Below, one piece after another: positions 1 through 64,000 of a DNA stretch of 64,000 nt. The notes under the pieces are model-generated. The model made no database searches. It was not told the DNA's origin and worked only from the letters and a program-made list of their open reading frames with translations. Source of the stretch: Candidatus Omnitrophota bacterium. Its GTDB lineage: Bacteria > Omnitrophota > Gorgyraeia > B26-G9. The stretch is from NCBI GenBank assembly GCA_043826565.1, contig JBDRPX010000023.1:5758-69757 (forward strand). The letters run 5' to 3'. Position numbers and translations under genes: made by a program. How positions within the stretch are numbered: the stretch's first letter is position 1; each line of letters begins with the position of its first letter.

Positions 1-1068
1 TGCATTAACAAGGCTATCAGTATTGCCAGGCTTTATAAGGAATCCGCTTTCATCAGAACAAATAACTTCCGCAATTCCTCCCACATTACTAGCTATCACT
101 GGAGTTCCACAAGAGATACTTTCTAAAACAACATTTGGCAATCCTTCATTTAGGCTTGGTAAACATAGAATATCCGCACCATTCATCAACATAGCTATTT
201 CTTCAGGGGTTTTAACTCCAAGGAATTTTACAGTTTTGTCTAAACGGTTTTTTTTAACAAAATTTTTATATGAATACTCTAATGGCCCTTGCCCTACCAG
301 AAAAAACTTTAGTTTAGGAAAATCAGCTTTTAACTTTTTTGCAGCTTCAAGCAAAAAATCAATACCCTTAATTCTCTTAAAATTACCAACGAAAAGGACA
401 ACCATATCTTCCCCCTCTATTCCTAGTTTCCTTCTTGCGCTATCTTGAGAAATAGGTTTAAAAATAGTTTTATCCACTCCGTTATACAATGTTGTTAATT
501 TAGAGCTATTCACTCCTAATTCAACAACTTTTTCCTTCATATCATCACTCATCACAATAATCTCATCTGCTCTTCTCAGTGCAAATCTAATAAACTTGCC
601 TCTTAAAAATTTTCTCGAGATTATATTCACATCACTACCAAGTAATTTTATGATATGTGGTTTTCTTAGAAATAAGGCCACCAAAGAACCCGCAAAAGCA
701 TCCGGATATCCATACATTGATACAATAGCCTCAATGGAATTTTCCTTATGCAACCGCTGGCACAAGAGAATAATGCTAAAAAAATAAAAGAACCCGTGCA
801 AAAACCTCCCTATTTTGGGAATAGCAAAATACAAAGGGTGATAAACGGGGATATTGCCAATCATTTCTTTTCTCTGAACCCTGCCAGCGTAAGAGAACTC
901 TGCTCTCTTGCCTAATACGGAAATTCCAGGAAACCATGGCAATGGCGCTATTACCTTTATACAACAAAATTTCCCAGCCTCTTCAATTTGATATTTATTA
1001 AAAAGTCCTCCTGTAGGTTCTAAGTGGTTAGGAAAAACATGTGTAATAATTATAACATTTCCTGCCAT
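1..1068 (-). CDS. Glycosyltransferase family 1 (GT-B fold), C-terminally truncated by the window edge
   Basis: Manual minus-strand translation from the ATG at ~1068 gives an uninterrupted reading frame (MAGNVIIITHVFPNHLEPTGG...) that runs past position 1. It contains the classic GT1 C-terminal motif GLPNVVLESISCGTPVIASNVGGIAEVI. The ORF track did not report it because no stop codon lies inside the window. It starts 3 bp downstream of the preceding gene's stop. Confidence 0.8.
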   Translation of the reverse strand, partial: MAGNVIIITHVFPNHLEPTGGLFNKYQIEEAGKFCCIKVIAPLPWFPGISVLGKRAEFSYAGRVQRKEMIGNIPVYHPLYFAIPKIGRFLHGFFYFFSIILLCQRLHKENSIEAIVSMYGYPDAFAGSLVALFLRKPHIIKLLGSDVNIISRKFLRGKFIRFALRRADEIIVMSDDMKEKVVELGVNSSKLTTLYNGVDKTIFKPISQDSARRKLGIEGEDMVVLFVGNFKRIKGIDFLLEAAKKLKADFPKLKFFLVGQGPLEYSYKNFVKKNRLDKTVKFLGVKTPEEIAMLMNGADILCLPSLNEGLPNVVLESISCGTPVIASNVGGIAEVICSDESGFLIKPGNTDSLVNA

Positions 1069-1070
1069 TA

Positions 1071-2195
1071 TTATTTACTCCCCACCTTTAAAATTTGACA
1101 ATAAGCCTTTGTATATTCCAACACCATTTTTTCAATGCCAAAATTTGTTTCTATCATAGCTCTGGCCTCTCTACCAAGCTTGCCAGTTAACTCCTTGCTA
1201 ACCAGCAACTTGCCCATAGCTTCAAATAATTTATTTTCATCTCCCGCAGGAACAAAAACTCCATTAGTATTATCTTCAATAAGTTCTACATTACCTCCTA
1301 CATTAGTCGTAACTATTGCGCAACGAGCAGCCATCGCTTCAAGCAAAGCAATAGAAAATCCCTCACTCATTGAAAATAAGACAAATAAATCTAGAATCGA
1401 CAGAAGTTCAGGGATATCTGCTCTGTTCCCTAAAAACCTGACTTTGTCTTCGATCTTTAATTCATCTCTAAGCACTTCCAACTCATTTTTTAAAAAACCA
1501 TCCCCAATTATTAAAAGTGTAACATTCGGAATTTTCGAAATTACAAACTTAAAAGCACGCAGCAAACCAGCATGATTTTTAACAGGAACAAGTCTTGCAA
1601 CTACACCTACTAGTTTTTCCTCAGGAGCAATATCCAGTTCTTCTTTTTTGCGAATAACATCCACTTTTTTATCAAACCTTTCGCAATCAATACCATTATA
1701 CACAACTCTAAGCTTTTCCTTTGATATTTTCACCACATCAATTAAAAAAGATTCGACATCTCTTGAATCGGCAATGACAAAAGAAAATAAAGATAACAAT
1801 CTTTCTGCCATGATCAGCGCCTTTTTCTTCAAAGGCAGCTTAGAATGTTCCGTATGCACAAGCTTCACAGCAGGAGCCATAATCTTTGCTACCCCCACAT
1901 AAAGCCAAGGAGAAACATTATGTGTGTGCACAAGTCTTATTTTCAACCGCCTTATTAGCCTACCTATCTTTATTGGCAAAGCCCAATCTATTCCCTCTTT
2001 TTTTTCAATAACATAAACCTTTATCCCATTCTCAATAAATTCTTGCTCAAGGTCACACTTTTTTTTAAAAGTGCAAACAAAAGGCTGAAATTTATCCTTA
2101 TCCAATTTTTTAATAAGATTAAGGACGACCATTTCCAATCCCCCCACATCAATTGAATAAGTAACAAATAAAATATTAATTTTTTTATCGTTCAT
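1071..2195 (-). CDS. Glycosyltransferase family 4 / GT1-fold (RfaG-like)
   Basis: 374 aa. C-terminal EGFSIALLEAMAARCAIVTTNVGGNVELIEDNTNGVFVP is the canonical retaining GT-B E-x7-E region. The N-terminal VGGLEMVVLNL also fits the GT4 family. Confidence 0.85.
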   Translation of the reverse strand: MNDKKINILFVTYSIDVGGLEMVVLNLIKKLDKDKFQPFVCTFKKKCDLEQEFIENGIKVYVIEKKEGIDWALPIKIGRLIRRLKIRLVHTHNVSPWLYVGVAKIMAPAVKLVHTEHSKLPLKKKALIMAERLLSLFSFVIADSRDVESFLIDVVKISKEKLRVVYNGIDCERFDKKVDVIRKKEELDIAPEEKLVGVVARLVPVKNHAGLLRAFKFVISKIPNVTLLIIGDGFLKNELEVLRDELKIEDKVRFLGNRADIPELLSILDLFVLFSMSEGFSIALLEAMAARCAIVTTNVGGNVELIEDNTNGVFVPAGDENKLFEAMGKLLVSKELTGKLGREARAMIETNFGIEKMVLEYTKAYCQILKVGSK

Positions 2196-2198
2196 CTT

Positions 2199-3497
2199 CT
2201 AAATTATCTCCTTGACCGCAATTAGCCAGATTAATACAATCACAAAAACAAAGGAAAAAATAATTTTAACCCAGTCTTTTTGGGAAAGAAGGGTGATGTT
2301 TTCATTTATTTGCTCTTTTGCAATTAAAAACACATTAGCACATAGAGCCAAAATTATGAACAGAAGATCATGCTCCATAATCACAAAAAAAGTTGCCATG
2401 AAAAAAGCAGCGGATGCAGTAAAAACAATCAAGGCTAACGTTGTTATCTCTTCATTTTTAACATCATTACGTAAAGCTCTATATGCAATCAAACATCCTT
2501 TCAGAGATAAATAAACAATACTAACATATAAAAAAACACCTAAATACCCCATTTCTGCCATGCTACTAACAAAATTATTATGTGCAATTAACCCCGTGAC
2601 TTCAACAAATTTCCCTTTTCCAATCCCAAAAAGTGGATTATCTTGAGCCATTGACAATCCTTGTTCCCAGAGCCAGGTTCGCTCATGAGCTGAAGACTCT
2701 GCACTGCTCAAGAGTGCCATTCTTCCTTTATTTAAACAGAGAATCCCTAAAAGTGTAGCACCACTTAAAAAAATACATGTTTTTTTATTGAACCTCAAAG
2801 CAAAAAAAAGTAACATTGAACCCATAAAAGCCAACAAAGCCCCCCTTGACCCTGTTGAGAAAATCCCCAAACAAAGCATACATGAAAATAAAAAACAAGA
2901 AATTTTCACCATTGGACTTCTATCTTTTCGAAACAAATTTATGATAAAAAAGGGAATAACAAATAAATAAACTAGAGCTAAAACATTTGGGCCGTCCCAT
3001 AGACCTATCCAAAATGTTCGCCCCTCATCAATTAAAAATCTCTCTTTTATAGCCTCCTCCGAACTAATCTCAACTGAATTGAGAGTTTGCTTCGCCCACC
3101 CAATTCTGTTTTGCTGCTGATATAATCCTTGAAAACAAAGAACAACAGCTAAAACGCCAGAAAGAATAAAAATATTTCTAATTCTTTTTGGAGTATTAGC
3201 AATTAACAGAAAAATCAAGAAAACTATGTAGCGTTTACCAAAAGCTAGCAACTGTTCTATTCCTAAATCCATATTTCCATTCACAAAATTACTCATAAAA
3301 ACCAACAATATCCAAAATATGATAAAATTGTGCTGGGGGATCTTAATATTTCTTTTCATTCGTGATTGATATATAAACGCACTTAATATTCCCCCCACAA
3401 CTATAATATCATTTAAAGGATATCCATAAAAGGGACTCCCCGGAAAATCCTGAGGCCTAAGGAATAAAGTTATTAAGAAAAAGTAAATCCACATCAT
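2199..3497 (-). CDS. O-antigen ligase / Wzy-like polymerase family membrane protein
   Basis: 432 aa with about 10 predicted TM segments. A central periplasmic loop carries a Wzy_C-like segment (GSRGALLAFMGSMLLFFAL). Gene context (Wzx flippase upstream, GT downstream) supports the call. Confidence 0.6.
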   Translation of the reverse strand: MMWIYFFLITLFLRPQDFPGSPFYGYPLNDIIVVGGILSAFIYQSRMKRNIKIPQHNFIIFWILLVFMSNFVNGNMDLGIEQLLAFGKRYIVFLIFLLIANTPKRIRNIFILSGVLAVVLCFQGLYQQQNRIGWAKQTLNSVEISSEEAIKERFLIDEGRTFWIGLWDGPNVLALVYLFVIPFFIINLFRKDRSPMVKISCFLFSCMLCLGIFSTGSRGALLAFMGSMLLFFALRFNKKTCIFLSGATLLGILCLNKGRMALLSSAESSAHERTWLWEQGLSMAQDNPLFGIGKGKFVEVTGLIAHNNFVSSMAEMGYLGVFLYVSIVYLSLKGCLIAYRALRNDVKNEEITTLALIVFTASAAFFMATFFVIMEHDLLFIILALCANVFLIAKEQINENITLLSQKDWVKIIFSFVFVIVLIWLIAVKEII

Positions 3498-4969
3498 TTT
3501 AAAATCCTCATCCTTATTTTTTTAATAACCTGAATAATCATATTTTTTTCCCTTTGCTCAAAGATACCAAAAAAGTAAAGCACAAACGGAAAACTGATCA
3601 GCAAAAGCAGTTTTAATTGTATTATGATCAATAATGTACAATAGCAGAATTTATCAACACTTGCCCCCAGAAAATAAAAAATGACTGCTATTGAACAAAT
3701 TTTAAAAATGCGCAGAAAATCGTAAGGCACAGGATAAATTTTGTTCGAAAAATAAAAGGTCAAAACACAACTTGAAATAGCAACTAACCAATTGGCTACA
3801 GCTGCTCCTTGTGCATCAAAAATAGGGATCATAATTCTATTTAAAACAACTGCTAATATTCCAGTACAAATAGAAATGTAGAAAAGATACTTTGTCTTTT
3901 TCTTTATTAAAATTCCTGTCTGAAGCACATAATTCATCCCCACAGTAATTACTGACAAAAGAATTATCGGAATAACAACACCCGCCCTAAAAAACTCCTC
4001 GGAAGAGATTATTTTTAGCACTTCCTTTGTAAAAATAGCTAACCACAGAGCGCAGTAAAATGTAATGACAATAAAGTAAGTCATAACCTTTGCATAAATT
4101 TCCTTAGCATTTTCCTGATACATGATTGCAAATCTTGATTGGCCAAAGTTCATCGAGAACGGCTCCACTATCATCTCTTTAATTATTAACCCAAAACGCA
4201 GTGATAATGCATATATCCCTACTGACGCCAAGGTCTTATAATTGCTCAATATTACTCTGTCCGCATTTGTAATTAAAATTGCCGAAAAAGTTGAAAATAC
4301 AAATGGAAGACAATACTTTAAAAGAACTCTAAGTTTGGTTAGACTAAAACGGATCCCGCTATACTTCAGTGTAATAGTTATGATCACCGACCATACAACA
4401 ATGGTGCTAATAAGATTCCCCGTCAAGATGCCCTGAACACCCCTCTTTAGATACAATACAAAGAAAAGATTGAATCCAACTTGAGTAACAAGTTGTGTAA
4501 CGGCCAGACTTATATATAATAGAGATTTTTCTTTTGCTCGAAGATATGCAAGTCCAATTTCCTTCATTAATTCAAACAAAACAATAAAAAGGATCAGCTT
4601 TAAACCATCAGTATAACCTCCTATCTTAAAAATCAGAAGTGATAACTGCGGCAGAAAACCCCAGAGGATAAATATTCCAACCAAGGAAAGAGATAGCGAA
4701 GCAATTAGCGCAGTACTAATTATTTCCTTCCTTTCAACTTCATTTTTATATTCAAAGTAAAAACGAAGAGTAGCATGCGCAACCATCAAGCCAAGAAACG
4801 TTCTTAACACATTAGAAAACACATAAAACATTTCTAAGGCTCCATATGCTTCCACTCCTAATGTTTTAGTATATAGCGGAATAAGCATTAACGAACCCAG
4901 CCTATGTATTATATTGCCTACACTATAAATCATGGAATGCTTAATAAAATTCTTAAAATAATCAATCAC
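3494..4969 (-). CDS. Wzx-type oligosaccharide flippase (polysaccharide biosynthesis protein, MOP superfamily)
   Basis: 491 aa, highly hydrophobic (12-14 TM). The N-terminus MIYSVGNIIHRLGSLMLIPLYTKTLGVEAYGALEMFY is typical of the Wzx/RfbX family. Confidence 0.75.
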   Translation of the reverse strand: MIDYFKNFIKHSMIYSVGNIIHRLGSLMLIPLYTKTLGVEAYGALEMFYVFSNVLRTFLGLMVAHATLRFYFEYKNEVERKEIISTALIASLSLSLVGIFILWGFLPQLSLLIFKIGGYTDGLKLILFIVLFELMKEIGLAYLRAKEKSLLYISLAVTQLVTQVGFNLFFVLYLKRGVQGILTGNLISTIVVWSVIITITLKYSGIRFSLTKLRVLLKYCLPFVFSTFSAILITNADRVILSNYKTLASVGIYALSLRFGLIIKEMIVEPFSMNFGQSRFAIMYQENAKEIYAKVMTYFIVITFYCALWLAIFTKEVLKIISSEEFFRAGVVIPIILLSVITVGMNYVLQTGILIKKKTKYLFYISICTGILAVVLNRIMIPIFDAQGAAVANWLVAISSCVLTFYFSNKIYPVPYDFLRIFKICSIAVIFYFLGASVDKFCYCTLLIIIQLKLLLLISFPFVLYFFGIFEQREKNMIIQVIKKIRMRILK

Positions 4970-6446
4970 TAGGTTCCTCTCCTATCTTTAGTGACCCTGC
5001 AAAATAAAAATTATAAATTAATCTCACCCCATTATTAATATTTGTTTGGAACCACTGTTCCTCTTTTACAAGCTGTTGATTTAGACGTCGTGTTATATGA
5101 TTTATCCAAAACAGAATAAATAAAATTTTTATAAGGTTTTTATTTACCCCTATCGTTTTACAGTATCCCGATATTAACTTCTTTTCCCAATCCTCAATAT
5201 TACCATCAAGAAAATCATTTAGAAATAAATTACTAACATCTTCCCCTTTAAAAATTACCTTCCCATAAATAATTAAGTATATAAGATCCATCAATGGCAA
5301 TCCCTCCTTCACCGAAAGATCCCAATCAATAATCCCTTGAATCTTATGCGTCCGTTTATCTACAAGTATATTCTCAATTTTATAATCTCCATGAGACCAT
5401 ACAGATTGAACGGTTTTCCCTATCAGTTCCCTCTTAATTGCATCTGTCAAATCATTCAGCTTTTTTTTGCTATCACCGCTACAATACAAAATTAACCTTT
5501 GGGTGTCTCTAAAAAAAAGCCTTTTCATAATACTCTCATTTAAAACTATGCTATTACTTGTTTTCTTATGGAATCTAGTTAGTAATTCAGCAATAGCTTT
5601 AATAAGTTCATTAAGTTCTTTTCTTGGCAGATTATACGCTATCCCCGGAATCCTTGATTCCAAATAACAAGCCTTTCCGCAAATAATTTTACTATCAATC
5701 GGCTTTGGAACCAGTGAAGCTAGACTACTTCGCTGCAGTTGGTTCAAAATCCTATAATTTATCCTGCCTCTAACTTCGGTCAAATGATTTAAAGGAATTC
5801 TTACTACCCCCTTTTTACCTAAAATTACAGCCGAGAAAGGTTTCCCAATAATAATTTCATTAACCTCATCAAGAGACATTTTCGTTACAACATCATTTAA
5901 AAAATTTGATTGCTCCCTCTGGCCTTTGAATGCGATAACTGCATATGAATTATGAAAATTGGTCATAAATTTTCTACTTAAAAGCCAATTTTTAATACAG
6001 CTTTTCATATCAACCATCCCAGATAAGTCAAAAATATATTTCAGTCTTATCTCTTGCATAGATGCGAGTTCCGGAGTTAATACATAACTATCAAAAGCCT
6101 TAAAACCAATTCTTGTGCAAATTTTAAAAACATCTTTAATGAAAAATTTTCTACTCTTTTTTTTATCCTGTTTCCAAAACAATAAATTTCTATAACTGAA
6201 TTTATTATCAAAAGATATACATAACTTACCATCAGAAGTTAATAGAGAAAACGCCCTGCATGCAATTTTCTCAAGGCTATCTGTTTCAGGAAACTTAAAA
6301 AGATTAAGGATAACCACTTCATAATAAACATGTTGCACACTTACCATGTCTTCAAGACAATTACATGTAATAATATTTTTGTCTTTGCCATTATTTAAAA
6401 AAAGTCCCCAAAGGCTTTTATGCATTCCCCACCCCTTTAAGCTCAT
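4962..6446 (-). CDS. Two-domain protein: unknown N-terminal domain plus C-terminal APH/choline-kinase-like phosphotransferase domain
   Basis: The C-terminal half carries the Brenner motif WSHGDYKIENILV followed by GIIDWDLS (catalytic and Mg-binding Asp). This is the protein-kinase-like fold of the aminoglycoside / choline / ethanolamine kinase family. The N-terminal ~200 aa is not recognisable. Confidence 0.55.
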   Translation of the reverse strand: MSLKGWGMHKSLWGLFLNNGKDKNIITCNCLEDMVSVQHVYYEVVILNLFKFPETDSLEKIACRAFSLLTSDGKLCISFDNKFSYRNLLFWKQDKKKSRKFFIKDVFKICTRIGFKAFDSYVLTPELASMQEIRLKYIFDLSGMVDMKSCIKNWLLSRKFMTNFHNSYAVIAFKGQREQSNFLNDVVTKMSLDEVNEIIIGKPFSAVILGKKGVVRIPLNHLTEVRGRINYRILNQLQRSSLASLVPKPIDSKIICGKACYLESRIPGIAYNLPRKELNELIKAIAELLTRFHKKTSNSIVLNESIMKRLFFRDTQRLILYCSGDSKKKLNDLTDAIKRELIGKTVQSVWSHGDYKIENILVDKRTHKIQGIIDWDLSVKEGLPLMDLIYLIIYGKVIFKGEDVSNLFLNDFLDGNIEDWEKKLISGYCKTIGVNKNLIKILFILFWINHITRRLNQQLVKEEQWFQTNINNGVRLIYNFYFAGSLKIGEEPSD

Positions 6447-8544
6447 ATCGATAATTCATTGCTTCTACCAATCTTTCCGAATCAAATAAGCATTCTCCTG
6501 CCTCCAAAGCCTTTACTATATTTACTAGTTCCCTGGCTGTAACATAATGCAGCTTAAATTTCTCCCCATCATTGCAATGCTCTTCTAATAGATTATATAA
6601 GTTATCTAACCCTCCTTCTAAAAGAAATCTCATGTTTTCTTCTTGACATCCATGCGCGTGTAATTTAATAAACCGAAAATTAGACTCCCCTTCAACATGT
6701 ATGTTTGTATCTATCCATAATTTGAGCCTATGCAGATCGACTGGATCTGTATATCCAATGTTACCGCTTTCAATTGTAGGGCAAAATGCCCCCTTTCTTT
6801 TTTTCCAATTAATTGCCAATGGCCCTTGGATCATCAACAATCTTTTCTTTTCCTTTGTATTAGTCTTAACATTTACCCCCCAGTTATGAGACTTCGGCAA
6901 ATCAGGAATATCTTTAGCGTAATAAATACTATTTACTTTTGCAGTCTGGGTATCACTTGGCACAGACGGAAGAGTGAAATCCGCATAGCAACCCGTATCA
7001 CGCAAAACTTCCAGCTCATTGTTTACCCCGCAGAATTTACCATCTTTTCTAGAGTTTGCAAGCGCCCAATCCCCATGAATAAACCCATATGCAATTTCTC
7101 CTGTTTGCTTGCATCTTGAAAGCATCTTATGATCCCTATTAAGTTTTTCTTTGAAATTTATAAGCTTTTCGGTAAGCATTTCTGGAGTATCATTATCATG
7201 ATGCAAATGAATTTCCACCTCCCCATACCCCTTATTGCAAATATTCCCTAATCCCTCCAATAATTCCGGTGTGTATTCTTCTTCAGGGAAAAAAAATGTA
7301 TATTTGGGGCTCTTTCCTAAAGAATCCTTATGTCTGGAAGCAATATCAGGATAATTTGCTACCCACTGATTAACTCTTTCAAGCCCCTCACTTTTGTTTA
7401 CTCCATTCCACAGAGGCTCAAAATGATCACAGATACAGACAAACAAGTATATAGGTTTTTTTCTGCAGTTTTTTGTAAATTTATTTAACAGTCTCTCAAA
7501 AGCATATCCGAGAAGCCAATATTGAGCGTATCTTATTGATTCGTTAAATTTAAACAGTAAGTTATATATACCCGCAACATGCAAAGCAAATAAAAACAAT
7601 GGCTCATGGTCAAAGCCTATTCTTCCAATTGCAAAATTGTCTACCTGAAAAGGATCATCTGCCGTAGTTACAGCAGATGAGAAACTAAGCTCTCTTACTA
7701 TTGTCTTAATATGATCGTTATAATTACCATTAGGATAGGCGAATGACTCAACTCTACATTTCAATTGCTCCTCAATAGTAGATTTAGATTTTAGAATTTC
7801 CCTTTTCACTTTATCTAGTGGAATTTTAGTTAAGATCGGATGTGTTTCAGTATGCGCCCCGAATTCTACTAATCCAGATTCATGCATTTCTTTAATCTCA
7901 TCCCAATTAAGCATCAGATCCTTGGATTGATTTTCACGATTAGCAGAAAGTAGTTGATCTATGATCTGCTTCAGGATTACTTCTTTCTTTTCCTCATTAA
8001 ATTTCTTCATTTCATTTGAAACGATCTTATAAAAATTAAGTTTTTCATTAAGTGTTGAAATTTTAAAACTCCGATCAAAGATTTCAGGGATCGCCACCTT
8101 AATGTTCTCTGTTTTAGTAAGAGCATGAATTAGTTTATCCGACCATAACATTTTACCTGATCCAATTGTTTCAGTAGTCAGATAAATTATTGCGGGAATT
8201 TTATATTTTTTTAAAATTGGGAATACATTAGAATGAATATTTTTATATCCGTCATCAAAAGTTAGAACAACCAAATTTGCAGACCTATCCTCAGGTCTTA
8301 TATTTAAACACTCTCCCAAAGAAACAAATTTATATTTTTTTAATAAAAACCTGATTTTTGCTTCAAATTCCTCCAGGGTAAGATGCCCCAGCCCCTGGAG
8401 AAATTCATAATAATCATCATCCTGGCTTATAATATTATGTGAAAACAATACCCTCGGAGGATTTTTAAAGATTTTACCAAAAATAAGCCTTACAAAATAA
8501 CCTAATCCGGAATAATAGATCAGTAAAAGCATTAAATTCTTCAA
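6418..8544 (-). CDS. Polysaccharide deacetylase (CE4 / NodB domain) with large C-terminal His-rich domain of unknown function
   Basis: 708 aa. The N-terminal half carries the CE4 motifs LTFDDGY (motif 1), GAHTETHP (motif 3) and FAYPNG. The C-terminal ~370 aa is rich in His/Asp motifs (CDHFEP, HLHHDND, HGDWA, HAHG) and has no obvious family assignment. Confidence 0.7.
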   Translation of the reverse strand: MKNLMLLLIYYSGLGYFVRLIFGKIFKNPPRVLFSHNIISQDDDYYEFLQGLGHLTLEEFEAKIRFLLKKYKFVSLGECLNIRPEDRSANLVVLTFDDGYKNIHSNVFPILKKYKIPAIIYLTTETIGSGKMLWSDKLIHALTKTENIKVAIPEIFDRSFKISTLNEKLNFYKIVSNEMKKFNEEKKEVILKQIIDQLLSANRENQSKDLMLNWDEIKEMHESGLVEFGAHTETHPILTKIPLDKVKREILKSKSTIEEQLKCRVESFAYPNGNYNDHIKTIVRELSFSSAVTTADDPFQVDNFAIGRIGFDHEPLFLFALHVAGIYNLLFKFNESIRYAQYWLLGYAFERLLNKFTKNCRKKPIYLFVCICDHFEPLWNGVNKSEGLERVNQWVANYPDIASRHKDSLGKSPKYTFFFPEEEYTPELLEGLGNICNKGYGEVEIHLHHDNDTPEMLTEKLINFKEKLNRDHKMLSRCKQTGEIAYGFIHGDWALANSRKDGKFCGVNNELEVLRDTGCYADFTLPSVPSDTQTAKVNSIYYAKDIPDLPKSHNWGVNVKTNTKEKKRLLMIQGPLAINWKKRKGAFCPTIESGNIGYTDPVDLHRLKLWIDTNIHVEGESNFRFIKLHAHGCQEENMRFLLEGGLDNLYNLLEEHCNDGEKFKLHYVTARELVNIVKALEAGECLFDSERLVEAMNYRYELKGVGNA

Positions 8545-8572
8545 AACGTTCCCTCCAATTGATGATTAATTT

Positions 8573-9910
8573 TCATTCCTTAAAATCGAATTTTTTAATA
8601 ACCATTTTATTTTCATCCAGCGTGCCGATCCCCTGATTGCAGCATAATTCTAAATATTTTCTAAATGGCCCATCCATATTATCCGGATTATTAAGTTCTC
8701 GAACCAAGCCGCCCAAAGGATAAAGGATATTTTTAGCTCCGTAATAATCAAGCGCGACCGGGTCAGTGCTTACAATAACAGATCTTGTCCTGGCGGCAAG
8801 TTTTGGGTCTGTCCGGGAGGCAAATCCTACCCATTCTGCTGTTACAATATTCAGATCCGCTCTCCGTATTGTATTCATAAAAGTCCCCACTGCTCCGCCT
8901 AGTCCCGGAACACCAATACTATGAAAACTGCAATATCCTTCCGGTACCACATTCCCGCAGGTCATGTCGATAACACCTAGATAATTTTTTACCGAACTGG
9001 TAACTCCGGCAAAATCACTGTGATGGTTTAATCCGGCAAAATTAATAAACTTAACCGGCTGACTAGTATATTTCCCGTTTTTCCAGGCTCCGTTTTTAAA
9101 GTCTATCGTTATTCCGCTAAATCCCGAAGTAAAAACAGGGTAAGACATTTTTGTCTTTTTCCCTTTATATCTGTATTCAATATTCGTCCAAACATATCCA
9201 TCACCCTGTCGAGGATGAACTACTAACTTTCTTTCCCGATATCCTCTAAGCTTCTTAACTGCCTCCTTTATGGGTCGTAAAATTCTGGCTTTTAAAGTAT
9301 CATCTTTTCCAAAAGAACCACCACCTATCCAATGATATTTTGTTACATTAGCATGGCCTTTTTGTCGAAAGTATTTAATAAGTTCATTATAGTTAAACTC
9401 TCCGTTCCTCATCCGGGTATTCCATCCACGGATATTACAATTATTTTTTGGACCGAAACATTGATGATTTTCGGCAATAATTACTTCTCCGGTAAACCCC
9501 GGGATCGCCAGAACCAGCTCAATAAACGCCTTCATAGAATTAGTATTGGTCATCCCCTGGTTCCACCACTGGGCATTCGGTTTTAAAATAACAATATCAT
9601 TCTTCCCGATAATCTTCTCTATCCCGCCGATCATTTCTATAGCTTTAAAAGTATTCTGTTCCGGAGATCCGTTTTTCGCATGATAAATAATCGATTCACC
9701 GCCTTTAGACTTTTCGGAATTCGCCGTCATGTCTACTCCCGCAGATTTACTAAAAGTCTCATCTTGAGCCCGGCTTTTAGATATTTTTAATAGCCAAGCA
9801 ATACCTAAACAGCCGATAAAAGCCATTCCCAGCTTTTTAATCAATTCTCTTCTGGTCATCCGTTTAAACATCATTATCTCCCTCAAAGAAATACCAGTTT
9901 TCACAATCAA
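8573..9910 (-). CDS. Secreted protein with Tat-like signal (MTRRELIKKLGMAFIG...SRAQD), possibly DUF362 family
   Basis: 445 aa with a twin-arginine-like N-terminus and a hydrophobic core ending in AQD. The VILKPN motif resembles DUF362 proteins. The true start is probably an internal Met (~9865), because the first 15 codons overlap the upstream gene. Confidence 0.4.
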   Translation of the reverse strand: MIVKTGISLREIMMFKRMTRRELIKKLGMAFIGCLGIAWLLKISKSRAQDETFSKSAGVDMTANSEKSKGGESIIYHAKNGSPEQNTFKAIEMIGGIEKIIGKNDIVILKPNAQWWNQGMTNTNSMKAFIELVLAIPGFTGEVIIAENHQCFGPKNNCNIRGWNTRMRNGEFNYNELIKYFRQKGHANVTKYHWIGGGSFGKDDTLKARILRPIKEAVKKLRGYRERKLVVHPRQGDGYVWTNIEYRYKGKKTKMSYPVFTSGFSGITIDFKNGAWKNGKYTSQPVKFINFAGLNHHSDFAGVTSSVKNYLGVIDMTCGNVVPEGYCSFHSIGVPGLGGAVGTFMNTIRRADLNIVTAEWVGFASRTDPKLAARTRSVIVSTDPVALDYYGAKNILYPLGGLVRELNNPDNMDGPFRKYLELCCNQGIGTLDENKMVIKKFDFKE

Positions 9911-10907
9911 AAATTTCCTTTTTTACCAATCCCTCATGAGCAAAGACAAGAAATGGGTCATCGGCCTCTCTTAACCAATACCCTATTCTTTTTAATTGTT
10001 TTACTATTTTATTAGTCCCCATAAAACGGATGGCAACAGCCTTGGCATTTACACCTCGTGCATAAATTACAAATTTCCACATCAATGCTTCCCATGTTTT
10101 TTCATTTAAGGCCAATACGTCAACTATATGCATAGTACCATTTTCAAGGTAATACACTAAATAACCTTGAATTTCATTATTCTTCTCTATTGAAAATATT
10201 TTATATTCATTTGCTTGATAACTAAAATATCTCCAATTAAGGTATGCAGTTCCCCTCACCCCCATAATTTTGAACTGATGTTTAGTTTTCTCAAAAAAAG
10301 AATCAAATTTATTATCGAAAGATTCGTGAAATTTCATACTATAGCCGAGAAAATTTTTCGCAAAAGATTCCCTAAAACAAAGACATAAAAACACATCCAG
10401 AAATTTTGCTAGTGCTTTAGGCAATAGATCACCTTTTATCTTTTCCCTCAATTTATGTTCGGTTTTTAAAATTTTTACAAACCTGCAAAAATTGCCGATA
10501 TTTTGATAGCCCGCTTTCTCTAGTAATTTTTTTGAAGATTTATTCGGGATTCCATACAAAAAATTCATTCCTTCCTTAGCACTATTAGTTATAATAGTCT
10601 TTTGCAATTTTAAAGCCGGGCCGAAAACTCTATCCTCTTTATTAACCCCAAAATCACCTGCGACTCCAAAAGTAAATATTTTCCCAGAAACTTCGAACTC
10701 TCTTTTAAAAAGCGCACCTACTCCGGAAACTCTATTTGTATTAATTTCCTTTGCTATCCAAGCAGCAGCTTCTCCAAAAGGGCATTTCTTGTATTTCCAC
10801 TCAAATTTTTCCCTTAATACTTCAGAGTTGAAATTATTGTTTAATATTAATAAAATATCATCAACATCTCTCAGTAGATCTGCTTTTTCAATATAATATT
10901 TTTTCAT
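9864..10907 (-). CDS. GNAT-fold / FemAB-like acyltransferase (short relative of the PF13480-type proteins downstream)
   Basis: 347 aa. The C-terminal segment (NEIQGYLVYYLENGTMHIVDVLALNE...) is GNAT-like. It is the same size class as, and sits next to, the FemAB-like/ATP-grasp pairs. Confidence 0.4.
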   Translation of the reverse strand: MKKYYIEKADLLRDVDDILLILNNNFNSEVLREKFEWKYKKCPFGEAAAWIAKEINTNRVSGVGALFKREFEVSGKIFTFGVAGDFGVNKEDRVFGPALKLQKTIITNSAKEGMNFLYGIPNKSSKKLLEKAGYQNIGNFCRFVKILKTEHKLREKIKGDLLPKALAKFLDVFLCLCFRESFAKNFLGYSMKFHESFDNKFDSFFEKTKHQFKIMGVRGTAYLNWRYFSYQANEYKIFSIEKNNEIQGYLVYYLENGTMHIVDVLALNEKTWEALMWKFVIYARGVNAKAVAIRFMGTNKIVKQLKRIGYWLREADDPFLVFAHEGLVKKEIFDCENWYFFEGDNDV

Positions 10908-10985
10908 TTAAATTCACCTACTAATAATTTTGAACTTATTGAGCATTTTCTTCAGAAATTTTCACAAAAACAGACAACCTGCTAA

Positions 10986-12185
10986 TTAATGAGTTTTCCT
11001 TATTTTAGTAATTACTTTACAAATACAACTGTAGCAAAAAAATAAAAAAGGTTTTATGTCACAAAAGCGAAAATAAACAAAATCCTTTTTAAAGAATATT
11101 ATTTTTTTAATAATCCCCCAATTAAGCGTTTTTTTAAAACCGCTTTTATATAAATTGTTTACTAATCCGTCCTCTTCCAACCAAAGGATACGTCCTTTAC
11201 AGCTTGGTTCCTCTATATATCCCTGTCCGATCATTTCATAATAATATGCTAGAGGAATATTCACCCCGCCTGCGGCAGCAATAGAAGACTGCATATCTAC
11301 ACGCCCGGCAGTTGGCTCAATAATTAAAAATTTCCCGCTTTTTTGATGCCTTTTAAACTCTACAGACCCTATCCCCTGATACCCTACTTTATCAAACAAC
11401 TCTATTGCCTTAGATCTTACTATTTCTGAATAATAATTCTCTGCTATACATGTATTACCGATTTGCGGCAACCATTGCATTAATTTTCTTCCGGTAAAGC
11501 TCAATCTACATCTTGAATTTTTATCATAATACATCAAACAAAAAAATAGATCTGAATCTTCCCCTGGAACCCACTCCTGTATTATTAAAGATACTTTGCA
11601 CTCAATTCCATTTCTTTCAATTATCTCAATCAATTCTTCTTTAGAATTTACGTAATGAGCTTTATTCCCCTGATTATACTTATCCCATTCAAACGTTCTG
11701 TAGCTAGGTTTTACTACACATGGATAAGTAATATTATTAATAAAATCTAAATTCCTTCCCTCATCAAGTATAAAAGATTTAGGAATATTAAATTTTTCTT
11801 TTTGGGCAAATTCAGCAAATAATTCTTTTTTAGAAAAACAATCCATGATTGATCTTGCAGGCATATTAAAAACATAATACTTCTCTAATATATCTTCATT
11901 TTCAGAAACAATTTTTGCATTTTTGTCCCCGGTCGTAAAAAGAACCGGTTTATTTTTCTCTTGAACTGCAATATCTATTAAGGCTTCCACAACCAAATCT
12001 TGTTTATTTATATCCTCGCAAGTTCTCACCTGCCAATATTTACTATGCTTTCCCGGAAAGTCAGAGTCTGAATCCAAGCAGATTACCTTAATCCCTTTTT
12101 GGCCTAACCCCCTCGCTATGCCCAATCCCGCAGGATTTAACCCAATAATAACAGCACTGTGTTGAGAAAATATTTTATCTTTCAT
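10986..12185 (-). CDS. ATP-grasp domain protein (copy 1)
   Basis: 399 aa. Motifs CVVKPSY, IIQEWVPGEDS, FTGRKLMQWLP, GSVEFKR and IIEPTAGR fit the ATP-grasp carboxylate-amine ligase fold. About 45-50% identical by eye to the paralog at 13463-14668. Confidence 0.6.
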   Translation of the reverse strand: MKDKIFSQHSAVIIGLNPAGLGIARGLGQKGIKVICLDSDSDFPGKHSKYWQVRTCEDINKQDLVVEALIDIAVQEKNKPVLFTTGDKNAKIVSENEDILEKYYVFNMPARSIMDCFSKKELFAEFAQKEKFNIPKSFILDEGRNLDFINNITYPCVVKPSYRTFEWDKYNQGNKAHYVNSKEELIEIIERNGIECKVSLIIQEWVPGEDSDLFFCLMYYDKNSRCRLSFTGRKLMQWLPQIGNTCIAENYYSEIVRSKAIELFDKVGYQGIGSVEFKRHQKSGKFLIIEPTAGRVDMQSSIAAAGGVNIPLAYYYEMIGQGYIEEPSCKGRILWLEEDGLVNNLYKSGFKKTLNWGIIKKIIFFKKDFVYFRFCDIKPFLFFCYSCICKVITKIRKTH

Positions 12186-13380
12186 GTAAACTTTTCTTCG
12201 TTTTTTTTATCCTTTTAATATCTTCTTTTTTTATTATTATTTTCCTTAATTTTTTTAAGAAATTATAAATTCCTGCCTTTTTAATTATTCCCTTTAAAAT
12301 CATTTTCCAAATAATCCCAAATCCAAGCACTTTAGATGAAACTGATAGGCTTTTTATGTCATTGCGAAAGATTACTAATCTATAATACAATGGGCACTTT
12401 TTTGTCCAAAGCTGTTTCCACTCATAAAATGGCCCTAAAAAATCATACCTGGTTATTCGACCTGTCTTAAAAATATATTCCAATGTATTTTTTCTAAGCA
12501 ATATTCCCGGGGAATACTTTACGAATTCCGGGTCATAGCCGATTTTCATAGCAAATATTTCATCCCTGAACTCAATTGCTATTTCAAATGCGATCTTACG
12601 ATTATTTAGCTCCAGTAAATATATCCTTAACCAATTATTTTTATATGCTGTTTTTAAATAATCAAAATAAAAATTCTTTATATTTTCCTTGCTTATTACG
12701 GCTGTCCCGGCATCCCCTTTCCAAGCCAAAGACTCAAGCCTAAAACAATCATTAATTATTGCTTCAATATTTTCAGCTTCACTAATAACACTAAATTTTA
12801 ATTCTCCAAGTTTTGCTATTTTCTTTTCTTTTCTTTTTACCGCTCTGGTTAATTCGCGGCTGCGCGCATTCCAATAGGCCTCCCACGTTTCATTAACATC
12901 AATAAACGGGGAACTAAAACTTTCTTCTCCACTAAAAAGCGAATAGTTCTTCCTATGGCCTACTATTGAATGCGCTCTATTTAAAAATTGTGAACTCTGC
13001 GGCAAAGCGTCAAAATCAATATGTATAATTTTATTTTGTTCCATATAATCCAACAGGCACTTTATTACTTCATCCATTTCCTTTCCTGCAACTATATCAA
13101 AAAAAGGAGTATGGTTATTTTGCATCGCGCTTAAGTAAAAATAGTTTTCTCCTAAAAAATCAGCTTTTCTCTTTATCAGAGGTGTAATGCCCTGAATTCT
13201 ACCCTTATCGCTCATAACAAGGATCAATACATCGACTGACTTGCCGAAATTTTTCCACCAATTAAAGAAAAACTCATAAGTTAAAAATGGAGAATGACTT
13301 TCGTTTCTAGAGTGAAAATCATTCCAAACATCTTCAGTTTTTTTAAAATCTTCTAAATTTTTAATTTCCTGGATTATCAT
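12175..13380 (-). CDS. FemAB-like / CelD-like GNAT acyltransferase (PF13480-type, copy 1)
   Basis: 401 aa. The N-terminus (WNDFHSRNESHSPFLTYEFFFNWWKNFGK...VLILVMSDKGRIQGITPLIKRK) is typical of BioF2-like/FemAB-related proteins of PEP-CTERM EPS loci. A paralog lies at 14680-15789. Confidence 0.65.
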   Translation of the reverse strand: MIIQEIKNLEDFKKTEDVWNDFHSRNESHSPFLTYEFFFNWWKNFGKSVDVLILVMSDKGRIQGITPLIKRKADFLGENYFYLSAMQNNHTPFFDIVAGKEMDEVIKCLLDYMEQNKIIHIDFDALPQSSQFLNRAHSIVGHRKNYSLFSGEESFSSPFIDVNETWEAYWNARSRELTRAVKRKEKKIAKLGELKFSVISEAENIEAIINDCFRLESLAWKGDAGTAVISKENIKNFYFDYLKTAYKNNWLRIYLLELNNRKIAFEIAIEFRDEIFAMKIGYDPEFVKYSPGILLRKNTLEYIFKTGRITRYDFLGPFYEWKQLWTKKCPLYYRLVIFRNDIKSLSVSSKVLGFGIIWKMILKGIIKKAGIYNFLKKLRKIIIKKEDIKRIKKTKKSLHER

Positions 13381-13462
13381 TAAAAACCTATTATTTAATT
13401 TTAAATTTTCTATATGTATCCTTCCTAAAAGGAAGTACCAATACCTGAGCCTTTACTTTCTT

Positions 13463-14668
13463 TTACTGTACCTTTTGCAACCATTTTATTTTTTTAGCCC
13501 CTAAACACAGCGCCTGATAAATCATAATTAAAAAAGGCTTAATATCAAATATATTAAAATAAGCAAAGCCTTTTTTAAGAAAAATAGCCTTCCTGAAAAT
13601 TTTATTTTTTCTAAAATCCTTTATTCCATGTTTATAAATATATTTAAGGCAATAATCTTCATTTATCCATATAACCTTTTTTCTCTTGTGGTTCCCCGCA
13701 TAACTACTTTCTCCGATCATCTCGCAGTAATATTCAAAAGGCATATTTATCCCTTGAAGCAAAGCAATCGCTGACTGCAAATTTGACCGACCTACCGTAG
13801 GCTCTGTAATTTTAAACTCCCCGGTTCTATCATCTTTTTTAAACTCAGCAGAACCCAGCCCTCTATATTGCACTTTATCAAATAATTCCACGCTCATTTT
13901 TTTAATAATATCTAAATCAACACTTTCCGCTACACAAGTGCTTCCTGTGCCTGGCAACCATTGCAAAAGTTTTCTCCCGGTGAAATATGTTTTTAATTTT
14001 GAATCTGCGCCGTAGTACATTAGGCAAAAATAAACATTTGAATCATCGCCTGGTATCCACTCCTGCACAATTAAATCATTGCAGTATTTCCTCTTTTCCT
14101 TTAGCAAAACAAACAATTCTTCCTTTTTATTCACGAAATACGCTTTATTCCCCTCAAACCTGTGTTCCCAAGCATGCGTCTTATAACTGGGTTTCACAAT
14201 ACAAGGAAACTGAAAATCATTGATAATCTTTGAGAGTGATTCTATCTCCTTAAAAATAACACTCCTTGGAACTTTTAATTTTTCTTTCTCAGCAAACTTA
14301 GCAAATTTTGTTTTTTCCATTAACATTTCAACAATATCTGCCTCTGGCAAACTAAATTTATAGTATTTTAATAATTCTTTCCTGTTTTTTGAAGCAATCT
14401 GCACATTTTCATCCCCTGTTAAAAAAAGAACTGGCTTCTTGCTTTCCCTTTTTGCGAAACTAATTAGCGTCTCAACTAAAAATTTATCATCATTTATATC
14501 CTGGCAATTTTCAACTTGGCAAAGTCGCGTATAAGCGCCCGGGATATTTCGGTCTGACTCTACCCCAATCACCTTAACCCCCTTATTAACTAAGGAACGG
14601 ATGATCCCAAGACTAGTCGGATACAAACCAATAACTACCGCTTTAAAATCGCTTGCTATTTTCTTCAT
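13463..14668 (-). CDS. ATP-grasp domain protein (copy 2)
   Basis: 401 aa. Motifs CIVKPSY, IVQEWIPGDDS, FTGRKLLQWLP, GSAEFKK and ITEPTVGR match. It is a divergent paralog of 10986-12185. Confidence 0.6.
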   Translation of the reverse strand: MKKIASDFKAVVIGLYPTSLGIIRSLVNKGVKVIGVESDRNIPGAYTRLCQVENCQDINDDKFLVETLISFAKRESKKPVLFLTGDENVQIASKNRKELLKYYKFSLPEADIVEMLMEKTKFAKFAEKEKLKVPRSVIFKEIESLSKIINDFQFPCIVKPSYKTHAWEHRFEGNKAYFVNKKEELFVLLKEKRKYCNDLIVQEWIPGDDSNVYFCLMYYGADSKLKTYFTGRKLLQWLPGTGSTCVAESVDLDIIKKMSVELFDKVQYRGLGSAEFKKDDRTGEFKITEPTVGRSNLQSAIALLQGINMPFEYYCEMIGESSYAGNHKRKKVIWINEDYCLKYIYKHGIKDFRKNKIFRKAIFLKKGFAYFNIFDIKPFLIMIYQALCLGAKKIKWLQKVQ

Positions 14669-14679
14669 TGGAGATATCT

Positions 14680-15789
14680 TTACCTTTTAATTTTTTCTTT
14701 AATTTTCCGAAAAATACAAAAAAGAGCATATCTAAGCTTGTTTTTTAAAATTCTAATTGTTATTATATCCCGTGTTACAGTTGCCCATTCCTTACAATGC
14801 CTTTTATTCTCTCCTTTTAAAAAATCATATTCTGCAGCATTTCCCTCAACCGCTTTTTGTATTGAATACCCTCTTAATATATTTCCAACCCCTAACTTAG
14901 GGTAGCACTCCAGATCAAGTCCAGCCTGATAAAACAACACTTTCCCCTTATAAATGAGATCATAAAAAGCAGCAACTGGCTTTTTATTTACGTCCAGGAA
15001 GATAAGCCTTACTTGTTTTTTATCAAATAAGTTTCTCATAACTTTCCCATGAAACTGCTTAAATTTCTCACTTCTAAAACACCCTTGTTCCCCCTCAGCA
15101 CTCCATCTTTTTTCATGAAGATCAATAAAAATAGAAAACGCCATAGATAAGTCTTCTTTTTTTTCTATAGTTCTCACCTCTACTTGGGCCATACTACTTA
15201 ACCGTTTTCTATCTCGCTTAAGTTTATATCTAAAATTACTGCTTAATCCAGTTACTAATTCATCCCATGTCTTGGGAAGTTCAATATAATAAGCAACCCC
15301 ATCTTTTTCACATTTATTACTTACTCCTGAATTCGTTAGCTGTTGTCTCAAAATCACAGTATTTATATTTTCAGCAAGTAACTCTTTTAAAACTATTTCA
15401 TCCCATGTTTTATTCACTTTAAAATAATCTACTAAACATCCTATAACTTCTTTCTCTTTACCCTTCTTTATAATAAAATTTAAATACTCTGAACATATTT
15501 CATCTCGTTCTTCTTCACCAGAAGCGATAAATTCTAATCTATTATAATTTAAAAGCCTAAAATAACAAATTTTCCTCAAAAGAAGCGGTGCAATACCTAT
15601 GATTTCTTCATTTTCTTTGACTAAAAGAATAAAAAGTTCCCTCTTTTCCTTAAAAACTTCCCACCAGGAATAAAGCCATTCCCATGTTAGAAAAATATTA
15701 TCGTTGTTGCTTTGGCTTAAAAGTTCATTCCATTGATCTTTTAGGCCTATAAAACCATCATCTGTTGTTATCTTATGAATTTTAACCAT
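14680..15789 (-). CDS. FemAB-like / CelD-like GNAT acyltransferase (PF13480-type, copy 2)
   Basis: 369 aa. WNELLSQSNNDNIFLTWEWLYSWWEVFKEKRELFILLVKENEEIIGIAPLLLRK aligns with copy 1 at roughly 35% identity. Confidence 0.65.
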   Translation of the reverse strand: MVKIHKITTDDGFIGLKDQWNELLSQSNNDNIFLTWEWLYSWWEVFKEKRELFILLVKENEEIIGIAPLLLRKICYFRLLNYNRLEFIASGEEERDEICSEYLNFIIKKGKEKEVIGCLVDYFKVNKTWDEIVLKELLAENINTVILRQQLTNSGVSNKCEKDGVAYYIELPKTWDELVTGLSSNFRYKLKRDRKRLSSMAQVEVRTIEKKEDLSMAFSIFIDLHEKRWSAEGEQGCFRSEKFKQFHGKVMRNLFDKKQVRLIFLDVNKKPVAAFYDLIYKGKVLFYQAGLDLECYPKLGVGNILRGYSIQKAVEGNAAEYDFLKGENKRHCKEWATVTRDIITIRILKNKLRYALFCIFRKIKEKIKR

Positions 15790-15923
15790 ACCTTACCTTA
15801 TTACTTTTTGAAAATTTATAAACGTCCCATTTTTAACGATTTGTCACATTTTACCAATTAAAATAATATATTATAAGTTGAATAAACTACTCTATATGAT
15901 TCTAATTAAATATGCTGACTACA

Positions 15924-17948
15924 CTACAAACTCCCTTCAAACATCATTATATTAATATTCTCACTATCTTTCCGAAGAGCCTGGCATTCTTTAAGACGAT
16001 TGTCAAAATTTCTGATAAAATGATTATCCAGCAATAAAGTACTGATAATTCCCACGATAGCCCGGTTATGATGCGCGCTAATAAGGCTGCCTTTTGCATT
16101 TTTACATTTATTTACTAGTTTAGCTACTGCCTGCGGGTCAAAATAACCGGTTTCAGAAATATTTCTTTCCGACAAAATCTCCTCAAGATAAGCCACTGCA
16201 TCTGCGCTCTTATTGTTTGGGGAGAAAAAGCTTAAACTATCCGGAGCCCGGTACCCCTGTTTTTTCCGGTTAATTATCGGTTCCGGCACATAACTCGCGG
16301 CGATTTTTTTAAGAATATATTTTTCATTCATAACTTTCAGCCTTAATGCCGGAGGAATTTTTGCGCAAAACTCCATTACCCGGTGATCCAAGAACGGAAA
16401 TCTTCCTTCTACGGAATTAGCCATCATCATCCTGTCTCCCTGAGATGAAAGCAAATAACCGGAAAGCAAAGTTTGAACTTCGAGATATTGAGCTTGGGAT
16501 AGACTATTCCATTTTTTAAATTCATCCGGGATCGTCTTGCTCAATCCGGCAATACAGTCAAGCCCGGAGATATCCGCTTTTAACTGCGAAGAAAAAAACT
16601 GTTTTATTTGGGATGTTGCCATCCAGCGGGGAATATGAGAATAGCAAAATTTATCCGTTTCCGGCAAATGCACATTATAAAACGCTTCCAGAAAAAGAGA
16701 TGCTTTTTTTGGCCAATTCGGCAAATAATGATAAAGTTTTTTCAACAGCAAAGGCCGGAGTTTCGATTCAGGATTTTGCGCCCAGAACCGGCGGATCTTC
16801 ATTTCCCGGAACAGATCATAGCCGGCCAATACCTCATCCGCTCCCTCTCCGGTCAAAACTACTTTAATATTGTTTTCCCTGACCAATTTAGATAATAACA
16901 TTAACGGAGCCGGAGCTGTCCGCATTATCGGCTTTTCCGTATGCCAGAGTATATCCGGAATGATCTTCCCTATATCAGAATATTGACAAGTTACCTGGCG
17001 ATGATCAGTATGCAGCTGCTGGAGCATTTGCTGTTGATAACCACTCTCATCATAATCTTTATCCGCAAAACTTACGGAAAAAGTCTTCAGGTCATTATTA
17101 AAGTGTTTTTTCACTATAGATGTGATCAAGGAAGAATCCAGGCCGCCGCTTAAATATGACGCTACCGGCACATCCGCGCGCAAACGGATTCGCGTGGAAT
17201 CTTTAAGCAATTCCAATAACTCTTCGGCATACTGCTGCTCACTATATTTTTTGTTCTGCGTTGATCCTTCAGGAAAGCCCCAATCCCAATACCGTTCAAC
17301 ATATATATTACCTTCTTTGGCGATCATATAATGTGCCGGAGGCAGCTCCTGTATATTTTTGAATACTGTCTGCGGCGGTATAGTTGTCCAGAATGTAAAA
17401 ATTTCATCCAGTCCCCGGGGATCAAGCTCCCGCGGCACCCGGTTATCCGCAAAAATTGCTTTGATCTCTGAGGCAAAGATCAAAGATCCGTCGATAATTG
17501 TATAAAAAAGCGGACGTATCCCCACCCGGTCACGCGCCATAAACAGCTGTCTTTTTTTAGTGTCCCATATCGCCAAAGCAAATTGACCGTTTAATTCCTG
17601 CAAACATGCCGGGCCTTTTTCCTCATATAAATGGACAATAACTTCCGTATCTGTATTTGTATAAAAACAGTGTCCTTTCTTTATTAACTGTTCCCTTAAT
17701 TCCGGATAGTTAAAAATTTCACCGTTATAGACTATCCATATTGATCTATCTTCATTATGGATCGGCTGTTGTCCTCCGGCAATATCAATGATGCTCAAAC
17801 GGGCATGAGCTAACCCTACCTTACTATCCTTATATATACCGCATTCATCCGGACCCCGATGATGCATAAGTAAGATCATCTTTTTCAGAACATCAGTATC
17901 AATATTATGATCTTTGGTAAGATTTAAATTTCCGCTTATTCCGCACAT
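15924..17948 (-). CDS. Asparagine synthase (glutamine-hydrolysing) family amidotransferase (AsnB-like)
   Basis: 674 aa. N-terminal MCGISG supplies the class-II glutamine amidotransferase catalytic Cys2. The PP-loop SYLSGGLDSS lies in the synthetase domain. Confidence 0.9.
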   Translation of the reverse strand: MCGISGNLNLTKDHNIDTDVLKKMILLMHHRGPDECGIYKDSKVGLAHARLSIIDIAGGQQPIHNEDRSIWIVYNGEIFNYPELREQLIKKGHCFYTNTDTEVIVHLYEEKGPACLQELNGQFALAIWDTKKRQLFMARDRVGIRPLFYTIIDGSLIFASEIKAIFADNRVPRELDPRGLDEIFTFWTTIPPQTVFKNIQELPPAHYMIAKEGNIYVERYWDWGFPEGSTQNKKYSEQQYAEELLELLKDSTRIRLRADVPVASYLSGGLDSSLITSIVKKHFNNDLKTFSVSFADKDYDESGYQQQMLQQLHTDHRQVTCQYSDIGKIIPDILWHTEKPIMRTAPAPLMLLSKLVRENNIKVVLTGEGADEVLAGYDLFREMKIRRFWAQNPESKLRPLLLKKLYHYLPNWPKKASLFLEAFYNVHLPETDKFCYSHIPRWMATSQIKQFFSSQLKADISGLDCIAGLSKTIPDEFKKWNSLSQAQYLEVQTLLSGYLLSSQGDRMMMANSVEGRFPFLDHRVMEFCAKIPPALRLKVMNEKYILKKIAASYVPEPIINRKKQGYRAPDSLSFFSPNNKSADAVAYLEEILSERNISETGYFDPQAVAKLVNKCKNAKGSLISAHHNRAIVGIISTLLLDNHFIRNFDNRLKECQALRKDSENINIMMFEGSL

Positions 17949-17998
17949 GTGTTCCTTAGAGTTACGCGTTAACGCGTTTTCGCGTTTGCGTGTTTAAT
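17949..17998. repeat. GC-rich repeat flanking four-helix-bundle gene 1 (contains perfect palindrome ACGCGTTAACGCGT)
   Basis: gagttACGCGTTAACGCGTtttcgcgtttgcgtg is an island of CGCG units in an AT-rich genome. It is imperfectly complementary to 18385-18432 and encodes the C-terminal tail of the four-helix-bundle ORF. Confidence 0.6.
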
Positions 17999-18381
17999 TT
18001 TGCACTTTTTAGATATTTTTTTAAAGCTGTTATCATTCTTCTAGTTTTTTCCGACATTTCATATAAAGAATCAAACTCTGGCTTTTTAATATATTTCTGA
18101 TCTAGAGCAACATATAAATTACACTGAACTTCTGAGGCAGATCTTCTCGCATAAGTTAAAAACCTTATAAACTCCGCATTAGAATCGCTATCAAAACCTT
18201 CTGCAATATTATTCATTATTGAAACTGCAGCTCTCTGGATTTGTCCTGTCAAACCAAAATCTTTGCTAAAATCGCCAGTTTTACTTATATTATAAATTTC
18301 TTTTACTAATATACGCGCTTCTTGCCAAACATTAAGGTCTTCAAATCTCTTTACCCCCATTATAAACTCTCCAACACGCAA
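17962..18381 (-). CDS. Four helix bundle protein (TIGR02436 family; formerly '23S rRNA intervening sequence protein'), copy 1
   Basis: Family hallmarks are FEDLNVWQEA, SIMNNIAEGF and FLTYARRSASEVQCNLYVA. The likely true start is the internal MGVKRFEDL (~18360), giving about 132 aa. Confidence 0.8.
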   Translation of the reverse strand: MRVGEFIMGVKRFEDLNVWQEARILVKEIYNISKTGDFSKDFGLTGQIQRAAVSIMNNIAEGFDSDSNAEFIRFLTYARRSASEVQCNLYVALDQKYIKKPEFDSLYEMSEKTRRMITALKKYLKSAKLNTQTRKRVNA

Positions 18382-18432
18382 ACTCCCAACGCGCTAACCC
18401 GTAACTCGTTAACTCGTTAACCCAAGTTTCTT
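18382..18432. repeat. GC-rich repeat flanking four-helix-bundle gene 1 (right arm; tandem AACTCGTTA x2)
   Basis: cacgcaaactcccaacgcgctaacccgtaactcgttaactcgttaaccc. Its reverse complement pairs imperfectly with 17955-17995. Confidence 0.55.
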
Positions 18433-19407
18433 TTTCGCAAAATCAACTATTTCCGCACTTCCCGGCTCATTAATCTTCGCTAAACCAAGTTCTCGGGACA
18501 TAACTCCGCTTCTAACCATTTCCGCGATCTCAAACGCGTATGGATGAAACCCATACTTATCAATATGCACATGGTTAGCAAAAGAATTTAAAAGACAATT
18601 TGTTGAATTTTTATCCACATCTTGCGGGGCACACCACCCAAGCTCTCCGATTTTCTCAACGATCTTTTCTTCATCATAATCCATAAAAGCCAGCGGACTA
18701 ACATTATAAGGGAACAGGTTCTTGTCCTTAAACTGCTCCGCACTTAAAAAATACTTATTCATATCATCACCGGCAATTTCCTGCATTGGTTTTCTTAATA
18801 ATTCCTGTGTCGTTTTAAAAAGCTCCGGGTTTATTTTCATAATCGAGGATCGAATCGGAGCCTGTCCCGGAGACCAACCCCAGGCCATTATCGGAATTCT
18901 TTTTTCCAACGAAATCTTTAAAAATATAAATTTAACCAATCCGATACAAGAGGTACACATCGTACTGGCCCGCTCCAGGGTCTTCGGAGAATACATTGGA
19001 TGAGTTGCCGCATGCTGAAATATTTTCTTTAATAAAGTAAAATCCGGTTTAAAAACAAGGCTATCCACCCCGATATTCTCCGTAACAGTCCGGATATTTT
19101 TAAACGCCTGCTCGGAAATAAACCCATTATCCAAAACCAAAGCCAGGACTTTAAGTTTAAACACCTCTTTCATCATATATAAAGTATATGTGCTATCCTT
19201 ACCTCCGGAATAAGATACGGTGCAGTCATAATCGCCATTACCCTGCACCTGTTTTAATAATTCCTTAAATTTATTAAAATACAAAGCTTTGTCCTCATTC
19301 AGTTTCTCTGCGCCTTTAAAATTCAGACAAAAGTTACAAACCCCCTTATCATCAAAGGTTATTCCGGGAAAACTTTCCGGCAATACACATTTTATACACC
19401 GTTTCAT
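18409..19407 (-). CDS. N-acetyl sugar amidotransferase (WbuX/PseA-like PP-loop ATP pyrophosphatase)
   Basis: 332 aa. The N-terminus carries a CxxC...CxxC cluster (CIKCVLPESFPGITFDDKGVCNFC). The PP-loop VSYSGGKDST follows. This architecture matches the LPS-biosynthesis amidotransferase family (TIGR03573-like). Confidence 0.7.
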   Translation of the reverse strand: MKRCIKCVLPESFPGITFDDKGVCNFCLNFKGAEKLNEDKALYFNKFKELLKQVQGNGDYDCTVSYSGGKDSTYTLYMMKEVFKLKVLALVLDNGFISEQAFKNIRTVTENIGVDSLVFKPDFTLLKKIFQHAATHPMYSPKTLERASTMCTSCIGLVKFIFLKISLEKRIPIMAWGWSPGQAPIRSSIMKINPELFKTTQELLRKPMQEIAGDDMNKYFLSAEQFKDKNLFPYNVSPLAFMDYDEEKIVEKIGELGWCAPQDVDKNSTNCLLNSFANHVHIDKYGFHPYAFEIAEMVRSGVMSRELGLAKINEPGSAEIVDFAKKKLGLTS

Positions 19408-19466
19408 GTTTAAGCTCCTTTTGCACGAACCTTATGGCTACAAGCTTCATGCTACAGGCTACAAGA
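19408..19466. repeat. Repeat flanking four-helix-bundle gene 2 (GCTACAAG/GCTACAGG units)
   Basis: ggctacaagcttcatgctacaggctacaagatc. Its reverse complement (cctgtagc) recurs in the right arm at 19855-19925. Confidence 0.55.
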
Positions 19467-19877
19467 TCATTTTAGATCCTTAGCTACTGTTTTGCGAAAA
19501 TTATATAGTTTTTTGCCTAGTTTCTCTAACTCTTGAATCCAATTTTTATATTTGATCTCATTACTAAAAGACTTTGTATCAAATAATAATTCTAAATGTT
19601 CCTTTGTTTCGTCACAAGAAGCTATTGCATAAGTCAAATAGCGTATAAACTCTTGTTGATACGATTTTCTCCCAAACCCCTCAACTATAGTAGCAACTAT
19701 TGATTTGGATGATCTTCTAATTTGACTACCTTGCTCATACATCTCAAATTTAGGTAAATCCTGCAGCGTCATCTCATGCATCTTTACCGCTAAATCATGA
19801 GCCAATCTATAAATTTCTAAGTCTTTATAACTTTGCATTTTTCCTGCGTCCTGAGTCCTGTAGCCTGAGGCTTTCAT
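19467..19877 (-). CDS. Four helix bundle protein (TIGR02436 family), copy 2
   Basis: 136 aa. YKDLEIYRLAHDLAVKMH...VATIVEGFGRKSYQQEFIRYLTYAIASCDE is the second common sequence type of this family. Confidence 0.8.
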   Translation of the reverse strand: MKASGYRTQDAGKMQSYKDLEIYRLAHDLAVKMHEMTLQDLPKFEMYEQGSQIRRSSKSIVATIVEGFGRKSYQQEFIRYLTYAIASCDETKEHLELLFDTKSFSNEIKYKNWIQELEKLGKKLYNFRKTVAKDLK

Positions 19878-19925
19878 ACCTTTCAGCTTGCATCCTGCGG
19901 CTTGCGGCCTGCAGCCAGGAGAGCT
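19855..19925. repeat. GC-rich repeat flanking four-helix-bundle gene 2 (right arm; overlaps the 3' end of the ligase gene)
   Basis: cctgagtcctgtagcctgagg...cagcttgcatcctgcggcttgcggcctgcagcc. Repeated cctg/gcctg units encode the last ~10 codons (AAGRKPQDAS) of the AMP-ligase. Confidence 0.55.
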
Positions 19926-21454
19926 TTCAACTGCTCTCGCTTTATTTTTCCACTCGCCGTTTTTGGCAGAGATTGCACCATCGCAACTTTTTTCGGCATT
20001 TTAAAAGCGGCTAGGTTCTTTTTACAAAAAATAAGAATATCTTTTTCCGTAACATTCACATCGTCAAGCACAACAAAAAGCTTTATCGCTTCGCCAAGTA
20101 TTTCATCAGGGATACCGACTACCGCACACTCAGCAATTCCTGGCAATTGAGAAACAACTTCTTCTAATTCTAATGGACTGATCCTGTTGGCACCGCTTTT
20201 AATCATATCCTTTTTACGGCTAATCAGATAAATAAACCCATCCGCGTCAATACGCGCAAGATCTCCGGTAAACAAATCCCCCTCACGTAAAACCCCCTTG
20301 GTTTGTTCCGGATCATCCCAATATCCCTGCATAATATTTTTTCCGCGAGCAACAATTTCGCCGATTTCTCCGACTTCCACCGGTTCTCCCGTTTCTCTAA
20401 GCACATCAAGCTGTACTCCGGGAATAGCTTTGCCGATAGAACCAGCTTTTTCCGGAAAATCATCAGGAGAAAGAAAACTCAAACGAGCAGAAGCTTCTGT
20501 CTGCCCATACATCACATAAAACTTTATCTCCGGGATTATTTGCCGGAACTCTTTTATCAAGCCCGCAGACATCGCTCCTCCGGCCTGGGTAACATAACGC
20601 AATTTAGGAAATTGATATTTTCGTATTGCTGATTTCTTTAAAAATATATTAAAATGAGTCGGGACTCCGGCAAAACCGGTAACTTCTTCCGTAGCCATCG
20701 TATCTAAAATCACATTAGGAAATACAAAACGGTTGTCGATAATAAGAGTTCCCCCGGCTCTTATATGCGTAGTTAATAAAGAATTGCCATAGGAATAGTA
20801 AAACGGCAATACGACCATAATTTTGTCTTCTGCTGTAAGCCTCAGATAGCTGATAATAGACTCTGCATTTTCCGCTAAATTTTCATGCGAAAGCATTACT
20901 CCCTTAGGTTTGCCTGTAGTCCCGGAGGTATATATAATCATCGCCAGATCGCTGGCGCTTAGCTGAGGGCTGATGGCTAATGGCTCATAGTTTTCACTAT
21001 AATTAATATCATCTATTTGTAATGCAATAATATCCTGATTGATTAAAACTAAAGCTTCTTCTACAACTTTTTTGTGTTTATTGTCAGTAACTAGTACCCT
21101 AGGGGTGCAATCAGTCAAAAGCAATGCTAACTCTCGGGAAACAAGCTGACTATTTAAAGCTACAACACCCCCCCCGATTTTTAAAATCCCAAAGTAGGCC
21201 ACCAGATAATCAATACTATTATCCAAAAACAAAACTACCCGGTCTCCTTTAGATACCCCCTGGTCTCTTAAATACATAGCCAAGACATCAGACCATGCGC
21301 TAAGCTGCGCATAAGTACAGCTTGATTTCTGATGAACTGCCGCGATTTTATCCGGATATCGCTGAGTACTTTCTCGTAAAAATCCATGAATCATCATATT
21401 AACACCAGACTCCGAGTTATGAATTATTGATTTTAGATTGTATAAAAACCTCAA
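19883..21454 (-). CDS. AMP-dependent synthetase/ligase (acyl- or aminoacyl-AMP forming; adenylation enzyme)
   Basis: 523 aa. The AMP-binding signature IIYTSGTTGKPKGV is present. The C-terminal PKTASGKIKR is the conserved A10 lysine motif. Confidence 0.85.
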   Translation of the reverse strand: MRFLYNLKSIIHNSESGVNMMIHGFLRESTQRYPDKIAAVHQKSSCTYAQLSAWSDVLAMYLRDQGVSKGDRVVLFLDNSIDYLVAYFGILKIGGGVVALNSQLVSRELALLLTDCTPRVLVTDNKHKKVVEEALVLINQDIIALQIDDINYSENYEPLAISPQLSASDLAMIIYTSGTTGKPKGVMLSHENLAENAESIISYLRLTAEDKIMVVLPFYYSYGNSLLTTHIRAGGTLIIDNRFVFPNVILDTMATEEVTGFAGVPTHFNIFLKKSAIRKYQFPKLRYVTQAGGAMSAGLIKEFRQIIPEIKFYVMYGQTEASARLSFLSPDDFPEKAGSIGKAIPGVQLDVLRETGEPVEVGEIGEIVARGKNIMQGYWDDPEQTKGVLREGDLFTGDLARIDADGFIYLISRKKDMIKSGANRISPLELEEVVSQLPGIAECAVVGIPDEILGEAIKLFVVLDDVNVTEKDILIFCKKNLAAFKMPKKVAMVQSLPKTASGKIKREQLKALLAAGRKPQDAS

Positions 21455-21671
21455 TATTCTTCAGCGAATCAAGATTATCCGGTGTCAATTCTTCATCCTC
21501 AACTTTGATTGTGAAGGTTTCCTGTATAAAATCAACGAGTTCCATAATCCCCGTAGAATCAATAATCCCCTGTTCTAAGAAAGAATCCTCATCGTTTATA
21601 CTTCTATCCTCCGCGCCCATTAAAAAACTACTCTTTATAAATTGCCTAACTTTGTCTTTAACATCCATCAC
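21417..21671 (-). CDS. Acyl/aminoacyl carrier protein (DltC/ACP-like)
   Basis: 84 aa. GIIDSTGIMELVDFIQETF has a Ser in a helix-II-like context (phosphopantetheine site). It overlaps the ligase start by 38 nt, which indicates translational coupling. Confidence 0.6.
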   Translation of the reverse strand: MMDVKDKVRQFIKSSFLMGAEDRSINDEDSFLEQGIIDSTGIMELVDFIQETFTIKVEDEELTPDNLDSLKNIEVFIQSKINNS

Positions 21672-21695
21672 GAATAACTCCTATTATATTGAAGT

Positions 21696-22166
21696 CTAGT
21701 CATCAATCACAAATCTTTCATCCGCATTCTCTTCATGTCTAATCTCATCAATCTGATGCTTTTTCCCCGGCCCGGCAAAAAGCTGGTTAGGATAGTTCAG
21801 AACCAGTCCGGGAGCCTTGCCGATATTTTTGTAAGCATGGACAACACCCGGAGGAACCAGGGCGATTACAGGCTCATCTTCGGCAAACACAATTGTTGTT
21901 TTCAACCTAAATGTTTTGCTGTCCTTTCTATTATCCCAAAGAAATAACTTAAACGAAGAAGTGCCTAAAAAACAAAAATAATCAGTTTGATATGTATGTT
22001 CATGCGGCCCCCGCACAACATTCTGATGAGTCATAGACAGATACGACATAACCGGATATATATCCTTAGCCATCTCATCATGACGAAAAATCTCAAAAAG
22101 CCATCCTCGTTCATCGGTAAATTTCTTTACCTTTTTTATCACTACCCCATCAATTCCAACTTCCAT
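21696..22166 (-). CDS. RmlC-like cupin (dTDP-4-dehydrorhamnose 3,5-epimerase family / WxcM-like sugar epimerase)
   Basis: 156 aa. VIKKVKKFTDERGWLFEIFRHDE resembles the RmlC N-terminal substrate-binding motif (F.DERGFF.E.F). The size fits the short cupin epimerases/isomerases. Confidence 0.6.
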   Translation of the reverse strand: MEVGIDGVVIKKVKKFTDERGWLFEIFRHDEMAKDIYPVMSYLSMTHQNVVRGPHEHTYQTDYFCFLGTSSFKLFLWDNRKDSKTFRLKTTIVFAEDEPVIALVPPGVVHAYKNIGKAPGLVLNYPNQLFAGPGKKHQIDEIRHEENADERFVIDD

Positions 22167-22210
22167 ATTTTCTCTAACCTTTTTTATCTTTTAATTTTTT
22201 TATTTTTCTA

Positions 22211-22238
22211 TACGCTAAACGCTATCCGCTCTACGCTA
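22211..22238. repeat. Short intergenic CGCTA-unit repeat (tacgctaaacgctatccgctctacgctat)
   Basis: Three ACGCTA-type units form a GC-rich island between the RmlC-like and GT2-like genes. Its style matches the arms that flank the four-helix-bundle genes. Confidence 0.4.
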
Positions 22239-22253
22239 TTACTTTTATACTCC

Positions 22254-23255
22254 TTAATAATAAAGCTTAAGCAGATCTTTTTTTACCTTTTCCATCTGGA
22301 AAAAATCATATTTATCATCCTGGTTACCGATAACCGGAACCCACGACATCAAGGCGATCATTAACAACTGCGGCACTACTCTATATTTATTTAAATAGTC
22401 CAGCGCCACTTTACGCGCTTTATATTTCTCTTTGTTTTTAATTAAATATTTTGCCCAAAAAAGATAACTGTTTTCTATTTGCCCTTTAAGACAGTCCTCA
22501 TTTTTTTTCTCATTATCCTCCAGAGAATTCAATAAGTGCTCAAAAGAAGCGATTCTATTCTCAACACTACGGCTTATATAGTAAGAGACTTTATACGCGT
22601 CAAAAAACCGGCTAACCAAAACCCTGTTGATACAGCCTACTTGCGCGTGTTTAGCCATATTAAAAAGTAATTCTATATCCTCATAACCATGTGCTTGTTC
22701 TGGAAAGGGCCCGTAGAAAGAATACGATTGATTTCTAATAAGCATTGTTGAAAACAGTTTAAACCTGCTCATGATCAGGTATCTCTGCCCTTGCTCAATC
22801 ACAAAAGCCTCTTGATTTTTCCCTCCCCGAAAAAAATCATTCATCTGGAAAAATGACGAATTTACCAAGCCGTTCTTATCAACAATATCAAAATCACAGC
22901 AAACACCGAAAGCGGTCATATTTCTTTCTAAAAACTTAACTTTTTCTTCTAACACCCCCGGATGCCAGATATCACCGGCCGCGAGGATGGAAAAATATTT
23001 CCCTTCAGTAAGTTTCAAGGTATTGTTCAATATTTTTCCTTTAGAAACCCCTTTTTGCTGGATAACAAGTTTAATCCTGTCACGGTATGCTTCAATAAAT
23101 TGGCTTAACTCTTCGGTAATAGTGTTGACAATCAAAAAAATCTCAACGTTTTTGTATGTCTGATGTAAAACACTATTAAAAGTTTGCGCAAGATTAAGGA
23201 CATCTTCCCGAGATACAATAAGAATACTGACTTTTTCTACCTGATAAAAACTCAT
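22254..23255 (-). CDS. GT2-like (GT-A fold) protein with degenerate catalytic motifs
   Basis: 333 aa. The N-terminal VSILIVSRED...SVLHQTYKNVEIFLIVN is GT2-like. The usual DDGS is missing. The canonical DSDDIWHP 'DXD' segment reads AAGDIWHPGVLEEKV. Confidence 0.45.
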   Translation of the reverse strand: MSFYQVEKVSILIVSREDVLNLAQTFNSVLHQTYKNVEIFLIVNTITEELSQFIEAYRDRIKLVIQQKGVSKGKILNNTLKLTEGKYFSILAAGDIWHPGVLEEKVKFLERNMTAFGVCCDFDIVDKNGLVNSSFFQMNDFFRGGKNQEAFVIEQGQRYLIMSRFKLFSTMLIRNQSYSFYGPFPEQAHGYEDIELLFNMAKHAQVGCINRVLVSRFFDAYKVSYYISRSVENRIASFEHLLNSLEDNEKKNEDCLKGQIENSYLFWAKYLIKNKEKYKARKVALDYLNKYRVVPQLLMIALMSWVPVIGNQDDKYDFFQMEKVKKDLLKLYY

Positions 23256-24205
23256 AAAATTTCCTTAAACCAATCATAAGTAACCTCCAAACCCTTATCA
23301 AAATTTATATCAGGTGTATAATTCATCAGCTGTTTAGCTTTATCAATATTGGCATGGCTTTTAAAAACATCTCCCATGCGGATCGGCAGAAAAGCCGGTT
23401 CAATTGCTTTGCCGGCAAGAGCATTCACAACTTCAACTATCCTTAAAACCGTAACACTATCACCACAGGCCACATTAAATACTTCCTTAGAAATTCCGGG
23501 AACCGTCGCGGCCAAAATATTTGCTTTAACTACGTTCTTTACAAAAGTGAAATCGCGTGACTGCTTGCCGTTTCCAAATATTGGAGGCTGTTTATCTTTT
23601 AAAATACACGCGATAAACTTTGGAATAACTACTGCGTATTCATCATCTAAAGCTTGCCGGGGACCAAAAACATTAAAATAACGCAAGGCTACTGTTTCCA
23701 CTCCGAAATTTTCACTAAAAATACGGCAATAATATTCTCCGGCCAGCTTAGACAATGCATAGGGAGAAATCAGCAATGGGTAATGCGTTTCCGTCTGCGG
23801 AAACTTATCCGTGTCCCCATACACTGAACTTGAGGATGCCAGCACTAGTCTTTTTACGCCGCATTGCTTAGCTGCCCTTAACAAATTAACCGTACCATCA
23901 ATGTTAACTCTATTATACTCATAAGGATTTTTCATCGATTTAGGAACACTTCTTAATGCCGCCTGATGCAAAACATAATCAACCCCCTCACAAGCTTTAA
24001 CACAAGCCTCATAATCGCAAATATCACCTCTAATCAGCGAATAGCGATTAGCGTCTAGCGAATAGTCCGCTACAAACGCGAGATTTTCCTCTTTACCGCT
24101 AAAGAAATTATCCAAAACAACAACAGACTCTCCCTTTTTTAATAATTCTTCCACAATATGGGAACCGATAAATCCCGCCCCGCCGGTAACTAAATATTTG
24201 GACAT
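23252..24205 (-). CDS. NAD-dependent epimerase/dehydratase (UDP-sugar 4-epimerase, WbpP/Cap1J-like extended SDR)
   Basis: 317 aa. The Rossmann motif VTGGAGFIGSH is present. The catalytic YALSKLAGE (YxxxK) also matches. Confidence 0.85.
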   Translation of the reverse strand: MSKYLVTGGAGFIGSHIVEELLKKGESVVVLDNFFSGKEENLAFVADYSLDANRYSLIRGDICDYEACVKACEGVDYVLHQAALRSVPKSMKNPYEYNRVNIDGTVNLLRAAKQCGVKRLVLASSSSVYGDTDKFPQTETHYPLLISPYALSKLAGEYYCRIFSENFGVETVALRYFNVFGPRQALDDEYAVVIPKFIACILKDKQPPIFGNGKQSRDFTFVKNVVKANILAATVPGISKEVFNVACGDSVTVLRIVEVVNALAGKAIEPAFLPIRMGDVFKSHANIDKAKQLMNYTPDINFDKGLEVTYDWFKEIL

Positions 24206-24303
24206 TTTCGTACTCCTTTGTTAGATTGTTAGCCAGTTAGCCAGTTGGCCAGTTGCCAGTCAAGCCGGTTGGCCCGTAAGCTAGTCAAGCCGGTTAAAAA
24301 AAT
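24206..24303. repeat. GC-rich repeat flanking four-helix-bundle gene 3 (AGCCAGT heptamer units; CAAGCCGGTT x2)
   Basis: gttagccagttagccagttggccagttgccagtcaagccggttggcccgtaagctagtcaagccggtt. The segment agttggccagt is the exact reverse complement of actggccaact in the right arm. Confidence 0.6.
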
Positions 24304-24666
24304 TTAATTTGCTTTTAAATATCTAATAAAACCACTTATTAATTTTCTAGTCTCTTCTGTTTGCAAATAAATCTCTTGAAACAATTCTTTATCTACATAA
24401 TTAAGATCTAAAGCTATATACATAATGCATTGCACTTCTGAACATGACCTTTTGGAGTATGAAAGAAATCTACAAAACTCTGTTTTGCTTGAACTATCAA
24501 ACCCCTCTGCTATATTATTCATTATTGACACAGAAGCCCTTTGAATCTGATCTCTTAATCCCCAATCCCTTGCAAATTCTTTTTGAGAAGTTATGTTGTA
24601 TATCTTTTTGTTCAGTTGCCTAGCCATTTTCCAGGATTCAATGTCTTCAAATCTATTTATTTTCAT
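24304..24666 (-). CDS. Four helix bundle protein (TIGR02436 family), copy 3
   Basis: 120 aa. FEDIESWKMARQL, SIMNNIAEGF and FLSYSKRSCSEVQCIMYIA match the family. Confidence 0.8.
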   Translation of the reverse strand: MKINRFEDIESWKMARQLNKKIYNITSQKEFARDWGLRDQIQRASVSIMNNIAEGFDSSSKTEFCRFLSYSKRSCSEVQCIMYIALDLNYVDKELFQEIYLQTEETRKLISGFIRYLKAN

Positions 24667-24720
24667 CTCAAACCCAACTAGTCAACCGGTCAACCGGCTT
24701 ACTGGCCAACTCGATAACTT
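24667..24720. repeat. Repeat flanking four-helix-bundle gene 3 (right arm)
   Basis: caactagtcaaccggtcaaccggcttactggccaactcgataac carries the palindrome aaccggtt-like units. It is complementary to parts of 24206-24303. Confidence 0.55.
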
Positions 24721-26046
24721 TTATAAGCGCCAGTACAAAATTTCAGAATTATTAAAAGTTTTGGAATCAAACATCCCTTTGACATCAACTAATACCCCAG
24801 TAGTATTCTTCCCGCTAATCATATGTTTTTTTAATGCTGAAAGCGTAAAATCTTTCTTAAAAATATCGTGGTTAACCGCGGCGACAATCGCGTCAACTTT
24901 CAGATTCTTGTTATACTTCTTCATCTCTATGCCGTATTCATGTTTTACAGCCTGCGGATCCGCAAGAGGATCAGACACGACAACATCAATCGAATATTCT
25001 TTCAATTCGTTTATAATATCAATAACCCGCGAATTGCGAATGTCTGATATGTTTTCTTTGAAGGTTATCCCGAGAATAAGGACCTTGGCTTTTTTTACCG
25101 TCTTATTCGCCTCGATCAGCAGTTTAACTGTCTGCTCGGCAATATACTTACCCATCCCGTCGTTTATCCTTCTCCCGGCAAGTATTACCTGCGGATGATA
25201 TCCTAAAACTTCGGCCTTAAAAGTAAGATAATACGGATCTACTCCGATGCAATGCCCGCCCACAAGTCCGGGGAACATCTTAATAAAGTTCCATTTAGTT
25301 GCCGCGGCTTTAAGAACCGACAGGGTATCAATACCCATCTCATGGAAAATAATAGCTAATTCATTCATCAAAGCTATATTCAGATCTCTTTGCGTATTTT
25401 CTATAACTTTCGCCGCCTCAGCAACCTTAATCGATTTTGCTTTAAAAACACCCGCCTTAACGATTAACGCATAGGTCTGCGCCACTTCATTCAAAGTTTG
25501 CTGATCACAACCTGAGACTACTTTTATTATGCTCGTAACATCATGTTCTTTATCCCCGGGATTGATCCGTTCCGGAGAATACCCGGCCTTAAAATCCTTT
25601 TTATATTTAAGCCCGGAATATTTTTCCAGGATCGGAACACAAACATCTTCAGTAACTCCCGGATAAACAGTAGATTCATAAACAATGATACTGCCTTTTG
25701 CAAGATTCTTCCCGACTATCTCAGAAGCACTTTCCAAACAGGAAAGATCCGGCTGTTTGTTTTTTGTTATGGGCGTAGGAACAGTAATAATTATAAAATT
25801 AGCTTCTTTTATCTTTTTAGGATCACTTGTAATTTTAAGCAATTTAGCCGCTTTAAGTTCACCCGTAGCTGTTTCATTATTAGTATCCTCAAATCTTTTC
25901 AGATCTTTTACCCGTTTTAAGTTCAGATCAAATCCGATCGTCTTGACAATCTTACCAAATGCCACCGCCAGCGGCAATCCCACATACCCCAGGCCGATTA
26001 CCGCACATTTGACCTTTTTCTTTTTAATCTTATCAACCAATCTCAT
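24721..26046 (-). CDS. Nucleotide-sugar dehydrogenase (UDP-glucose/GDP-mannose dehydrogenase family; UDP-GlcNAc/ManNAc dehydrogenase-like)
   Basis: 441 aa. The N-terminal Rossmann motif is VKCAVIGLGYVGLPLAVAF. The central GGHCIGVDPYY carries the catalytic Cys. Confidence 0.85.
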   Translation of the reverse strand: MRLVDKIKKKKVKCAVIGLGYVGLPLAVAFGKIVKTIGFDLNLKRVKDLKRFEDTNNETATGELKAAKLLKITSDPKKIKEANFIIITVPTPITKNKQPDLSCLESASEIVGKNLAKGSIIVYESTVYPGVTEDVCVPILEKYSGLKYKKDFKAGYSPERINPGDKEHDVTSIIKVVSGCDQQTLNEVAQTYALIVKAGVFKAKSIKVAEAAKVIENTQRDLNIALMNELAIIFHEMGIDTLSVLKAAATKWNFIKMFPGLVGGHCIGVDPYYLTFKAEVLGYHPQVILAGRRINDGMGKYIAEQTVKLLIEANKTVKKAKVLILGITFKENISDIRNSRVIDIINELKEYSIDVVVSDPLADPQAVKHEYGIEMKKYNKNLKVDAIVAAVNHDIFKKDFTLSALKKHMISGKNTTGVLVDVKGMFDSKTFNNSEILYWRL

Positions 26047-26115
26047 ATAATTCCCCTTATTTTAAACTTCTGCCTGTTGATACGTTGCTCCGTTGAATTT
26101 TAGATAGATATACTA

Positions 26116-26901
26116 TTAATACACACTTACGTATTTATAATAGTATTCCGGCATATGATATTCTACATGCGTAAGAATATACCCCAGCATATTGGCATGA
26201 GCTTGCGCTAATAATTCAGTCGCGTGTTTAACCAGATTACGCTGCGTTCTACCCGCGCGCACAACCATAACCACTCCGTCGGCAAGAGAACACACAATTC
26301 CCGCATCAGCAATCGGAACTACCGGAGGTGTATCCAAAATCACATAATCAAATTTTTCCTTTAGACTAGCTAAAAGAATCCCCATTTTTCCCGAAGCTAA
26401 CAATTCTACCGGATTATCCACAATTTTACCCCGGGGGATAATACTTAATTTGTCGATTTTTGTCCGGTAAATAATATTATCAACATCCGCACCAATCAAA
26501 AGATACTCCGACAAACCGACTTTTGAACGTAAATCCAAAGACGCATCAATACTTCCACGCCTTAAATCACAATCAACCAGCAATATTTTTTTACAATCTA
26601 CATCCTTAGCCATCGCAATCGCCAGATTCAAGGAAGTTATTGTTTTTCCCTCGCCCATGATCGAACTTGTTATGGCTACAACTTTAAGTTGATTACGTTT
26701 ACTAAGCTTTTTAATGTTTTCTCTCAATCTTAAATATTGCTCGGAAATCGGTGATTTCGGGTGAAAATGTGTCACAATGTGCGGATTTATATTGGAATCA
26801 CTCACACTTTTTAAGATAAATTCTTTCGGCAAAGACGGTATATTAAAACCACCAATTTTTGATCCCTGTACACCTTTTAATAAATCAAAAAAGTCTCCCA
26901 T
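26116..26901 (-). CDS. BY-kinase cytoplasmic ATPase domain (CpsD/CapB/Wzc C-terminal tyrosine kinase)
   Basis: 261 aa. Walker A is SSIMGEGKTITSLNLA and Walker A' is LLVDCDLRRGS. The C-terminal tyrosine cluster is PEYYYKYVSVY. Confidence 0.8.
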   Translation of the reverse strand: MGDFFDLLKGVQGSKIGGFNIPSLPKEFILKSVSDSNINPHIVTHFHPKSPISEQYLRLRENIKKLSKRNQLKVVAITSSIMGEGKTITSLNLAIAMAKDVDCKKILLVDCDLRRGSIDASLDLRSKVGLSEYLLIGADVDNIIYRTKIDKLSIIPRGKIVDNPVELLASGKMGILLASLKEKFDYVILDTPPVVPIADAGIVCSLADGVVMVVRAGRTQRNLVKHATELLAQAHANMLGYILTHVEYHMPEYYYKYVSVY

Positions 26902-26935
26902 GACACTCTCCTGGTATAATTTAATTAAAATTATA

Positions 26936-26975
26936 CCTGATTACACAGATTATAGTTCCGATTACATAGATTACC
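26936..26975. repeat. Intergenic GATTACA-type direct repeats (cctGATTACAcaGATTATagttccGATTACAtaGATTACc)
   Basis: Four GATTA(C/T)(A/-) units are spaced 9-11 bp apart in the 203-bp gap between the chain-length-determinant and BY-kinase genes. Confidence 0.5.
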
Positions 26976-27062
26976 TAATTAATTAGTAATTGGTTCCTCT
27001 ATGAATCTGTGCCTGGTTAATATTATTTAAAATCACTGTAATCTTTCTTAATCGGCACAATC

Positions 27063-27091
27063 AAGACATCCTGATCTTTATAGGATGTCTT
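27063..27091. other. Perfect 10-bp-stem hairpin (aagacatcct-N9-aggatgtctt) 14 nt after the stop codon of the chain-length-determinant gene
   Basis: Seen directly in the sequence. On the plus strand it is followed by TTATTTACT. On the minus strand it is not followed by a U-tract. Confidence 0.5.
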
Positions 27092-27104
27092 TTATTTACT
27101 GATG

Positions 27105-28382
27105 TTAACGCACAAACGAAACAATTAATACCGTAACCACCATAAGGATAAAAAATATCCCCATTAGCGTATACACAAATCTGGCACTTTGTCTTTTTCT
27201 ATCAAATTCATCTTCCGTTATAATCGCCGAAATTGCTCCCAGAAGAGAAAATTCCAATCCTGCACTCGCATCATGGATATCTTTAAAAGAAGTATCGACC
27301 ATCTCAATTAAATAAACACAGGCATATCCAATCGCCACGCCTAAGGCAATACCCAAGAACAGAAACTGGATCTTATCCGGTTTAACAGGTTTCAGCGGAA
27401 GCCGCGGAGGATCAATAACTGTAAAGCGTGTTCCTTCTTTAAAAGCTTCCAACTGCTGAGTGATGCGGGCAGTTTCCAATCGTTGTAAAAGCATTTCATA
27501 AATATTTTGATTCACGGTAACATCCAAAGGTAATCCCTCGTATTTTTCCGAGTCCATCTCAGAGGCCGCTCCCGGGATATTTATTCCGCTTGACGGCCCA
27601 TCAGCTTCTCTTAATTCTTTCAAAAGTAAATAAGATAACAATTTTTGATCGCCGGACGCAGATTTTTTAGGAATAACCACTTCACTATCTTCACCTTTTT
27701 CTAAAGCCTTTTTAAGCCGGTCAATCCGCTCCTCAAGGTTTTTAACGAGGGGGTGATTTTCCGTAGAATCCACAAGCAGTTTACTTAATTCCTCCTGAAG
27801 AATTTTAATATCATGCTCTTTTATCTTACGCCTATACAACTTCAGCTGTTCCTCCAAAAATTTAACCGCTACTTCTGTCTCCTTTGTTTTAGCTCGGACA
27901 TTCTGCTGTATAAATATATCCGTAAGCGTGCTTACGACCTGCTTAACCTGTTCCGGTTTTTCTCCCAGGTATGCGATTTCTACGACATATTGACCTCTCA
28001 AATTTACCGTTATGTTCTTTTGAATGGTTTTAATCAATTCCTCATAACCAAATGCTGATTTTATTTCACTATCAAGTTTCAGCCGCTTAACAAGTTCCGT
28101 AAGGCTATTCCAGCTTAAGATCTGCTCACGAAGCATCCGCAACCTGTCGGAAACAGGCGTAGAAATCGCCAAACCGGTTATCAGAGGATTTATAACTTCC
28201 TCTTCTTCAACCAGAATAAGCGCCCGCGAAGCAAAGGTTTTCGGCAAAACAAAACTCAAGACAACCATTACAAACACTGTAATTATAAAAGGACATAAGA
28301 AAAATGGTTTTCTTCGGTAAAACACCTGTAAATAATCCATAAAATTTACCTGCATAAATAGCTCCTTAATTTGCTTCAGCAA
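27105..28382 (-). CDS. Polysaccharide chain-length determinant (Wzz/PCP-2 family; Wzc N-terminal periplasmic/TM domain, GumC-like)
   Basis: 425 aa. An N-terminal TM segment is followed by a long coiled-coil periplasmic region and a C-terminal TM segment. It sits directly upstream of a separate BY-kinase gene, which is the split Wzc architecture. Confidence 0.7.
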   Translation of the reverse strand: MLKQIKELFMQVNFMDYLQVFYRRKPFFLCPFIITVFVMVVLSFVLPKTFASRALILVEEEEVINPLITGLAISTPVSDRLRMLREQILSWNSLTELVKRLKLDSEIKSAFGYEELIKTIQKNITVNLRGQYVVEIAYLGEKPEQVKQVVSTLTDIFIQQNVRAKTKETEVAVKFLEEQLKLYRRKIKEHDIKILQEELSKLLVDSTENHPLVKNLEERIDRLKKALEKGEDSEVVIPKKSASGDQKLLSYLLLKELREADGPSSGINIPGAASEMDSEKYEGLPLDVTVNQNIYEMLLQRLETARITQQLEAFKEGTRFTVIDPPRLPLKPVKPDKIQFLFLGIALGVAIGYACVYLIEMVDTSFKDIHDASAGLEFSLLGAISAIITEDEFDRKRQSARFVYTLMGIFFILMVVTVLIVSFVR

Positions 28383-28429
28383 ATTAACCTCGAACCTTTT
28401 ACGGTGAGAGGTCTTTGCTCTTTAGTTAA

Positions 28430-29278
28430 TTAGTCTCTTCTTGGCTGATCTCTGTATAATACATCCTCTTCGTAAACATTATACGCTGCCGAACTTCTTA
28501 TAAACGGCGAAACAATCTGCTCCATTACCGTGCCGATCTTATATAATGTAGTCGAAGGAACATAAACAATATCTCCAGACCTTAAATCATAGTTTATTTC
28601 TAGCTCACCATTATATATAAGATTAAGCAAGTTAACTTTTTTAACTATCGGCTTACTGCCCTCTACCGGACGGACAATCATCGCCCGGCGTAAAGCAGCA
28701 ATATTTTCCCGCGGTAATCCTGCTTCCAAAAGGGCATCTCTTACCGGCATATATTCTGAGTGCATGCTGTATCGCCCCGGCCGCCCGACTTGACCGATAA
28801 CATAAACAACTTTACTATTGTATCCGATGATCGTAATATCTAATTCCGCATTAGCCACATATTTGGAAATAATGCTGGTCAATTTGCCAACTGCCTCTGT
28901 TTTCGTAAGATCCGCCAATGATATATCCCCCACAAACGGATATTGAATTTTCCCATTCGGGCCAATCGTAAAACGCCCGCTAAACTCTGGGTGACGGCGT
29001 ACATTTACATCAATAATATCATCTTTTCCCAGTGTATATTCCCCGGTATATTCTTCTTTTTTAATGTTATGGCGCCGTGTGTCCACCTTCTTTTCCAGAT
29101 AATCCATTGATTTTTCGCTATTATCTAAACCATCATCAATATTTTGCACAAAAGAAATCTCCTGTGCATAAATATTATTTACCATAACTAATCCGGCGGC
29201 GATCATCCCGGATAAAAAAAACAAAATAATTAATCCAATAAAAAACATTTTAGCCTGTTTTAATTTATCTCTTTTCAT
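28430..29278 (-). CDS. Polysaccharide export outer-membrane protein (Wza-like; Poly_export + SLBB domains)
   Basis: 282 aa with an N-terminal signal/TM. GPNGKIQYPFVGDISLADLTKTEAVGKL is the Poly_export (PF02563) core. Confidence 0.75.
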   Translation of the reverse strand: MKRDKLKQAKMFFIGLIILFFLSGMIAAGLVMVNNIYAQEISFVQNIDDGLDNSEKSMDYLEKKVDTRRHNIKKEEYTGEYTLGKDDIIDVNVRRHPEFSGRFTIGPNGKIQYPFVGDISLADLTKTEAVGKLTSIISKYVANAELDITIIGYNSKVVYVIGQVGRPGRYSMHSEYMPVRDALLEAGLPRENIAALRRAMIVRPVEGSKPIVKKVNLLNLIYNGELEINYDLRSGDIVYVPSTTLYKIGTVMEQIVSPFIRSSAAYNVYEEDVLYRDQPRRD

Positions 29279-29279
29279 T

Positions 29280-29486
29280 TTATTTCCCCCTTATATCAGA
29301 TTCGCAAAATACTGCTTCTTTAAAATTTCTGAGAACTTCCATATCTTCAATAGTATAGAACCGCCAGCTTCTCCAATCTCTCTTGGCTTTTTTAACCTTA
29401 CCTGATTTCTCCCAGCGCATAATTGTTTTAGGAGTGACTCCGATCCGCTGGGCGGCCTCGGTAATACTCATTCTCTCATTCATCAT
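29280..29486 (-). CDS. Small helix-turn-helix DNA-binding protein (MerR/excisionase-like HTH_17)
   Basis: 68 aa. MSITEAAQRIGVTPKTIMRWEKSGKV is a helix-turn-helix motif. It is the first gene of the ~29 kb minus-strand operon, and its stop overlaps the wza-like start. Confidence 0.5.
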   Translation of the reverse strand: MMNERMSITEAAQRIGVTPKTIMRWEKSGKVKKAKRDWRSWRFYTIEDMEVLRNFKEAVFCESDIRGK

Positions 29487-29720
29487 ATCATTACCCCTTT
29501 GTATTTCTTTCTTAACGTATTATTTTAACACTTTTTATATAGCATGTCCAAGACTGTCTATTACTAACCAATAAGTAGATAGTTGTTCTGTGAAGGTTAT
29601 AAAGTAGCAAGTATACCCTATAAATAGGAATTTGCAAGACTTGGAAGATTTTGCTGGAAATTAATATAAATATTTAACATTAGCTTATTGATTGCAGCAT
29701 GTTAGATGTTCTTATATTTG
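29487..29720 (-). promoter_or_regulatory. Intergenic region expected to hold the promoter of the export/assembly operon and the terminator of the upstream isoprenoid/glycosylation operon
   Basis: This is the only gap longer than 210 bp in 58 kb of co-directional genes. A GGGG-containing RBS lies about 8 nt before the HTH ATG, and a TTGGAC -35-like hexamer lies upstream on the minus strand. No clean -10 or terminator hairpin was identified. Confidence 0.3.
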
Positions 29721-30182
29721 TTATTTTATTGGCCTTGCCCGTTTATCTGTATCAATAAGCTCGATATTCATACCGTGTTTAGCAAAGATAAAAGCAATAT
29801 TCTCATTATCAAACGCTTCTCCCGGCTGCGGGGCAGCCAATACTCTTAGCCCCAGTTCTTTCTCTCTATCTATCTCTTTTTCAAGATCAGCACATTTAAA
29901 ACATAAATGATGCAGGCCTCCGCCTCGCTGCGTAAATATATAAATTGGCGATGTAGAGTCTGTTGGTTCAATCAGCTTTACAGGAAGTGACCCCTCCTTA
30001 GAAAGAAATACAACCTTAACCTTCTGGCGCGTATTCATAACAATCTCTGTCATCTGTTCATATCCAAATACATTTTTCCAGTGTTCAATACCAGTTTCCA
30101 GTGATCTTACCGCAATTCCTATATGGTCAATAATCATATCCGCTATTCCTTTCACAATAATAAACTGAGATTCTGCTATCAA
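29721..30182 (-). CDS. VOC-family protein (glyoxalase / methylmalonyl-CoA epimerase-like)
   Basis: 153 aa. HIGIAVRSLETGIEHWKNVFGY is a VOC βαβββ start. The C-terminal metal-binding His/Glu pattern is that of the epimerase/glyoxalase fold. Confidence 0.6.
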   Translation of the reverse strand: MIAESQFIIVKGIADMIIDHIGIAVRSLETGIEHWKNVFGYEQMTEIVMNTRQKVKVVFLSKEGSLPVKLIEPTDSTSPIYIFTQRGGGLHHLCFKCADLEKEIDREKELGLRVLAAPQPGEAFDNENIAFIFAKHGMNIELIDTDKRARPIK

Positions 30183-30748
30183 TCATATAACTCATTGATA
30201 TTGGCAAGATACTGCTCAGAGATACGTTTCCATTCGATTTTAAACCAAGGAGTATAGGCAAACGGGTTTTCCCGGACATCTCTGTTGAGCTCTTCTATCT
30301 CTACATATTTCCATTCGGCAATTTCCCGGGAATTCGCTTTAACAATTTGCGTAGCCTTACCCAGATAAACAGAACATAGCTCATACTCGGATCCCAGATC
30401 ATTAAATTGCGCTTGGTATTTAAATTTAAATAAAAACTTCAGCGGTAAGGTCAATCCCAGTTCTTCCTGCAATCGTCTCTGCAGAGCTTCCTCGCAGCTT
30501 TCTCCCTCCCGGGGATGACTGCAAACACCATTTGACCAAAATAGCGGCCAAAGAGGCTTCTCCGCGCTTCTCTTCTGCAGTAATACTTGTTTCTGTTCAT
30601 TAAAAATAAATATAGAAAAAGCCCGATGTAAAACCCCTTTGCCGGCATGGCTTTTTATCTTACTCGCATATCCGATAATATTATCTTCGTCGTCAACAAG
30701 AATTAATTTTTCATCCGGAGATGAGACCTTATTGCTATCAAATTCCAT
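30179..30748 (-). CDS. idi: Isopentenyl-diphosphate delta-isomerase, type 1 (Nudix)
   Basis: 189 aa. HRAFSIFIFNEQKQVLLQKRSAEKPLWPLFWSNGVCSHP...ALQRRLQEELG closely matches the IDI-1 active-site region (C in CSHP, the Nudix E-E-L-G motif). Confidence 0.85.
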   Translation of the reverse strand: MEFDSNKVSSPDEKLILVDDEDNIIGYASKIKSHAGKGVLHRAFSIFIFNEQKQVLLQKRSAEKPLWPLFWSNGVCSHPREGESCEEALQRRLQEELGLTLPLKFLFKFKYQAQFNDLGSEYELCSVYLGKATQIVKANSREIAEWKYVEIEELNRDVRENPFAYTPWFKIEWKRISEQYLANINELYD

Positions 30749-30766
30749 TTATATTACTCCTTTTTT

Positions 30767-32635
30767 CTATTTACCGATAAGTTCCCGGGCTACGGCAACA
30801 ATGTTTTCACAATCCAAACCGCAATCTTTGCGCAGCTGGTTTTGATCTCCATGTTCAATAAATCTATCCGGGATCCCGATAAGCCTTATATCCGCCTTGA
30901 TATTTTTGACCTGACACAACTCCAGCACTGAACTGCCAAACCCGCCTTTGAGAGAATTATCTTCAACAATCACCGCTTTTCCCGAATTATGAATAAATTC
31001 GGCAATTTCTTCATCCAGAGGCTTGGCAAATCTCGCATTAATAAGGGTAACCTTAAGCCCTTGCTGTTCTAAAATATCACAAGCTTTTAGGGCTTCGCAA
31101 AAAACTGTGCCGATGGAAACAATTGTAAGATTTTCACCATCTTTGACTAACTCACTTTTACCTATAGTAAGTTGTTGAACCGCTCGATCATTAAGATCAT
31201 CTCCGCATCCCCGAGGATAACGAATCGCTACCGGCTTACCTATCTGTGTGGCTGTAAAGAGCATGTCCCGCAGTTCCGAAGCATCTTTGGGAGCCATAAT
31301 AACCATATTTGGCACATGCCTGAGATAGGAAAGATCGAAACAACCATGATGCGTCGGTCCATCATTACCGACAAGTCCAGCCCGGTCAATAGCAAAAATT
31401 ACCGGAAGATTTTGTAAACAAACATCATGAATAATTGCATCATAAGCACGCTGTAGGAATGAAGAATAAATAGCCACCACCGGTTTTATTCCCTGTTTTG
31501 CCAACCCGGCAGCAAAAACTACCGCGTGCTGCTCCGCGATGCCGACATCAAAAAACCGGTCAGGAAACCGTTCCTTAAAAAGAGACAAGCCTGTTCCTTC
31601 CGGCATAGCCGCAGTTATTCCCACAATCTTCGAATCACTTTCAGCCAGTTCCACCAGTGACTTCGCAAAAATTTCTGTATAGGCAGGCACCCCCTGACAA
31701 TGCAAATGCTCTCCGCTTTCAACGTCAAAAGCATTGATCCCATGAAATTTTATCTTATTTTCCTCCGCATGAGAATACCCTTTACCTTTAACAGTTCTTA
31801 AATGTATCAGCGAAGCACCTTGAACGTCCCGAGCTTTTTTAAAAGCATCAAGCATAGCGTTAATATCATGTCCGTCAACCGAACCAATATAGTTAAACCC
31901 TAATTTTTCAAAAAGCAACCCCGGGGACCCCACTTCTTTTAAATGCCTTTTTAGTTCTAACAATTGGCTTTTTAATCCTTCCCCTTGATCAATAAGTTCA
32001 CCCAATGTCTTTTTTAGATTTTTATATATATCTGTATGCTCTATGCGATGAGCATATTTCGAAAGAGCTCCCACATTTTCAGAAATTGACATCCTGTTGT
32101 CATTAAGGATCACAATAATTTTAGTATTTAAATAACCAGCCTGATTAATTGCTTCTAAAGCATTCCCTCCGGTCATCGCCCCATCCCCGATTACCGCAAT
32201 AACCTCATAATCCTGATGCTGCAGATCCCGCGCTTTAGCCATGCCTAAAGCCGCGGATATTGACGTAGACGCATGCCCCGTACCAAAAGCATCATGCTCA
32301 CTTTCAAAAATTTTAGGAAATCCGCTCAATCCTTTATACTGACGTAAAGTATGGAATCTATCTTTTCTTCCGGTAAGGATCTTATGCGCATAAGCCTGAT
32401 GCCCCACATCCCAGATAATTTTATCCTTAGGGCTACTAAACACATAATGTAAAGCAACCGTCATCTCAACTACCCCCAAAGATGCCCCCAAATGCCCACC
32501 GGTCCGGGAAACAGTATCAATAATAAATTGCCGTATTTCTTCCGCTAATTCCGGTAATTGCTCCGGATTTATTTTCTTAAGTTCATCGGGATTACTAACT
32601 TTTTCCAATCGTTCAAATTTACTTTTTTCTTTCAT
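30767..32635 (-). CDS. dxs: 1-deoxy-D-xylulose-5-phosphate synthase
   Basis: 622 aa. The ThDP-binding GGHLGASLGVVEMTVALHYVF and GDGAMTGG motifs are present, as is the transketolase-like C-terminal domain. Confidence 0.95.
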   Translation of the reverse strand: MKEKSKFERLEKVSNPDELKKINPEQLPELAEEIRQFIIDTVSRTGGHLGASLGVVEMTVALHYVFSSPKDKIIWDVGHQAYAHKILTGRKDRFHTLRQYKGLSGFPKIFESEHDAFGTGHASTSISAALGMAKARDLQHQDYEVIAVIGDGAMTGGNALEAINQAGYLNTKIIVILNDNRMSISENVGALSKYAHRIEHTDIYKNLKKTLGELIDQGEGLKSQLLELKRHLKEVGSPGLLFEKLGFNYIGSVDGHDINAMLDAFKKARDVQGASLIHLRTVKGKGYSHAEENKIKFHGINAFDVESGEHLHCQGVPAYTEIFAKSLVELAESDSKIVGITAAMPEGTGLSLFKERFPDRFFDVGIAEQHAVVFAAGLAKQGIKPVVAIYSSFLQRAYDAIIHDVCLQNLPVIFAIDRAGLVGNDGPTHHGCFDLSYLRHVPNMVIMAPKDASELRDMLFTATQIGKPVAIRYPRGCGDDLNDRAVQQLTIGKSELVKDGENLTIVSIGTVFCEALKACDILEQQGLKVTLINARFAKPLDEEIAEFIHNSGKAVIVEDNSLKGGFGSSVLELCQVKNIKADIRLIGIPDRFIEHGDQNQLRKDCGLDCENIVAVARELIGK

Positions 32636-32680
32636 CTCTATATTCCTTTCGAAAAATACATAAATCAGAATCCTAAGAAT

Positions 32681-32989
32681 TTATTCCTGCTTCTTTTTCC
32701 TTTTAATCAATACCATATTACGAGCATAAATAATAATACCCGCGCCCTGGCCAACGATAAATACCGGATCCTGACGTTTTATGGCATATATGAACAGTAA
32801 GATCCCTCCGCACAAACTAAGCCCCCAAAAAGAATTCGGGATAACACTTTCTTTCCGCCTTTCCGACACAAGCCACTGCACTAAAAAACGCGCCGAAAAC
32901 ATCAACTGCGCTGAAAAACCAAGAACTAACCACCAATCAATAGTCTGAAGTAATTTTTCCAATTTATTTCTCCTTTGTTTCCACAGCAT
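32681..32989 (-). CDS. Small membrane protein, lipid-A-biosynthesis N-terminal (LAB_N, PF07578-like) domain
   Basis: 102 aa with 3 TM segments. WWLVLGFSAQLMFSARFLVQWLVSER matches the LAB_N consensus. Its position beside a GtrB-like GT2 is typical. Confidence 0.5.
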   Translation of the reverse strand: MLWKQRRNKLEKLLQTIDWWLVLGFSAQLMFSARFLVQWLVSERRKESVIPNSFWGLSLCGGILLFIYAIKRQDPVFIVGQGAGIIIYARNMVLIKRKKKQE

Positions 32990-33698
32990 TATCCAGCCAA
33001 TTTTTCATCATCCATCTTACGGCAAACATACTTTTAATCCCTATCCACAACCGATTAGAAATCCCATATTTGCTTTTCCCGGCGATGCGGGGATAATGGG
33101 CTACATCAACCTCAATCACCTTAAAACCCTGCATTTTGATCAACACAGGTATAAACCGATGAAAAGTATCATAAAAAGTTAAATTTGCAACACATTCTTT
33201 TTTAAAAACCTTCATCGGAGATCCAATATCATAAAAATCATCTGATAAAAATTTCTGCCTTATTTTGCGGGCAAAGGCGGTGGAAAAACGTTTACTAAAT
33301 ACATCATTACGCTTTCTCCGGCACCCGGTCACACAATCATACCCTTGCACTAATTTGTCCAATAAAACCTGAATATCCCGGGGATGAGATTGCAAATCAG
33401 CATCCATTAGCCCTAAAATTTCATATTTTGCCTGTTTAATACCTGCGGCCAGGGCCGCGGTTTGCCCACCGTGTTTTTTTACTCTAAAAACTCGAAAAGC
33501 ATCTGTTTCCAGTTGCCGAAGCTGTGCATAAGTATCATCTGAGGAAGCATCATCAATATAGATAACTTCATATTTATCCAAATGACGATTATCCGATAAT
33601 GCCGTCGTGATTTCAGAAAACAGACGTTGAACATTTTCTGATTCATTATATAAGGGTATTATTAAAGAGAAATTCATCGCATTACTCCTTGGTTTCAC
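32964..33698 (-). CDS. Polyprenyl-phosphate glycosyltransferase (GT2; GtrB/ArnC/DPM1-like)
   Basis: 244 aa. FSLIIPLYNESENV...YEVIYIDDASSDDT...GLMDADLQSHP are the GT2 DXD/D motifs of bactoprenol-P sugar synthases. Confidence 0.8.
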   Translation of the reverse strand: MKPRSNAMNFSLIIPLYNESENVQRLFSEITTALSDNRHLDKYEVIYIDDASSDDTYAQLRQLETDAFRVFRVKKHGGQTAALAAGIKQAKYEILGLMDADLQSHPRDIQVLLDKLVQGYDCVTGCRRKRNDVFSKRFSTAFARKIRQKFLSDDFYDIGSPMKVFKKECVANLTFYDTFHRFIPVLIKMQGFKVIEVDVAHYPRIAGKSKYGISNRLWIGIKSMFAVRWMMKNWLDNAVETKEK

Positions 33699-35166
33699 TT
33701 ATATTAATTATTCGTATTGTCGGATTACTAAACGCGAAAGATTTATAAGCAGGTGAGATCTCCTCATACGGCAATTTAAATAATTCCCGATATGTTTTAG
33801 CCGCTTCATATACATTCTCATATTGATCCTTTAAGCTGCTACCAAAAATATATCGATCATATACAAAACTGCTCACCACAAGACAATCCACTCCATTTTT
33901 CCGAACTAAAGGAATATCCGCCTCAACAAGAGAAAACATGTCTTTATGGATAGATGCATATTCTTCATACAGAGCATTTTTATTCCTTTCCTTTATCCAT
34001 TTCTCTGCCTGCATTCGGGTATCTTTATTCAGGTTATTAACCAACTGTAATGAGTCATGAAATGGAATGCCCAACGTTAAAAGCAGTAATGGGTAAACTA
34101 AAACGCGCAATCTCGTACGAATTAAATAATTATTAATTACTAATATTATTTTAACAGCAAAAAAGTCCATTACCGGTATTATCGGAATCATATAGCGTAT
34201 AAAGTCTGGAAATGGCTTTAAAGGCACAATTTCATGTAAAAGATATAGATACCCGGCATAAAACAAAAGAACCTTTTCTATCCATTTTATTTGCCGCCAT
34301 CGAAAGATAGAATAAACAATTCCGGAAACCGCCAATACAGCTATAAGCAATGTCATCCCGGGGATTAAGCTGTTAAAAAAATGGAATCCAAAGCACTGGG
34401 AAAGTGCCGATATTTTAATAGCATGTCCCTGCAAAGCATGATTTTTCTCCAATAAAAAACCATGCCTAAATGTTGAGAAGTTAAAAACAATTGGATAATT
34501 CACTAACAAAAACGTAAAGCCGGAAACACAAAAAGCAGATATAATACTTCTATAATAACGCCATTTTTCTTTAACCTCGATAACGATAGGCATTACAAAA
34601 TAAAAAGGTATGAGTAAAAATCCTTTATACTGCGCGGAAATAGCCAGTCCCAGTCCTACGCCAAACAATAAAGCACGCCGCAGATCCCGATAGCGGATAA
34701 ACTCGATAAACAACAACAAGGAAAGCAAAGCAGAACAGGTAAATATTATATCCTCCTTCAGATAATGGGAATGAATTACCATACTCGGAGACATGGCAAC
34801 TGTTAAAGCTGCGAATAAGGCATAGCGTTTGGGTATGCTTTGGCGAAAAATCAAATAGGCAAACAAAACAGCTAAAGCCCCATAAAAAGCCGTAGATGCC
34901 CGTCCTAATTCAACAACAGATTGATCCGGAGTATAACAAAAAAAGACATTCAATAGCCGAACTGACTGCAGCATAAGTATCGGATGACGAAAATCCTGTT
35001 TATGCGTTTTTATAAAATCAACTTTTTTAATCTCATCGGGGTGGTACCCCAAGAGAAAATTATTATTAAACAGATTAAAACACAATGCAAAAACCAGGAT
35101 TAAAAGCAACCCTGCAATTTCTGCTTTTGTAAATTTCACTCTCTTGATTATTATCGACTCCGGCAT
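33682..35166 (-). CDS. GT-C fold membrane glycosyltransferase (ArnT/PMT_2-like)
   Basis: 494 aa with about 11 TM segments. The first periplasmic loop carries YHPDE, the GT-C 'DE' catalytic motif. Confidence 0.65.
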   Translation of the reverse strand: MPESIIIKRVKFTKAEIAGLLLILVFALCFNLFNNNFLLGYHPDEIKKVDFIKTHKQDFRHPILMLQSVRLLNVFFCYTPDQSVVELGRASTAFYGALAVLFAYLIFRQSIPKRYALFAALTVAMSPSMVIHSHYLKEDIIFTCSALLSLLLFIEFIRYRDLRRALLFGVGLGLAISAQYKGFLLIPFYFVMPIVIEVKEKWRYYRSIISAFCVSGFTFLLVNYPIVFNFSTFRHGFLLEKNHALQGHAIKISALSQCFGFHFFNSLIPGMTLLIAVLAVSGIVYSIFRWRQIKWIEKVLLFYAGYLYLLHEIVPLKPFPDFIRYMIPIIPVMDFFAVKIILVINNYLIRTRLRVLVYPLLLLTLGIPFHDSLQLVNNLNKDTRMQAEKWIKERNKNALYEEYASIHKDMFSLVEADIPLVRKNGVDCLVVSSFVYDRYIFGSSLKDQYENVYEAAKTYRELFKLPYEEISPAYKSFAFSNPTIRIINISETKE

Positions 35167-35212
35167 ACCACTCTCTCTTGTTAAATTACTTAATTTTCAA
35201 TTCGCCCGTAAT

Positions 35213-36526
35213 TTAACCCTTAAAAAAACCCTCAATTAAGCTTAACGCTTCCTTAGCTTGCGCATATTGGCTGATTTTATTCTTTAATATTTCAGAATTT
35301 TTTTTATACTTTTCCTCAATAAGTATTTTTTTTACAGCTGCCGACAGATCTGAAGGATCAAGATCATAGTGATTTTGCACTAAAAAAGCATATTTTCCAT
35401 AAGACCATTTGCAATTAATAATTTTAAAGTCTTCCTTGCTTAATTTTAAAACAATAGCGCAGCCAAGCTGTTCTAAACGCCTACCGTTACCTTCTTGTTC
35501 TGAATGAAAAGGGATTATAATCATTGGCTTACCACAAGAAACTGCTTCCATCATTGTTCCATATCCTCCGTGAAAAATCACTAGATCCGCTTGAGGAATT
35601 ATTTCTTGTGCCGGCACCCAATCAAAAAATCTTACATTATCCGGAATGTCGGTCAACTCTGACAAAGTAAATTTACCCGCTGTGGAAACGATCACATTTA
35701 CATCCAGATTGCGCAGTGCTTCAATTACCGTGAGAAAAAAATTCCGGCTGCCAACCAACCCGGCACCTCCGCCGATTGTAATATAAATCAGAGGCTTATT
35801 TCCTTTAACAAAAGAACCCCATCCTTTGTTTTTTTCCTTTTCCCTTTTAAAAATTAATGGCCCAACATATTTCAGATTTTTTTGGTCCATAATTGGCTCG
35901 ATCTCCGGGATGCTGGGAACGATATATAAATCGCCCTTTAGTAATTCTTCGGCTTTGATGATTTGCGGCATATTTAATTTAGTAAGCAGCGGATTAAATA
36001 AAGCAGCAGTATTCGGAGCACTACATTCATAATCCGCAGTTTTCCACCAAATAATACCCTTTGTCTCCGGATGTGAAGCATAGCGTACAACCTGCACCAC
36101 AGGCAAGTCTAATTTTTTGCCAACCAGGCCCGCAAGCATATGAGTATCCGCGATTAAAATATCCGGTTTAATTTTTCTGATAACTGCCTCATATTGCTTT
36201 AAACGATAATTCACAATTCTTAAGCTACCTAGCCCATCACGTAAAACCTGGTAATCAAGACCACTGAACTCAGTAAACAAAGATGTGGCTGGATTATTAA
36301 TCTTTGGTTTTTTTTGTAGAAATTTTTCTTTAATACTTTGAACTAGTGGCTTCTGATCTATCAAAAAAGTCGTAAATTGAGATTTAAGTTTAGGGAAAAA
36401 TTTTTTATCACTTAAAATAAAAACAGGCTCATGGCCTTTATTTCGCGCTTCTTGCGCCAAACAAATACAGCGGCTAATATGCCCGAATCCGCCACCACTA
36501 TCACTAGGAAAAAACACAATCTTCAT
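35213..36526 (-). CDS. UDP-glycosyltransferase, GT1 family (MGT/MurG-like GT-B)
   Basis: 437 aa. The N-terminal GGGFGHISRC is present. The C-terminal FHGGYGTMMEAVSCGKPMIIIPFHSEQEGNGRRLEQLG is a UDPGT-like donor-binding signature. Confidence 0.7.
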   Translation of the reverse strand: MKIVFFPSDSGGGFGHISRCICLAQEARNKGHEPVFILSDKKFFPKLKSQFTTFLIDQKPLVQSIKEKFLQKKPKINNPATSLFTEFSGLDYQVLRDGLGSLRIVNYRLKQYEAVIRKIKPDILIADTHMLAGLVGKKLDLPVVQVVRYASHPETKGIIWWKTADYECSAPNTAALFNPLLTKLNMPQIIKAEELLKGDLYIVPSIPEIEPIMDQKNLKYVGPLIFKREKEKNKGWGSFVKGNKPLIYITIGGGAGLVGSRNFFLTVIEALRNLDVNVIVSTAGKFTLSELTDIPDNVRFFDWVPAQEIIPQADLVIFHGGYGTMMEAVSCGKPMIIIPFHSEQEGNGRRLEQLGCAIVLKLSKEDFKIINCKWSYGKYAFLVQNHYDLDPSDLSAAVKKILIEEKYKKNSEILKNKISQYAQAKEALSLIEGFFKG

Positions 36527-36592
36527 TTCTGCTTATCCTTTTTATTTTTAAGAAAAATTTTATAGCAACCTATTCCCTTGATTTATCATGCC

Positions 36593-38059
36593 CTATATTT
36601 TTTTCCAATACCACCTAAATATAAAAGAATCAAAAAACATGAAAACTGGTTTTACTAATAATATTTTTAATATCCACTCAGGAGATCCGCCTGTAAACAA
36701 TTTTAACCACATTTTAACAAAAGTCGGAGCAATCTCCGTAAATTCCTCCATATAGATCTTTTTTTCTTTTTCAAGAAATCCGTCTTTTATTGCCTTATTA
36801 TAAATTTCCGAACCAGGATACATGATTAAATGAAAGCAAGTAATACTAGTTCTGACTGGTAAGCGCAAAATAAATTTCAAAGTTGATATTATATCATCAG
36901 TATTTTCGTAGGGGTTATCAAATATAAACTGATAGTTTATTAACGGCGGTATGGATTTTTTATAAAATAAATTTCGGTATTTTTCAACAACAGAGATTGC
37001 CGCAAACGCCTGCTCCGGAGTTTCTCGACGGTTATAAATTTTCAAAATCCGTGCACTTGCTGATTCTACGCCAATACCGAATTTATACAGCAACCCGGTT
37101 TCAGCTAGAAGTGAAAATTTCTCATCTTTAATTGTCGAAGGGCTGCCGCTTGTGCCAAAAGGGATCCCTACTTCTTTTCTCCAGCGGTCACAAAATTCTT
37201 TTAAAATCGGTAATGGCAAAGCTGTAATATTATCATCTGCTAAGAAAACCGCACCTACCACTTTTATGTTTTCAATTGCCAACTTGATTTCTTTAAATAA
37301 ATGGTCTAAAGACCTGAATCGGAAATATTGTTGTCCATTATATATCCGTTTTAGATAGGAATTATTACAATAACTACAACTATTCGGACACCCGCGGCTT
37401 AATGCGGTAAGATAAATTATTTTATCCGGAACCGGACGTTTATAAATCCGGTCAATATCCACAATTAATTCCGGAGTTAATATTTGCAATTTCCCTTCCA
37501 AAAAAACTTTTTGCCGATAAATTCCCGTATCTAAAACCGGCAAGGAATTTAAATCCCCGATCAAAGGCCGCAACGGATTTAAAACACATTTGCCTTCCTT
37601 AAGGTAAGCCAGGTTCGGAATATTATAAATATCTTTCCCGCTGACTAATTTTTGCGCTAATTCCACTGCGGTTTTATCCCCTTCTCCGAGACAGACAAAA
37701 TCCGTAAAACTAACTGAATCCTCAAAAGAGGCCGTCGGATGCGGCCCGCCCCAAATGACCGGAATATCCAGTTTTTCTTTCAGCGCTTTCGTAAAATCAC
37801 TAGCCGCGCAAAACTCACTGGCTGCCAGCGATATCCCAACATACAATGAGCCGCGAATATCATCAATGATTTCATCCATAATCTTTTCCGTAGGAACAAA
37901 ACTTTTTAGCGACGGTGCGCGTGAGCCCCGGAGATACCCAGTATAGCCTAAATGCAAATAATTAACTTTAAATCCGGCATCCTGCAAACAAGCCCCGATT
38001 TGCCGCAAGTTTAAACCAAAAAATCCCGGGTAAAATGATATTAACGTAACTTTTTCCAT
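36593..38059 (-). CDS. B12-binding radical SAM protein (class B)
   Basis: 488 aa. An N-terminal cobalamin-binding Rossmann-like domain (DIPVIWGGPHPT) is present. It is followed by the radical SAM cluster LSRGCPNSCSYCNN (CxxxCxxC). Confidence 0.75.
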   Translation of the reverse strand: MEKVTLISFYPGFFGLNLRQIGACLQDAGFKVNYLHLGYTGYLRGSRAPSLKSFVPTEKIMDEIIDDIRGSLYVGISLAASEFCAASDFTKALKEKLDIPVIWGGPHPTASFEDSVSFTDFVCLGEGDKTAVELAQKLVSGKDIYNIPNLAYLKEGKCVLNPLRPLIGDLNSLPVLDTGIYRQKVFLEGKLQILTPELIVDIDRIYKRPVPDKIIYLTALSRGCPNSCSYCNNSYLKRIYNGQQYFRFRSLDHLFKEIKLAIENIKVVGAVFLADDNITALPLPILKEFCDRWRKEVGIPFGTSGSPSTIKDEKFSLLAETGLLYKFGIGVESASARILKIYNRRETPEQAFAAISVVEKYRNLFYKKSIPPLINYQFIFDNPYENTDDIISTLKFILRLPVRTSITCFHLIMYPGSEIYNKAIKDGFLEKEKKIYMEEFTEIAPTFVKMWLKLFTGGSPEWILKILLVKPVFMFFDSFIFRWYWKKI

Positions 38060-38066
38060 GTTTTTT

Positions 38067-39785
38067 CTATTCCCCTGAACGCTTTAACATTAATTTTAAT
38101 TGATTTAGTTTAGCCTGCCGGATTTTCCTTTTCGCAAACCAGGAAATATCAGAAAGCTCATTTTTAACTAATTCGGTTTTAATTTTAAAAAATTTCACAA
38201 TATCTTCGTTGTCGTATCCTTTTAAATAAAAAGGAAAAAAAGCATACATCGGAGAATAATTATAAATCAACCCCGCTTTTTCAATTCGGAGAATAAATTC
38301 CTTAAGCTTCTCCGAAGCACTCAACGAATCTATCGTCGGAGTTTTCCAAAGGCAATAATCATATTTGTCCCCAAAATAGGTCACATTATGTTCGGCTTGC
38401 TCGTCAAAAATTATTGAACCCGGCAGCATATAAAATACATAAATTTTGTATAACTGCAATGGTGAATTATTTATCCAGTTAATCGTATTATTAATGCTTT
38501 CCTCAGTTTCTCCGGGAAAACCGATCATAAAACTGCCATAAGCGATAATCTTATTTTTATCCAGGATTTCTAAACAACGCTGGTTATCCGCAATTGTAGT
38601 TTTCTTATCCATAAGCTTTAACATCCGGTCATCGCCGCTTTCTAATCCCACACAAAGCACTTTACATCCCGATTCTCTTAAAAGTATCGCATTTTCCTCT
38701 GTAATGGAATTAGAACGGATCCCGGCAAACCAGTTAAAATAAAATTTTTCATCAATCATCATCTGACAAATTTGTTCAATACGCTTGGGATGTACAGCAA
38801 AATGATCATCAGTAAAAGCAACATTCTTTATTCCGGCTTTTTTTATTTCTCTTAATTCATTACGGACACTTTCCATCGACCGCTGGTAAATCTTTACTGT
38901 AGCTTTAGGAAAATTACAGAACTTACAGCGAAAAGCACATCCTTGGCTAGCCCGCACAAATGCGATGTCTTTAGTAATTCCCGCTATCTTTGCCCAATCC
39001 GGAAAATCATTATTTAAATCTAATGGATCTGCACCCCGCCGAGAATAGTTTATGCTCCCCTTACGTTTATAAACCAGATTGTTTAAAAGATTAATATCTG
39101 TATTCTTTTTTAAAGCCTCAAGCAATTTATGCAAACTCGGCAAGCCGTTCTCTTCCAGGATAAAATAAATATTTTCATCAATTAATAGATTCTCATAATC
39201 CGGTAGCAGCTTTCCTTGGTCGGTTAATTTAGTTAATATCACGTTACTGCCCATAATAATCGGAATGCTTTTATTTAAGCCCCTAATCAGTAAAATAATT
39301 GCCATTATCTCTTGCGGACTCACAAAATAAGTCGCGGAAATCGCGACTGACAAAGGATTGTTTTTTAAAATTGCTTTCAATTCGTCTTTACATTCAGCAA
39401 CATTATCCATATTAACCGGAGAATAGCCTTTTTTTAATAAAAAATCATAAATATGCAAAGATGTGATAGTCGGAATTCCTGTGGGATTGAAAAACTTTTT
39501 ATCTTTTTGCGGTTCGTAGACATATTTATTATTATTTAATGCAAAATTAAGTAACTCAAATATTCCAAAACGCCAGAAACCAATCCATTCCGGAGCGATA
39601 ATATTATAAAGAATTCGTTCTTTAATTTTTTTGACATTATTTATTTTTGAAATATTTTTCAAGAAGAGCTTGTTTTTAATATACGATAAAACCACTCGCC
39701 CCCTCTTTAAAAATGTTTCTTTTGCAGTTATTGCCGGGATCCGGTTACGGCAGATTATAATTACCTGTTCATTTTTCATTTTCAA
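38067..39785 (-). CDS. B12-binding radical SAM protein (class B), second copy
   Basis: 572 aa. The B12-binding region IPIIMGSNVIL is present. The CxxxCxxC cluster is ASQGCAFRCKFCNF. It is clearly a paralog of the neighbour but strongly diverged. Confidence 0.75.
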   Translation of the reverse strand: MKMKNEQVIIICRNRIPAITAKETFLKRGRVVLSYIKNKLFLKNISKINNVKKIKERILYNIIAPEWIGFWRFGIFELLNFALNNNKYVYEPQKDKKFFNPTGIPTITSLHIYDFLLKKGYSPVNMDNVAECKDELKAILKNNPLSVAISATYFVSPQEIMAIILLIRGLNKSIPIIMGSNVILTKLTDQGKLLPDYENLLIDENIYFILEENGLPSLHKLLEALKKNTDINLLNNLVYKRKGSINYSRRGADPLDLNNDFPDWAKIAGITKDIAFVRASQGCAFRCKFCNFPKATVKIYQRSMESVRNELREIKKAGIKNVAFTDDHFAVHPKRIEQICQMMIDEKFYFNWFAGIRSNSITEENAILLRESGCKVLCVGLESGDDRMLKLMDKKTTIADNQRCLEILDKNKIIAYGSFMIGFPGETEESINNTINWINNSPLQLYKIYVFYMLPGSIIFDEQAEHNVTYFGDKYDYCLWKTPTIDSLSASEKLKEFILRIEKAGLIYNYSPMYAFFPFYLKGYDNEDIVKFFKIKTELVKNELSDISWFAKRKIRQAKLNQLKLMLKRSGE

Positions 39786-42180
39786 CTCCCTCTAAAACAT
39801 GAATCATTCCATTATCGGCATCGACAAATATTTTTTGGCCGGTTTTAATTTTCCGGGTTGCTGTAAATAAATTGCCTACAGCCGGAATACCTATTTCCCG
39901 GGCAACAATTGCTCCATGCGATAAATAATTACCCATATCCGTTACAATTGCGCCCGCAATTGCAAACAATGGCGTCCAACTTGGGTTAGTTGAAGCTGCC
40001 ACTAAAATCTCACCTGCCTTTAAAAGACCCATATCTTTTTTGCTCTTTATCACTCTGGCAATGCCCGTATAATTCCCACTGCTTAAGGCTAATCCCTGCA
40101 GGCTTAATCCCGGAGACTGTTTATGAGAAATTTTTTCTTCCCGGCCACTTTTGTAAATCCTGATCTGTTCAAAAGGTTCCTGCAAACATAAACGTTCCCA
40201 ATCCAGTTTTCTTTGATCGATACAATTCTGTTCTATTTGGGAATCTTTTGTGCAAGCTTCGTCTAATGTCATAAAAAAAATATCATTTAAAGTCTCAAGT
40301 TTCTTTTTTTGAGAAAGTGAAAGGGCCTGTTTTCGAATCTGAAACATTATTTTAACAATATTTTGCTTTATTGCCTCTCTCCAGATACTGCATTTCTGAA
40401 TATGCCGGATAAAAAACTTAGTTGGAAAACGAAATAATAAAGGGATGCTTTTCAATACAAGATTTTCCGTTTTAACTCGTCTCTGGACACGCGAATCTCT
40501 TTCTTGCTCAAAATTAATCTCTGTTTTCTGTGCAATATAATGCTTAAGTGTTATCTCGACAAAACTAGGATCTTCAGCCCAACGAGGATAAAACAACTCA
40601 AATTCCTTTAAAGATTGATGCCCGAATTTTCCCAGAAAGTCATCCCACTTTCTCGCAGAATCCGCTCCATACTTAGAAATAATACCGTGAAAAGAACCTG
40701 AGGAATTTTCTATTTTTTCTAATAAATGTTTTTCCTTGCGTATCGAAGAAGCCAGTTCCCATAAAGCTTCGCTGGCAGCGGTACTCTCGATTTTTCCAAG
40801 CCCGGTAACTAATCCATCCATTATAACCGATACTTTTTCATTCGGCATATTTTTTTTAATTAAACCGCCTAGAATTGCAGTGCCTAATTCAAAGGAAATA
40901 GCGACTTTAACATGTATTTTCATATTTTGTTCTAAAAATTCTCTTAAATCCTTTAACGCTTCTTTTTCTTCCAAAATCATGCTTTGGCTCAATCTTTCAG
41001 GGAATCGCTTTTGCGCCACATGCACAAGAAAAGGTAACCTTATAAGAGATATAAAATAAAAAAATAAGATTTTAAACAAGATAAAGGGATTATGCTTTTT
41101 AATATCCTGAACATTATAAATCTGTTTGAACACCGTTTGATTACAATAAGCTCTGCCGTCAAAAAGAGAAAACAGATCCTGCTCAATGGGGGGTAGTCCT
41201 AAGCTTGCTACCGCATTTTTAAAACCTTGATTTGTGGCCTTATTCACAACTGACCAGGTAAATGGAGTTACAACATCAGGAATAACATCTGCCACATTAT
41301 CCCGGGTCCACAAAATATATTCATCTTGTTTGGTCTTACCTATTGTGATAGGCCTTACCTGCAAAACAAATAATTTATTTTCTTGATATGCCCATTCAAT
41401 ATCTACCGGATATTTAAACAACTCTTTTATCTTTTGCGCTAATCGGGAGATCTCTTCTATTTGCTTCAAGTTTAAAACAGGATGATCCGATAATTTATCC
41501 GGCAGTTCGCTTAATTGTTGCGGATTCTCCGGAGAACGCCAATGTCTTTGCTTTCCGGTAATAACCTTATTTACATTCTCATTATCTATATCAATCTCAT
41601 ATTGATCTGCTACCGCTTCCCCGCTTACTAATGCCTCGGCCAAACCATAAACCGCATTAATAATAATGTTTTTACTTTCGGGGTGGTTAGGATCTTGTGA
41701 AAAACATACTCCTGAACTAATCGGAGAAAGTACTTTTTGAATAAGCAAAGCCATCCTTCTAGGCTTATCCATTTTATTCACTGAAATCTCCTGTTCATAA
41801 CATTTAACATTCTGAGAGTCACCCGATTTCCAACAAGCCTGACACGCATTCTTAATCTCAGAAGTCTCATTCTGACAAATTAAAGACAGATACTGGCCCG
41901 CATAAGAAGCTTGAGCGCTATCCTCGGATTCTCCTGATGACCGGACAATCAGCAAACAATTATCAGGAAAACACTTTTTTATATCCGAATAAAGCTGTTC
42001 TAAGTTTTCTTTGTTTTTAAAAGCAGTATACGCTTGAAAATTTAAAATTACCCCATCAGGCACGGAAAACCCCGTTTTATAGCAAATCGCGCAATTAAAC
42101 GCCTTTGCCCCTGTAAAGGGTAAACCTTCAGCATAAGCTTCATCATATGTGTAAATAAATTTGTTAGGCACCAAAAACAA
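39769..42180 (-). CDS. PEP-utilising phosphotransferase (PEP synthase / rifampin-phosphotransferase-like: PPDK_N ATP-grasp + phosphohistidine swivelling domain)
   Basis: 803 aa. The N-terminal PPDK_N-like domain carries GAKAFNCAI...VIVRSS. The C-terminal GNYLSHGAIVAREIGIPAVGN is the PEP-utilizers mobile-domain signature with the phospho-His. Confidence 0.7.
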   Translation of the reverse strand: MFLVPNKFIYTYDEAYAEGLPFTGAKAFNCAICYKTGFSVPDGVILNFQAYTAFKNKENLEQLYSDIKKCFPDNCLLIVRSSGESEDSAQASYAGQYLSLICQNETSEIKNACQACWKSGDSQNVKCYEQEISVNKMDKPRRMALLIQKVLSPISSGVCFSQDPNHPESKNIIINAVYGLAEALVSGEAVADQYEIDIDNENVNKVITGKQRHWRSPENPQQLSELPDKLSDHPVLNLKQIEEISRLAQKIKELFKYPVDIEWAYQENKLFVLQVRPITIGKTKQDEYILWTRDNVADVIPDVVTPFTWSVVNKATNQGFKNAVASLGLPPIEQDLFSLFDGRAYCNQTVFKQIYNVQDIKKHNPFILFKILFFYFISLIRLPFLVHVAQKRFPERLSQSMILEEKEALKDLREFLEQNMKIHVKVAISFELGTAILGGLIKKNMPNEKVSVIMDGLVTGLGKIESTAASEALWELASSIRKEKHLLEKIENSSGSFHGIISKYGADSARKWDDFLGKFGHQSLKEFELFYPRWAEDPSFVEITLKHYIAQKTEINFEQERDSRVQRRVKTENLVLKSIPLLFRFPTKFFIRHIQKCSIWREAIKQNIVKIMFQIRKQALSLSQKKKLETLNDIFFMTLDEACTKDSQIEQNCIDQRKLDWERLCLQEPFEQIRIYKSGREEKISHKQSPGLSLQGLALSSGNYTGIARVIKSKKDMGLLKAGEILVAASTNPSWTPLFAIAGAIVTDMGNYLSHGAIVAREIGIPAVGNLFTATRKIKTGQKIFVDADNGMIHVLEGVENEK

Positions 42181-43219
42181 ACCTCTCTAATTTCCCGCAT
42201 TCTTTATCTTGGATTTCTCCATTAATTGACAATTGAGCGTTAACAACTGTTTGTAAATATTGCCCCTTGCCTAAGTGTGACTTTAACCATTTCGGATATG
42301 ATTTTAACTTTAATAAATAAAACATAATCACTAATAGTGTATTTAACCGGTTATTATTTGTCATCCCTAAAGGAAACTCCTGAGACACATAATTACAATC
42401 AGAGATTAAGCTAATCTCATACTGTTTATCAGCATTAAAACTAAGTTTCATACTGTACGGCACTCCACTTTCTGTGATATCATTCTCTGCTCCGGATTTC
42501 TCACTGACCTTCAAATCAATAGCGTTGATTTGTTTACCGCTTTTATCCAGCAAACATAAAATCCTAAGTTTTTCTTTTTTTCCTTTTATCTCTATTTCAG
42601 AAAATATAAATGTAAAGTCCTTAAAAAACACTCGGGTCCAAACCCACCCTTTAAACTCTCGCGCGATATTGAGATTACCCCAATTATGATCGTGATACGC
42701 AATCCCCTCGATATTTATAGTTCTCCGGTCAATTTCAATCTTTCCTTTTGCTTGCGCCCGAGGTAAAGGAACGATCCAATTAAACCACTCATTGTTTGTT
42801 TTATTTTTATAGATACACTCACTGTTGTTACAAAAAAATGGCAATTGACGTTTTAGCGTTACATCAACCGTAATGTCCTTTTCCTTAACAAAAATTTTAT
42901 AATCCCCGTTATTTTCTTCTATCCGCCCACCCGGGAAAATAATTTTACAAAAATTTTTATCCTGGGTAATCTTTGCCCGCGAATAGCGTAAAACCCGTAC
43001 TGTAGATTGACCCTGATCATGATTATTTTTATTAAAATTTTCATATATCCGGATAATTAAAAGGCATAAATTATTTCTCAGGCTAAAGACCGGGGACTGC
43101 CACTCTATATATACATTCCTCCCATCTTTTAAATCAAAATCAAAATACCACCACTCGAAAAACTTACTCGGATTTTCTATGTGAGACCCATCATGCCGCA
43201 AAGATTTAGATTGATCCAT
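42164..43219 (-). CDS. Putative CrtC/AttH-family protein (hydroxyneurosporene-synthase-like hydratase + lipocalin-like domain); low confidence
   Basis: 351 aa. FFEWWYFDFDL was recalled as characteristic of the PF07143 family. The size fits. The call is supported mainly by its position next to a CrtI/CrtD-like gene. Confidence 0.4.
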   Translation of the reverse strand: MDQSKSLRHDGSHIENPSKFFEWWYFDFDLKDGRNVYIEWQSPVFSLRNNLCLLIIRIYENFNKNNHDQGQSTVRVLRYSRAKITQDKNFCKIIFPGGRIEENNGDYKIFVKEKDITVDVTLKRQLPFFCNNSECIYKNKTNNEWFNWIVPLPRAQAKGKIEIDRRTINIEGIAYHDHNWGNLNIAREFKGWVWTRVFFKDFTFIFSEIEIKGKKEKLRILCLLDKSGKQINAIDLKVSEKSGAENDITESGVPYSMKLSFNADKQYEISLISDCNYVSQEFPLGMTNNNRLNTLLVIMFYLLKLKSYPKWLKSHLGKGQYLQTVVNAQLSINGEIQDKECGKLERFVFGA

Positions 43220-43238
43220 AAACTACCTTTTCTAAAAA

Positions 43239-44600
43239 TTATAACTTATTTTGTTTAGCAATTAACCGCCCGCATTGAATTCCTGATTCCATTGCCTGAG
43301 GCACACATGGGCCTTCCGGAGACACGGAATCTCCCACTAAAAATAATCCATGAATATCCGTTTCGACAGGAACACGTGGAGATTGAATTTGCGGCTCTAC
43401 TCCAAAAACATAAGCCGGCAACCCAAATTCTTTTTCATACATTTTTGGATTATAAATAGTATAATTTGTCACTGCACCAGCTAACCCGGGGAACAAATCA
43501 TTAAGCCCCTGGTTTAAAACTAAATGAGCCTGTTTTTCAACCAGATCCGGGTTCACATTTCCTCGGGGATGATAAAACTGCAATGTTGCTCGGTGACAAT
43601 CTTTTACATCATATTCCATATTTGAGGGTATATGCATTATAAACATTGACTTGGCCGGGAATTCCCCCCGTTCTAATAAATCAAACTCGGAAGACACATC
43701 GTAAGGCATAAAAAAAACACCATATCCTTTAGGCAATCTAAACGATTTACGGAATCTAATAAAGATATTAACAACGCTTAATGTTTCTTTCATCTGGCTC
43801 ACTGCATTATAAAAATCTTTTTTCCAATTTTCGCGTCGTGTTAAATTCAAAACTGTCTGTCGCAAACCAACATTGCTGATTATAGTTTCCGCGAATAGAT
43901 TTTCGCCGTCAGCTTCAACTCCGACAACACGCTCCTTTTCAATAATTATTTTTTTTATTGTTTTATTCATGATTATTTTGCATTTCTTTTCGGCTACTTC
44001 CATTAGTTTTGCCGCAATTTGGCCATTTCCTCCGGCAATATACTCAGGGTTAAGTCCTTTATACTCTGCTATTGCACTTTCTTGAGAAAAATATCTTGAA
44101 GGTAATCCATAGGGGCTAACCCCAGAAACTGCTACTATGGTATCCCAGAATCTTCTTAGTTTTTCATTCGATATCAATTGATCGTATAATTCCCCTACAG
44201 ATTTGAACTTTTCAAAAGTATCCGAATCACTCAAAATCTTTGCTTTAGCTCTAAACCTTAACAACTCTGTAAACGGAATACCAGAAAAAATGAATTCTAT
44301 CAGCGTTCTTTTCCCTAAAGGAAATGAAGCCATTCCTTTACCAATCTTTATGCCACAACGCATCGGAAAAGTTGTAAGATTAAGCCCAAAAGTATCTCTT
44401 AAATGATCAAATGCCGCTCCTCCAACGTAAATAGCCCCGATTTCATAGCTTAATCCATCAATACTTCTCGTTGCACACCGCCCTCCCAACAGACTATTTT
44501 GTTCGATCAAAATCGAATTGATTCCGTTCTTACTTAAGTAAGCCGCAGCAGTTAGCCCTCCGACACCTCCTCCGATAATAATTACAGGCACCTTACTCAT
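43239..44600 (-). CDS. Phytoene-desaturase-family FAD oxidoreductase (CrtI/CrtD/CrtN-like)
   Basis: 453 aa. The N-terminal VIIIGGGVGGLTAAAYLSKNGINSILIEQNSLLGGRCAT is the FAD-binding motif. The C-terminal GLFLVGDSVSPEGPCVPQAMESG is CrtI-typical. Confidence 0.75.
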   Translation of the reverse strand: MSKVPVIIIGGGVGGLTAAAYLSKNGINSILIEQNSLLGGRCATRSIDGLSYEIGAIYVGGAAFDHLRDTFGLNLTTFPMRCGIKIGKGMASFPLGKRTLIEFIFSGIPFTELLRFRAKAKILSDSDTFEKFKSVGELYDQLISNEKLRRFWDTIVAVSGVSPYGLPSRYFSQESAIAEYKGLNPEYIAGGNGQIAAKLMEVAEKKCKIIMNKTIKKIIIEKERVVGVEADGENLFAETIISNVGLRQTVLNLTRRENWKKDFYNAVSQMKETLSVVNIFIRFRKSFRLPKGYGVFFMPYDVSSEFDLLERGEFPAKSMFIMHIPSNMEYDVKDCHRATLQFYHPRGNVNPDLVEKQAHLVLNQGLNDLFPGLAGAVTNYTIYNPKMYEKEFGLPAYVFGVEPQIQSPRVPVETDIHGLFLVGDSVSPEGPCVPQAMESGIQCGRLIAKQNKL

Positions 44601-45601
44601 CAGACTGCTCCCACTATTTTTAAGCGATTATTTAATAATACCAATAAAGGGAAAAATGTTTTTTTATAAGGAGTTTTTGCAGACATATACTGTAGGAATT
44701 TTTTAGTATAAAAATTTTTCGTCATTCTGGAAAATTCCTTTCGGGCAATCTTCTCATTCATGAAATAATCTGCCGCAATTTTCCCAGACAAAAGCGCTCC
44801 GGAAATCCCGTTTAAGTAAAAGGGGTCGATCATTCCGCTCATCGTTCCAGCTAAAGCAATTCCCTCTTTTTCGATATTTTTATTAAGCGGAATACTGCCG
44901 GAGGAAAATGTCCATGATTTAAAAGCAATTTTTTCTTTTTCCCAAATAAAATCCTCAAATCTTTTCAGCTTATCGCTACTCATTGAATTACGGGAAAACA
45001 AAAGGCCGAAAACACAATCTTCATATGAAGCAAGATAAGCAAACTCCCCATTTGTATAATCACCAAAACATGAAACCGCCATATTTTTGTTTTGCGTAAT
45101 TCCCGAAGCCCTAAACCCCTGGATCATCTTATATTTGATGCCGCATATTTGATAAGCCGGAAGCTCTAATCCGCAAGCAATTATAGCTTTTGATCTGTCT
45201 TTTTTGAGAGAATTTAAAGTTTCTTGATCAAGCGGCTGGTTAAAAATAAATTTCACTCCTAACCCGCAAGCAATTTTATAAAGGTAATTTTCAATTGAAT
45301 TTTCATGGCCGCCTTTTAAACACAAAAAAGCGTGAAGAGGGTTCACAGCATGAGTTTTTTTGTCATAAAAATATATCGAATGTCTTACCGCACGGCGAAA
45401 ACACCGCGACATATCGATACCGATGTATTCCGAGGTGCGTTCAAGGTCCATATATTGCAGATGAACAGACGGATGCCATTTAGGATCGCCCCCTACTGTT
45501 TTTCTGTTTTCAATGATTTCCGCTTCAAAACCGGCCTTAGCCAAATTTATGCCGGCAACCAACCCGGAAATGCCTGCTCCGTAAATTCTAATTTTTTCCA
45601 T
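44600..45601 (-). CDS. Geranylgeranyl-reductase-family flavoprotein (GGR-like FAD-dependent oxidoreductase)
   Basis: 333 aa. The N-terminal IYGAGISGLVAGINLAKAG is a Rossmann motif. The C-terminal LAGTMSGMIDPFYLNGISGALLSG resembles the GGR GDAAG..P..GEGI motif. Confidence 0.55.
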   Translation of the reverse strand: MEKIRIYGAGISGLVAGINLAKAGFEAEIIENRKTVGGDPKWHPSVHLQYMDLERTSEYIGIDMSRCFRRAVRHSIYFYDKKTHAVNPLHAFLCLKGGHENSIENYLYKIACGLGVKFIFNQPLDQETLNSLKKDRSKAIIACGLELPAYQICGIKYKMIQGFRASGITQNKNMAVSCFGDYTNGEFAYLASYEDCVFGLLFSRNSMSSDKLKRFEDFIWEKEKIAFKSWTFSSGSIPLNKNIEKEGIALAGTMSGMIDPFYLNGISGALLSGKIAADYFMNEKIARKEFSRMTKNFYTKKFLQYMSAKTPYKKTFFPLLVLLNNRLKIVGAV

Positions 45602-45621
45602 TCTTTGAATCCTTATTAATT

Positions 45622-47067
45622 TTAAGATGATTTTAAAAAACTTAAAATTTCGGAAATTTTTTTCATTTTTAATTCACCAAGCACGATCAGAAAAATAGTA
45701 TAACAAAATAGTCCGACAAAAAACGGGATCAGGAAAAACATATCTTTCATAAAGAAGATTATTCCTCCTGTCAAAATAGCAGCAAAAATCGGCTTATATC
45801 CTAAACTGATCAAAGTAGGACTATTTTTAAACGACTCCCTGAATAAACGCGATTTCATTACAAGCACTAGGAAACCACAAAAAACAGTTGCCGCACTTGC
45901 ACCCAGGTATCCATATTGGGGAATCAAAATAAGATTTAACACGAAATTTGCACAGATTATAATCAATGAGCCAACCATTAAGATTTTAAGTTTTTCTTTC
46001 TGCACAATCAAAAACAGCCCCATTGGCCCGGCAAAATGATTCAACAAGAAAGACCAGATTAAAATCCTGAAAACCTGAGAACTAAGGGCAAATTCCTTTC
46101 CAAAAACAAATGGCACAATTTGCCCAGAAAGCAAAAACAGTGCTACCGTAAAAAAACTGGAAAAAATTATCATTACTCTCATTGATTTAAGATATATTGG
46201 GTATGTATTTTCTAAAGAGCTCTTACTTTGGGATGATATAAATGGCAGCATCGCACCCATAAAACAACCAGTTACCACACCTAAAGCTTCATTCAGTTGA
46301 ACCGCCACCCCATATATTCCTACATCCTGCATAGTTTTCATTTTAGAAAGCATGACAATATCCATTCTTCTTAATAAAATGCTTAAACCAATAAGAGAAA
46401 AAAGAGGAAAAGCCTGCTTTAAAAGACTATTTACTATCTTCAGATCAAATCTGGGTTTAAATTTGACAAAATCCTTTTGAACAATGTAAAAAAGCACAAG
46501 GGAAGTAATTCCTGTGCCTAAGATCATCAGCAATATCATTCCCCCAAGATTTAAACCTAACCGAAGAAATAAAATACCCAATATCGTAAAAAAAGCGGAA
46601 AGAACGACCCCAACAACAGAAAAGATTTCCATCTTCTCAAATCCGCTTAAAACCGCGGTTAACCGGCTAATTGCCGAATTAAAAAAGATCGTGCTGCCCG
46701 CTAAAACAATTAAAAAAATCAATTGTTTAGGGTAACCTAAATACACTGCGAAAAGTACCATCCCTATCCAGGCCAGCAATGAAAAACCCATGGATAAAAA
46801 TATGGAATTACCATAAAGCTCCTGAGCTTTTGTCTTGTCTTTGGCGATTTCCCGGGTGATGACAGTTGATAAACCAAAATCCGCAAAAATATTAGCAAAA
46901 GTAAGAAAAGCTAAAATAGTGGAAAACATGCCGAAGCCGTCCCGAGAAAGATATCGGGCTACGTACGAGATAAAAATTAAATTTATGACCCCCGTAAATA
47001 CTTTATTACCGAAAAGAGCAATCGTATTTTTAATTACTCTGAATAGGTCCGTTTTTTTATGTTCCAT
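45622..47067 (-). CDS. Wzx-type flippase (polysaccharide biosynthesis protein, MOP superfamily), second copy
   Basis: 481 aa with 12-14 TM segments. N-terminus: IKNTIALFGNKVFTGVINLIFISYVARYLSRDGFGMFSTILAF. Confidence 0.75.
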   Translation of the reverse strand: MEHKKTDLFRVIKNTIALFGNKVFTGVINLIFISYVARYLSRDGFGMFSTILAFLTFANIFADFGLSTVITREIAKDKTKAQELYGNSIFLSMGFSLLAWIGMVLFAVYLGYPKQLIFLIVLAGSTIFFNSAISRLTAVLSGFEKMEIFSVVGVVLSAFFTILGILFLRLGLNLGGMILLMILGTGITSLVLFYIVQKDFVKFKPRFDLKIVNSLLKQAFPLFSLIGLSILLRRMDIVMLSKMKTMQDVGIYGVAVQLNEALGVVTGCFMGAMLPFISSQSKSSLENTYPIYLKSMRVMIIFSSFFTVALFLLSGQIVPFVFGKEFALSSQVFRILIWSFLLNHFAGPMGLFLIVQKEKLKILMVGSLIIICANFVLNLILIPQYGYLGASAATVFCGFLVLVMKSRLFRESFKNSPTLISLGYKPIFAAILTGGIIFFMKDMFFLIPFFVGLFCYTIFLIVLGELKMKKISEILSFLKSS

Positions 47068-47070
47068 TTA

Positions 47071-47847
47071 TTATCTCTTTATCTTTTCTGTTTTCAAACC
47101 ACCCTGCGCTTTTTTTGAACAACTTTTCTCCGTCTTAAAAAAATTCACACGTTTCTTTTTATGAATTATTTTATGTAAAAATTTTCTAATTCTAGGCTTT
47201 GAAGTGTAAAAATCTTCAAAATGATCCCAAGGCCTGTCATCACGGCTATTCTTTTGAAATAAAATTAGATTTGCCTGAGGAGTTTTAACTAAACTATAGT
47301 CTTTACGATTGGTTTTTATCCAGGAGGAAATACTCTGTAATGCCGGCATCCAAGAATCATGAAACAGAATATAACTACCCTGATTTAATAATAAGTCAGC
47401 AAAGAAAAAATCCACAAACGCGAAATCAAATTTATGATCTCCATCTATAAAAATAAAATCAAATTTCATGCCATCATCAAGAAACTGCGGCAAAATATTA
47501 TATGAGAAATCATTTTTAAAAGTAAGATACTTATCAAACCCCAGATTCTTCAAATTTTTCAATCCCAGATTTTTAAATTTTTCCTGAAAAGGGTCAATGG
47601 CGTAATGCCGGCTTTCTGTTGCCGAAATAATATGTGCAGCCGAACACCCAAAGGCCAAACCAATTTCTAGAGTTTTTTTTATATTTTTTTCCTTTAAAAA
47701 AAAGTGGATGTATTCCGCTTCATCTTTTGAAATTGAGATTAAAGAATATTTTTCAGGAATTACTAAGTTCTCATATATATTCTGTGTCATATTATTCTCC
47801 GGCAATTGGATTATCCTCAATCTTTTAAAATTACTTACTCTTTCCAC
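47071..47847 (-). CDS. Class I SAM-dependent methyltransferase (Methyltransf_24 / O-MT family 3-like)
   Basis: 258 aa. LEIGLAFGCSAAHI is a glycine-rich SAM motif. FIFIDGDHKF...GSYILFHD matches the family. Confidence 0.55.
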   Translation of the reverse strand: MERVSNFKRLRIIQLPENNMTQNIYENLVIPEKYSLISISKDEAEYIHFFLKEKNIKKTLEIGLAFGCSAAHIISATESRHYAIDPFQEKFKNLGLKNLKNLGFDKYLTFKNDFSYNILPQFLDDGMKFDFIFIDGDHKFDFAFVDFFFADLLLNQGSYILFHDSWMPALQSISSWIKTNRKDYSLVKTPQANLILFQKNSRDDRPWDHFEDFYTSKPRIRKFLHKIIHKKKRVNFFKTEKSCSKKAQGGLKTEKIKR

Positions 47848-47855
47848 AGCTCCAT

Positions 47856-49001
47856 CTATTTCTCATCTTTCTGTTCCGATGTTTTTTTCTGGAGAAATTG
47901 AGAATGCAGAATTTTTTTCTTTAACAAGTTAAATATCCTCAGGTTGCTGCCTTTTTGGTAAAAAATTACAAACAGGGAAAATAAATGATCCTTTAAGCTA
48001 AGATCAGAAAAATTAAAATTAATAAAGAACAACAACCCCGCGAAAACAATTAAAAATAGAGGGTATTTTAAAGTAATAATTAAAGCGAGAGATATCGGTA
48101 AAATTACATTGGGAAAATAAATATGTAAAAGATTATACGGACTCGTCCATTGTCTTGATTCCCACTGATAATAAGGATCGTAGAAATCTTTGTTTTTCAT
48201 ATTAGCAATATCTAAATAAACAGTCTGTAAAAAGAGCACGGCGAATAAAAAGACAACCGGTAAAACAAACCACGGCACTTTTATTAAGATAATCATCATA
48301 AAAACAAGCCAGGCTATTCTTTCGACGACAAGTGCTTTCCGGTAAAGTTTTGTCATTTTTTCCATGCCGATTTTAGACCCCATAGTCGCGGTTCCGGATT
48401 TAACATCATTAACCGCATCAAAAGCCTGGTGGCCGATTTCCTTGCCCAGCCCAATCACAATGGCACAGCAGGCAATGGACCACATATCCCATCCTCCGAA
48501 TACTCCGAAAGCGGAAAATAGAAGCATAATCGGCAAAGGAGACTGGGCAAAACAAGCCGCGGCTATTCCCACCCCGCCCCGTTCTTTGAACCGGATTGGT
48601 TTTAGAGAATAAAACGTTGATAAAAATATTTGAATTACCCATAAAAAAATAAAATAGTCTTCTTTAATAAATTTGATTCCGGTTAAGATTACTAATAAAA
48701 AAAGAATGCTTACAACAGCTACAGCTTTGGCATTGCTAATATTTAAAAAAGTGTTGCTCTTCCCCTCTTGCCGATCCGGCTCTTTATCTCCGAATTCATT
48801 AATTAAGTAACCATACAGGCTGGACACCGAAGCAAAGGCAATAAATATAAAAAAATCCCTTATAAATACCAGTGAGTACTTAGAATATGCTAAGCAAACA
48901 TAAAAACAGGTAATCACCAAAAAAGGCAATTTATCCGTAGCCCAATCTGTCCAGCGAAGAGTCTTAAGAATTTTTGCTTTTTCCCACATATTCACTTCCA
49001 T
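47856..49001 (-). CDS. UbiA-superfamily membrane prenyltransferase
   Basis: 381 aa, polytopic. The first Asp-rich motif is YLINEFGDKEPD (N-x-x-x-D-x-x-x-D). The second is HQAFDAVNDVKSG (D-x-x-x-D). Confidence 0.55.
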   Translation of the reverse strand: MEVNMWEKAKILKTLRWTDWATDKLPFLVITCFYVCLAYSKYSLVFIRDFFIFIAFASVSSLYGYLINEFGDKEPDRQEGKSNTFLNISNAKAVAVVSILFLLVILTGIKFIKEDYFIFLWVIQIFLSTFYSLKPIRFKERGGVGIAAACFAQSPLPIMLLFSAFGVFGGWDMWSIACCAIVIGLGKEIGHQAFDAVNDVKSGTATMGSKIGMEKMTKLYRKALVVERIAWLVFMMIILIKVPWFVLPVVFLFAVLFLQTVYLDIANMKNKDFYDPYYQWESRQWTSPYNLLHIYFPNVILPISLALIITLKYPLFLIVFAGLLFFINFNFSDLSLKDHLFSLFVIFYQKGSNLRIFNLLKKKILHSQFLQKKTSEQKDEK

Positions 49002-49909
49002 TCCAGATTTTTAATGTTCACTTCTCTCAATAAAAACCCATCCCGCAGTCCTCTCATCTTCGCAAAAATAGGTTTTTTGTAACCAATAAGTATTTTCTTC
49101 AGAATAACCCAAACACATTCCGCAATTGAAAAAAACATGAATTTTAAAAAATTCCCCCAAGAAGCATTCTTGCGCACAAACATCGCCGCGCCTCTGCCCA
49201 TCAGATAATACCAGCGGGGATTACGGTCTCCTCCGGTGCTAGCGGCAACACTGTGCCAGATCCTTGCTAAGGGCACATAAACCACCTTATATCCTTTAGC
49301 CTTTGCGCGTACGCACCAATCCACATCTTCGAAATAGGAAAAATATACGGGATCAAGCAGGCCTATTTCATCAATAACTTTTTTCTTAATCAGCAATCCG
49401 CACCCGATGATAAAATCAACTTCCCGCATGTTGTTAAACTGCCCAAAATCAAGACAGTTACACCCTATAGAATTAATCACATATTCATGAAAATTAATTT
49501 TACCTCCGATTGAATACAAATACCCGGGATGCAGTTCTAAGTGATACATTTTAGGGCCTAATATCCCGGCCTGCGCATTCTGTTCTCCGGCATCAACAAG
49601 ATGATTTAACACGTCACTGTCTACCATGGTATCATTATTGAGTAAAAATATATATTCTGCCCCTGCTTTTAGAGCCAAACGCATCCCGACATTATTACCT
49701 TCACAAAACCCCAGGTTTTTTTTATTCTTAATTATCCGGATATCCGGATAATTTTCCGAAATACAAAATGCCGACCCGTCAGTAGAACCATTATCCACAA
49801 AAAACACTTCGTAATTAGGATACTTTAACTGGCTTACGCTATAAAGACATTTCAGGCTATCTTGTTTACCATTCCAATTTAATATAATAATCGCTACTTT
49901 AGGATACAT
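48992..49909 (-). CDS. Glycosyltransferase family 2
   Basis: 305 aa. VAIIILNWNGKQDS...YEVFFVDNGSTDGS and the later NND (DXD equivalent) match GT2. Confidence 0.8.
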   Translation of the reverse strand: MYPKVAIIILNWNGKQDSLKCLYSVSQLKYPNYEVFFVDNGSTDGSAFCISENYPDIRIIKNKKNLGFCEGNNVGMRLALKAGAEYIFLLNNDTMVDSDVLNHLVDAGEQNAQAGILGPKMYHLELHPGYLYSIGGKINFHEYVINSIGCNCLDFGQFNNMREVDFIIGCGLLIKKKVIDEIGLLDPVYFSYFEDVDWCVRAKAKGYKVVYVPLARIWHSVAASTGGDRNPRWYYLMGRGAAMFVRKNASWGNFLKFMFFSIAECVWVILKKILIGYKKPIFAKMRGLRDGFLLREVNIKNLEWK

Positions 49910-50873
49910 CTCGCCCTTTTCGTTTATTTTTGAGCTTCATTAAATATTTTTGAGACCGAAATCCCTCTTTTTGAGCCTGCGCCATAAGATGGGAGTAAAT
50001 ATACCATTGCAAAGATTCCTTCTTTATGAATTTAGAAATAATCCAAATCCATAAAGGTAAAACTTTACTGTTAAAAAACAATTCCCGAAGCACCTCTCTG
50101 ATGATTTTTTCCAATGAGGAATAATCACGCAAGCCAAATTCAAATAGAACATTTTTTTCATCAGGCAGCTTTGATTCCCATATGGCCAGTGCCGCGCCCA
50201 GGTTTTTATTATGCAAAATAAAAGGTTCAGGATCCTGAAAAATATGATAATGATAGACACAAGCATCAGGATTATACATAATACGCAGCCCTTTTTTACC
50301 CAGGCGATGCCCTAATTCTCTATCCTCGTGAGCAGCATAGGGAAAATCTTCATCAAAAAGTCCGTTCTCTACTAAAAAATCTTTCTTAACCGAGATATTG
50401 CAGGTTATAAAATCAATCGGCCGGGCCTCCGCTAACCCTTTTATTTTATTAAACTCACCAATTAAATAGTGACTTGCGAATATAGGGACGGAAATACCTT
50501 CAGCCCATGTAGCATACCCCAGAACTGCCACATTTTCCTCCGGCCATTTTTGATGGCAAGCAATATGTTGCTCCAGGAAATCATCAGCCGGGATAGTATC
50601 ATCATTTATAAAAAGAACCAATGGGTATTTTGCCTCTTTAATGCCTAAATTTCTTGCTACAGCAGGGCCTTTATTTTTCTGATAGAAGTATCTGATATTA
50701 AGGCGACCTGACTTGGAAAATTTCAAAACACTCTCTTGCGTGCCGTCCCGAGAACCATCATCGACAATAATTATTTCAAAATTTGCAACGGAAAAAGTTT
50801 GCCGGTCAAAAGCTTCCAAAACGCGGATTAATACATCTTTTCGATTATATGTCGGAATAATAACTGTAAGCAT
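49899..50873 (-). CDS. Glycosyltransferase family 2
   Basis: 324 aa. LTVIIPTYNRKDVL...FEIIIVDDGSRDGT...INDDT match GT2. Confidence 0.8.
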   Translation of the reverse strand: MLTVIIPTYNRKDVLIRVLEAFDRQTFSVANFEIIIVDDGSRDGTQESVLKFSKSGRLNIRYFYQKNKGPAVARNLGIKEAKYPLVLFINDDTIPADDFLEQHIACHQKWPEENVAVLGYATWAEGISVPIFASHYLIGEFNKIKGLAEARPIDFITCNISVKKDFLVENGLFDEDFPYAAHEDRELGHRLGKKGLRIMYNPDACVYHYHIFQDPEPFILHNKNLGAALAIWESKLPDEKNVLFEFGLRDYSSLEKIIREVLRELFFNSKVLPLWIWIISKFIKKESLQWYIYSHLMAQAQKEGFRSQKYLMKLKNKRKGRDVS

Positions 50874-50920
50874 CTTAAGTTCTCACTTTTAATGTTTTAT
50901 CGAAAAACTTTTATTTCAGA

Positions 50921-51799
50921 TTAAACCGGTAAGGACATATCCGCAATACAATCTGCTAATTGGCAAAGCAAATCCGGGGATTCTAGAACACGCAGACAAT
51001 CCTTCGCCCGGGATATGTGTTTCCGTGCCATTTCACGGGATTTCCGCTGGCCATAGACTCCAACATAAGTCATCTTTTGCGGCACGATATTTCCATCAAT
51101 AGATTTACTAGTTTTCTTCTTATTTTCAGCATCGCGCAGATCATTAAATATGTGCAAAGCCTGTCCGATGTTTTTAGAATAATTTACCAGAACTTCTAAT
51201 TCCTTTTCTTTTGCCCCCGCAACAATCGCTCCGGTTCTAACCGCGGCATTGATTAATTCTCCGGTTTTATGCATGCAAATGTATGCCAAAACATCCTTAT
51301 CCATTGATTTGCCCCGAGAAAACATATCCACTACTTGACCGGCAACCATACCGGTCATACCAATTGATTTAGAAAGTTCCTGGATCAAAGACAACGCCAA
51401 TTTCGGTTCATTATAATCTCTACTCAAAATTGAAAAAGCAGCAGTTAGAAAGCAATCCCCGGCAGTAATCGCCATGTTTTCTCCAAACACTTTATGATTG
51501 CTTAGTTTTCCACAACAATAATCTTCATTCCCGGTTGCTGCCAATCCGGCATGGATCATAAAACCGGTATAAATGAATTCAATAGCACAGGCAACCGGCA
51601 TAAGCGCTTCGGCCTTGCCGCCAATTGTCTCTCCGCTGGCAATACAAAATAAAGCTCTCCAGTGTTCTCCGCCATTAAATATGCTATAACGCATTGCTTC
51701 AATCAGATTTTTGGGAATTTCTGCTTCCGGCTGAAAATATCCGTTTAAAGCCTGATCAATAAGCTTTTGCATATTATTCTTATATGCTAATATATCCAT
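50921..51799 (-). CDS. Polyprenyl-synthetase (trans-isoprenyl diphosphate synthase) homolog with both aspartate-rich motifs degenerate
   Basis: 292 aa. It aligns by eye along its length to FPP/GGPP synthases (GGEHWRALF..; KVFGENMAITAGDCFLTAAFSIL; HKTGELINAAVRTGAIVAG). The first motif (FARM) position reads HAGLAATGNEDYCCG instead of DDxxD. The second (SARM) reads FNDLRD instead of DDxxD. Confidence 0.65.
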   Translation of the reverse strand: MDILAYKNNMQKLIDQALNGYFQPEAEIPKNLIEAMRYSIFNGGEHWRALFCIASGETIGGKAEALMPVACAIEFIYTGFMIHAGLAATGNEDYCCGKLSNHKVFGENMAITAGDCFLTAAFSILSRDYNEPKLALSLIQELSKSIGMTGMVAGQVVDMFSRGKSMDKDVLAYICMHKTGELINAAVRTGAIVAGAKEKELEVLVNYSKNIGQALHIFNDLRDAENKKKTSKSIDGNIVPQKMTYVGVYGQRKSREMARKHISRAKDCLRVLESPDLLCQLADCIADMSLPV

Positions 51800-51832
51800 T
51801 TTAAAATATTTTCCTTCTTTTTTATTGAAAAA

Positions 51833-52768
51833 TTAACTCCGCGTATATATGCCAGAAACAAAACCAATTACCCAATACACTAACCCGATGGCAAACAATA
51901 CCAATACCAAAGGCCTTTTTGTGATCGCTTGTGGCTGATATCTTAAAAAAGCCATAACTGTTCTGATAAATTTTACTACCGGTAAAAGTGGAATCAGCAC
52001 TAATCCGGGCACAGGATTGCGCACGATGAACGAACCTTCCAGGTTAATCACTTTCATCACTTTCGCGGTTATTTTCCCAATTTTCCGCTGATGAACAAAA
52101 AATTCTTTTAAATTGGACCGGTGCTGATGCCTAACCTGAATTTCTGGCAAAAAGAGTATTTTCTCCCCCTTCTGCCGCAAATTATAATTAAAAACCAGAT
52201 CTTCTTGAGGATAGTACTTTCCGTCAAAAGATCCAAACTTATCAAATATGCCTTTCTTACAGGAAATATTACACGTTGGTATATGACCTGCTTCATGCCT
52301 AGGTACGCCGGGAAGAAACTCACGAAATTCCGCAATATACCCGGCCCAGCCGATCAAATCATTTTCCTCATTAGCAATATCTACCGCACCCCCCACAACA
52401 TTATACCCTTGTTTATGAGCAGTTTCTATATTTTTCAGCCAATCGCGACCGGCAATACAATCCGAATCAATAAATGCGATGATTTCCCCTTTAGCTTTCT
52501 TTATTCCCAAATTGCGAGCAGTCCCCGGATCTGTTTTTTCTTCTAAATAAGTAAATTTAATATCCGGGTATTCTTGTCTAACAATATTCGGAGTATTATC
52601 CGCGGAACTATCCACGAGAATTATTTCATACTCGCTTTCATATGATTGGTTTTTAAGAGAATCAATACATTTTCCAATCGTCTGTTCAGAATTATATGAT
52701 GGGATAACTATCGAGATCACTTTTATAACTCCTTGGGAGCAAAAATTAAATACTGATGATGTGCCCAT
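51833..52768 (-). CDS. Glycosyltransferase family 2
   Basis: 311 aa. ISIVIPSYNSEQTI...YEIILVDSSADNT...IDSDC match GT2. Confidence 0.75.
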   Translation of the reverse strand: MGTSSVFNFCSQGVIKVISIVIPSYNSEQTIGKCIDSLKNQSYESEYEIILVDSSADNTPNIVRQEYPDIKFTYLEEKTDPGTARNLGIKKAKGEIIAFIDSDCIAGRDWLKNIETAHKQGYNVVGGAVDIANEENDLIGWAGYIAEFREFLPGVPRHEAGHIPTCNISCKKGIFDKFGSFDGKYYPQEDLVFNYNLRQKGEKILFLPEIQVRHQHRSNLKEFFVHQRKIGKITAKVMKVINLEGSFIVRNPVPGLVLIPLLPVVKFIRTVMAFLRYQPQAITKRPLVLVLFAIGLVYWVIGFVSGIYTRS

Positions 52769-53616
52769 AGTTTTCGGATAAGATACGGCGAATTTTCCAG
52801 CCAGGAATGTTTCATTATTTCTACTTCCAATTGCGGGTTTTTTCCGGTAAAATAATCAAGAATACACAAGCAATCATTCTGCTCTAAGCTATCCGGCTTA
52901 GGGTTAATCCCGATCTTAGCTAAAAGCTCCTCTTTCTTCATTGCAATATCCGGCCACCAGGGAGTATCTAAATACCCCTGTTTTTGCAAATTCCAGCCTA
53001 AGCTCTTTAAAAAACTTTTTATCTTATTCGCATCGATATGCTCTGGATAGGGGATGCCTTCTTTCCGGGCACCTTTCATCCTCATTTTACAAAACACATT
53101 GGCCCGGTTAGGGATACAAATAAAAATAACCTTTCGGCTTACCCGGCTCAACTCCCCTAAAAAATTATCAAGCTTCGGGATATACCACAAAGCCGCAAAA
53201 TTCCAGCTTAGATCAAATGCTTTATCTGCAAAAGGCAACATCTTAACATTATCTAAGCAATGTTCAATATTCACATCTAAAGATGTTTGCCGCCAAACTT
53301 CTTTAATTTTTAAAATCCTCTCTTTGTCAAAATCAGTAATTGTAACCGGCACGTTTTTTGCCGCCCACCACATACTGTTAATACCGGAAATTCCGGTCAT
53401 CCCGAAACTCGGAGCTTCCAGGACATTTTTAATATTATATTCAATTTTCATCTTTTCAAAATAACCATGCAGAATAAAACGTTCATATGTCGTCCCTAAT
53501 CCTTCATGATTATTTTTAAAATATTCCGGCCAAACATTGTTAATCGCCATCGTTCCTCCGAGCATCCATTGTTTCCTCGACAATCCGGTATACCGGGCAT
53601 AAAGGCGAATCCACAA
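52723..53616 (-). CDS. Putative class I SAM-dependent methyltransferase-like protein
   Basis: 297 aa. VLEAPSFGMTGISGI resembles a glycine-rich motif I. KVIFICIPN resembles a motif-IV region. The evidence is weak. Confidence 0.35.
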   Translation of the reverse strand: MWIRLYARYTGLSRKQWMLGGTMAINNVWPEYFKNNHEGLGTTYERFILHGYFEKMKIEYNIKNVLEAPSFGMTGISGINSMWWAAKNVPVTITDFDKERILKIKEVWRQTSLDVNIEHCLDNVKMLPFADKAFDLSWNFAALWYIPKLDNFLGELSRVSRKVIFICIPNRANVFCKMRMKGARKEGIPYPEHIDANKIKSFLKSLGWNLQKQGYLDTPWWPDIAMKKEELLAKIGINPKPDSLEQNDCLCILDYFTGKNPQLEVEIMKHSWLENSPYLIRKLWAHHQYLIFAPKEL

Positions 53617-55114
53617 TTTTTTTAAATTCTATTTTTTTATTGAACATTTTTTCCCATATTTTCTTCATTTTAAGCCTATTTGATCGGTCATCAACAATGT
53701 CTGTATTTTTTAGTCCCTGAGATAATTTTTGCTTAAATGATTCCGGCCAGGATTTTTTCTCCACATAATATATTACTCTGTTTTCGAGAATAGATTTTTT
53801 ATTTTTTATCAATTTTAAAAAATCAATCATATTTGATGAAAAATTCAACCAGAAACTTTCCTTTAATCTATTCATTACCTGTTCATCAGTATACCGGCTG
53901 TCCCGGATAAGCATATTCGGCCGTCCGCTAAGAATAAAAATATTTTCTTTTTCATTAACTGAATACCAGTAGCAAACGCCAAAATTATATTCCGAAAACA
54001 TTATCGCTCTAGGTTCATATATTTTATCCAGCTCTAACACGACTCTCTGTATTTCTAAAGCCCTTCTTTTTTCCGAAGATACCCCCATATTCCATGAAAT
54101 CACTAAATAAAGAATCAGCACAACTGAAATTATGACTTTTTTTTGCTCCATTTTTTTAAAAACTTCAATACACCCTACTGACGCAAAAAAACTGACCGGG
54201 ATAAATGTTATTATAAGATGGTCCCCGGAAAGGAGTCCTAAGTTAAAAATATAAAGTAAGAATGGTAAGAACCAACAACCAAAACAAATTAAAACTTTTC
54301 TGTTTTCTTTTAACAAAATAACCACTCCCCATAAAGCAAACAAGAAAATCATGTTAAAAGAAGCACCATAAATCTTCGCCAACTCAAAAAAAACATATCC
54401 GCTAACCTTAAAAAAAGTAAACTGTTCCACAAAAAGTTCCGGAGCGAAAACTGCTGCTGAAAAAACCTCGATAACTTTTTCCGTTTTAAACAGCAATAAA
54501 ACTGCTAAAGCCAGAAAAGGCAGTAAGAACTTTAACAGCCCATTCTTGCCTGCTTTTTTTTGAACCACAAGACATCCCAAAGGAAACAATGCCAACAAGG
54601 AAGTGGGAGTTATCGAACAAGCGATCACTTCAAGAAATCCGGCCGCCAGATACCGCCCCCTAATGATTAAAATCGCTGCCAACATTACAAAGGCCAACTG
54701 CGGAACATAAACCTCCCCATGCAAAGAAAATACCATAAATGTTCCGGAAAACAATAAGATAAGCGCGGCGATCAGACTTTGCCAACGATCACCCGTAAAA
54801 TCAAGCGTCAATAGATACATACAAACAACACAAATAGCCGAAGCCCATACGGAAAAATATCCCAGAGTAAGTAAGGGGCCGGCACCAAAAATTCCCATTA
54901 AAAAATGCAGGATGGCCCCGATAACATAATAACCAAAATGGATCACCGGAGCGTCAAAACTCGACAAACTGCGGGCATATGTATAGGGATCACCATTTGC
55001 CGGCGGATAAATCATAAAAAACGGCAAAACAACAATTACCCCTAAAAAAAGAGATATCTCTATCTTGTTTTTTCCCCAGATTGTTTTAAAAAAATCAAAA
55101 ATTTTATTTTTCAT
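53540..55114 (-). CDS. Polytopic membrane protein with C-terminal soluble domain; possible GT-C-type glycosyltransferase
   Basis: 524 aa with about 11 TM segments. An acidic/aromatic motif (PPANGDPYTYAR) lies in the first loop. Context (DPM1-like synthase nearby) supports the guess. Confidence 0.35.
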   Translation of the reverse strand: MKNKIFDFFKTIWGKNKIEISLFLGVIVVLPFFMIYPPANGDPYTYARSLSSFDAPVIHFGYYVIGAILHFLMGIFGAGPLLTLGYFSVWASAICVVCMYLLTLDFTGDRWQSLIAALILLFSGTFMVFSLHGEVYVPQLAFVMLAAILIIRGRYLAAGFLEVIACSITPTSLLALFPLGCLVVQKKAGKNGLLKFLLPFLALAVLLLFKTEKVIEVFSAAVFAPELFVEQFTFFKVSGYVFFELAKIYGASFNMIFLFALWGVVILLKENRKVLICFGCWFLPFLLYIFNLGLLSGDHLIITFIPVSFFASVGCIEVFKKMEQKKVIISVVLILYLVISWNMGVSSEKRRALEIQRVVLELDKIYEPRAIMFSEYNFGVCYWYSVNEKENIFILSGRPNMLIRDSRYTDEQVMNRLKESFWLNFSSNMIDFLKLIKNKKSILENRVIYYVEKKSWPESFKQKLSQGLKNTDIVDDRSNRLKMKKIWEKMFNKKIEFKKIVDSPLCPVYRIVEETMDARRNDGD

Positions 55115-56087
55115 CAGTAATCGCCTCTAAATATGCACTGAACTTTTTTTCTGTATCGGAAAAATCAAAACTATTTCCGGAATCCGGCTGGGTCGGCAAG
55201 TAATACCAATCTTTTGACAACAACTGCATCCGCACACTCCACTTTTCATTTTTTATAAATTTAAAAATTAAATTAGCGGCATCAAAACATACCCCGGGGA
55301 TCTTTAATATCCGGGGATATTTCTTCTTATAAAAATAAAAATGGATCAAATCCGCTAACCTGCTTAAAGATATAGATTTTCTGTCGGCAATAATAAATAC
55401 ATTATTTTTCTTAATATCCGCAGTTAAAAAAAAGTTAAAGACCTCCGCCAACTTGTCCACATCAAGCAGATGAATCTTCACATCCCGAAAAGGCAAGACA
55501 AGCCTTTTTTTTCTTACTAAATCAACTAAGATCTTGGAAAAACCGTTATCTCCCTTACCGTAGACAATCGTCGGGCGGATAATAACGGCGTCCCGGCCTC
55601 TCTCTATATATTCCCGGACCTTTTGTTCTGCCAGCACCTTTGATTGATGGTACAAATTGTCCGGATTCAATGGGGTATTAATATCCGCCGGTACTACCGC
55701 AGGAATTGTTCCAAAAACTCCGACCGAACTGCAAAAAACAAATTTTTTCACCTTATGCTTATCTGCAGCTTCTAAAAGAAGCTGCGTACCGCGGACATTC
55801 ACCCGGTTATAATCATCCGGCCCCCCGGCTCCGGCGCCGCGCAATGCCGCGCAATGAATAATTGAAGAAAATGTGAACTTTTCAAAAATATCTTCAATTA
55901 CATCAGCCTCATAAAAGTTGCCTTCGCAAAGTATTACTCCGCTATTTTTGAGCGAATCAACATTCTTGTAATTTTCACTTTCCCTGACAATCGCCACCAC
56001 CGATTGCCCTTGAATAAGCAATCTTTCCACAACAGCAGACCCGATAAAACCAGTAGCTCCGGTAACTAAAATATGTTCCCTATCCAT
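55104..56087 (-). CDS. NAD-dependent epimerase/dehydratase family (extended SDR)
   Basis: 327 aa. VTGATGFIGSAVVERLL is the Rossmann motif. YHQSKVLAE is the YxxxK catalytic motif. Confidence 0.8.
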   Translation of the reverse strand: MDREHILVTGATGFIGSAVVERLLIQGQSVVAIVRESENYKNVDSLKNSGVILCEGNFYEADVIEDIFEKFTFSSIIHCAALRGAGAGGPDDYNRVNVRGTQLLLEAADKHKVKKFVFCSSVGVFGTIPAVVPADINTPLNPDNLYHQSKVLAEQKVREYIERGRDAVIIRPTIVYGKGDNGFSKILVDLVRKKRLVLPFRDVKIHLLDVDKLAEVFNFFLTADIKKNNVFIIADRKSISLSRLADLIHFYFYKKKYPRILKIPGVCFDAANLIFKFIKNEKWSVRMQLLSKDWYYLPTQPDSGNSFDFSDTEKKFSAYLEAITDEK

Positions 56088-56088
56088 G

Positions 56089-57177
56089 CTATTTCAACCT
56101 CAAAAAATTCCATCCCACACGGCCCAAAGTTCTCAGGTGATGTAAAATATTCGTGTAGCTGGCATTAGCTAAAGGACAATAACATTCTCTGTTTTTAATC
56201 CCCTGGCGCGCTTTATCGGCTTTTTCTGAAAACCATATCCTTTTAAAATCATAATCAACTGCTCTTAAATTACCTATAGGCTTAGCCGTTATACAACACA
56301 TCCAGACATCCCCATTAGGAGCAATTTGTGCCGAAGCAAAACCGGCAAAACACGGTATCACCTGAGAAGATTCCCGTAATATACGTTTTACTATTTGATA
56401 ATACTCTATACGAAATGCCCGGGTGATTTTCCCGACCTTACTAAAGTTACCGGTTTTTAATCTATGAATCAAAAAATCAACAGCTTTTACATAATCTTCA
56501 TAGTCCGGAGTTATGCCCAGGCCCATTGTCCCCAGTTCTTCCCGCTCTTCGGCAATTTCCGTTATATAGGAATCGGGATTAAGGGTACTTAGGTGATTAT
56601 ATATTTCCGGTATACGTAAAACATTAAACCGGGAAATAACAGTATGAATACCCACGGAAAGATTTGGCAAGTCCATCTTTTTCAATTCCGTAAATGTTTT
56701 TACCGCCTTTTCATAGCTTCCCGGAATTCCCCGGATAATATCATGCTTTCCCCCAATATCATCAATGGAGACATTGATCACTATCTGTGATTTCTTACAA
56801 TATTTAGCGATATTTCTGACTAACTCCGGGATCTTATCTACTAACAAACCATTTGTCGGGATATTGATTATTGCCGGAGAACAGTTATCGTACAAAGAAT
56901 AAACTATCTCTTCTACATCCTTCCGCAGAAACGGTTCCCCTCCGCTTATTGTCGCCCAAACAACAGTATTACCTATTTTTTTAAAAAGTTTTTCCCATTC
57001 CGGTGATGAAAATTCTTCACAATCTTTATTATAAATATTGCAGGTTTGGCAGCGGGAATTACATTTATAACTGACACTGAGGGTAAGATTCAGGGGAAGC
57101 TTACGCGGCCGGTTAAACAAACGAAAAAAATAGTATCCCGGAATTTTTGAAATTACTTTCAGCATATTTATTTCCAC
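56089..57177 (-). CDS. Radical SAM protein with C-terminal SPASM/twitch-like cysteine-rich domain
   Basis: 362 aa. The radical SAM cluster is YKCNSRCQTCNIY. The SAM-binding motif ISGGEPF is present. The C-terminus carries CFAGF...GDVWMCC...ECYCPLAN auxiliary-cluster cysteines. Confidence 0.7.
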   Translation of the reverse strand: MEINMLKVISKIPGYYFFRLFNRPRKLPLNLTLSVSYKCNSRCQTCNIYNKDCEEFSSPEWEKLFKKIGNTVVWATISGGEPFLRKDVEEIVYSLYDNCSPAIINIPTNGLLVDKIPELVRNIAKYCKKSQIVINVSIDDIGGKHDIIRGIPGSYEKAVKTFTELKKMDLPNLSVGIHTVISRFNVLRIPEIYNHLSTLNPDSYITEIAEEREELGTMGLGITPDYEDYVKAVDFLIHRLKTGNFSKVGKITRAFRIEYYQIVKRILRESSQVIPCFAGFASAQIAPNGDVWMCCITAKPIGNLRAVDYDFKRIWFSEKADKARQGIKNRECYCPLANASYTNILHHLRTLGRVGWNFLRLK

Positions 57178-58055
57178 TTCTTAGTTGAAGGGGAAATTTC
57201 CCAGATGAAGGGATTGTTCTTACGAATATAGAAATCATAATATCCAAGAAACCGGCTATAAATCTCTAAACATATAGCTCCCACAGCCCACATATTCTTT
57301 TTCATATCCCTCCAATATTTTTTCTTCAAGATAAGTTCAAACATGCTTCTTGTCGGATTCTGGGTGCTTACTTTGTAGTGTTGTGTCTTCATCAAATATT
57401 TATGTCCGGCGGCAATTCTTCTTCTTTGTCTAACAAAATCACGGATTGTCTCCGGTCCTTTATTATGAACAATAGCGTCCGCGACATAAGCTAGGGTATA
57501 TCCTTTATTCCTTACAATAGCTTCAATACTTGCTTCATCTACTGCCGTGTCATAAGGTATAGCCTTGACAAAACTTCTAAACGCCACCAATTCGCCTAAC
57601 TTTGGGGTTATCAGGGCTACTTGATGATGTTTCAACCAAAGGAAATGAACCGTAAAACCGATAAATGTATCCGGAGAATTCACCGGGATAGGATGGGCGC
57701 CGGTCATCCCTATAGAAGGATCTTTAAACGGCGCAACCAGTTTATTATAAGTTTCCGGATCCGGGATTGTATCGGCACTTTCCAAAATAAATATTTCACC
57801 GGCAGCTTCCGCAAGGAAAAGATTTATTGCCGATGCTTTTCCCTGCCTTGTGGTCTGAGAAATCAATCTGATGCGATTGTCTTTTTCCATAAAAGTACGG
57901 ACAATATTTTCAGTATTGTCTGTGCATCCGGAAGCTACAACAATAATTTCCGCAAAAAAAACATCAGTAAATTCCTGGGCTAATACTGCCTCCAGCAAGC
58001 GGCCGATATTGCCTTCCTCATTATAAGCCATTATTCCTAAAGATACTTTAGTCAT
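57168..58055 (-). CDS. Glycosyltransferase family 2
   Basis: 295 aa. VSLGIMAYNEEGNI...EIIVVASGCTDNT...LESADTIP match GT2. Confidence 0.7.
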   Translation of the reverse strand: MTKVSLGIMAYNEEGNIGRLLEAVLAQEFTDVFFAEIIVVASGCTDNTENIVRTFMEKDNRIRLISQTTRQGKASAINLFLAEAAGEIFILESADTIPDPETYNKLVAPFKDPSIGMTGAHPIPVNSPDTFIGFTVHFLWLKHHQVALITPKLGELVAFRSFVKAIPYDTAVDEASIEAIVRNKGYTLAYVADAIVHNKGPETIRDFVRQRRRIAAGHKYLMKTQHYKVSTQNPTRSMFELILKKKYWRDMKKNMWAVGAICLEIYSRFLGYYDFYIRKNNPFIWEISPSTKKWK

Positions 58056-58834
58056 TATTCGTCTGAATTTTGCGAACTATTGGATACAAACTCGTCATAA
58101 TCTTTAAAGAAATACGACAAATGCTTAATAATTTTTGTAATTGGCGCACGAAAGCGTAAAGTAATCCAGAACGCTTCCCTGACAACTTTGCGCGATATTT
58201 TAGAATAACCGTGTTTTCTCTCTTTAAAAATAATCGGTATTTCGTGAACACTGAATTTATTTTTAAATGTCAAATAGATCATCTCTATCTGAAAAGCATA
58301 TCCGTCTGATTTTATACTATCAAGATCAATAGTTTCCAATACCTTACGACGATAACATCTATAGCCGGCAGTAAAATCCCAAACCGGACGAACCATTATA
58401 TAGGAAACATACATGTTCGCAAATTTACTAAGCAAAAGCCTCCGGAATTTCCACCCCTCTACCCTTACACCGTCTACATACCTGCTGCCGATAACTAAAT
58501 CATACTTCTTGGCTGCCTCGAGGAAATCCTCCAAATACTTAGGATCATGGGAAAAATCCGCGTCTATCTCAAAAATCAGGTCAGCGCCCTTTGCCAAGGC
58601 TTCCTTAAACCCCCGAACATAAGCCGTACCTAATCCCATTTTTTCAGAACGATGCACCACATTTATTCGGGAATCCTGTTTTGCCAGTTCATCAGCAATA
58701 TCTCCTGTACCATCAGGAGAACTATCATCAACTATAATTAGATTAAATTCAGGCTGAAGTGTAAAAATCTGTTTAATAAGCTCCTCGAGATTTTTAGCTT
58801 CATTATATGTAGGGATAACCGCAAATACTTTCAT
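58055..58834 (-). CDS. Polyprenol-monophosphate (dolichyl-phosphate-type) sugar synthase, DPM1/Ppm1-like GT2
   Basis: 259 aa. KVFAVIPTYNEAKNLEELI...LIIVDDSSPDGTGDIADELAKQ...EIDADFSHDP is the DPM1 signature set. Confidence 0.85.
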   Translation of the reverse strand: MKVFAVIPTYNEAKNLEELIKQIFTLQPEFNLIIVDDSSPDGTGDIADELAKQDSRINVVHRSEKMGLGTAYVRGFKEALAKGADLIFEIDADFSHDPKYLEDFLEAAKKYDLVIGSRYVDGVRVEGWKFRRLLLSKFANMYVSYIMVRPVWDFTAGYRCYRRKVLETIDLDSIKSDGYAFQIEMIYLTFKNKFSVHEIPIIFKERKHGYSKISRKVVREAFWITLRFRAPITKIIKHLSYFFKDYDEFVSNSSQNSDE

Positions 58835-59060
58835 ATAAAATTCTCACTTTTTTTTATTAACATATTGCAAGTATTTATCTTAACTATTTTACCGCACATC
58901 CCGCAACGGGACAAGTAGTTTTAAAATATATCATAATTTCCCATAAGTTGCAAATATGCCCTCAATTTATCTTACGATTTTTTCACCAATTTTCACTATT
59001 TAAATCGCAACATATTAATAATAAAGTAGTTACAGATAAATCATCTCCTAATCAATAATC

Positions 59061-59088
59061 GTTGAAATTACTCCGGAATATGCTATAA
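59061..59088 (+). promoter_or_regulatory. Candidate sigma70-type promoter for the plus-strand gene (TTGAAA-16nt-TATAAT)
   Basis: TTGAAA and TATAAT hexamers have a 16-nt spacer. A GGAG RBS lies about 6 nt before the ATG of the 59109 ORF. Confidence 0.4.
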
Positions 59089-59108
59089 TTCTTGAAGATG
59101 GAGATACG

Positions 59109-59468
59109 ATGAGGAAAGTTAAAAAAATAAAATTTTTAGTGATAACAATAATCATATTTTTTTGCTGCAAATTGACGACTTGTTATAGTCAAACTTGTAC
59201 CAAGACTTCTCTTCCTGATACAACTGAAGATTATCTCAGTAATCATAGTGACACTGACAAAGAAGAACTCGACTTTTTCACAGACAGCATTACCGACAAG
59301 CCCAAAGAAATTCCTGTGTCCGAGACAAGCAAACAAGACTGGGATATCATGCCGGAAATTATCGGCAGAGATATAATAAAACAAGAATTAGGCAGCAATG
59401 ACGTTAATACAGAGAAACACGAACTATTCCTAAAAAAGTGGAACCTTCGTAACCGGTATAGAAAATAG
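59109..59468 (+). CDS. Small hypothetical secreted/lipoprotein-like protein
   Basis: 119 aa. The N-terminal positively charged region and hydrophobic stretch (VITIIIFFCCKLTTC) suggest a signal/lipobox-like sequence. It is the only convincing plus-strand gene. It has its own promoter-like hexamers and RBS. Confidence 0.35.
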   Translation: MRKVKKIKFLVITIIIFFCCKLTTCYSQTCTKTSLPDTTEDYLSNHSDTDKEELDFFTDSITDKPKEIPVSETSKQDWDIMPEIIGRDIIKQELGSNDVNTEKHELFLKKWNLRNRYRK

Positions 59469-59473
59469 CCTAA

Positions 59474-60868
59474 TCAAGCCAATAAGTCATCAACAATACT
59501 TTTACTAATAAGACCTTTTTCAAACAGCTCTTCCGCGGAGCGGTGTATTGAGCGCATTCCATACTCAGTATCTTCTTTAATAATCGAATTCAGTTTTTCT
59601 AAAAACCCCTCTTTTATCGCCTGGGAAACTTTCGGGCTGTTGATCAAAATTTCCGCTGCCGGCACACGCTGATCTTTATTAATTTTTTGCGGCAATAATG
59701 CCTGTGTAATAACACCCTGTAAACATTCCGCGATCATCCCCCTTATATCGGCACGCTTGCCCTCCGGGAACAAGTCAATCATCCTTCTCAAAGCATTGCC
59801 CGAATCAGAAGCACAAACAATGACAAAAACCAGGCATCCGTTTAATGCCGCATCTAATATTGATTTGGCTGTCTGCCAATCCGGCATTTGGCTGACCACA
59901 ATTACATCAGCATCTTGCCGTAAGGATTGTTTTATTGCTGAAGAAAAAGATTCCCCGTTAGTTATTTCCTTCTGCCGCACTACCGCTTGATTTGAAGCAT
60001 ACATATGTTCAATCGGCTGCTCAAAAGACATGATCACACATGAACGCTGCGCACTAATTTTATTTATTAAAGAAGAAGCAGTAGTTGATTTTCCCGAACC
60101 GGGAATGCCGGAAATTATAACAAGCCCGGATTTTCTCTCGGTAAATCTCGTCACAACATCAGGTAATAACAGTTCCGGCAAATCAGGAATTGACGACGAA
60201 ATCAAATGCAGGACTGCTTCTACTCCATTTTTTGAATTAAAAACACTTAATCGAAAACGAAACATATCCGCGATACTAACTACTACAACTAAAAAAGAAT
60301 CCTTAATGAACTGTTTTTTTTGCTCTTTACTCAAGACACTGTAGATCATTTTTTCAATATCTTCTTTGCCCAAAGCCTCCCCCTTAGATGCGATAAGCTC
60401 GGAGCCTTTTCTAAACAAAGGAGGATGTCCAAAAGAAAAATGAATATCGGAAGCTTTCTGATCAAATGCCTCTTTCAACAAACTACTTATATCTATTTGC
60501 TCAATTGCGTGTTGAAGCAAAACTCTTTGATTATCCGCAATTTGCGTAATTGCCGCAGCTACTCCATAAATCTCTCCCACCTGAATTTCTTCAGCTCGGA
60601 CAATCCTGGCTTTAAGTAATACCGGCGAGGGAAAAGACGACGCATTTAACTTAACTTCCAGGATTGTATTTAACCCGAGCGGATAATATGTCTCAAAATA
60701 AATACCGGCAGCACTTATATTTTTGGTCAGAGACTTATTCCATTCTGTATCACTGCCGTCTTCCTGAACCGCTCTGTATTCCATTGTCAGCTCACTAGCT
60801 ACACGATAATGACGCCGTCGGTCATCCCAACTCTTGTGATTATCTGTTTCCTTTTTAAACATCCGCAT
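59474..60868 (-). CDS. PilT/PilU-family type IV pilus retraction-like ATPase with N-terminal PilZ domain
   Basis: 464 aa. PilZ motifs are RRRHYR...NISAAGIYF. The PilT-like core carries ASDIHFSFGHPPLFRKG, Walker A GIPGSGKSTT and the Asp box/His box region. Confidence 0.7.
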   Translation of the reverse strand: MRMFKKETDNHKSWDDRRRHYRVASELTMEYRAVQEDGSDTEWNKSLTKNISAAGIYFETYYPLGLNTILEVKLNASSFPSPVLLKARIVRAEEIQVGEIYGVAAAITQIADNQRVLLQHAIEQIDISSLLKEAFDQKASDIHFSFGHPPLFRKGSELIASKGEALGKEDIEKMIYSVLSKEQKKQFIKDSFLVVVVSIADMFRFRLSVFNSKNGVEAVLHLISSSIPDLPELLLPDVVTRFTERKSGLVIISGIPGSGKSTTASSLINKISAQRSCVIMSFEQPIEHMYASNQAVVRQKEITNGESFSSAIKQSLRQDADVIVVSQMPDWQTAKSILDAALNGCLVFVIVCASDSGNALRRMIDLFPEGKRADIRGMIAECLQGVITQALLPQKINKDQRVPAAEILINSPKVSQAIKEGFLEKLNSIIKEDTEYGMRSIHRSAEELFEKGLISKSIVDDLLA

Positions 60869-61196
60869 GCCTCCTCATGAAAAACGTTTTCTCAAAATCC
60901 AGTAATTCCTTTTTGAATTGTGTTCCCAAAGAGTATCCTCCCAAATTACCTCCGCAAGCTACCACCCGATGGCAGGGAATCAATAATGGTAAGGGGTTTT
61001 TCTTAAGTGCTTGTCCCACAGCACGCTGCGCATTCGGATGTCCAATACGTTCAGCCACCCATTTGTAGGTTCTAACTTGTCCGGGCTTTATTTCACAAGC
61101 CGCTTTTAATACTGCTTTTTCAAAAGGTGTACAGCTATTTAATATGATATCAATACTTTTTCCAATATTCAACGATATTCTTTGCGGTTTTTGCAT
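60855..61196 (-). CDS. Methylated-DNA-[protein]-cysteine S-methyltransferase family (MGMT/Ogt DNA-binding domain)
   Basis: 113 aa. The PCHRV active-site motif appears in LIPCHRVVACGGNLGGYSLG. Confidence 0.8.
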   Translation of the reverse strand: MQKPQRISLNIGKSIDIILNSCTPFEKAVLKAACEIKPGQVRTYKWVAERIGHPNAQRAVGQALKKNPLPLLIPCHRVVACGGNLGGYSLGTQFKKELLDFEKTFFMRRHADV

Positions 61197-62553
61197 CGAT
61201 TCCCCTTATTTGGGTTAGCTTTACTGTCGTAAGCCTCTTTAACGCAGTAGGATTATTAAAAAACTCGCGTAATAATTTTCGCTTTTTGGGACCTATACCG
61301 GGGATTTGATCAAGCGCAGAAAGGAGCATTTCTCTTTTTCTTAAGACCCGATGATATGATACCGCAAAGCGATGCGCCTCATCACGGATTCTCATTATTA
61401 ATAATAATGCTTTAGAGCGCCTTGCCAGCGCCAGCGGCTTACCCTGCCACTGCACATAAATATGCTCAAATCGTTTAGCAATACTAATAATCGGGATAGA
61501 AACTCCGGATTTTAAAAGAGCGCTGCCGGCACATTCTAAATGCCCTTTTCCCCCATCGATAAGAATTAAATCCGGTAATTCAAGATCATCCCGAAGCCGT
61601 CCCTGATATCGTCTGGTTACCACTTCTTTGATCATCGCATAATCATTAATTCCCCGAACTGTTTTTATTCTAAACCGGCGATATTTATCTTTTTGTGCGT
61701 ATCCATTTTTAAACCGAACCATCGAACCGACTGCTTCAGCCCCGGATACATTAGAAATATCAAATCCTTCAATAATGTCCGGTAATCGTTTAAGCCGGAG
61801 GATATTCTGCAACTCCTCAAGCGGAGATCCACCGGCAATACGCGAATGGGGAAACCTACTCACTGAACTTAAACTCTCAATCTCATCACGCAACCGGGCC
61901 GCTTCTTCAAAGTTATGAAGTTGAGAAGCCTGAGACATCTCCTGAAGCAGTTTCTTCATTAATATCGCTTTTTTCCCTTGTAAAAAAAGCAAAACATTAT
62001 CAACAACCCGATCGTATTCTTTCTTAGTAACACTGCCAATACACGGGCCTAAACACTGCTTAAGATGATAATTTAAGCAAAGTGAACCCGGCATAACTTT
62101 ACACGTTCGCAAGGGAAATATTCTTCTCATAAAGGCCAGCGCCTGGTGCAAAAGACGCGCCGAAGTATACGGCCCGAAATAACGTGCCCCGTCATTCTTC
62201 TTTCTCCGAACAACAAGCAATCGTGGAAAATTTTCACGGATAGTCAATTTTAACAGCGGATAAGATTTGTCATCCTTAATTGCGGTATTATATTTAGGTC
62301 TATGCTCTTTAATCAATCCGGCTTCTAAGATCAGCGCTTCGGCCTCAGAACAAGTAGTAACAAAATCCAAATCATTGATTTTACAAACCAGCGCTTGCTG
62401 CTTAATAGTTTTTACCGAAGAAGTAAAATATGAGCTAACCCGCTTTTTTAATGAAGAAGCCTTCCCGATATAAATTATTTTATCGGAAACATCTTTCATT
62501 AAATATACACCCGGCCCATCCGGAAGTGTTTTAATCTTTTCTTTCAAATTCAT
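61150..62553 (-). CDS. uvrC: Excinuclease ABC subunit C (compact form)
   Basis: 467 aa. The GIY-YIG N-terminus is PGVYLMKDVSDKIIYIGKASSLKKRVSSYF. A UVR domain (EEAARLRDEIESL) follows. The C-terminus has (HhH)2 (IPGIGPKKRKLL...IRGIDAKTAKNIVEY). Confidence 0.8.
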   Translation of the reverse strand: MNLKEKIKTLPDGPGVYLMKDVSDKIIYIGKASSLKKRVSSYFTSSVKTIKQQALVCKINDLDFVTTCSEAEALILEAGLIKEHRPKYNTAIKDDKSYPLLKLTIRENFPRLLVVRRKKNDGARYFGPYTSARLLHQALAFMRRIFPLRTCKVMPGSLCLNYHLKQCLGPCIGSVTKKEYDRVVDNVLLFLQGKKAILMKKLLQEMSQASQLHNFEEAARLRDEIESLSSVSRFPHSRIAGGSPLEELQNILRLKRLPDIIEGFDISNVSGAEAVGSMVRFKNGYAQKDKYRRFRIKTVRGINDYAMIKEVVTRRYQGRLRDDLELPDLILIDGGKGHLECAGSALLKSGVSIPIISIAKRFEHIYVQWQGKPLALARRSKALLLIMRIRDEAHRFAVSYHRVLRKREMLLSALDQIPGIGPKKRKLLREFFNNPTALKRLTTVKLTQIRGIDAKTAKNIVEYWKKY

Positions 62554-64000
62554 ATTTTAAATGTAATTCTTGAAATATTCCGAGAAACCAGCCAAACAGC
62601 ATATAAAATATTACCCCCAGAGCAATGGCCATAACCAACCCCACCCAGTCCTTCAGAAAACCGGCAAAAAAATTATAGCTATACCAGCAAATGACGCCCA
62701 TAATTACAGACAGGCTAACCGTAATAACCGCACTTCGTGTCAGTCTTTTAAACCTGATTCTTCCAATCTTTTTCTGCAAACAAGATAAAAGTATGAAAAA
62801 ATTAACAATTGAAGAAACCGATGTCGCTAAAGCCAGCCCTCCGGCTTTTAGCGGTCCCATAAAAGCAATGTTTAGAACTATGTTTAGCAACAAACATACC
62901 AGAGTAATCTTTACCGGAGTAAACGTATCTTTCAAAGCATAAAAACAAGTTGTTATAACCTTTACTCCGCTATAGGCAAATAGACCAACGCAATAAAAAA
63001 GAAGTGCCTCCGCCGTCATCTGCGCGGCAATATTATCAAATTGCCCGCGCTTAAAAACAATATTAATGATCGGCGCTGATAAAACCATAAGTCCCATAGC
63101 TGAAGGAACAAGAAAAATCATCATCGCTCGTAAGGAAAAAACCAGGGTCTTTTTTAAATTATCAAAATCATTTGCTGCTGCCTGATGCGACATCGTCGGC
63201 AAACAGACTGTCGCCATAGATGTCCCGAATATTCCGGTAGGAAACTGGATCAACCGCGTACCCAAATATAGCGCCACCACTGCCCCTTCACCGACAATAT
63301 ATCCTAAACTGGCAAACATTGTATCCACAAAAATACTGAGCTGATAAATACTGGATCCCACCATCCTCGGGACAAGCAAAGTTCCAATTTTTTTAGCCGC
63401 CGGATGGAATAATGTAGCCGGTAAATGCAATCTAAAACCTTTTTTAATAAGTACGGGTATTTGCACCGCCAACTGAAAGAACCCGCCGATCAATACGGCA
63501 TAGGCCATTCCGAGAATCGGCTCATCCATTCGCCGACAAACCGTCAGCCCGAAAATGATCATAATAATATTCAAAAAACAAGAAGACGCCGCGGATATAG
63601 CAAAATGCTTTAAAGTATGCAAGACCCCCATTACATATGCCGCCAAGCCGATAAAAACAATAAATGAAAACATTATTCTGGTAAGTTTTACCGTAAGCGC
63701 AAATTTTGCCGCATCATGGACAAACCCAAAAGCAATTATTCTCACAATAAACGGAGACAGGACAACACCTAAAATCGCAATAGCGGTAAGCACGATTGAA
63801 AAAATCACAAACAAGAGACTAGTCAGTTCCCATAATTCCTTTTTATCTTTTTTCACCGCGAATTCGCTTAATACCGGAATAACCGCGGCATTCGTTGCCC
63901 CCTCTCCAACCAAATTTCGCAAGGTATTAGGAATACGAAAAGCAACGACAAATGCCTGCGCCGCCATTTTCGTTCCAAACAGGTAGGCTATAATAATATC
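62531..64000 (-). CDS. murJ: Lipid II flippase MurJ (MviN), N-terminus beyond window end
   Basis: The ORF continues upstream of the listed Met. The minus-strand translation of 63968-64000 reads ...DIIIAYLFGTK. FVVAFRIPNTLRNLVGEGATNAAVIPVLSE is the MurJ signature. Confidence 0.85.
   Translation of the reverse strand, partial: DIIIAYLFGTKMAAQAFVVAFRIPNTLRNLVGEGATNAAVIPVLSEFAVKKDKKELWELTSLLFVIFSIVLTAIAILGVVLSPFIVRIIAFGFVHDAAKFALTVKLTRIMFSFIVFIGLAAYVMGVLHTLKHFAISAASSCFLNIIMIIFGLTVCRRMDEPILGMAYAVLIGGFFQLAVQIPVLIKKGFRLHLPATLFHPAAKKIGTLLVPRMVGSSIYQLSIFVDTMFASLGYIVGEGAVVALYLGTRLIQFPTGIFGTSMATVCLPTMSHQAAANDFDNLKKTLVFSLRAMMIFLVPSAMGLMVLSAPIINIVFKRGQFDNIAAQMTAEALLFYCVGLFAYSGVKVITTCFYALKDTFTPVKITLVCLLLNIVLNIAFMGPLKAGGLALATSVSSIVNFFILLSCLQKKIGRIRFKRLTRSAVITVSLSVIMGVICWYSYNFFAGFLKDWVGLVMAIALGVIFYMLFGWFLGIFQELHLKYEFERKD

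Follow-up and report, generated by a model that had tools for sequence, protein, structure and literature searches.

An ATP-grasp, Fem-type and AsnB-type gene set in a surface polysaccharide operon of an uncultured Omnitrophota bacterium: a candidate toolkit for amide-linked amino-acid substituents

Introduction

Peptidoglycan offers the precedent for a joint use of ATP-grasp, Fem and AsnH enzymes (PMC4155827), its side chains involving the ATP-grasp D-Asp ligase AslA/Aslfm, aminoacyl-tRNA-dependent Fem transferases and the asparagine synthase AsnH. Comparative genomics has also drawn attention to linked ligases of the ATP-grasp and GNAT types for surface polymers (PMC4431377). In Campylobacter jejuni, Cj1438C carries out the ATP-dependent amidation of a polymer-bound uronate after glycosyl transfer (PMC11800397), and amides between GalA and amino acids are chemically established (PMC4663550).

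A seven-gene run was analysed here in a DNA stretch of 64,000 nucleotides (the window) from an uncultured Omnitrophota bacterium. The operon which hosts it is of the Wzx/Wzy surface polysaccharide type and includes TviB/TviC-like enzymes; its part between 4962 and 21671 is best explained as the variable 'decoration' half. As judged from the sequence, this part most likely encodes a peptidoglycan-side-chain-like toolkit, which would place amide-linked amino-acid or short-peptide substituents on an amino-uronic sugar.

Results

The order AsnB, F2, A2, F1, A1, GNAT and Tat/DUF362, proposed in the initial annotation, was borne out on the minus strand, with all seven ORFs at the following coordinates:

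15924..17948, minus strand: AsnB-type glutamine amidotransferase, 674 aa; TIGR01536 534 bits (cutoff 267), Asn_synthase 306 bits, with GATase_7
14680..15789, minus strand: F2, Fem-type tandem-GNAT transferase, 369 aa; PF13480 79 bits (cutoff 22)
13463..14668, minus strand: A2, ATP-grasp carboxylate-amine ligase, 401 aa
12175..13380, minus strand: F1, divergent Fem-type tandem-GNAT transferase, 401 aa; PF13480 77 bits (cutoff 22)
10986..12185, minus strand: A1, ATP-grasp carboxylate-amine ligase, paralogue of A2, 399 aa; 473 bits to the family HMM
9864..10907, minus strand: Eis-like GNAT, 347 aa; Acetyltransf_9 24 bits and Acetyltransf_17 22 bits, both just under cutoff
8573..9910, minus strand: Tat-signal DUF362 protein, 445 aa; RRELIKK motif, hydrophobic segment at residues 23-41, DUF362 32 bits

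Further genes of the operon are:

2199-3497, minus strand: Wzy polymerase; Wzy_C 57.5 bits
3494-4969, minus strand: Wzx flippase; Polysacc_synt 38 bits
4962..6446, minus strand: APH-family kinase, 494 aa; PF01636 55 bits
6418..8544, minus strand: polysaccharide deacetylase with a C-terminal GH57-like domain, 708 aa; Polysacc_deac_1 90 bits, Glyco_hydro_57 37 bits
18409..19407, minus strand: WbuX-like PP-loop N-acetyl-sugar amidotransferase, 332 aa; TIGR03573 149.5 bits, below the cutoff of 203
19883..21454, minus strand: AMP-forming acyl ligase, 523 aa; AMP-binding 291 bits, TIGR03098-like 399 bits, below the cutoff of 592
21417..21671, minus strand: acyl/peptidyl carrier protein (ACP), 84 aa; PP-binding 23.5 bits (cutoff 20.8), IDS motif
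23252-24205, minus strand: TviC-like 4-epimerase; NF011728 251 bits
24721-26046, minus strand: TviB-like UDP-GlcNAc 6-dehydrogenase; NF011729 500 bits

The uronic-acid-forming dehydrogenase expected in the same operon is the TviB-like enzyme, which lies in the same strand run and is separated from the TviC-like gene by a gene for a four-helix bundle. The two enzymes are predicted to be the source of a 2-acetamido-uronic acid, and the presence of both Wzy and Wzx shows that the repeat unit built by the pathway is lipid-linked. The genes of the carrier protein and of the deacetylase and kinase, the last two immediately downstream of the seven-gene run, had been overlooked in the initial annotation.

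The AsnB-type identity was confirmed by TIGR01536, while TIGR03108, one of the models suggested for checking, did match (469 bits) but remained under its cutoff of 817. The enzyme is predicted to amidate a carboxylate that belongs either to the sugar or to an amino acid attached to it. The shorter GNAT-like gene was recovered as a weak Eis-like GNAT which shows no relation to the F2 profile; small GNATs adjoin the ATP-grasp in three related loci (L001, L004 and L007), and the protein is a possible N-capping acetyltransferase. The last gene does carry the predicted twin-arginine signal, and a DUF362 domain as well; its product is predicted to be periplasmic, and a homologue was present in none of the related loci.

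The identity of A1 and A2, estimated earlier at about 45-50%, was 46% over 394 residues. The catalytic Lys, Glu and Arg residues, invariant in the family, are kept in both, and the A1 gene shares its first 11 nt with the end of F1. Since no 19-residue hydropathy window of A1, A2, F1 or F2 reached the 1.6 threshold, that is, no strong membrane segment was found, these proteins are probably cytoplasmic. Structure prediction gave both of the folds which had been anticipated, ATP-grasp (pLDDT 93.7) and, in the AF2 model of F2, the FemX-like tandem-GNAT fold (pLDDT 94.7). The best PDB matches of F2 were FemX, FemA, the aa-tRNA peptide synthases Sbb17/Sba18 and the C-terminal domain of MprF, and all its full-length matches with TM >0.5 were aminoacyl-tRNA transferases.

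In the case of the Fem-like proteins the earlier estimate of about 35% identity had to be lowered to 22% (E 3e-23; 20% by hhalign). Both pass PF13480 (Acetyltransf_6), as anticipated, and neither passes the Pfam FemAB model. PF13480 also takes in acyl-CoA-dependent enzymes. F1 matched the profile of the F2 family in full length (hhalign probability 99.8%, 340 columns, 20% identity) and kept D322 and the aromatic-Lys motif of the Fem-like family; five homologues of it were found, the best with 23% identity, and within the fetched loci L004:5655-6770 is most closely related to it.

A1 and A2, which share a clade with P0002, P0003 and P0004 (98% bootstrap), are sister-level paralogues from a lineage-level duplication. 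F1 and F2 fall in distinct subfamilies, old and separate, which co-occur in the Omnitrophota locus L004. Because the ATP-grasps and the Fem-likes thus differ in history, the description as two duplicated pairs is misleading, and the suggested co-duplication does not hold. In locus L088 the deacetylase orthologue (720 bits), the APH kinase and Wzx come immediately after the F2 orthologue, and the kinase also occurs within the ATP-grasp/deacetylase locus L092. F2 belongs to this deacetylase-kinase-flippase core, and by comparison with the L088 order the A2-F1-A1-GNAT-DUF362 block looks like an insertion.

An assembly duplication or a set of decayed pseudogenes can practically be dismissed, since the paralogues are divergent at the protein level and there are no long DNA repeats: the only one between the pairs extends to 45 nt at 80% identity. 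Furthermore, the A1, A2, F1 and F2 ORFs are full length, with intact catalytic motifs and high-confidence predicted folds. This explanation was rejected, and nothing was found in its favour.

The ATP-grasp family is widespread, with 602 cluster representatives at E<=1e-30 and 303 relatives in genome species representatives; 10 homologues bear the JGI label 'D-aspartate ligase'. Neither Pfam nor NCBIfam has a model devoted to it, and no experimental study of it was found in the literature searched. The initial remark that such couples are not a standard described module is true only in part, as the general linkage of ATP-grasp and GNAT-type ligases had been noted before (PMC4431377). The neighbourhoods place the family mostly in polysaccharide loci: in the 57 loci for which at least 17 kb was fetched, the raw frequencies, counted without a background set, were 68% for GT4, 42% for AsnB, 40% for Fem-like and 39% for deacetylase genes. 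A Fem-like gene directly adjoins the ATP-grasp in about nine loci, and a deacetylase adjoins or overlaps it in L001, L011, L058 and L092. None of the Fisher tests run internally on these loci reached significance. Orthologues of F2 (48-52% identity) adjoin deacetylases, the F2 orthologue preceding the deacetylase in L005, L006 and L088.

Among the top 150 representatives of the family, the ATP-grasp was fused to a deacetylase in three (P0207, 40% identical to A2, P0241 and P0267), to a full Fem-like domain in two (P0290 and P0319), to a GNAT in one (P0254), to a second ATP-grasp in four and to a glycosyltransferase in at least five, although some of these metagenomic fusions could be gene-calling errors. 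P0290 and P0319 argue for the ATP-grasp/Fem-like couple being a functional unit. The fusions to glycosyltransferases, deacetylases and Fem-like domains are a physical tie to polysaccharide assembly, and the family is consistently found inside Wzx/Wzy or GT4-rich loci. Both points make it quite improbable that no peptide decoration takes place, i.e. that F1, F2 and the GNAT do no more than transfer acyl groups from acyl-CoA to N or O, as ordinary acyltransferases do, and that the ATP-grasps yield some soluble precursor (for instance a dipeptide or another small metabolite) or catalyse an unrelated ligation. For such a role speak the CoA-dependent members of PF13480, a below-cutoff match of F1 to the BspF crotonyltransferase model, VipF among the weaker structural matches of F2, and the resemblance of the predicted A2 structure to soluble L-amino-acid ligases.

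Discussion

The folds, family membership and conserved catalytic residues observed, together with the gene neighbourhoods, the domain fusions and the history of the paralogues, lead us to propose the following route, which as a whole may equally well be right or wrong. The repeat unit would contain GlcNAcA or GalNAcA, made by the TviB-/TviC-like enzymes. The N-acetyl group of an amino sugar in the lipid-linked unit would be removed by the membrane-anchored deacetylase, and successive amide bonds would be formed on the freed amine by the Fem-type enzymes and the ATP-grasps, each ATP-grasp converting the carboxylate of a free amino or organic acid to an acyl phosphate. The sugar would thereby come to carry one N-linked amino acid or a short peptide of at most four residues, the terminal amine of which may be capped by the Eis-like GNAT. 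Finally, a remaining carboxylate, uronate C-6 or a side-chain carboxyl, would be amidated by AsnB. The donor of the Fem-type enzymes (aminoacyl-tRNA, acyl-CoA or acyl-ACP), like every substrate and the order of the steps, is what we infer.

The PgaB and IcaB deacetylases face the periplasm. Through its single N-terminal hydrophobic segment the deacetylase of this operon, predicted to expose the sugar amine, could resemble them, and its product would then be out of reach of ATP-dependent enzymes. The only pointers to the cytoplasmic orientation, the positive-inside pattern and the ATP-grasp-deacetylase fusions, suggest that it is turned to the cytoplasm.

On which partner bears the carboxylate the fold is silent. 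In the chemistry first suggested, A1 and A2 would act on GlcNAcA or GalNAcA residues while the repeat unit is growing: in the manner of Cj1438C they would activate the C-6 carboxylate and couple it to two different amino acids or amino alcohols, the Fem-likes would extend or modify the product, and AsnB would amidate other uronates. The TviB-/TviC-like genes supply such uronates, the AsnB-type genes within about 10 kb of the ATP-grasp, in the proportion given above, suggest carboxylate-rich polymers, the glycosyltransferase-ATP-grasp fusions mirror the Cj1438 architecture, and both the amidation of a polymer-bound uronate (PMC11800397) and the GalA amides (PMC4663550) are real chemistry. However, A1 and A2 are unrelated to Cj1438C beyond the superfamily (hhalign probability against the family profile 0.2%), only 18% of related loci have a UDP-sugar 6-dehydrogenase no more than 10 kb away from the ATP-grasp, and the deacetylase fusions and overlaps, together with DegT aminotransferases (9 of 51 downstream neighbours, and in L089), indicate amine-bearing sugars. 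We regard this chemistry as unlikely, though deserving serious consideration. The amide-bond decoration of the polysaccharide, as a general reading, is sustained by the enzyme classes, loci and fusions, with the uronate carboxyl as a possible but not favoured acceptor. The deacetylase fusions and adjacencies indicate acylation of a sugar amine at least as strongly. The amine exposed by the deacetylase is the most likely acceptor. Uronic-acid synthesis and AsnB in the operon mean that carboxylate acceptors are also on hand, which counts against the amine.

In butirosin biosynthesis, BtrJ is an ATP-grasp enzyme working on an ACP-bound substrate. By the logic of BtrI/BtrJ/BtrH, the AMP-ligase could load an acid on the ACP, A1 and A2 add amide bonds to it, and a Fem-like protein or the GNAT pass the completed acyl or peptidyl group on from the ACP to the de-N-acetylated sugar amine. 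The operon holds both ACP and AMP-ligase, with the ACP gene upstream; this pair recurs in the Elusimicrobiota locus L001, where an ACP-ligase-PP-loop-Fem-like-ATP-grasp set is syntenic. A Fem-like gene was present in 7 of 10 related loci with an AMP-ligase vs 16 of 47 without, but the association is not significant (p = 0.07). As an AMP-ligase lies within 10 kb of the ATP-grasp in only 18% of the loci, the family does not, as a rule, need a carrier protein; F2 has tRNA-dependent enzymes as its structural neighbours, and the window contains neither a PLP decarboxylase nor a thioesterase. We consider tethered assembly improbable.

Cj1438C, the only characterised uronate amidoligase, belongs to PF14305, unlike A1 and A2. 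A1/A2, F1/F2 and AsnB represent the same three enzyme classes by which the side chains of peptidoglycan are built and amidated.

Organization of the polysaccharide operon

All ORFs examined between 1071 and 29278 of the window lie on the minus strand. They are listed in the direction of transcription, the Wza-like end first.

Genes of the polysaccharide operon (coordinates in the window, strand, assignment; scores of matches in brackets)
28430-29278, minus, Wza-like export protein (Poly_export/SLBB)
27105-28382, minus, Wzz/GNVR
26116-26901, minus, P-loop kinase (AAA_31)
24721-26046, minus, TviB-like UDP-GlcNAc 6-dehydrogenase (500 bits)
24304-24666, minus, four-helix-bundle gene
23252-24205, minus, TviC-like 4-epimerase
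22254-23255, minus, GT2
21696-22166, minus, RmlC-like cupin
21417-21671, minus, 84-aa carrier protein
19883-21454, minus, AMP-ligase
19467-19877, minus, four-helix-bundle gene
18409-19407, minus, WbuX-like PP-loop enzyme
17962-18381, minus, four-helix-bundle gene
15924-17948, minus, AsnB (TIGR01536, 534 bits)
14680-15789, minus, F2, Fem-like transferase (PF13480, 79 bits)
13463-14668, minus, A2, ATP-grasp ligase
12175-13380, minus, F1, Fem-like transferase (PF13480, 77 bits)
10986-12185, minus, A1, ATP-grasp ligase
9864-10907, minus, Eis-like GNAT, 347 aa
8573-9910, minus, Tat/DUF362 protein
6418-8544, minus, deacetylase with GH57-like domain
4962-6446, minus, APH kinase
3494-4969, minus, Wzx (Polysacc_synt)
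2199-3497, minus, Wzy (Wzy_C)
1071-2195, minus, GT4

The flippase, the polymerase, the chain-length regulator with its kinase and the outer export protein of a Wzx/Wzy-dependent pathway are found in this one operon. The intergenic gaps are short: F2 and A2 are 11 nt apart, A2 and F1 82 nt, and F1 and A1 overlap by 11 nt. No operon break was marked either by terminator-like sites (16, versus 12.7 in shuffled sequence, sd 3.3, i.e. no excess) or by promoter-like sites (85 versus 67.0, sd 7.8, a modest excess of mere consensus matches). The GC content is 31-35% in the distal half (GT4 to F2), except for the DUF362 gene (39.5%), and 38-41% in most genes of the proximal half, being lower in the carrier protein, GT2 and four-helix-bundle genes; such a mosaic is usual for variable polysaccharide regions.

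Several accessory genes deserve mention. The DUF362 protein, which differs from its neighbours in GC content, had no homologue in any of the fetched related loci. Its annotated start overlaps the GNAT gene by 47 nt and, since the twin-arginine motif lies downstream of later Met codons, the true start is probably downstream. The WbuX-like PP-loop amidotransferase follows the ACP-ligase pair both in the window and in the Elusimicrobiota locus L001, in which two PP-loop genes stand in tandem (2117-4095). No glutaminase partner of the WbuY/WbuZ type was seen among the scanned window genes, and a different route to an amidino or amide group is possible for this enzyme. The three four-helix-bundle genes are paralogous (23S_rRNA_IVP/TIGR02436; 123, 93 and 114 bits) and are scattered among the biosynthetic genes. 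Beyond the operon a second minus-strand cluster (30179-49001) encodes Idi, Dxs, a GT2, a PMT-like glycosyltransferase, an EryCIII-like GT1, a B12-binding and a second radical SAM enzyme, a PEP-synthase-like protein, a CrtC-like lipocalin, an amine-oxidase/desaturase-like flavoprotein, a Wzx-like transporter and a UbiA prenyltransferase. This gene content suggests a pathway for an isoprenoid or carotenoid glycolipid.

Family assignment of the ligases and the Fem-like proteins

In the NCBI annotation A2, F2 and F1 are merely "hypothetical protein" or "GNAT family N-acetyltransferase". The domain assignments of the initial annotation (an AsnB-type amidotransferase, two ATP-grasp proteins, two PF13480-type proteins) were confirmed, and the ATP-grasp catalytic residues are present in both paralogues. 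A1 and A2 have the three-domain ATP-grasp fold and are 46% identical, as had been stated. Among 43 homologues K159, Q202, E289 and R294 are invariant, E203 and E275 nearly so, and all six are present in A1. Both proteins carry a C-terminal basic, moderately hydrophobic helix, and no segment of A1, A2, F1 or F2 reached the transmembrane hydropathy threshold.

No specific Pfam or NCBIfam model exists for the A1/A2 family. In a phmmer search of solved structures A2 gave a marginal CPSase match alone, and F1 and F2 gave none. Of the ATP-grasp homologues 10 are labelled "D-aspartate ligase" by JGI. Membership in the family (TupA-like, PF14305) of Cj1438C, the C-terminal ATP-grasp domain of the Campylobacter jejuni uronate amidoligase Cj1438, was rejected: the Pfam search gave no PF14305 match for A1 or A2, while Cj1438C scored 130 bits, and the hhalign probability between the A1/A2 family profile and Cj1438C was 0.2%.

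F1 and F2 pass the PF13480 model (Acetyltransf_6, CelD/BcsL-type; cutoff 22 bits) and fail the PF02388 FemAB model, for which F1 reached 15.8 bits (cutoff 24) and F2 had no match. The structural model of F2 (pLDDT 94.7) has the tandem-GNAT Fem fold, its best match being FemX (E 1e-12, TM 0.63-0.69), followed by FemA, the aminoacyl-tRNA peptide synthases Sbb17/Sba18 and the C-terminal domain of MprF. F1 aligned with the F2-family profile over its full length (340 columns, probability 99.8%) and keeps the conserved Asp and the aromatic-Lys motif. It also gave a below-cutoff BspF-like match, and PF13480 includes CoA-dependent members as well. F2 has many relatives at 40-52% identity. F1 is a near-orphan with 5 homologues, the best at 23% identity, in a word-indexed search of 5.8 billion proteins; it is either fast-evolving or derived from a poorly sampled lineage. 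The locus of its nearest homologue (P0196, locus L087) had no informative context. The 347-aa GNAT was considered as a third Fem-like protein and rejected, being unrelated to F1 and F2.

Origin of the two couples

In a neighbour-joining tree (numpy, 100 bootstraps) A1, A2 and the homologues P0002, P0003 (Elusimicrobiota) and P0004 formed one clade with 98% bootstrap, inside which the branches were not ordered. Since A1 and A2 fall into this one clade, they are the product of a lineage-level duplication, and no assembly duplication was found. Sister tandem ATP-grasps occur in the Zixibacteria locus L082 too.

Co-duplication of the Fem-like/ATP-grasp pairs, for which the initial annotation suggested a test, was not borne out. 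F1 and F2 are 22% identical and not about 35% as claimed, and the tree and the gene contexts in two related loci also speak against it. L004, another Omnitrophota locus, contains the closest F1 relative among the fetched loci (5655-6770) together with an F2 orthologue and a distant ATP-grasp. In L088 a 702-aa deacetylase/GH57 protein (11149-13257; 720 bits to that of the window) comes directly after an F2 orthologue (50% identity), and APH and Wzx are next. Compared with L088, the window carries A2-F1-A1-GNAT-DUF362 as an apparently inserted block that separates F2 from its conserved partners; the two couples arose by assembly and not by co-duplication.

About 400 aa at the C-terminus of the deacetylase form a conserved extension, which gave a weak GH57-like match. 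L088 keeps this architecture over the whole 700 aa, there too with an APH-type kinase next, and deacetylase and kinase may together constitute a separate module.

Distribution, contexts and fusions of the ATP-grasp family

A phmmer search of 1.84 billion cluster representatives gave 6084 relatives at E<=1e-3, 3091 at E<=1e-10 and 602 at E<=1e-30. With one peptide pattern 303 relatives were found among genome species representatives, in Pseudomonadota, Planctomycetota, Gemmatimonadota, Nitrospirota, Elusimicrobiota and other phyla. The ATP-grasp is present as a single copy in 79 of the 80 fetched loci. Context rates refer to the 57 loci for which 17 kb or more were fetched (where the contig permits, about 10 kb to the left and right of the ATP-grasp): GT4 was found in 68%, AsnB in 42%, a Fem-like gene in 40%, deacetylase in 39%, and UDP-sugar dehydrogenase and AMP-ligase in 18% each. 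The commonest immediate neighbours were GT4, a Wzx-like protein, an alpha/alpha-toroid protein and DegT aminotransferase; a Fem-like or FemAB gene directly adjoins the ATP-grasp in about 9 loci. In the closest relatives a cassette recurs, consisting of a small GNAT, the ATP-grasp, one or two Fem-like genes and a deacetylase (L001, L004, L007, L011, L092). Among the ATP-grasp loci no Fisher test of the Fem-like gene against AMP-ligase, deacetylase, AsnB or TviB reached significance (best p = 0.07).

Among the top 150 representatives 30 are at least 480 aa long. Three are ATP-grasp-deacetylase fusions (one of them, P0207, 40% identical to A2), two carry a full Fem-like domain (P0290, P0319), one a GNAT, four are tandem ATP-grasps, and at least five are fused to GT4 or GT2 domains. 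These fusions link the ATP-grasp physically to polysaccharide assembly, Fem-type transferases and de-N-acetylation, and they show that two successive ATP-grasp steps are common.

Other arrangements were also observed. The giant polypeptides P0202 (1589 aa, GT4-ATP-grasp-ATP-grasp-GT4) and P0303 (1139 aa, GT4-ATP-grasp-GT4) would be handy biochemical targets for the family. Many Pseudomonadota loci (L019, L030, L031, L046, L056, L081 and others of Betaproteobacteria and Xanthomonadales) share a conserved trio of a Wzx-like protein (PF13440), the ATP-grasp and an alpha/alpha-toroid protein with weak SQHop_cyclase_C, GH127 and Pec_lyase matches; P0218 (800 aa) is an ATP-grasp fused to such a toroid domain. 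A metagenomic polysaccharide locus (L002:8896-15237) has three ATP-grasp genes of the A1/A2 family within about 5 kb, adjoining a PEP-mutase-family gene and a 2-hydroxyacid dehydrogenase, which may point to phosphonate or organic-acid substituents. P0005, a 42%-identical homologue, lies beside PKD-domain proteins on a 6.4-kb contig (L091) of a MAG labelled Candidatus Hodarchaeota. Its presence on an Asgard-assigned contig could reflect horizontal transfer or a binning error. The loci of P0005 and P0042 (L003) had no informative context.

Proposed function and alternatives

In the synthesis of peptidoglycan side chains the amine of Lys is acylated by an ATP-grasp D-Asp ligase via beta-aspartyl phosphate, L-amino acids are added by Fem transferases with aminoacyl-tRNA as donor, and the asparagine synthase AsnH amidates the added D-Asp (PMC4155827). 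Since the same enzyme classes are used there, we propose that the cassette acts on the cytoplasmic side of the membrane and attaches amino acids or short peptides to the lipid-linked repeat unit through amide bonds. The acceptor would most likely be a sugar amine exposed by the deacetylase, as the fusions and adjacencies suggest; AsnB would amidate a remaining carboxylate, with the Eis-like GNAT as capping enzyme of the chain. We infer the substrates, the order of the steps and the donor of the Fem-type enzymes.

The model of the initial annotation, amino-acid amides on the uronate carboxyl, is viable. Uronates are made in the same operon and Cj1438C proves such amidation possible (PMC11800397), but A1 and A2 are unrelated to that enzyme. 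As a third option, the side chain could be tethered before transfer, via the carrier protein and the AMP-ligase of the operon.

Within the scheme of an exposed amine as acceptor, F2, A2, F1 and A1 might even act alternately and processively, independently of ribosome and NRPS, and assemble an oligopeptide of defined length, up to four residues, on an amino-uronic sugar that has lost its N-acetyl group. We consider this rather improbable. If true, Omnitrophota, a phylum with unusual cell envelopes, would make a peptidoglycan-like "glycopeptide" exopolysaccharide, and the wider ATP-grasp family would be the long-missing enzymes attaching amino acids to bacterial O-antigens and capsules.

Amino-acid and small-peptide substituents of bacterial polysaccharides (uronic acid amides, N-aminoacyl amino sugars) have been known chemically for decades; to our knowledge almost none of the enzymes installing them are known. 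In the literature searched only Cj1438C was documented as such an enzyme, and the search returned no relevant paper on ATP-grasp or FemAB enzymes in polysaccharide, O-antigen or exosortase loci. The large unannotated ATP-grasp family, located in polysaccharide loci, is a concrete, testable candidate for this attachment chemistry, and the single-polypeptide fusions are convenient for expression. If the proposal is true, the peptidoglycan side-chain toolkit of ATP-grasp, Fem and AsnB enzymes is redeployed on exopolysaccharides. For the window the prediction is a GlcNAcA/GalNAcA polymer with heavy amide decoration, made by an uncultured Omnitrophota bacterium. The cassette is a good enzymology lead rather than a surprise.

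Comparison with known systems

One functional parallel is the peptidoglycan cross-bridge toolkit (AslA/Aslfm, Fem, AsnH), in which the same three classes, ATP-grasp carboxylate-amine ligase, FemX-like tandem GNAT and AsnB-type amidotransferase, stand side by side (PMC4155827). As there, the enzymes of the window are all predicted to be cytoplasmic and to act on a glycan precursor before its export. However, they belong to a Wzx/Wzy exopolysaccharide operon with a deacetylase and without a Lys-containing stem peptide, F1 and F2 are PF13480 and not PF02388 FemAB proteins, and the enzymes are doubled and alternate along the operon. The likeness of A1 and A2 to AslA/Aslfm is one of enzyme class; activation of a free amino-acid carboxylate and its ligation to an amine of a glycan precursor would be a putative shared step, for which the deacetylase fusions are indirect support.

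Cj1438 is likewise an ATP-dependent amide-forming enzyme in a polysaccharide locus, and some A1/A2 relatives are, like it, fused to glycosyltransferases. Cj1438C amidates polymer-bound glucuronate, after glycosyl transfer (PMC11800397). It represents a different ATP-grasp family without detectable profile similarity to A1 and A2, uses serinol-phosphate or ethanolamine-phosphate as amine donor and has no Fem-type partner.

The inventory of the window (AsnB, Fem-like gene, AMP-ligase, GT4, deacetylase) resembles that of the XrtA/PEP-CTERM EPS locus, among whose components are the TIGR03108 amidotransferase, TIGR03019 FemAB-related protein, TIGR03098 acyl-CoA ligase, TIGR03088 glycosyltransferase and PEP-CTERM-locus deacetylase. 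Exosortase-type loci regularly contain Fem-like, AsnB and deacetylase genes, and we know of no ATP-grasp described as a component of the XrtA/PEP-CTERM system. Many of the ATP-grasp loci are in Betaproteobacteria, which typically have systems of this type, and EpsH (exosortase) and EpsI are both encoded in the related Elusimicrobiota locus L001. No protein of the window reached the curated cutoff of a PEP-CTERM-specific model: AsnB scored 469 versus 817, the ligase 399 versus 592 and GT4 263 versus 409, and F2 had no NCBIfam match at E<=0.01. A phmmer search of all ORFs of the 64-kb window with EpsH and EpsI of L001, which a divergent exosortase would escape, gave no match at E<=1; the contig runs about 6 kb further.

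In Nod factor synthesis an amino sugar is de-N-acetylated by NodB and then re-N-acylated by NodA. The adjacencies and fusions of deacetylases with Fem-like and ATP-grasp proteins similarly pair a deacetylase-family enzyme with an N-acylating one, but in the window the acylating enzymes are of the ATP-grasp and Fem type, not NodA.

Finally, operon-linked ATP-grasp, GNAT and COOH-NH2 peptide ligases were described by Iyer et al. 2009, as cited in Burroughs et al. 2015 (PMC4431377). The likeness lies in the concept of successive ligations with GNAT capping, which explicitly includes O-antigen and teichuronopeptide. Theirs is a generic prediction, and no specific Pfam or NCBIfam model covers the A1/A2 family, its deacetylase and Fem-like fusions or the doubled alternation. 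Linked ATP-grasp and GNAT ligases for surface polymers had been anticipated in general terms (PMC4431377). New are the particular ATP-grasp family, which lacks a model, the partners to which it is fused and, in the window, the doubled and alternating gene order.

Follow-up and report, generated by a model that had tools for sequence, protein, structure and literature searches.

The polysaccharide locus of a Candidatus Omnitrophota bacterium raises the question why small genes of a family known from intervening sequences (IVSs) of 23S rRNA lie between its biosynthetic genes. The window, i.e. the whole 64-kb stretch of DNA that was analysed, carries on its minus strand three PF05635/TIGR02436 genes, each in an operon junction and each flanked on both sides by co-oriented biosynthetic genes, coding for sugar-nucleotide and acyl-carrier enzymes. 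The original prediction had assigned these ORFs to the TIGR02436 family, which was confirmed by scores far above the cutoffs for both PF05635 (123.2, 92.8, and 114.0 bits; cutoff 33.8) and TIGR02436 (114.2, 91.4, and 107.9 bits; cutoff 24), with profile positions 1 - 109 covered. The ORF of cassette c1 (17962..18360) encodes 132 amino acids (pI 9.6) from its probable start, ATG 18360; that of c2 (19467..19838) encodes a divergent PF05635 member of 123 amino acids (pI 8.9) from its probable start, ATG 19838, the longest ORF, to 19877, having a less likely start, as does the longest ORF of c1; and that of c3 (24304..24666) encodes a four-helix-bundle protein of 120 amino acids (pI 8.8). PF05635 was the sole domain inside a cassette, and no further copy of the family was found in the window by tblastn. 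The copies had been estimated to be 30 - 40% identical, which holds for c2 (about 32% identity with either of the others) and not for c1 and c3, which share 54.6%.

All three genes are enclosed by tandem arrays, hereafter arms, with a unit length, as determined by TRF, of 8 nt around c1 and c3 and 7 nt around c2. Indeed, the GC-rich tandem islands of the original prediction were retrieved (GC content 0.43 - 0.70 versus 0.368 for the whole window), albeit with a length of 31 - 74 nt instead of 40 - 90 bp. The upstream arm of c3 (24671..24719, minus strand as all features below) begins 1 nt past the stop codon of the Ugd gene and consists of six 8-nt units (AGTTATCG AGTTGGCC AGTAAGCC GGTTGACC GGTTGACT AGTTGGGT; TRF period 8; GC 0.51; RGT-core chain of 6). 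Its reverse complement is the downstream arm (24222..24295), composed of about nine 8-nt units (AACCGGCT TGACTAGC ... AACTGGCC AACTGGCT AACTGGCT; TRF period 8, 4.2 copies; ACY-core chain of 5), which stops just 5' of the Shine-Dalgarno site of the epimerase gene. Cassette c2 has two upstream arrays of 7-nt units, an outer one (19886..19918; GCAGGCC GCAAGCC GCAGGAT GCAAGCT) and an inner one (19842..19872; CAGGCTA CAGGACT CAGGACG; core CARG, CARG chain of 4), both complemented by a downstream arm (19432..19466; 7-nt units CTTGTAG CCTGTAG CATGAAG CTTGTAG) that stops 5' of the Shine-Dalgarno site of the PP-loop gene. Similarly, the upstream arm of c1 (18361..18421; 8-nt units GTTAACGA GTTAACGA GTTACGGG ... 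AGTTTGCG ...) harbours the c1 Shine-Dalgarno site within its 3' end and is complemented by a downstream arm (17955..17996; 8-nt units AAACACGC AAACGCGA AAACGCGT TAACGCGT AACTC), which stops 6 nt 5' of the AsnB-like start codon. As had been predicted, the repeats supply terminal codons, namely the last 11 or so residues of the acyl-CoA ligase (outer array of c2) and its stop codon, which follows at 19883 - 19885, the last three residues and the stop codon of the PP-loop gene (first units of the c1 upstream arm), and the C-terminal 11 or so residues of c1 itself (c1 downstream arm). Each cassette lies exactly in the stretch that runs from a stop codon to the following gene's Shine-Dalgarno site, in the orientation of both operon genes. 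Since arm codons replace the last residues of host genes, the cassettes are presumably transcribed within the host polycistronic mRNA.

The arms are partial reverse complements, as expected, with inverted repeats of 17 - 28 nt at 82 - 90% identity spanning each gene. Compared with dinucleotide shuffles, the arm-to-arm duplexes were markedly stable (c1, -50.3 kcal/mol, z -5.3; c2, -52.4 kcal/mol, z -4.7; c3, -61.1 kcal/mol, z -6.3), and the anticipated stem enclosing the ORF occurred in both the MFE and centroid folds of the whole cassette in all three cases, pairing over a long range of about 400 nt. None of the terminator-like sites in the window overlaps an arm, and the arms do not have the form of an intrinsic terminator or a REP-type stabiliser. 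Among arm mismatches, G.U and A.C were balanced (220 versus 217 in 110 cassettes; 30 versus 31 in the best 29), so that nothing indicates that the sense RNA is selected; a near-perfect match is seen in many arms, which would be explained just as well by copying or homogenising at the DNA level. As judged by eye, the unit variants of the two arms do not follow a mirrored order in the ruvC-ruvA clade, what is kept being the same unit in inverted orientation and not a precise helix.

The module recurs far beyond this locus. About 150 cassettes from many phyla were surveyed, with displaced windows at the same loci as controls, and the flanks formed duplexes with a median z of -2.96 (controls, -0.17), falling below -3 in 48% versus 1.9% of cases (p = 2e-15); in 75% of the cassettes, the arms aligned with a score above the 99th percentile of the controls. 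A clean array was present on one side in 39 - 41% of cassettes versus 2 - 3% of controls, on both sides in 22% versus 0.2%, and with reverse-complement units in 11% versus 0%, its period being 7, 8, or 9 nt only. The most enriched 3-mer was AGT upstream (3.9-fold) and ACT downstream (3.7-fold), reflecting a unit core across cassettes of AGTY upstream and RACT downstream with a variable spacer of 3 - 5 nt. Chains of at least three cores occurred in 39% and 38% of the flanks and in at most 1% of controls, and the mode was five units on both arms (range 3 to 7 or more), the arrays of Xanthomonas having mostly four. Other cores were found in c2 and in the alleles of two related genomes, L162 and L164. 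Neighbours were co-oriented upstream in 121 of 133 and downstream in 115 of 140 cases (median gaps 67 and 43 nt), a minority of about 10 - 20% of cassettes, such as L169, being antisense to their neighbours. The flanking families were diverse (134), and the module was also present on cyanobacterial and Riemerella plasmids and beside XCC0516 of Xanthomonas, with no relatives found on viral contigs. Protein identity was 65% between pairs sharing a unit and 48% between pairs with different units (p = 4e-84), indicating that the arm unit tracks the protein clade. The pattern is general across many phyla, and the copies do not stem from recent duplication but belong to a module that recurs, in agreement with the original prediction, which had missed the shared core, the 7 - 9-nt period, the approximately five units per arm, and the clade-tracking. 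Together, these four properties suggest more than pairing alone, namely that the arms are recognised by sequence, probably through the encoded pentamer, and/or take part in a process at the DNA level. No earlier account of the module outside rRNA was found in the searchable papers.

Presence or absence of cassettes and their turnover at junctions, which the original prediction had proposed to examine in orthologous loci, were apparent from related genomes. The Ugd-epimerase site of L162 is empty and devoid of an array, and the PP-loop-AsnB site of L164 lacks a four-helix-bundle gene; these empty sites are too diverged to fix the exact cassette ends. At the ligase-PP-loop junction, the alleles encode four-helix-bundle proteins that are 30 - 37% identical between flanks of 62 - 79%, and the ligase orthologues start to diverge exactly after ...KREELK, which is the array start in all four genomes. 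The best match of c1 is an L162 allele (47%) located at another junction. For the alleles of L162 and L164, bAvd hits have been recorded in Pfam, albeit weak or faint ones. Cassettes are thus gained and lost at operon junctions, and arms and gene are inherited and exchanged as one unit. A fourth array, absent from the original account, is a gene-less, upstream-type remnant at the GT2 to RmlC-like junction (22196..22240; AGCGTAG AGCGGAT AGCGTTT AGCGTAT plus an A-rich leader), which in L162 is a 10-nt spacer. Over 42 nt, this cassette scar could be aligned to the leader and upstream arm of the cassette in L164, with a score of 49, the highest among 500 shuffles being 27. Together with an L164 junction, it represents the gene-less arrays of cassette type.

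As to the protein, c3 matched two PDB entries with five chains each, 2GSC (E = 2e-11) and 2RLD (E = 6e-5). The former, XCC0516 of Xanthomonas, is called a homopentamer in a passage of PMC4990558 that cites Lin 2006. Homology hence suggests that the encoded protein forms a pentameric ring. In the ruvC-ruvA clade, dN/dS amounted to 0.05 - 0.2, with dS from 0.5 to saturated; outside this window, loci that have kept the module show strong purifying selection on its protein.

These data may be explained by an IVS-type mobile or exchangeable cassette, with arms that form a duplex in the transcript and a pentameric protein that probably binds them, a reading to which we give about an even chance. Such a cassette would comprise a promoter-less gene for a basic four-helix-bundle protein of the Avd/IVP family (about 120 amino acids) and two inverted arms, each with roughly five tandem 7 - 8-nt units in a short array, the downstream arm being the reverse complement of the upstream one. 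As folding and the rRNA precedent suggest, the arms would pair in the transcript into an imperfect helix of 30 - 45 bp with the ORF looped out. With such a helix, the cassette could sit in an operon or an rRNA at little cost, and a processing site would probably arise; in the 23S IVS, it is RNase III that cuts inside the helix. The pentameric protein would most likely recognise the repeated cores (AGTY type, about five per arm) in the arms of its own cassette; this putative binding is suggested by the match of five cores to a pentamer, which is numerology, by the conserved core, and by the basic pI. Binding may control pairing or processing, or translation of the protein itself, and/or maintenance and spread of the cassette.

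The ORF-bearing IVSs of 23S rRNA (Leptospira, Coxiella burnetii, Brucella, and Haemophilus) belong to the same family, S23p being PF05635. In Coxiella, tandem heptamers (GACAGAT, three to four copies) lie by the start of the S23p ORF, inside a terminal inverted-repeat stem (PMC4990558). The architecture of rRNA IVSs had rightly been recognised in the cassettes. Indeed, both share a gene enclosed by an inverted-repeat stem, tandem heptamers by the ORF start, a variable copy number, and a size of about 430 - 760 nt. However, the cassettes reside in polycistronic mRNA and not in helix 25 or 45 of 23S rRNA, and their arms take the place of host stop codons and border on ribosome-binding sites. Furthermore, the ORF of Coxiella is in decay and probably not translated, in contrast with the purifying selection on the cassette-family protein elsewhere. 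Cleavage by RNase III inside the IVS stem has been shown experimentally, in rRNA IVSs only, and a selfish or mobile origin is suspected for ORF-bearing IVSs (PMC4990558). By location, the cassettes are not rRNA IVSs, all three being situated between protein-coding genes; Rfam gave no hits in the window, and none of 20 sampled loci without coding neighbours was located in rRNA. Another homologue is Avd (bAvd, PDB 4DWL) of diversity-generating retroelements, a basic, pentameric, nucleic acid-binding four-helix bundle (PMC10053308). However, descriptions of avd genes mention no inverted tandem arrays on their two sides, and neither a reverse transcriptase nor a template/variable repeat pair was found beside the cassettes, with no RT domain among the called genes of an 18.5-kb contig segment and no match to PADLOC models.

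A tentative alternative, compatible with the pairing cassette, is that of a primarily DNA-level mobile element in which RNA pairing is incidental. The inverted arrays would then be terminal repeats with iterated binding sites, as in multi-site transposon ends or the REP pairs flanking RAYT genes, and the four-helix-bundle protein would be an end-binding factor recruiting host enzymes. The empty and replaced alleles, the c1-like allele at another L162 junction, and the scar speak for it, as do the symmetric mismatch spectrum, the many near-perfect arms, the conserved, inward-pointing core at both ends, and the co-inheritance of arms with gene; in X. campestris, 186 arrays with one and the same unit are dispersed, one of them gene-adjacent. 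However, no target-site duplication of at least 5 nt was found at the boundaries of c1 - c3, no recombinase or nuclease domain was found in the protein or its neighbours, and none of the sampled genomes contained near-identical multi-copy elements, the window copies being only 32 - 55% identical with differing arms. Also, the long vertical persistence and purifying selection in the ruvC-ruvA clade, the absence of relatives from viral contigs, and the strong co-orientation with host transcription, not needed by a symmetric DNA element, argue against it. A REP/REPIN and RAYT system likewise has one gene between inverted cognate short repeats; its repeats are also dispersed without a gene in intergenic DNA, to which the one scar of the window, the solo array of L164, and the 186 arrays of X. 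campestris may be a parallel. RAYT, however, is an HUH Y1 transposase-like enzyme, whereas the cassette protein is a small helical bundle without a known catalytic site; moreover, REP is a single imperfect palindrome and a cassette arm a tandem array of 7 - 9-nt units. Of the hallmarks of IS/MITE-type elements, target-site duplications of at least 5 nt, near-identical copies, and a transposase or recombinase were not found; terminal inverted repeats are shared with such elements, but those of the cassettes are tandem arrays that differ between copies.

TRAP is a ring-shaped homo-oligomer, an 11-mer, in which the subunit number equals the number of short tandem (G/U)AG cores with variable spacers that it binds in single-stranded RNA. 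A TRAP-like post-transcriptional regulator, with a ring that would wrap the tandem cores of mRNA leaders in their single-stranded state, is an unlikely explanation of the cassettes; gene-flanking arrays would be autoregulatory operators, gene-less arrays upstream of other genes the regulon, and the complementary arm an anti-operator. It would account for the conserved core in about five units with a 7 - 9-nt period and variable 3 - 5-nt spacers, the pentameric rings of homologues, the basic pI, the downstream arm abutting the ribosome-binding site of the next gene, and the unexplained heptamer arrays just 5' of start codons in Beggiatoaceae and between genes in Xanthomonas and Nostoc. However, it alone leaves the reverse-complement array across the gene in about 75% of cassettes unexplained, the window has only one, scar-like gene-less array, and the different units of the three cassettes of one operon would require three separate regulons. 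Also, TRAP is a mechanistic analogue only, with an unrelated fold, 11 instead of five subunits, and no complementary second array; its repeat binding is established, that of PF05635 proteins putative.

That the arrays are ordinary slippage-prone simple repeats or REP-like intergenic stabilisers, lying beside the genes by chance, is highly improbable and already disfavoured. Heptamers are generally over-represented in bacterial intergenic DNA, and gene-less arrays exist, which partly touches one of the outcomes that the original prediction had named as speaking against it. In the window, the repeats are nevertheless not of a generic REP-like kind: six of its nine TRF regions with a 7 - 8-nt period and G+C-containing units are cassette arms, and outside the arms there are one intergenic scar and two weak in-gene periodicities. 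The enrichment of arrays and complementarity over controls, the orientation-specific cores, and the empty orthologous site without an array further oppose chance. Intergenic heptamers of other bacteria (cyanobacterial STRR, GGGAATC of Xanthomonas, GGGGACT of Nostoc, and TAACTGA of Beggiatoaceae) resemble the arms in unit length, in their 4 - 5 units, in their position near start or stop codons, and in having core-type units as reverse complements (AGTCCCC, TCAGTTA). They are reported as gene-less direct arrays and taken either to form G-quadruplexes or to serve as sites of some unknown regulator; in the searchable papers, neither a link to PF05635 nor an inverted pair around a gene is reported. 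In X. campestris, the 186 GGGAATC arrays (Rehm et al.) share their unit with the array adjacent to XCC0516, and cyanobacterial members of the family are themselves bracketed by heptamer-type arrays.

All genes of the 64-kb window are located on the minus strand (GC ~37%), and a string of polysaccharide-type genes was found at 15.9-26 kb, coding, along transcription, for Ugd, an NAD-epimerase, a GT2 protein, an RmlC-like protein, an ACP, an acyl-CoA ligase, a PP-loop ATPase-like protein, and an AsnB-like protein. By an exact protein match, the sequence was assigned to a Candidatus Omnitrophota MAG. Three junctions of this string are broken by an ORF of the PF05635/TIGR02436 family, each on the minus strand, namely the Ugd-epimerase junction by c3 (24304-24666), the ligase-PP-loop junction by c2 (19467-19877; likely start ATG 19838), and the PP-loop-AsnB junction by c1 (17962-18381; likely start ATG 18360). 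All three are full-length in both families (PF05635, 93-123 bits; TIGR02436, 91-114 bits), and the scores and gene order bore out, with minor corrections, the original prediction of three family genes in the junctions of a polysaccharide operon; tblastn retrieved no further family copy in the window. The copies had been described as 30-40% identical, which holds for c2 (~32% with either of the others) and not for c1 and c3 (54.6%). The encoded proteins are basic (pI 8.8-9.6) and resemble in sequence the solved proteins 2GSC (XCC0516 of Xanthomonas) and 2RLD, each deposited with five chains; according to a passage in PMC4990558, citing Lin 2006, XCC0516 forms a homopentameric ring. In the window, neither a defence-system match (PADLOC) nor an Rfam family (Rfam scan) was found, and a promoter scan gave no support for cassette-internal promoters, the promoter-like matches being near chance.

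Each ORF forms a cassette together with an upstream and a downstream arm, both consisting of a tandem array of short units. According to Tandem Repeats Finder, the arrays flanking c1 and c3 on either side have a period of 8 nt and those on either side of c2 a period of 7 nt, and the arms have a GC content of 0.43-0.70 versus 0.368 for the window, in agreement with the GC-rich tandem-unit flanks proposed earlier. The arms were also expected to be reverse-complementary and to enclose the ORF in a stem. Indeed, inverted repeats of 17-28 nt with 82-90% complementarity span each gene, and the arm-arm duplex energies of c1, c2, and c3 amounted to -50.3, -52.4, and -61.1 kcal/mol (z of -5.3, -4.7, and -6.3 against dinucleotide shuffles). 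When the whole cassettes (~500-530 nt) were folded, a long-range stem enclosing the ORF was retained in the minimum-energy and centroid folds of all three. Further, the arms supply the final ~11 codons and stop of the ligase gene and the final ~11 codons of c1, as foreseen, and likewise the final three codons and stop of the PP-loop gene. The presence of arrays, complementarity, stem, and terminal codons in the window confirmed the observation. The downstream arms each stop just short of the Shine-Dalgarno site or start codon of the next gene, and no terminator-like site coincided with any arm in a terminator scan, indicating that the arms are not terminators.

That such cassettes are a recurring modular element was substantiated by loci from many phyla. 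A first sample comprised 80 loci (pattern scan, one genome per species), originating from, among others, Omnitrophota, Bacteroidota, Acidobacteriota, Planctomycetota, Chloroflexota, Nitrospirota, and Desulfobacterota, and a second sample added 80 loci from a metagenome scan. As the latter scan contained no c3 relatives above 58% identity, it did not lend itself to a fine-scale covariation alignment of the window arms and served as a replication sample. Complementarity was assessed between the 100 nt upstream and the 100 nt downstream of each ORF; z-scores replaced raw duplex energies, because the latter are confounded by GC content across genomes (p = 0.057). The median z was -2.96 for the cassettes versus -0.17 for displaced controls, i.e., windows of the same geometry shifted within the same loci, and z was below -3 in 48% of the cassettes versus 1.9% of the controls (Mann-Whitney p = 2e-15). 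A more sensitive alignment score put 75% of the cassettes above the 99th percentile of the controls. The arms are tandem arrays, for instance (AGTCTGG)n upstream and (CCAGACT)n downstream. A clean array was present upstream in 39% of the cassettes (controls, 3%), downstream in 41% (2%), and on both sides in 22% (0.2%), the downstream unit being the reverse complement of the upstream unit in 11% (0%). The array census yielded only periods of 7, 8, or 9 nt, with a median of 4.4 units.

The units share a conserved core. The most enriched 3-mer of the upstream flanks was AGT (3.9x) and that of the downstream flanks its complement ACT (3.7x); AAGT, AGTT, and AGTC led the upstream 4-mers, and the top downstream 4-mers included ACTT, AACT, and GACT (4.5-5.8x). 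Chains of three or more AGT, spaced 7-9 nt apart, occurred in 39% of the upstream flanks versus 1% of the controls, and ACT chains in 38% of the downstream flanks versus 0%, the reversed combinations (AGTY and RACT cores tested) remaining at background level. The unit therefore consists of an AGTY core and a variable spacer of 3-5 nt. The longest core chain displayed a distinct mode at five in both arms (31 and 30 cassettes), over a background of 1-2. In the window, this scheme is exemplified by c3, whose upstream arm has six RGT cores and whose downstream arm has five ACY cores; c1 contains four cores, and the divergent c2 carries another core, CARG upstream and CYTG downstream. What was found in the window is a degenerate local instance of a module that is widespread and stereotyped.

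Placement of the module in operon junctions and its co-orientation with the host genes are general too. The cassette gene shared its strand with the upstream neighbour in 121 of 133 cases and with the downstream one in 115 of 140, and the median gaps (67 nt upstream, 43 nt downstream) essentially equal the arms. Two copies within ~6 kb were found in 9 of 159 loci, on the same strand every time. Specificity for polysaccharide loci was rejected, since 134 Pfam families were represented among 148 neighbours, sugar-nucleotide enzymes being recurrent, as were ruvC/ruvA, ABC transporters, and carbamoyltransferases including OTCase. None of the 20 sampled loci without coding neighbours was located in rRNA. 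An exception to the co-orientation rule occurs on a plasmid of Nostoc edaphicum (NZ_CP054697.1, 1501-1869), where the ORF lies antisense between the beta and alpha genes of ribonucleotide reductase, bracketed by very clean arms; these could pair in the host transcript, from which the ORF is untranslatable.

Arms and gene are linked in evolution. Cassettes that share arm units had a median protein identity of 65% versus 48% for non-sharers (p = 4e-84), and the repeat period is clade-specific. In an Ignavibacteria-like clade, 14 loci contain a cassette between ruvC and ruvA (arms AAAGATTR / YAATCTTT), whose protein identity of 65-94% runs in parallel with that of RuvA (67-97%). With a dN/dS of 0.05-0.2 at a dS from 0.5 to saturated, sequence comparison indicates that this cassette protein is functional and under purifying selection, and that the arms outlast neutral decay. 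Column-wise pairing is ambiguous in this clade, because the unit sequence is conserved and the copy number varies. In several members of this clade, which includes L131, L106, and L057, the ORF extends into the downstream array, giving a repeat-encoded C-terminal extension of 13-25 residues (e.g., ...KITKLRVLIFSIF), and array expansion thereby alters protein length.

Gain, loss, and turnover were evident when the window operon was compared with three syntenic relatives, namely L162 (a PVC-group bacterium), L163 (Omnitrophota), and L164. This comparison of orthologous loci, suggested along with the original prediction, revealed that cassette presence differs at equal junctions. The Ugd-epimerase junction, occupied by c3 in the window, is a plain 28-nt spacer in L162, and the PP-loop-AsnB junction of c1 is gene-less in L164 (3823-3879), containing a solo ACTTGTG x4 array only. 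The ligase-PP-loop junction is occupied by a cassette in each of the four genomes; allele identity is only 30-37%, with differing arm units, whereas the flanking enzymes are 62-79% identical. Among these alleles, c1 is closest to that of L162 (47%), located at the other junction. Between the GT2 and RmlC-like genes of the window, a gene-less array (22196-22240), i.e., a scar, matches the L164 cassette's upstream arm and leader in a 42-nt alignment (score 49, versus 27 for the best of 500 shuffles), and the same junction is a 10-nt spacer in L162. No target-site duplication of at least 5 nt was found at c1-c3, and no relatives occurred on viral contigs in a viral contig scan, leaving phage carriage unsupported.

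Several minor features accompany these loci. The solo array of L164 (ACTTGTG ACTTGTG ACCTTGTG TCCTTGT) has a CTTG core, which is that of the c2-type downstream arm; behind the array, a small hairpin (catcacc gaa ggtgatg) spans the AsnB ribosome-binding region. The closest relative of c3 (82% identical), L002 (Omnitrophota MAG JAGLQQ010000271, 613-984), has related AGTTRRCC units in a different gene context, upstream of MerR-like and Wza-like export genes and not of an epimerase; its in-frame stop at codon 106, beyond which the C-terminal helix of the family continues, may reflect a recent pseudogene or an assembly error. The polysaccharide locus of L163 contains an AbiEii-family gene and an AAA_14/DUF4143 ATPase gene (5238-6679 and 11698-12921) near cassette-bearing junctions, suggesting that this region is a general hotspot for accessory insertions. 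Heptamer periodicities inside genes of the window (24036-24065 and 20962-20985) were rejected as cassette parts, as they are not insertions relative to their orthologues. The former, at epimerase codons ~47-57 (CTATTCG CTAGACG CTAATCG CTATTCG), resembles by eye the downstream-arm unit of an L164-type cassette and is, also by eye, ~75-80% complementary to the scar array, 1.8 kb downstream in the transcript; the L162 orthologue encodes different residues there, and chance or a templated patch are candidate origins.

Among the closest known systems is the 23S rRNA IVS of Coxiella burnetii, which measures 428 nt and consists of an S23p ORF of the PF05635 family, a 28-bp terminal inverted-repeat stem, and 3-4 tandem GACAGAT heptamers directly upstream of the ORF, strain-variable in copy number (PMC4990558). 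RNase III cuts it within the stem, as found in vitro and by RACE mapping, and its authors hypothesized a 'remnant of transposition' or a 'mobile element whose ORF encodes a mobility factor' (PMC4990558). The window cassettes have the same anatomy, but lack the defining rRNA location. They were rated as an IVS-type element residing in mRNA, with a defined repeat grammar. Their arms can be read in two mutually compatible ways, either as an RNA helix, as in rRNA IVSs, or as ends that act at the DNA level and bear iterated protein sites. An RNA role is favoured by the strong co-orientation with host transcription, by the location between stop codon and ribosome-binding site, and by the experimental precedent of the Coxiella IVS. 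A helix maintained in the sense transcript should show an excess of G.U over A.C mismatches, and none was found between the arms of the 29 best cassettes (30 G.U vs 31 A.C) or, with symmetric scoring, of 110 cassettes (220 vs 217), so that RNA-specific selection is unsupported; many arms are near-perfect copies. The window's own arms contain 9 G.U and 3 A.C, a count too small to matter. The 5'-AGTY / 3'-RACT polarity is inherent to an inverted repeat and identical on either DNA strand, and does not by itself tell RNA from DNA. In the mRNA, the arms would pair and be processed by RNase III, as inferred from the folds and the rRNA precedent. The encoded pentamer would bind the arrays, and the cassettes' means of spread is likewise inferred.

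Comparable repeats are known outside cassettes. Rehm et al. (PMC4692102) reported over-represented intergenic heptamers, namely GGGAATC in Xanthomonas, where most arrays have four units, and, for Nostoc, GGGGACT (reverse complement AGTCCCC), and a passage of that paper cites three heptanucleotides in Calothrix. MacGregor (PMC4679880) described TAACTGA (reverse complement TCAGTTA) immediately 5' of start codons in Beggiatoaceae, cyanobacteria, and Bacteroidetes. Term searches of these two papers returned no mention of the PF05635 family, and no description of a non-rRNA cassette or of a link between the repeats and the family was found in full-text searches of the open literature. Cyanobacterial and Riemerella plasmid family members are bracketed by heptamer arrays, for example (AGTCAGG)n / (CCTGACT)n in N. 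punctiforme, (AGTAGGG)x7 / (CCCTACT)x5 in N. edaphicum, (GGGTGTA)n / (TACACCC)n in Calothrix, and (GGTTCAA)n / (TTGAACC)n in Riemerella. In addition, the 186 X. campestris arrays in the supplementary table of Rehm et al. include one (GGGAATC GGGAGTG GAGAATC GGGAATC) at a distance of 6 nt from bccP, overlapping the annotated start of the gene for the crystallised pentamer, XCC0516; such adjacency has a chance of ~6%.

A joint reading, attractive and yet rather unlikely, is that the tandem repeats of 7-9 nt that are over-represented between bacterial genes, such as cyanobacterial STRR, GGGAATC of Xanthomonas, and TAACTGA of Beggiatoaceae, would have their missing partners in the PF05635 pentamers. 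About five tandem cores of the AGTY type would be bound per ring, and the gene with its inverted-array brackets would serve as the 'master copy' in a system of repeats and protein whose logic resembles that of REP/RAYT. This system would colonise operon junctions and rRNA helices, gene-less arrays representing a dispersed set of binding or processing sites. Family members are usually annotated as "four helix bundle protein" or "S23 ribosomal protein", the family is functionally uncharacterised according to a 2024 survey of rRNA insertions in CPR bacteria (PMC11270868), and the rRNA context to which it owes its name was absent from the sample drawn. The stereotyped grammar (about five 7-9 nt units, an AGTY core upstream, its reverse complement downstream, and a basic pentameric protein in between) offers a concrete hypothesis on the ligand of the protein and a candidate explanation of the heptamer-repeat over-representation, known since 1990 and without explanation so far. 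It also opens a new view of IVS origin, the IVS being one landing site of a general cassette, and, as the family is homologous to Avd of DGRs (PMC10053308), it may inform the engagement of Avd with nucleic acids. There are consequences for annotation as well: host genes have their C-termini rewritten by the arms, and operon transcripts may be split. The interest is high, because direct experiments can now address two old questions, namely what the IVS/S23p/Avd-like family does and what bacterial heptamer repeats mean.

Two loci involve CRISPR-related surroundings. On a plasmid of Pseudanabaena galeata (NZ_CP112875.1, 1504-1863), a family member lies between cas6 and cas4, with arrays that are direct and not inverted, (AAAGCTA) x14 or more upstream and (AAAAGCC)n downstream. 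A passage of a 2013 paper (PMC3936711) includes 23S_rRNA_IVP among CRISPR-associated candidates. At another locus (L035, 6190-6300), two family members occur with CRISPR-DR7 repeats 2.8 kb downstream.

What the first reader, a model, noticed from the sequence alone, without database searches (positions are those of the whole stretch)
19883..21671. Translationally coupled adenylating ligase + small carrier protein inside the polysaccharide operon (Dlt-like logic without DltB/DltD)
A 523-aa AMP-binding enzyme overlaps by 38 nt an 84-aa ACP/DltC-like protein that has a Ser in a DSL-like context. This resembles the carrier-protein-mediated supply of an acyl or aminoacyl group in D-alanylation, or the ligase/ACP pairs of exosortase-A-type loci. 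No MBOAT (DltB) or DltD-like transferase is seen. The adjacent FemAB-like GNAT proteins are candidate acceptors of the carrier-bound group. Such transfer would be an unconventional donor for that family, which normally uses aminoacyl-tRNA.
Basis: inference. Interest (0 to 1): 0.6.

Follow-up and report, generated by a model that had tools for sequence, protein, structure and literature searches.

The report
Acid-loading ligase with carrier protein
A polysaccharide gene cluster of an uncultured Omnitrophota bacterium contains a real enzyme-plus-carrier-protein pair that probably supplies a small acyl decoration to the sugar polymer; the pair belongs to a widespread, uncharacterised module and is not a Dlt-like amino-acid system.

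Summary
The two genes are real and sit next to each other on the minus strand. One is an 83-aa carrier protein (21417..21668) with the phosphopantetheine serine (Ser38, GIIDSTG). The other is an ANL-type adenylating ligase (19883..21397). The reported 38-nt overlap comes from a longest-ORF call: all 19 close homologues start at Met20, so the genes are separated by 19 nt that contain a GGAG.

The ligase resembles acyl-CoA synthetases (MatB, oxalyl-CoA synthetase, FadD13), not DltA. It has Ser, never Asp, where amino-acid adenylating enzymes bind the alpha-amino group. Its putative acyl pocket is polar and invariant (Tyr220, Tyr222, Gln318, Arg324).

I compared about 80 dereplicated related loci:
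- The carrier gene lies just upstream of the ligase in 56 of 69.
- The most constant partner is an ATP-dependent amidotransferase (AsnB or NadE-like), in 21 of 23 loci.
- Next is a NASAT-like PP-loop enzyme, in 14 of 23.
- FemAB-like GNATs occur in only 6 of 23.

The best reading is carrier-tethered supply of a small polar acyl group, possibly amidated on the carrier, to a GalNAcA-type polysaccharide. The cargo and the final transferase are unknown. The module is a sister of the XrtA/exosortase-associated ligase family. Interest is moderate.

The parts
21417..21668 (-). Carrier protein gene (83 aa from ATG 21668; GTG 21671 is the alternative start). The phosphopantetheine-attachment Ser38 is encoded at 21555-21557.
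   Evidence: PF00550 at 23.5 bits against a 20.8 cut-off. Best PDB matches are type II peptidyl carrier proteins (2my5 E 2e-8, PigG, PltL, DltC), with the serine aligned. The G[IV][IV]DS[TV]G serine is invariant in 9 related loci.
21398..21416 (-). A 19-nt spacer between the carrier stop (TAA 21419-21417) and the ligase ATG 21397. It contains GGAG at 21414-21411.
   Evidence: Read from the sequence. The start is fixed by the homologue alignment.
19883..21397 (-). ANL-superfamily adenylating ligase (504 aa), probably a carboxylic acid:carrier-protein ligase.
   Evidence: PF00501 and PF13193. Best NCBIfam hits are PRK06187 (427 bits, cut-off 476) and TIGR03098 (399 bits, cut-off 592), both below cut-off. 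PDB neighbours are MatB 4fuq, AAE3 5ie0, FadD13 and MenE. Family signature: FYYSYG, TQAGG and YGQTEAxxR.
18409..19407 (-). NASAT-like (WbuX-related) PP-loop ATP pyrophosphatase, the second most constant partner of the pair.
   Evidence: TIGR03573 at 149.5 bits over its full length, below the 203 cut-off. It has the CxxC..GxCxxC and SGGKDS motifs that define NASATs (PMC10607449). Best PDB hit is 8wex. It is 53-79% identical and adjacent to the ligase in 8 of 10 first loci and lies within 4 kb in 14 of 23.
15924..17948 (-). Glutamine-dependent AsnB-type amidotransferase (N-terminal Cys2 present). In relatives it is replaced by a NadE-like enzyme.
   Evidence: TIGR01536 at 534 bits, above its cut-off. 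TIGR03108 (XrtA amidotransferase) at 469 bits, below its 817 cut-off. AsnB or a NadE-like protein lies within 4 kb of the ligase in 21 of 23 loci.
9864..10907 (-). Tandem-GNAT (Eis-like) acyltransferase. It is the candidate final transferase that this locus shares with its closest relatives.
   Evidence: Acetyltransf_9 and Acetyltransf_17. Present in L081, L082, L086 and L132. The AF2 model (pLDDT 80.8) is nearest to Eis-like proteins and N-myristoyltransferases.
10986..15789 (-). Two tandem pairs of a FemAB-like Acetyltransf_6 GNAT and an ATP-grasp ligase (14680..15789 with 13463..14668; 12175..13380 with 10986..12185). This is a variable accessory module, not tied to the pair.
   Evidence: PF13480 at E 5e-22 and 2e-21; ATP-grasp/CPSase_L_D2 hits. 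Co-occurrence with the ligase is 6 of 23 within 4 kb.
6418..8544 (-). CE4 polysaccharide deacetylase fused to a conserved C-terminal domain with no Pfam match (about aa 335-708). It could expose the amine that gets acylated.
   Evidence: PF01522 at E 1e-25. The C-terminal domain is 50% identical to stand-alone proteins in L082, L086 and L087.
23252..26046 (-). TviC-like epimerase (23252..24205) and TviB-like UDP-GlcNAc 6-dehydrogenase (24721..26046). Together they would supply UDP-GalNAcA.
   Evidence: NF011729 at 500 bits (cut-off 592) and NF011728 at 251 bits (cut-off 760), both below cut-off; TIGR03026 passes its cut-off.

Best explanation
The two genes encode a dedicated carboxylic-acid:carrier-protein ligase and its phosphopantetheinylated carrier. 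They form the core of a conserved polysaccharide-decorating module: carrier, ligase, amidotransferase (AsnB here) and a NASAT-like PP-loop enzyme.

Proposed mechanism:
1. The ligase adenylates a small polar organic acid, possibly a dicarboxylate, and thioesterifies it to the pantetheine arm on Ser38 of the carrier. This step is inferred from conserved adjacency and family chemistry.
2. While tethered, a free carboxylate of the cargo is amidated by the AsnB/NadE-type enzyme. The PP-loop enzyme may then process it further, to an amidine or a nitrile. This step is inferred only from co-occurrence.
3. An acyltransferase moves the group onto an amino group of the GalNAcA-type repeat unit. That amine may be exposed by the CE4 deacetylase. 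The transferase differs between loci. Here the tandem-GNAT protein at 9864..10907 is the best candidate by synteny, and the FemAB-like proteins are a weaker one. This step is also inferred.

The identity of the cargo is not known.
For: - Gene reality and start sites.
- Carrier serine.
- Adjacency: the carrier lies upstream of the ligase on the same strand in 56 of 69 dereplicated loci. These loci span Omnitrophota, Elusimicrobiota, Planctomycetota, Polyangiaceae, Fibrobacteraceae and many unassigned metagenome contigs. In 52 of 58 the gap is -29 to +86 nt.
- The ligase is acyl-CoA-synthetase-like, with an intact A3 motif, A5 motif, hinge and catalytic Lys503.
- Ser221, never Asp, occupies the alpha-amino-binding position.
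- The predicted pocket residues are polar and invariant in 65 members at 39-100% identity: Tyr220, Tyr222, Gln290, Gln318, Arg324. Arg324 lies one residue after the position of the oxalate-binding His319 of AtAAE3 (PMC8905533).
- AsnB or a NadE-like protein lies within 4 kb in 21 of 23 loci, and the two replace each other in the same neighbourhood. A UDP-sugar dehydrogenase is nearby in only 9 of 23. This ties the amidation step to the pair rather than to uronic acid synthesis.
- The NASAT-like PP-loop enzyme lies within 4 kb in 14 of 23 loci, and 32 contig lengths are shared between the two top-120 homologue lists.
- A CE4 deacetylase occurs in this locus and in several relatives.
Against: - No biochemical data exist for any member of this family.
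- The closest solved relatives of the ligase all use CoA, so CoA cannot be excluded as the thiol acceptor.
- Eleven of 69 loci have no carrier gene in view. Among them is a coherent subtype (ligase, XrtA deacetylase, FemAB-like protein, DegT) that also lacks an amidotransferase.
- The structural neighbours of the GNAT model all use acyl-CoA.
- AsnB-type enzymes are known to amidate uronic acids in O-antigens without any carrier protein (my own knowledge), and this locus makes a uronic acid.
- The pocket assignment rests on motif register, not on a structural superposition.
- The best NCBIfam hit names a long-chain fatty-acid ligase.
- The loci were retrieved through ligase motifs, so the sample is biased towards this subfamily.
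Confidence: 0.45

Rival explanations
1. Dlt-like or AlmEFG-like aminoacylation. The ligase loads an amino acid onto the carrier, and the FemAB-like GNATs use the aminoacyl-carrier instead of aminoacyl-tRNA to decorate the polysaccharide.
For: By sequence the carrier is closest to aminoacyl/peptidyl carriers (2my5, PigG, PltL, DltC) and is more distant from AcpP. FemAB-like genes are present here and within 8 kb of the ligase in 7 of 18 loci. HfsK is a FemX-like GNAT that acts on a polysaccharide with an unknown donor (PMC5362036).
Against: The ligase lacks the alpha-amino-binding Asp: the position is Ser or Ile in all 65 members. It resembles CoA ligases, and DltA is not among its 25 best NCBIfam families. 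The DltC model scores 19.6 bits against a 68 cut-off. FemAB-like genes are absent from 17 of 23 loci within 4 kb, including the closest relative L081. In this window, L084 and the P0108 locus they lie beside ATP-grasp genes. They also occur next to ligases that have no carrier gene nearby.
Confidence: 0.1
2. The ligase is an ordinary acyl-CoA synthetase that feeds an acyl-CoA to the GNAT or hexapeptide acyltransferases. The carrier protein then serves another step or is only an alternative acceptor.
For: All close solved relatives are CoA ligases. The tandem-GNAT model resembles acyl-CoA users, namely Eis-like proteins and N-myristoyltransferases. A subtype of the family works without a nearby carrier gene (L088, L104, L107, L109).
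Against: The carrier gene is immediately upstream in 81% of loci, often with overlapping or nearly abutting stop and start codons. No other enzyme able to load the carrier was seen in any of the inspected neighbourhoods.
Confidence: 0.17
3. The pair activates a fatty acid to lipidate the polysaccharide or to build a lipid anchor. N-acyl amino acid synthases linked to exosortase loci would be a parallel.
For: The best NCBIfam hit is PRK06187, a long-chain-fatty-acid--CoA ligase (427 bits, cut-off 476). N-acyl amino acid synthases have been linked to PEP-CTERM/exosortase loci (Craig et al. 2011, seen only as a citation in PMC11631085; I did not read the paper).
Against: The score is below the family cut-off. 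The predicted pocket is lined by invariant Tyr, Gln and Arg rather than by hydrophobic residues. The match to MatB spans nearly equal lengths (ligase residues 25-491 against MatB 27-495), so there is no FAAL-type insertion. No condensing or other fatty-acid-processing genes are present in the locus.
Confidence: 0.1
4. The pair does supply an acyl group. However, AsnB/NadE and the NASAT-like enzyme act on the sugars (a uronamide, and an acetamidino group from an N-acetyl) and not on the tethered cargo. In this view the co-location only reflects a shared polymer.
For: NASATs are implicated in converting sugar N-acetyl groups to acetamidino groups (PMC10607449). AsnB-type enzymes make uronamides in O-antigens (my own knowledge). 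TviB/TviC-like genes are present here.
Against: The amidotransferase stays beside the carrier and ligase, sometimes between them, in loci where no uronic-acid dehydrogenase is in view (21 of 23 against 9 of 23).
Confidence: 0.18

Closest known systems
XrtA/PEP-CTERM (exosortase A) system-associated acyl-CoA ligase TIGR03098, with its neighbouring carrier protein and the amidotransferase TIGR03108
   Same: An ANL ligase in an exopolysaccharide locus, together with an AsnB-type amidotransferase. TIGR03098 is the second-best NCBIfam hit. Relatives of this ligase sit beside EpsH/EpsI, PEP-CTERM proteins, the XrtA deacetylase TIGR03006 and TIGR03019-like FemAB proteins.
   Different: All scores are below the family cut-offs (399 against 592; AsnB 469 against 817). 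No exosortase was found among the window ORFs scanned. This subfamily has its own signature (FYYSYG, TEAxxR) and additional NASAT-like and NadE-like partners. The XrtA-associated pair itself has no known function, and its composition is taken from my own knowledge of the TIGRFAMs set.
DltA/DltC D-alanylation system and the Vibrio cholerae AlmE/AlmF/AlmG system
   Same: An adenylating enzyme is encoded next to a small phosphopantetheinyl carrier, and the carrier delivers a group to a cell-envelope polymer. By sequence the carrier resembles type II aminoacyl carriers.
   Different: The ligase is not DltA-like and has no alpha-amino-binding Asp. There is no MBOAT (DltB), no DltD and no LpxL-type AlmG. 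The DltC model scores below its cut-off.
Nod factor (NodB deacetylase, then NodA acylation from the carrier NodF) and lipid A (LpxC then LpxD): N-deacetylation followed by re-acylation from an acyl-ACP (my own knowledge)
   Same: The same logic is possible here: a CE4 deacetylase, a dedicated carrier and an N-acyltransferase in one glycan pathway.
   Different: In those systems fatty acid synthase-type enzymes load the carrier, not an ANL ligase, and the cargo is a fatty acid. No NodA or LpxD homologue was identified here.
OxyD-type amidation of a malonyl thioester to malonamyl in oxytetracycline biosynthesis, and the Vibrio cholerae O1 RfbK/RfbL carrier-ligase pair for the tetronate N-acyl group (my own knowledge)
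   Same: OxyD is an AsnB homologue that acts on a thioester-bound dicarboxylate. RfbK/RfbL is a carrier-ligase pair inside an O-antigen locus that builds an unusual N-acyl substituent.
   Different: Homology beyond the superfamily level was not tested. No polyketide synthase and no RfbM/N/O-like genes are present here.
HfsK of Caulobacter crescentus, a FemX-like tandem GNAT that acts on holdfast polysaccharide (PMC5362036)
   Same: It is a tandem-GNAT, FemX-like protein in a polysaccharide pathway. It has been proposed to acylate amines exposed by the deacetylase HfsH, and its acyl donor is unknown.
   Different: No ligase or carrier protein is mentioned in the passages of that paper that I read. 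Similarity of the window proteins to HfsK was not tested.

Membership tests
ANL superfamily (class I adenylate-forming enzymes) | AMP-binding N-terminal domain plus C-terminal domain, with core motifs A3 (TSGTTGxPKG), A5 (YGxTE), A7 (TGD), the hinge and the A10 catalytic Lys | tested here: met
   PF00501 at 290.7 bits and PF13193 at 74.9 bits. YTSGTTGKPKG, YGQTEA, TGDLA, SRKKDMIKSGANRISP and PKTASGK(503) are conserved in the 20-sequence alignment, and most of these positions also in 65 family members.
Phosphopantetheine carrier protein (PF00550) | A four-helix carrier with the attachment serine at the start of helix 2 (DSx motif) | tested here: met
   23.5 bits against a 20.8 cut-off. Ser38 aligns with the serine of 2my5, where the variant 2my6 has Ala. 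Actual modification of the serine cannot be tested here.
Dlt system | A DltA-type amino-acid adenylating enzyme with the alpha-amino-binding Asp in the A4 motif | tested here: not met
   Both LgrA A domains place their Asp opposite Ser221. The position is Ser in 56 and Ile in 9 of 65 members. DltA is not among the 25 best NCBIfam families.
Dlt system | A DltC equivalog | tested here: not met
   NF003464 DltC scores 19.6 bits against a 68 cut-off.
Dlt system | DltB (MBOAT) and DltD in the same locus | tested here: not met
   Neither family appears among the window ORFs scanned against Pfam, which were nearly all of those of 140 aa or more.
XrtA-associated ligase TIGR03098 | A score at or above the curated cut-off of 592.35 bits | tested here: not met
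   399.1 bits. The relative inside a genuine exosortase locus (L088) also fails, at 351.9 bits.
XrtA/PEP-CTERM exopolysaccharide system | Exosortase EpsH/XrtA and PEP-CTERM proteins in the locus | tested here: not met
   None was found among the scanned window ORFs. The relatives L087 and L088 carry Pfam-annotated EpsH/EpsI, L084 and L088 carry a PEP-CTERM protein, and several metagenome loci have BLAST matches to EpsH. The rest of this genome was not seen.
Fatty acyl-AMP ligases (FAAL) | An insertion of about 20 residues in the N-terminal domain that blocks the CoA-thioester conformation | tested here: not met
   The ligase (504 aa) aligns at residues 25-491 with residues 27-495 of the 503-aa MatB, so the two spans are nearly equal in length.
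N-acetyl sugar amidotransferase (NASAT, WbuX; TIGR03573), for the neighbouring gene 18409..19407 | The SGGxDS PP-loop and the CxxCXn[GN]xCxxC zinc motif, plus a score at or above 203.2 bits | tested here: inconclusive
   Both motifs are present: CIKC...GVCNFC and SGGKDS (motifs as defined in PMC10607449). The score is 149.5 bits, below the cut-off.
FemABX aminoacyl-tRNA transferases, for 14680..15789 and 12175..13380 | Membership of PF02388 FemAB or TIGR03019, and use of aminoacyl-tRNA | tested here: inconclusive
   Both proteins match only PF13480 Acetyltransf_6. There is no TIGR03019 hit at E below 1e-3 and no PDB sequence hit for the one that was searched (14680..15789). The donor substrate cannot be tested here.

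The most novel reading that the evidence does not exclude
The quartet of carrier, ligase, AsnB/NadE-type amidotransferase and NASAT-like PP-loop enzyme could be a previously undescribed on-carrier pathway. A dicarboxylic acid would be tethered through one carboxylate. Two successive ATP-pyrophosphatase steps would convert the other carboxylate to a carboxamide and then to an amidine or a nitrile. The product would be a charged or otherwise unusual N-acyl decoration for exopolysaccharides in many uncultured lineages. A weaker variant of this reading is that FemAB-like GNATs use this carrier-bound donor instead of aminoacyl-tRNA.
Probability: 0.15. Interest if true: 0.65.

Novelty: new variant of a known kind. 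Interest (0 to 1): 0.38.

Why it matters
Ligase and carrier pairs in exopolysaccharide loci, including the XrtA/exosortase-associated set, have been catalogued for years, but to my knowledge none has an assigned function.

This analysis defines a distinct subfamily. At least 211 metagenomic stretches carry its motif and encode a relative of the query. It has an invariant polar pocket and a very constant amidotransferase partner. That turns a vague annotation ('acyl-CoA ligase') into a concrete experiment: load the carrier, add the amidotransferase, and watch the mass.

If the cargo is amidated on the carrier, that would be a new way of building polysaccharide decorations. It would also help to interpret the surface chemistry of Omnitrophota and other uncultured bacteria.

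If the pair only delivers an ordinary acyl group, it is a routine accessory module.

Tried and rejected
1. A genome-contig scan with the full ligase alignment used generic ANL motifs (VMYGQTEA, YTSGTTG) and returned mostly paralogues at 28-38% identity. Only L001 and L002 were usable.
2. Pfam scans of guessed ORFs in the high-GC loci L001 and L002 were mostly empty.
3. Literature searches for the gene combination found nothing that describes it: N-acetyl sugar amidotransferase with acyl carrier protein; exosortase with ligase, ACP and FemAB; acetamidino with PP-loop. The 2006 PEP-CTERM paper does not mention the ligase or ACP. Craig et al. 2011 is not held in the library.
4. The adjacent PDB codes 8weu and 8wev (ligases) and 8wex (NASAT) suggested a shared pathway. 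That was a coincidence: 8wex is a Legionella LPS enzyme.
5. The top PDB hit, LgrA, looked like similarity to an NRPS. It is only the sum of two weaker A-domain matches (133 and 143 bits).
6. The 86-aa ORF in L088 was considered as a carrier and rejected on translation and HMM search.
7. The promoter and terminator scan gave no more sites than shuffled sequence.
8. PDB sequence searches with one FemAB-like protein, one ATP-grasp protein and the GNAT gave nothing useful.
9. The ~270-aa proteins of relatives with no Pfam match also have no NCBIfam match. They could not be modelled because the tool rules exclude them.
Full report
**What is in the window**

All genes from about 1 kb to 33 kb lie on the minus strand and form a Wzx/Wzy-type polysaccharide locus. 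In the direction of transcription the genes are:
- Wza, Wzz and a tyrosine kinase;
- a TviB-like UDP-GlcNAc 6-dehydrogenase;
- a small four-helix-bundle gene;
- a TviC-like epimerase, a GT2 glycosyltransferase and a small cupin;
- the carrier protein and the ligase;
- a four-helix-bundle gene, a PP-loop enzyme and another four-helix-bundle gene;
- AsnB;
- two pairs of Acetyltransf_6 and ATP-grasp genes;
- a tandem GNAT, a DUF362 protein and a CE4 deacetylase fusion;
- an APH-like kinase, Wzx, Wzy and a GT4 glycosyltransferase.

Identical proteins in public data come from a Candidatus Omnitrophota MAG.

**Check of the observation**

The ligase ORF and the small ORF are real genes. The ligase carries PF00501 and PF13193. 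The small protein passes PF00550.

The 523-aa length and the 38-nt overlap do not hold:
- In an alignment with 19 homologues at 52-69% identity, every homologue starts at the residue that aligns with Met20 of the long ORF.
- An identical database entry is 503 aa.
- The ATG at 21397 lies 19 nt after the carrier's TAA and is preceded by GGAG.

In 58 related loci the distance from the carrier stop to the ligase start runs from -29 nt upward. It is between -29 and +86 nt in 52 of them. Close coupling is therefore typical of the family, and a few members do overlap, but this window has a short spacer.

The carrier most likely starts at ATG 21668 (83 aa). Its Ser38 sits in GIIDSTGIMELV. It aligns with the attachment serine of the solved type II carrier 2my5, where the variant 2my6 has Ala. 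It is invariant in nine related carriers. A second conserved motif, EDEEL.PDNLDS, marks this carrier subfamily.

**What kind of ligase**

NCBIfam places the ligase closest to PRK06187 (long-chain-fatty-acid--CoA ligase, 427 bits, cut-off 476) and to TIGR03098 (exosortase A-associated acyl-CoA ligase, 399 bits, cut-off 592). It is a member of neither.

The best single-domain matches among solved structures are malonyl-CoA synthetase MatB, oxalyl-CoA synthetase AAE3, feruloyl-CoA synthetase, FadD13 and MenE. The nominal top hit, LgrA, is only the sum of two weaker A-domain matches.

In those LgrA alignments the Asp that binds the alpha-amino group of amino-acid substrates falls opposite Ser221. 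Among 65 dereplicated full-length family members (39-100% identical to the window protein) this position is Ser or Ile, never Asp.

The match to MatB spans nearly equal lengths in the two proteins, so there is no FAAL-type insertion.

The family has an invariant signature in the segments that line the acyl pocket in other ANL enzymes:
- F218-x-Y220-x-Y222-G223;
- T289-Q-A-G-G293;
- Y316-G-Q-T-E-A321, followed by R324.

In oxalyl-CoA synthetase the oxalate-binding His lies four residues after the conserved Thr of the TE motif (PMC8905533). Here that position is Ala323, and the invariant Arg324 follows it.

I read this as a pocket for one specific small polar or anionic acid. This rests on motif register, not on a structural superposition.

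**Comparative genomics**

Nine look-ups of homologues and a metagenome scan with a family-specific motif gave 89 loci with a ligase. After removing near-identical copies, 80 remained.

- The carrier gene lies upstream on the same strand within 3 kb in 56 of the 69 loci that have enough upstream sequence.
- The table below covers the 23 loci, the window included, with at least 4 kb on both sides of the ligase.

| Neighbour within 4 kb of the ligase | Loci (of 23) |
|---|---|
| AsnB-type or NadE-like amidotransferase | 21 |
| Carrier protein | 19 |
| NASAT-like PP-loop enzyme | 14 |
| UDP-sugar dehydrogenase | 9 |
| FemAB-like Acetyltransf_6 | 6 |
| Hexapeptide acyltransferase | 6 |
| Tandem GNAT (Eis-like) | 3 |
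| ATP-grasp | 1 |

- AsnB and the NadE-like protein replace each other in the same neighbourhood. The NadE-like protein of L081 passes NCBIfam PRK00876.
- AsnB can sit between the carrier and the ligase (L087) or directly upstream of the carrier (L001, L002, L113, L130, L156 and others).
- The PP-loop protein is 53-79% identical across the first loci, which is better conserved than the ligase. It has both motifs that define N-acetyl sugar amidotransferases (PMC10607449), but it scores below the TIGR03573 cut-off.

The closest syntenic relative is L081, whose ligase is 69% identical. It has the cupin, carrier, ligase, four-helix-bundle gene, PP-loop enzyme, NadE-like enzyme, tandem GNAT, DUF362 protein, deacetylase, APH-like kinase and Wzx. 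It has no FemAB-like or ATP-grasp gene.

A separate subtype lies in true exosortase loci. It runs ligase, XrtA deacetylase (TIGR03006, which passes its cut-off), FemAB-like protein (TIGR03019-like, 220 bits against a 260 cut-off) and DegT. It has no carrier and no amidotransferase in view (L088, L104, L107, L109).

**Interpretation**

The carrier and the ligase are functionally coupled. This is the one firm inference.

The cargo is very unlikely to be an alpha-amino acid of the Dlt type. The near-universal amidotransferase suggests that a carboxylate linked to this pair is amidated. The link holds even where no uronic-acid dehydrogenase is nearby.

The simplest scheme is therefore a dicarboxylic cargo that is amidated while tethered. 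This recalls the action of the AsnB homologue OxyD on a malonyl thioester (my own knowledge). The NASAT-like enzyme might then add a second ATP-dependent nitrogen step.

This part of the scheme is inference from co-occurrence only. The alternative, that these enzymes act on the sugars, remains open.

The final transferase is not conserved across loci. It may be a tandem GNAT, a FemAB-like GNAT, a hexapeptide transferase or a pair of alpha/beta hydrolases. In this locus the tandem GNAT at 9864..10907 is the candidate shared with the nearest relatives. Its AlphaFold model (pLDDT 80.8) resembles Eis-like acetyltransferases and N-myristoyltransferases. All of those use acyl-CoA, which keeps the CoA-ligase rival alive.

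A CE4 deacetylase in the locus fits a scheme of deacetylation followed by re-acylation. The same scheme has been proposed for HfsH and HfsK (PMC5362036). It is established for Nod factor and lipid A (my own knowledge).

- Carrier loading: supported.
- Comparison with exosortase-A loci: supported, as sister families.
- Absence of DltB and DltD: confirmed.
- Dlt-like aminoacyl chemistry: not supported.
- FemAB-like proteins as the dedicated acceptors: not supported by co-occurrence, although not excluded.
- Translational overlap: an artefact.

The serine is conserved, so that test does not refute the model. The ligase does group with fatty-acyl/CoA-type ligases rather than with DltA. Even so, its conserved linkage to the carrier argues that it does load a carrier.

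**Novelty and interest**

To my knowledge, ligase and carrier pairs in exopolysaccharide loci are catalogued but uncharacterised. This is a distinct, widespread subfamily with new constant partners (NadE-like or AsnB, and a NASAT-like enzyme). I rate it as a new variant of a known kind and of moderate interest. The value lies in a testable hypothesis, not in a demonstrated new mechanism.

Noticed in passing
window 17962..18381, 19467..19877, 24304..24666 (minus strand); also L081 11527-11883, L089 7457-7810 and 9592-9945, L102: Three paralogous four-helix-bundle genes of the '23S rRNA intervening sequence protein' type (PF05635, TIGR02436) are scattered between the operon genes. Related loci carry such genes at different positions, once between the carrier and the ligase (L089). 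They look like independently inserted small cassettes. The copy at 24304..24666 is bracketed by a 19-nt inverted repeat (24235-24253 and 24701-24719, 89% complementary). Two window copies share a 74-nt stretch at 77% nucleotide identity.
   Followed up: partly
window 10986..15789 (minus strand): There is a tandem duplication of a gene pair: a FemAB-like Acetyltransf_6 GNAT followed by an ATP-grasp ligase. Acetyltransf_6 and ATP-grasp genes also occur together in L084 and next to each other in the P0108 locus. This suggests a separate two-enzyme module, perhaps one that adds amino acids or peptides to the uronic-acid polymer. Neither the one GNAT nor the one ATP-grasp protein searched has a sequence relative in the PDB.
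   Followed up: partly
window 6418..7542 (C-terminal ~370 aa of the 708-aa protein); L082 17215-18231, L086 13762-14838, L087 16066-17172: A conserved domain with no Pfam match is fused here to a CE4 deacetylase. In relatives it is a stand-alone protein about 50% identical to the window domain. It travels with the ligase module, together with an APH-like kinase (4962..6446) and a DUF362 protein that gave a weak match to a twin-arginine-associated family at its N-terminus (8573..9910).
   Followed up: partly
L088, L104, L107, L109 (related loci): A subtype of the same ligase family sits in true exosortase (EpsH/EpsI) loci. The order is ligase, XrtA polysaccharide deacetylase, FemAB-like protein, DegT aminotransferase. 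It has no carrier protein and no amidotransferase in view.
   Followed up: partly
L082 14604-15404, L087 12557-13372, L085 4328-5158 and 5180-5998, and many metagenome loci: A family of proteins of about 250-280 aa, with no Pfam or NCBIfam match, often follows the ligase or the PP-loop gene (within 4 kb of the ligase in 7 of 23 loci). It is absent from this window. It could be the missing transferase in those loci.
   Followed up: partly
protein P0172 (530 aa, metagenome): A homologue of the NASAT-like PP-loop protein is fused to a hexapeptide-repeat acyltransferase domain. This hints at a functional link between the PP-loop step and an acyl transfer.
   Followed up: no
window 33682..58834 (minus strand): Upstream of the locus lie other gene sets. 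They include a PMT-family glycosyltransferase, two radical SAM proteins (one with a B12-binding domain), a PEP-utilising dikinase-like protein, CrtC-like and amine-oxidase-like proteins. There is also a second polysaccharide-type cluster with a Wzx-like flippase, a UbiA prenyltransferase, a polyprenyl synthetase, several GT2 glycosyltransferases and a radical SAM/SPASM protein.
   Followed up: no
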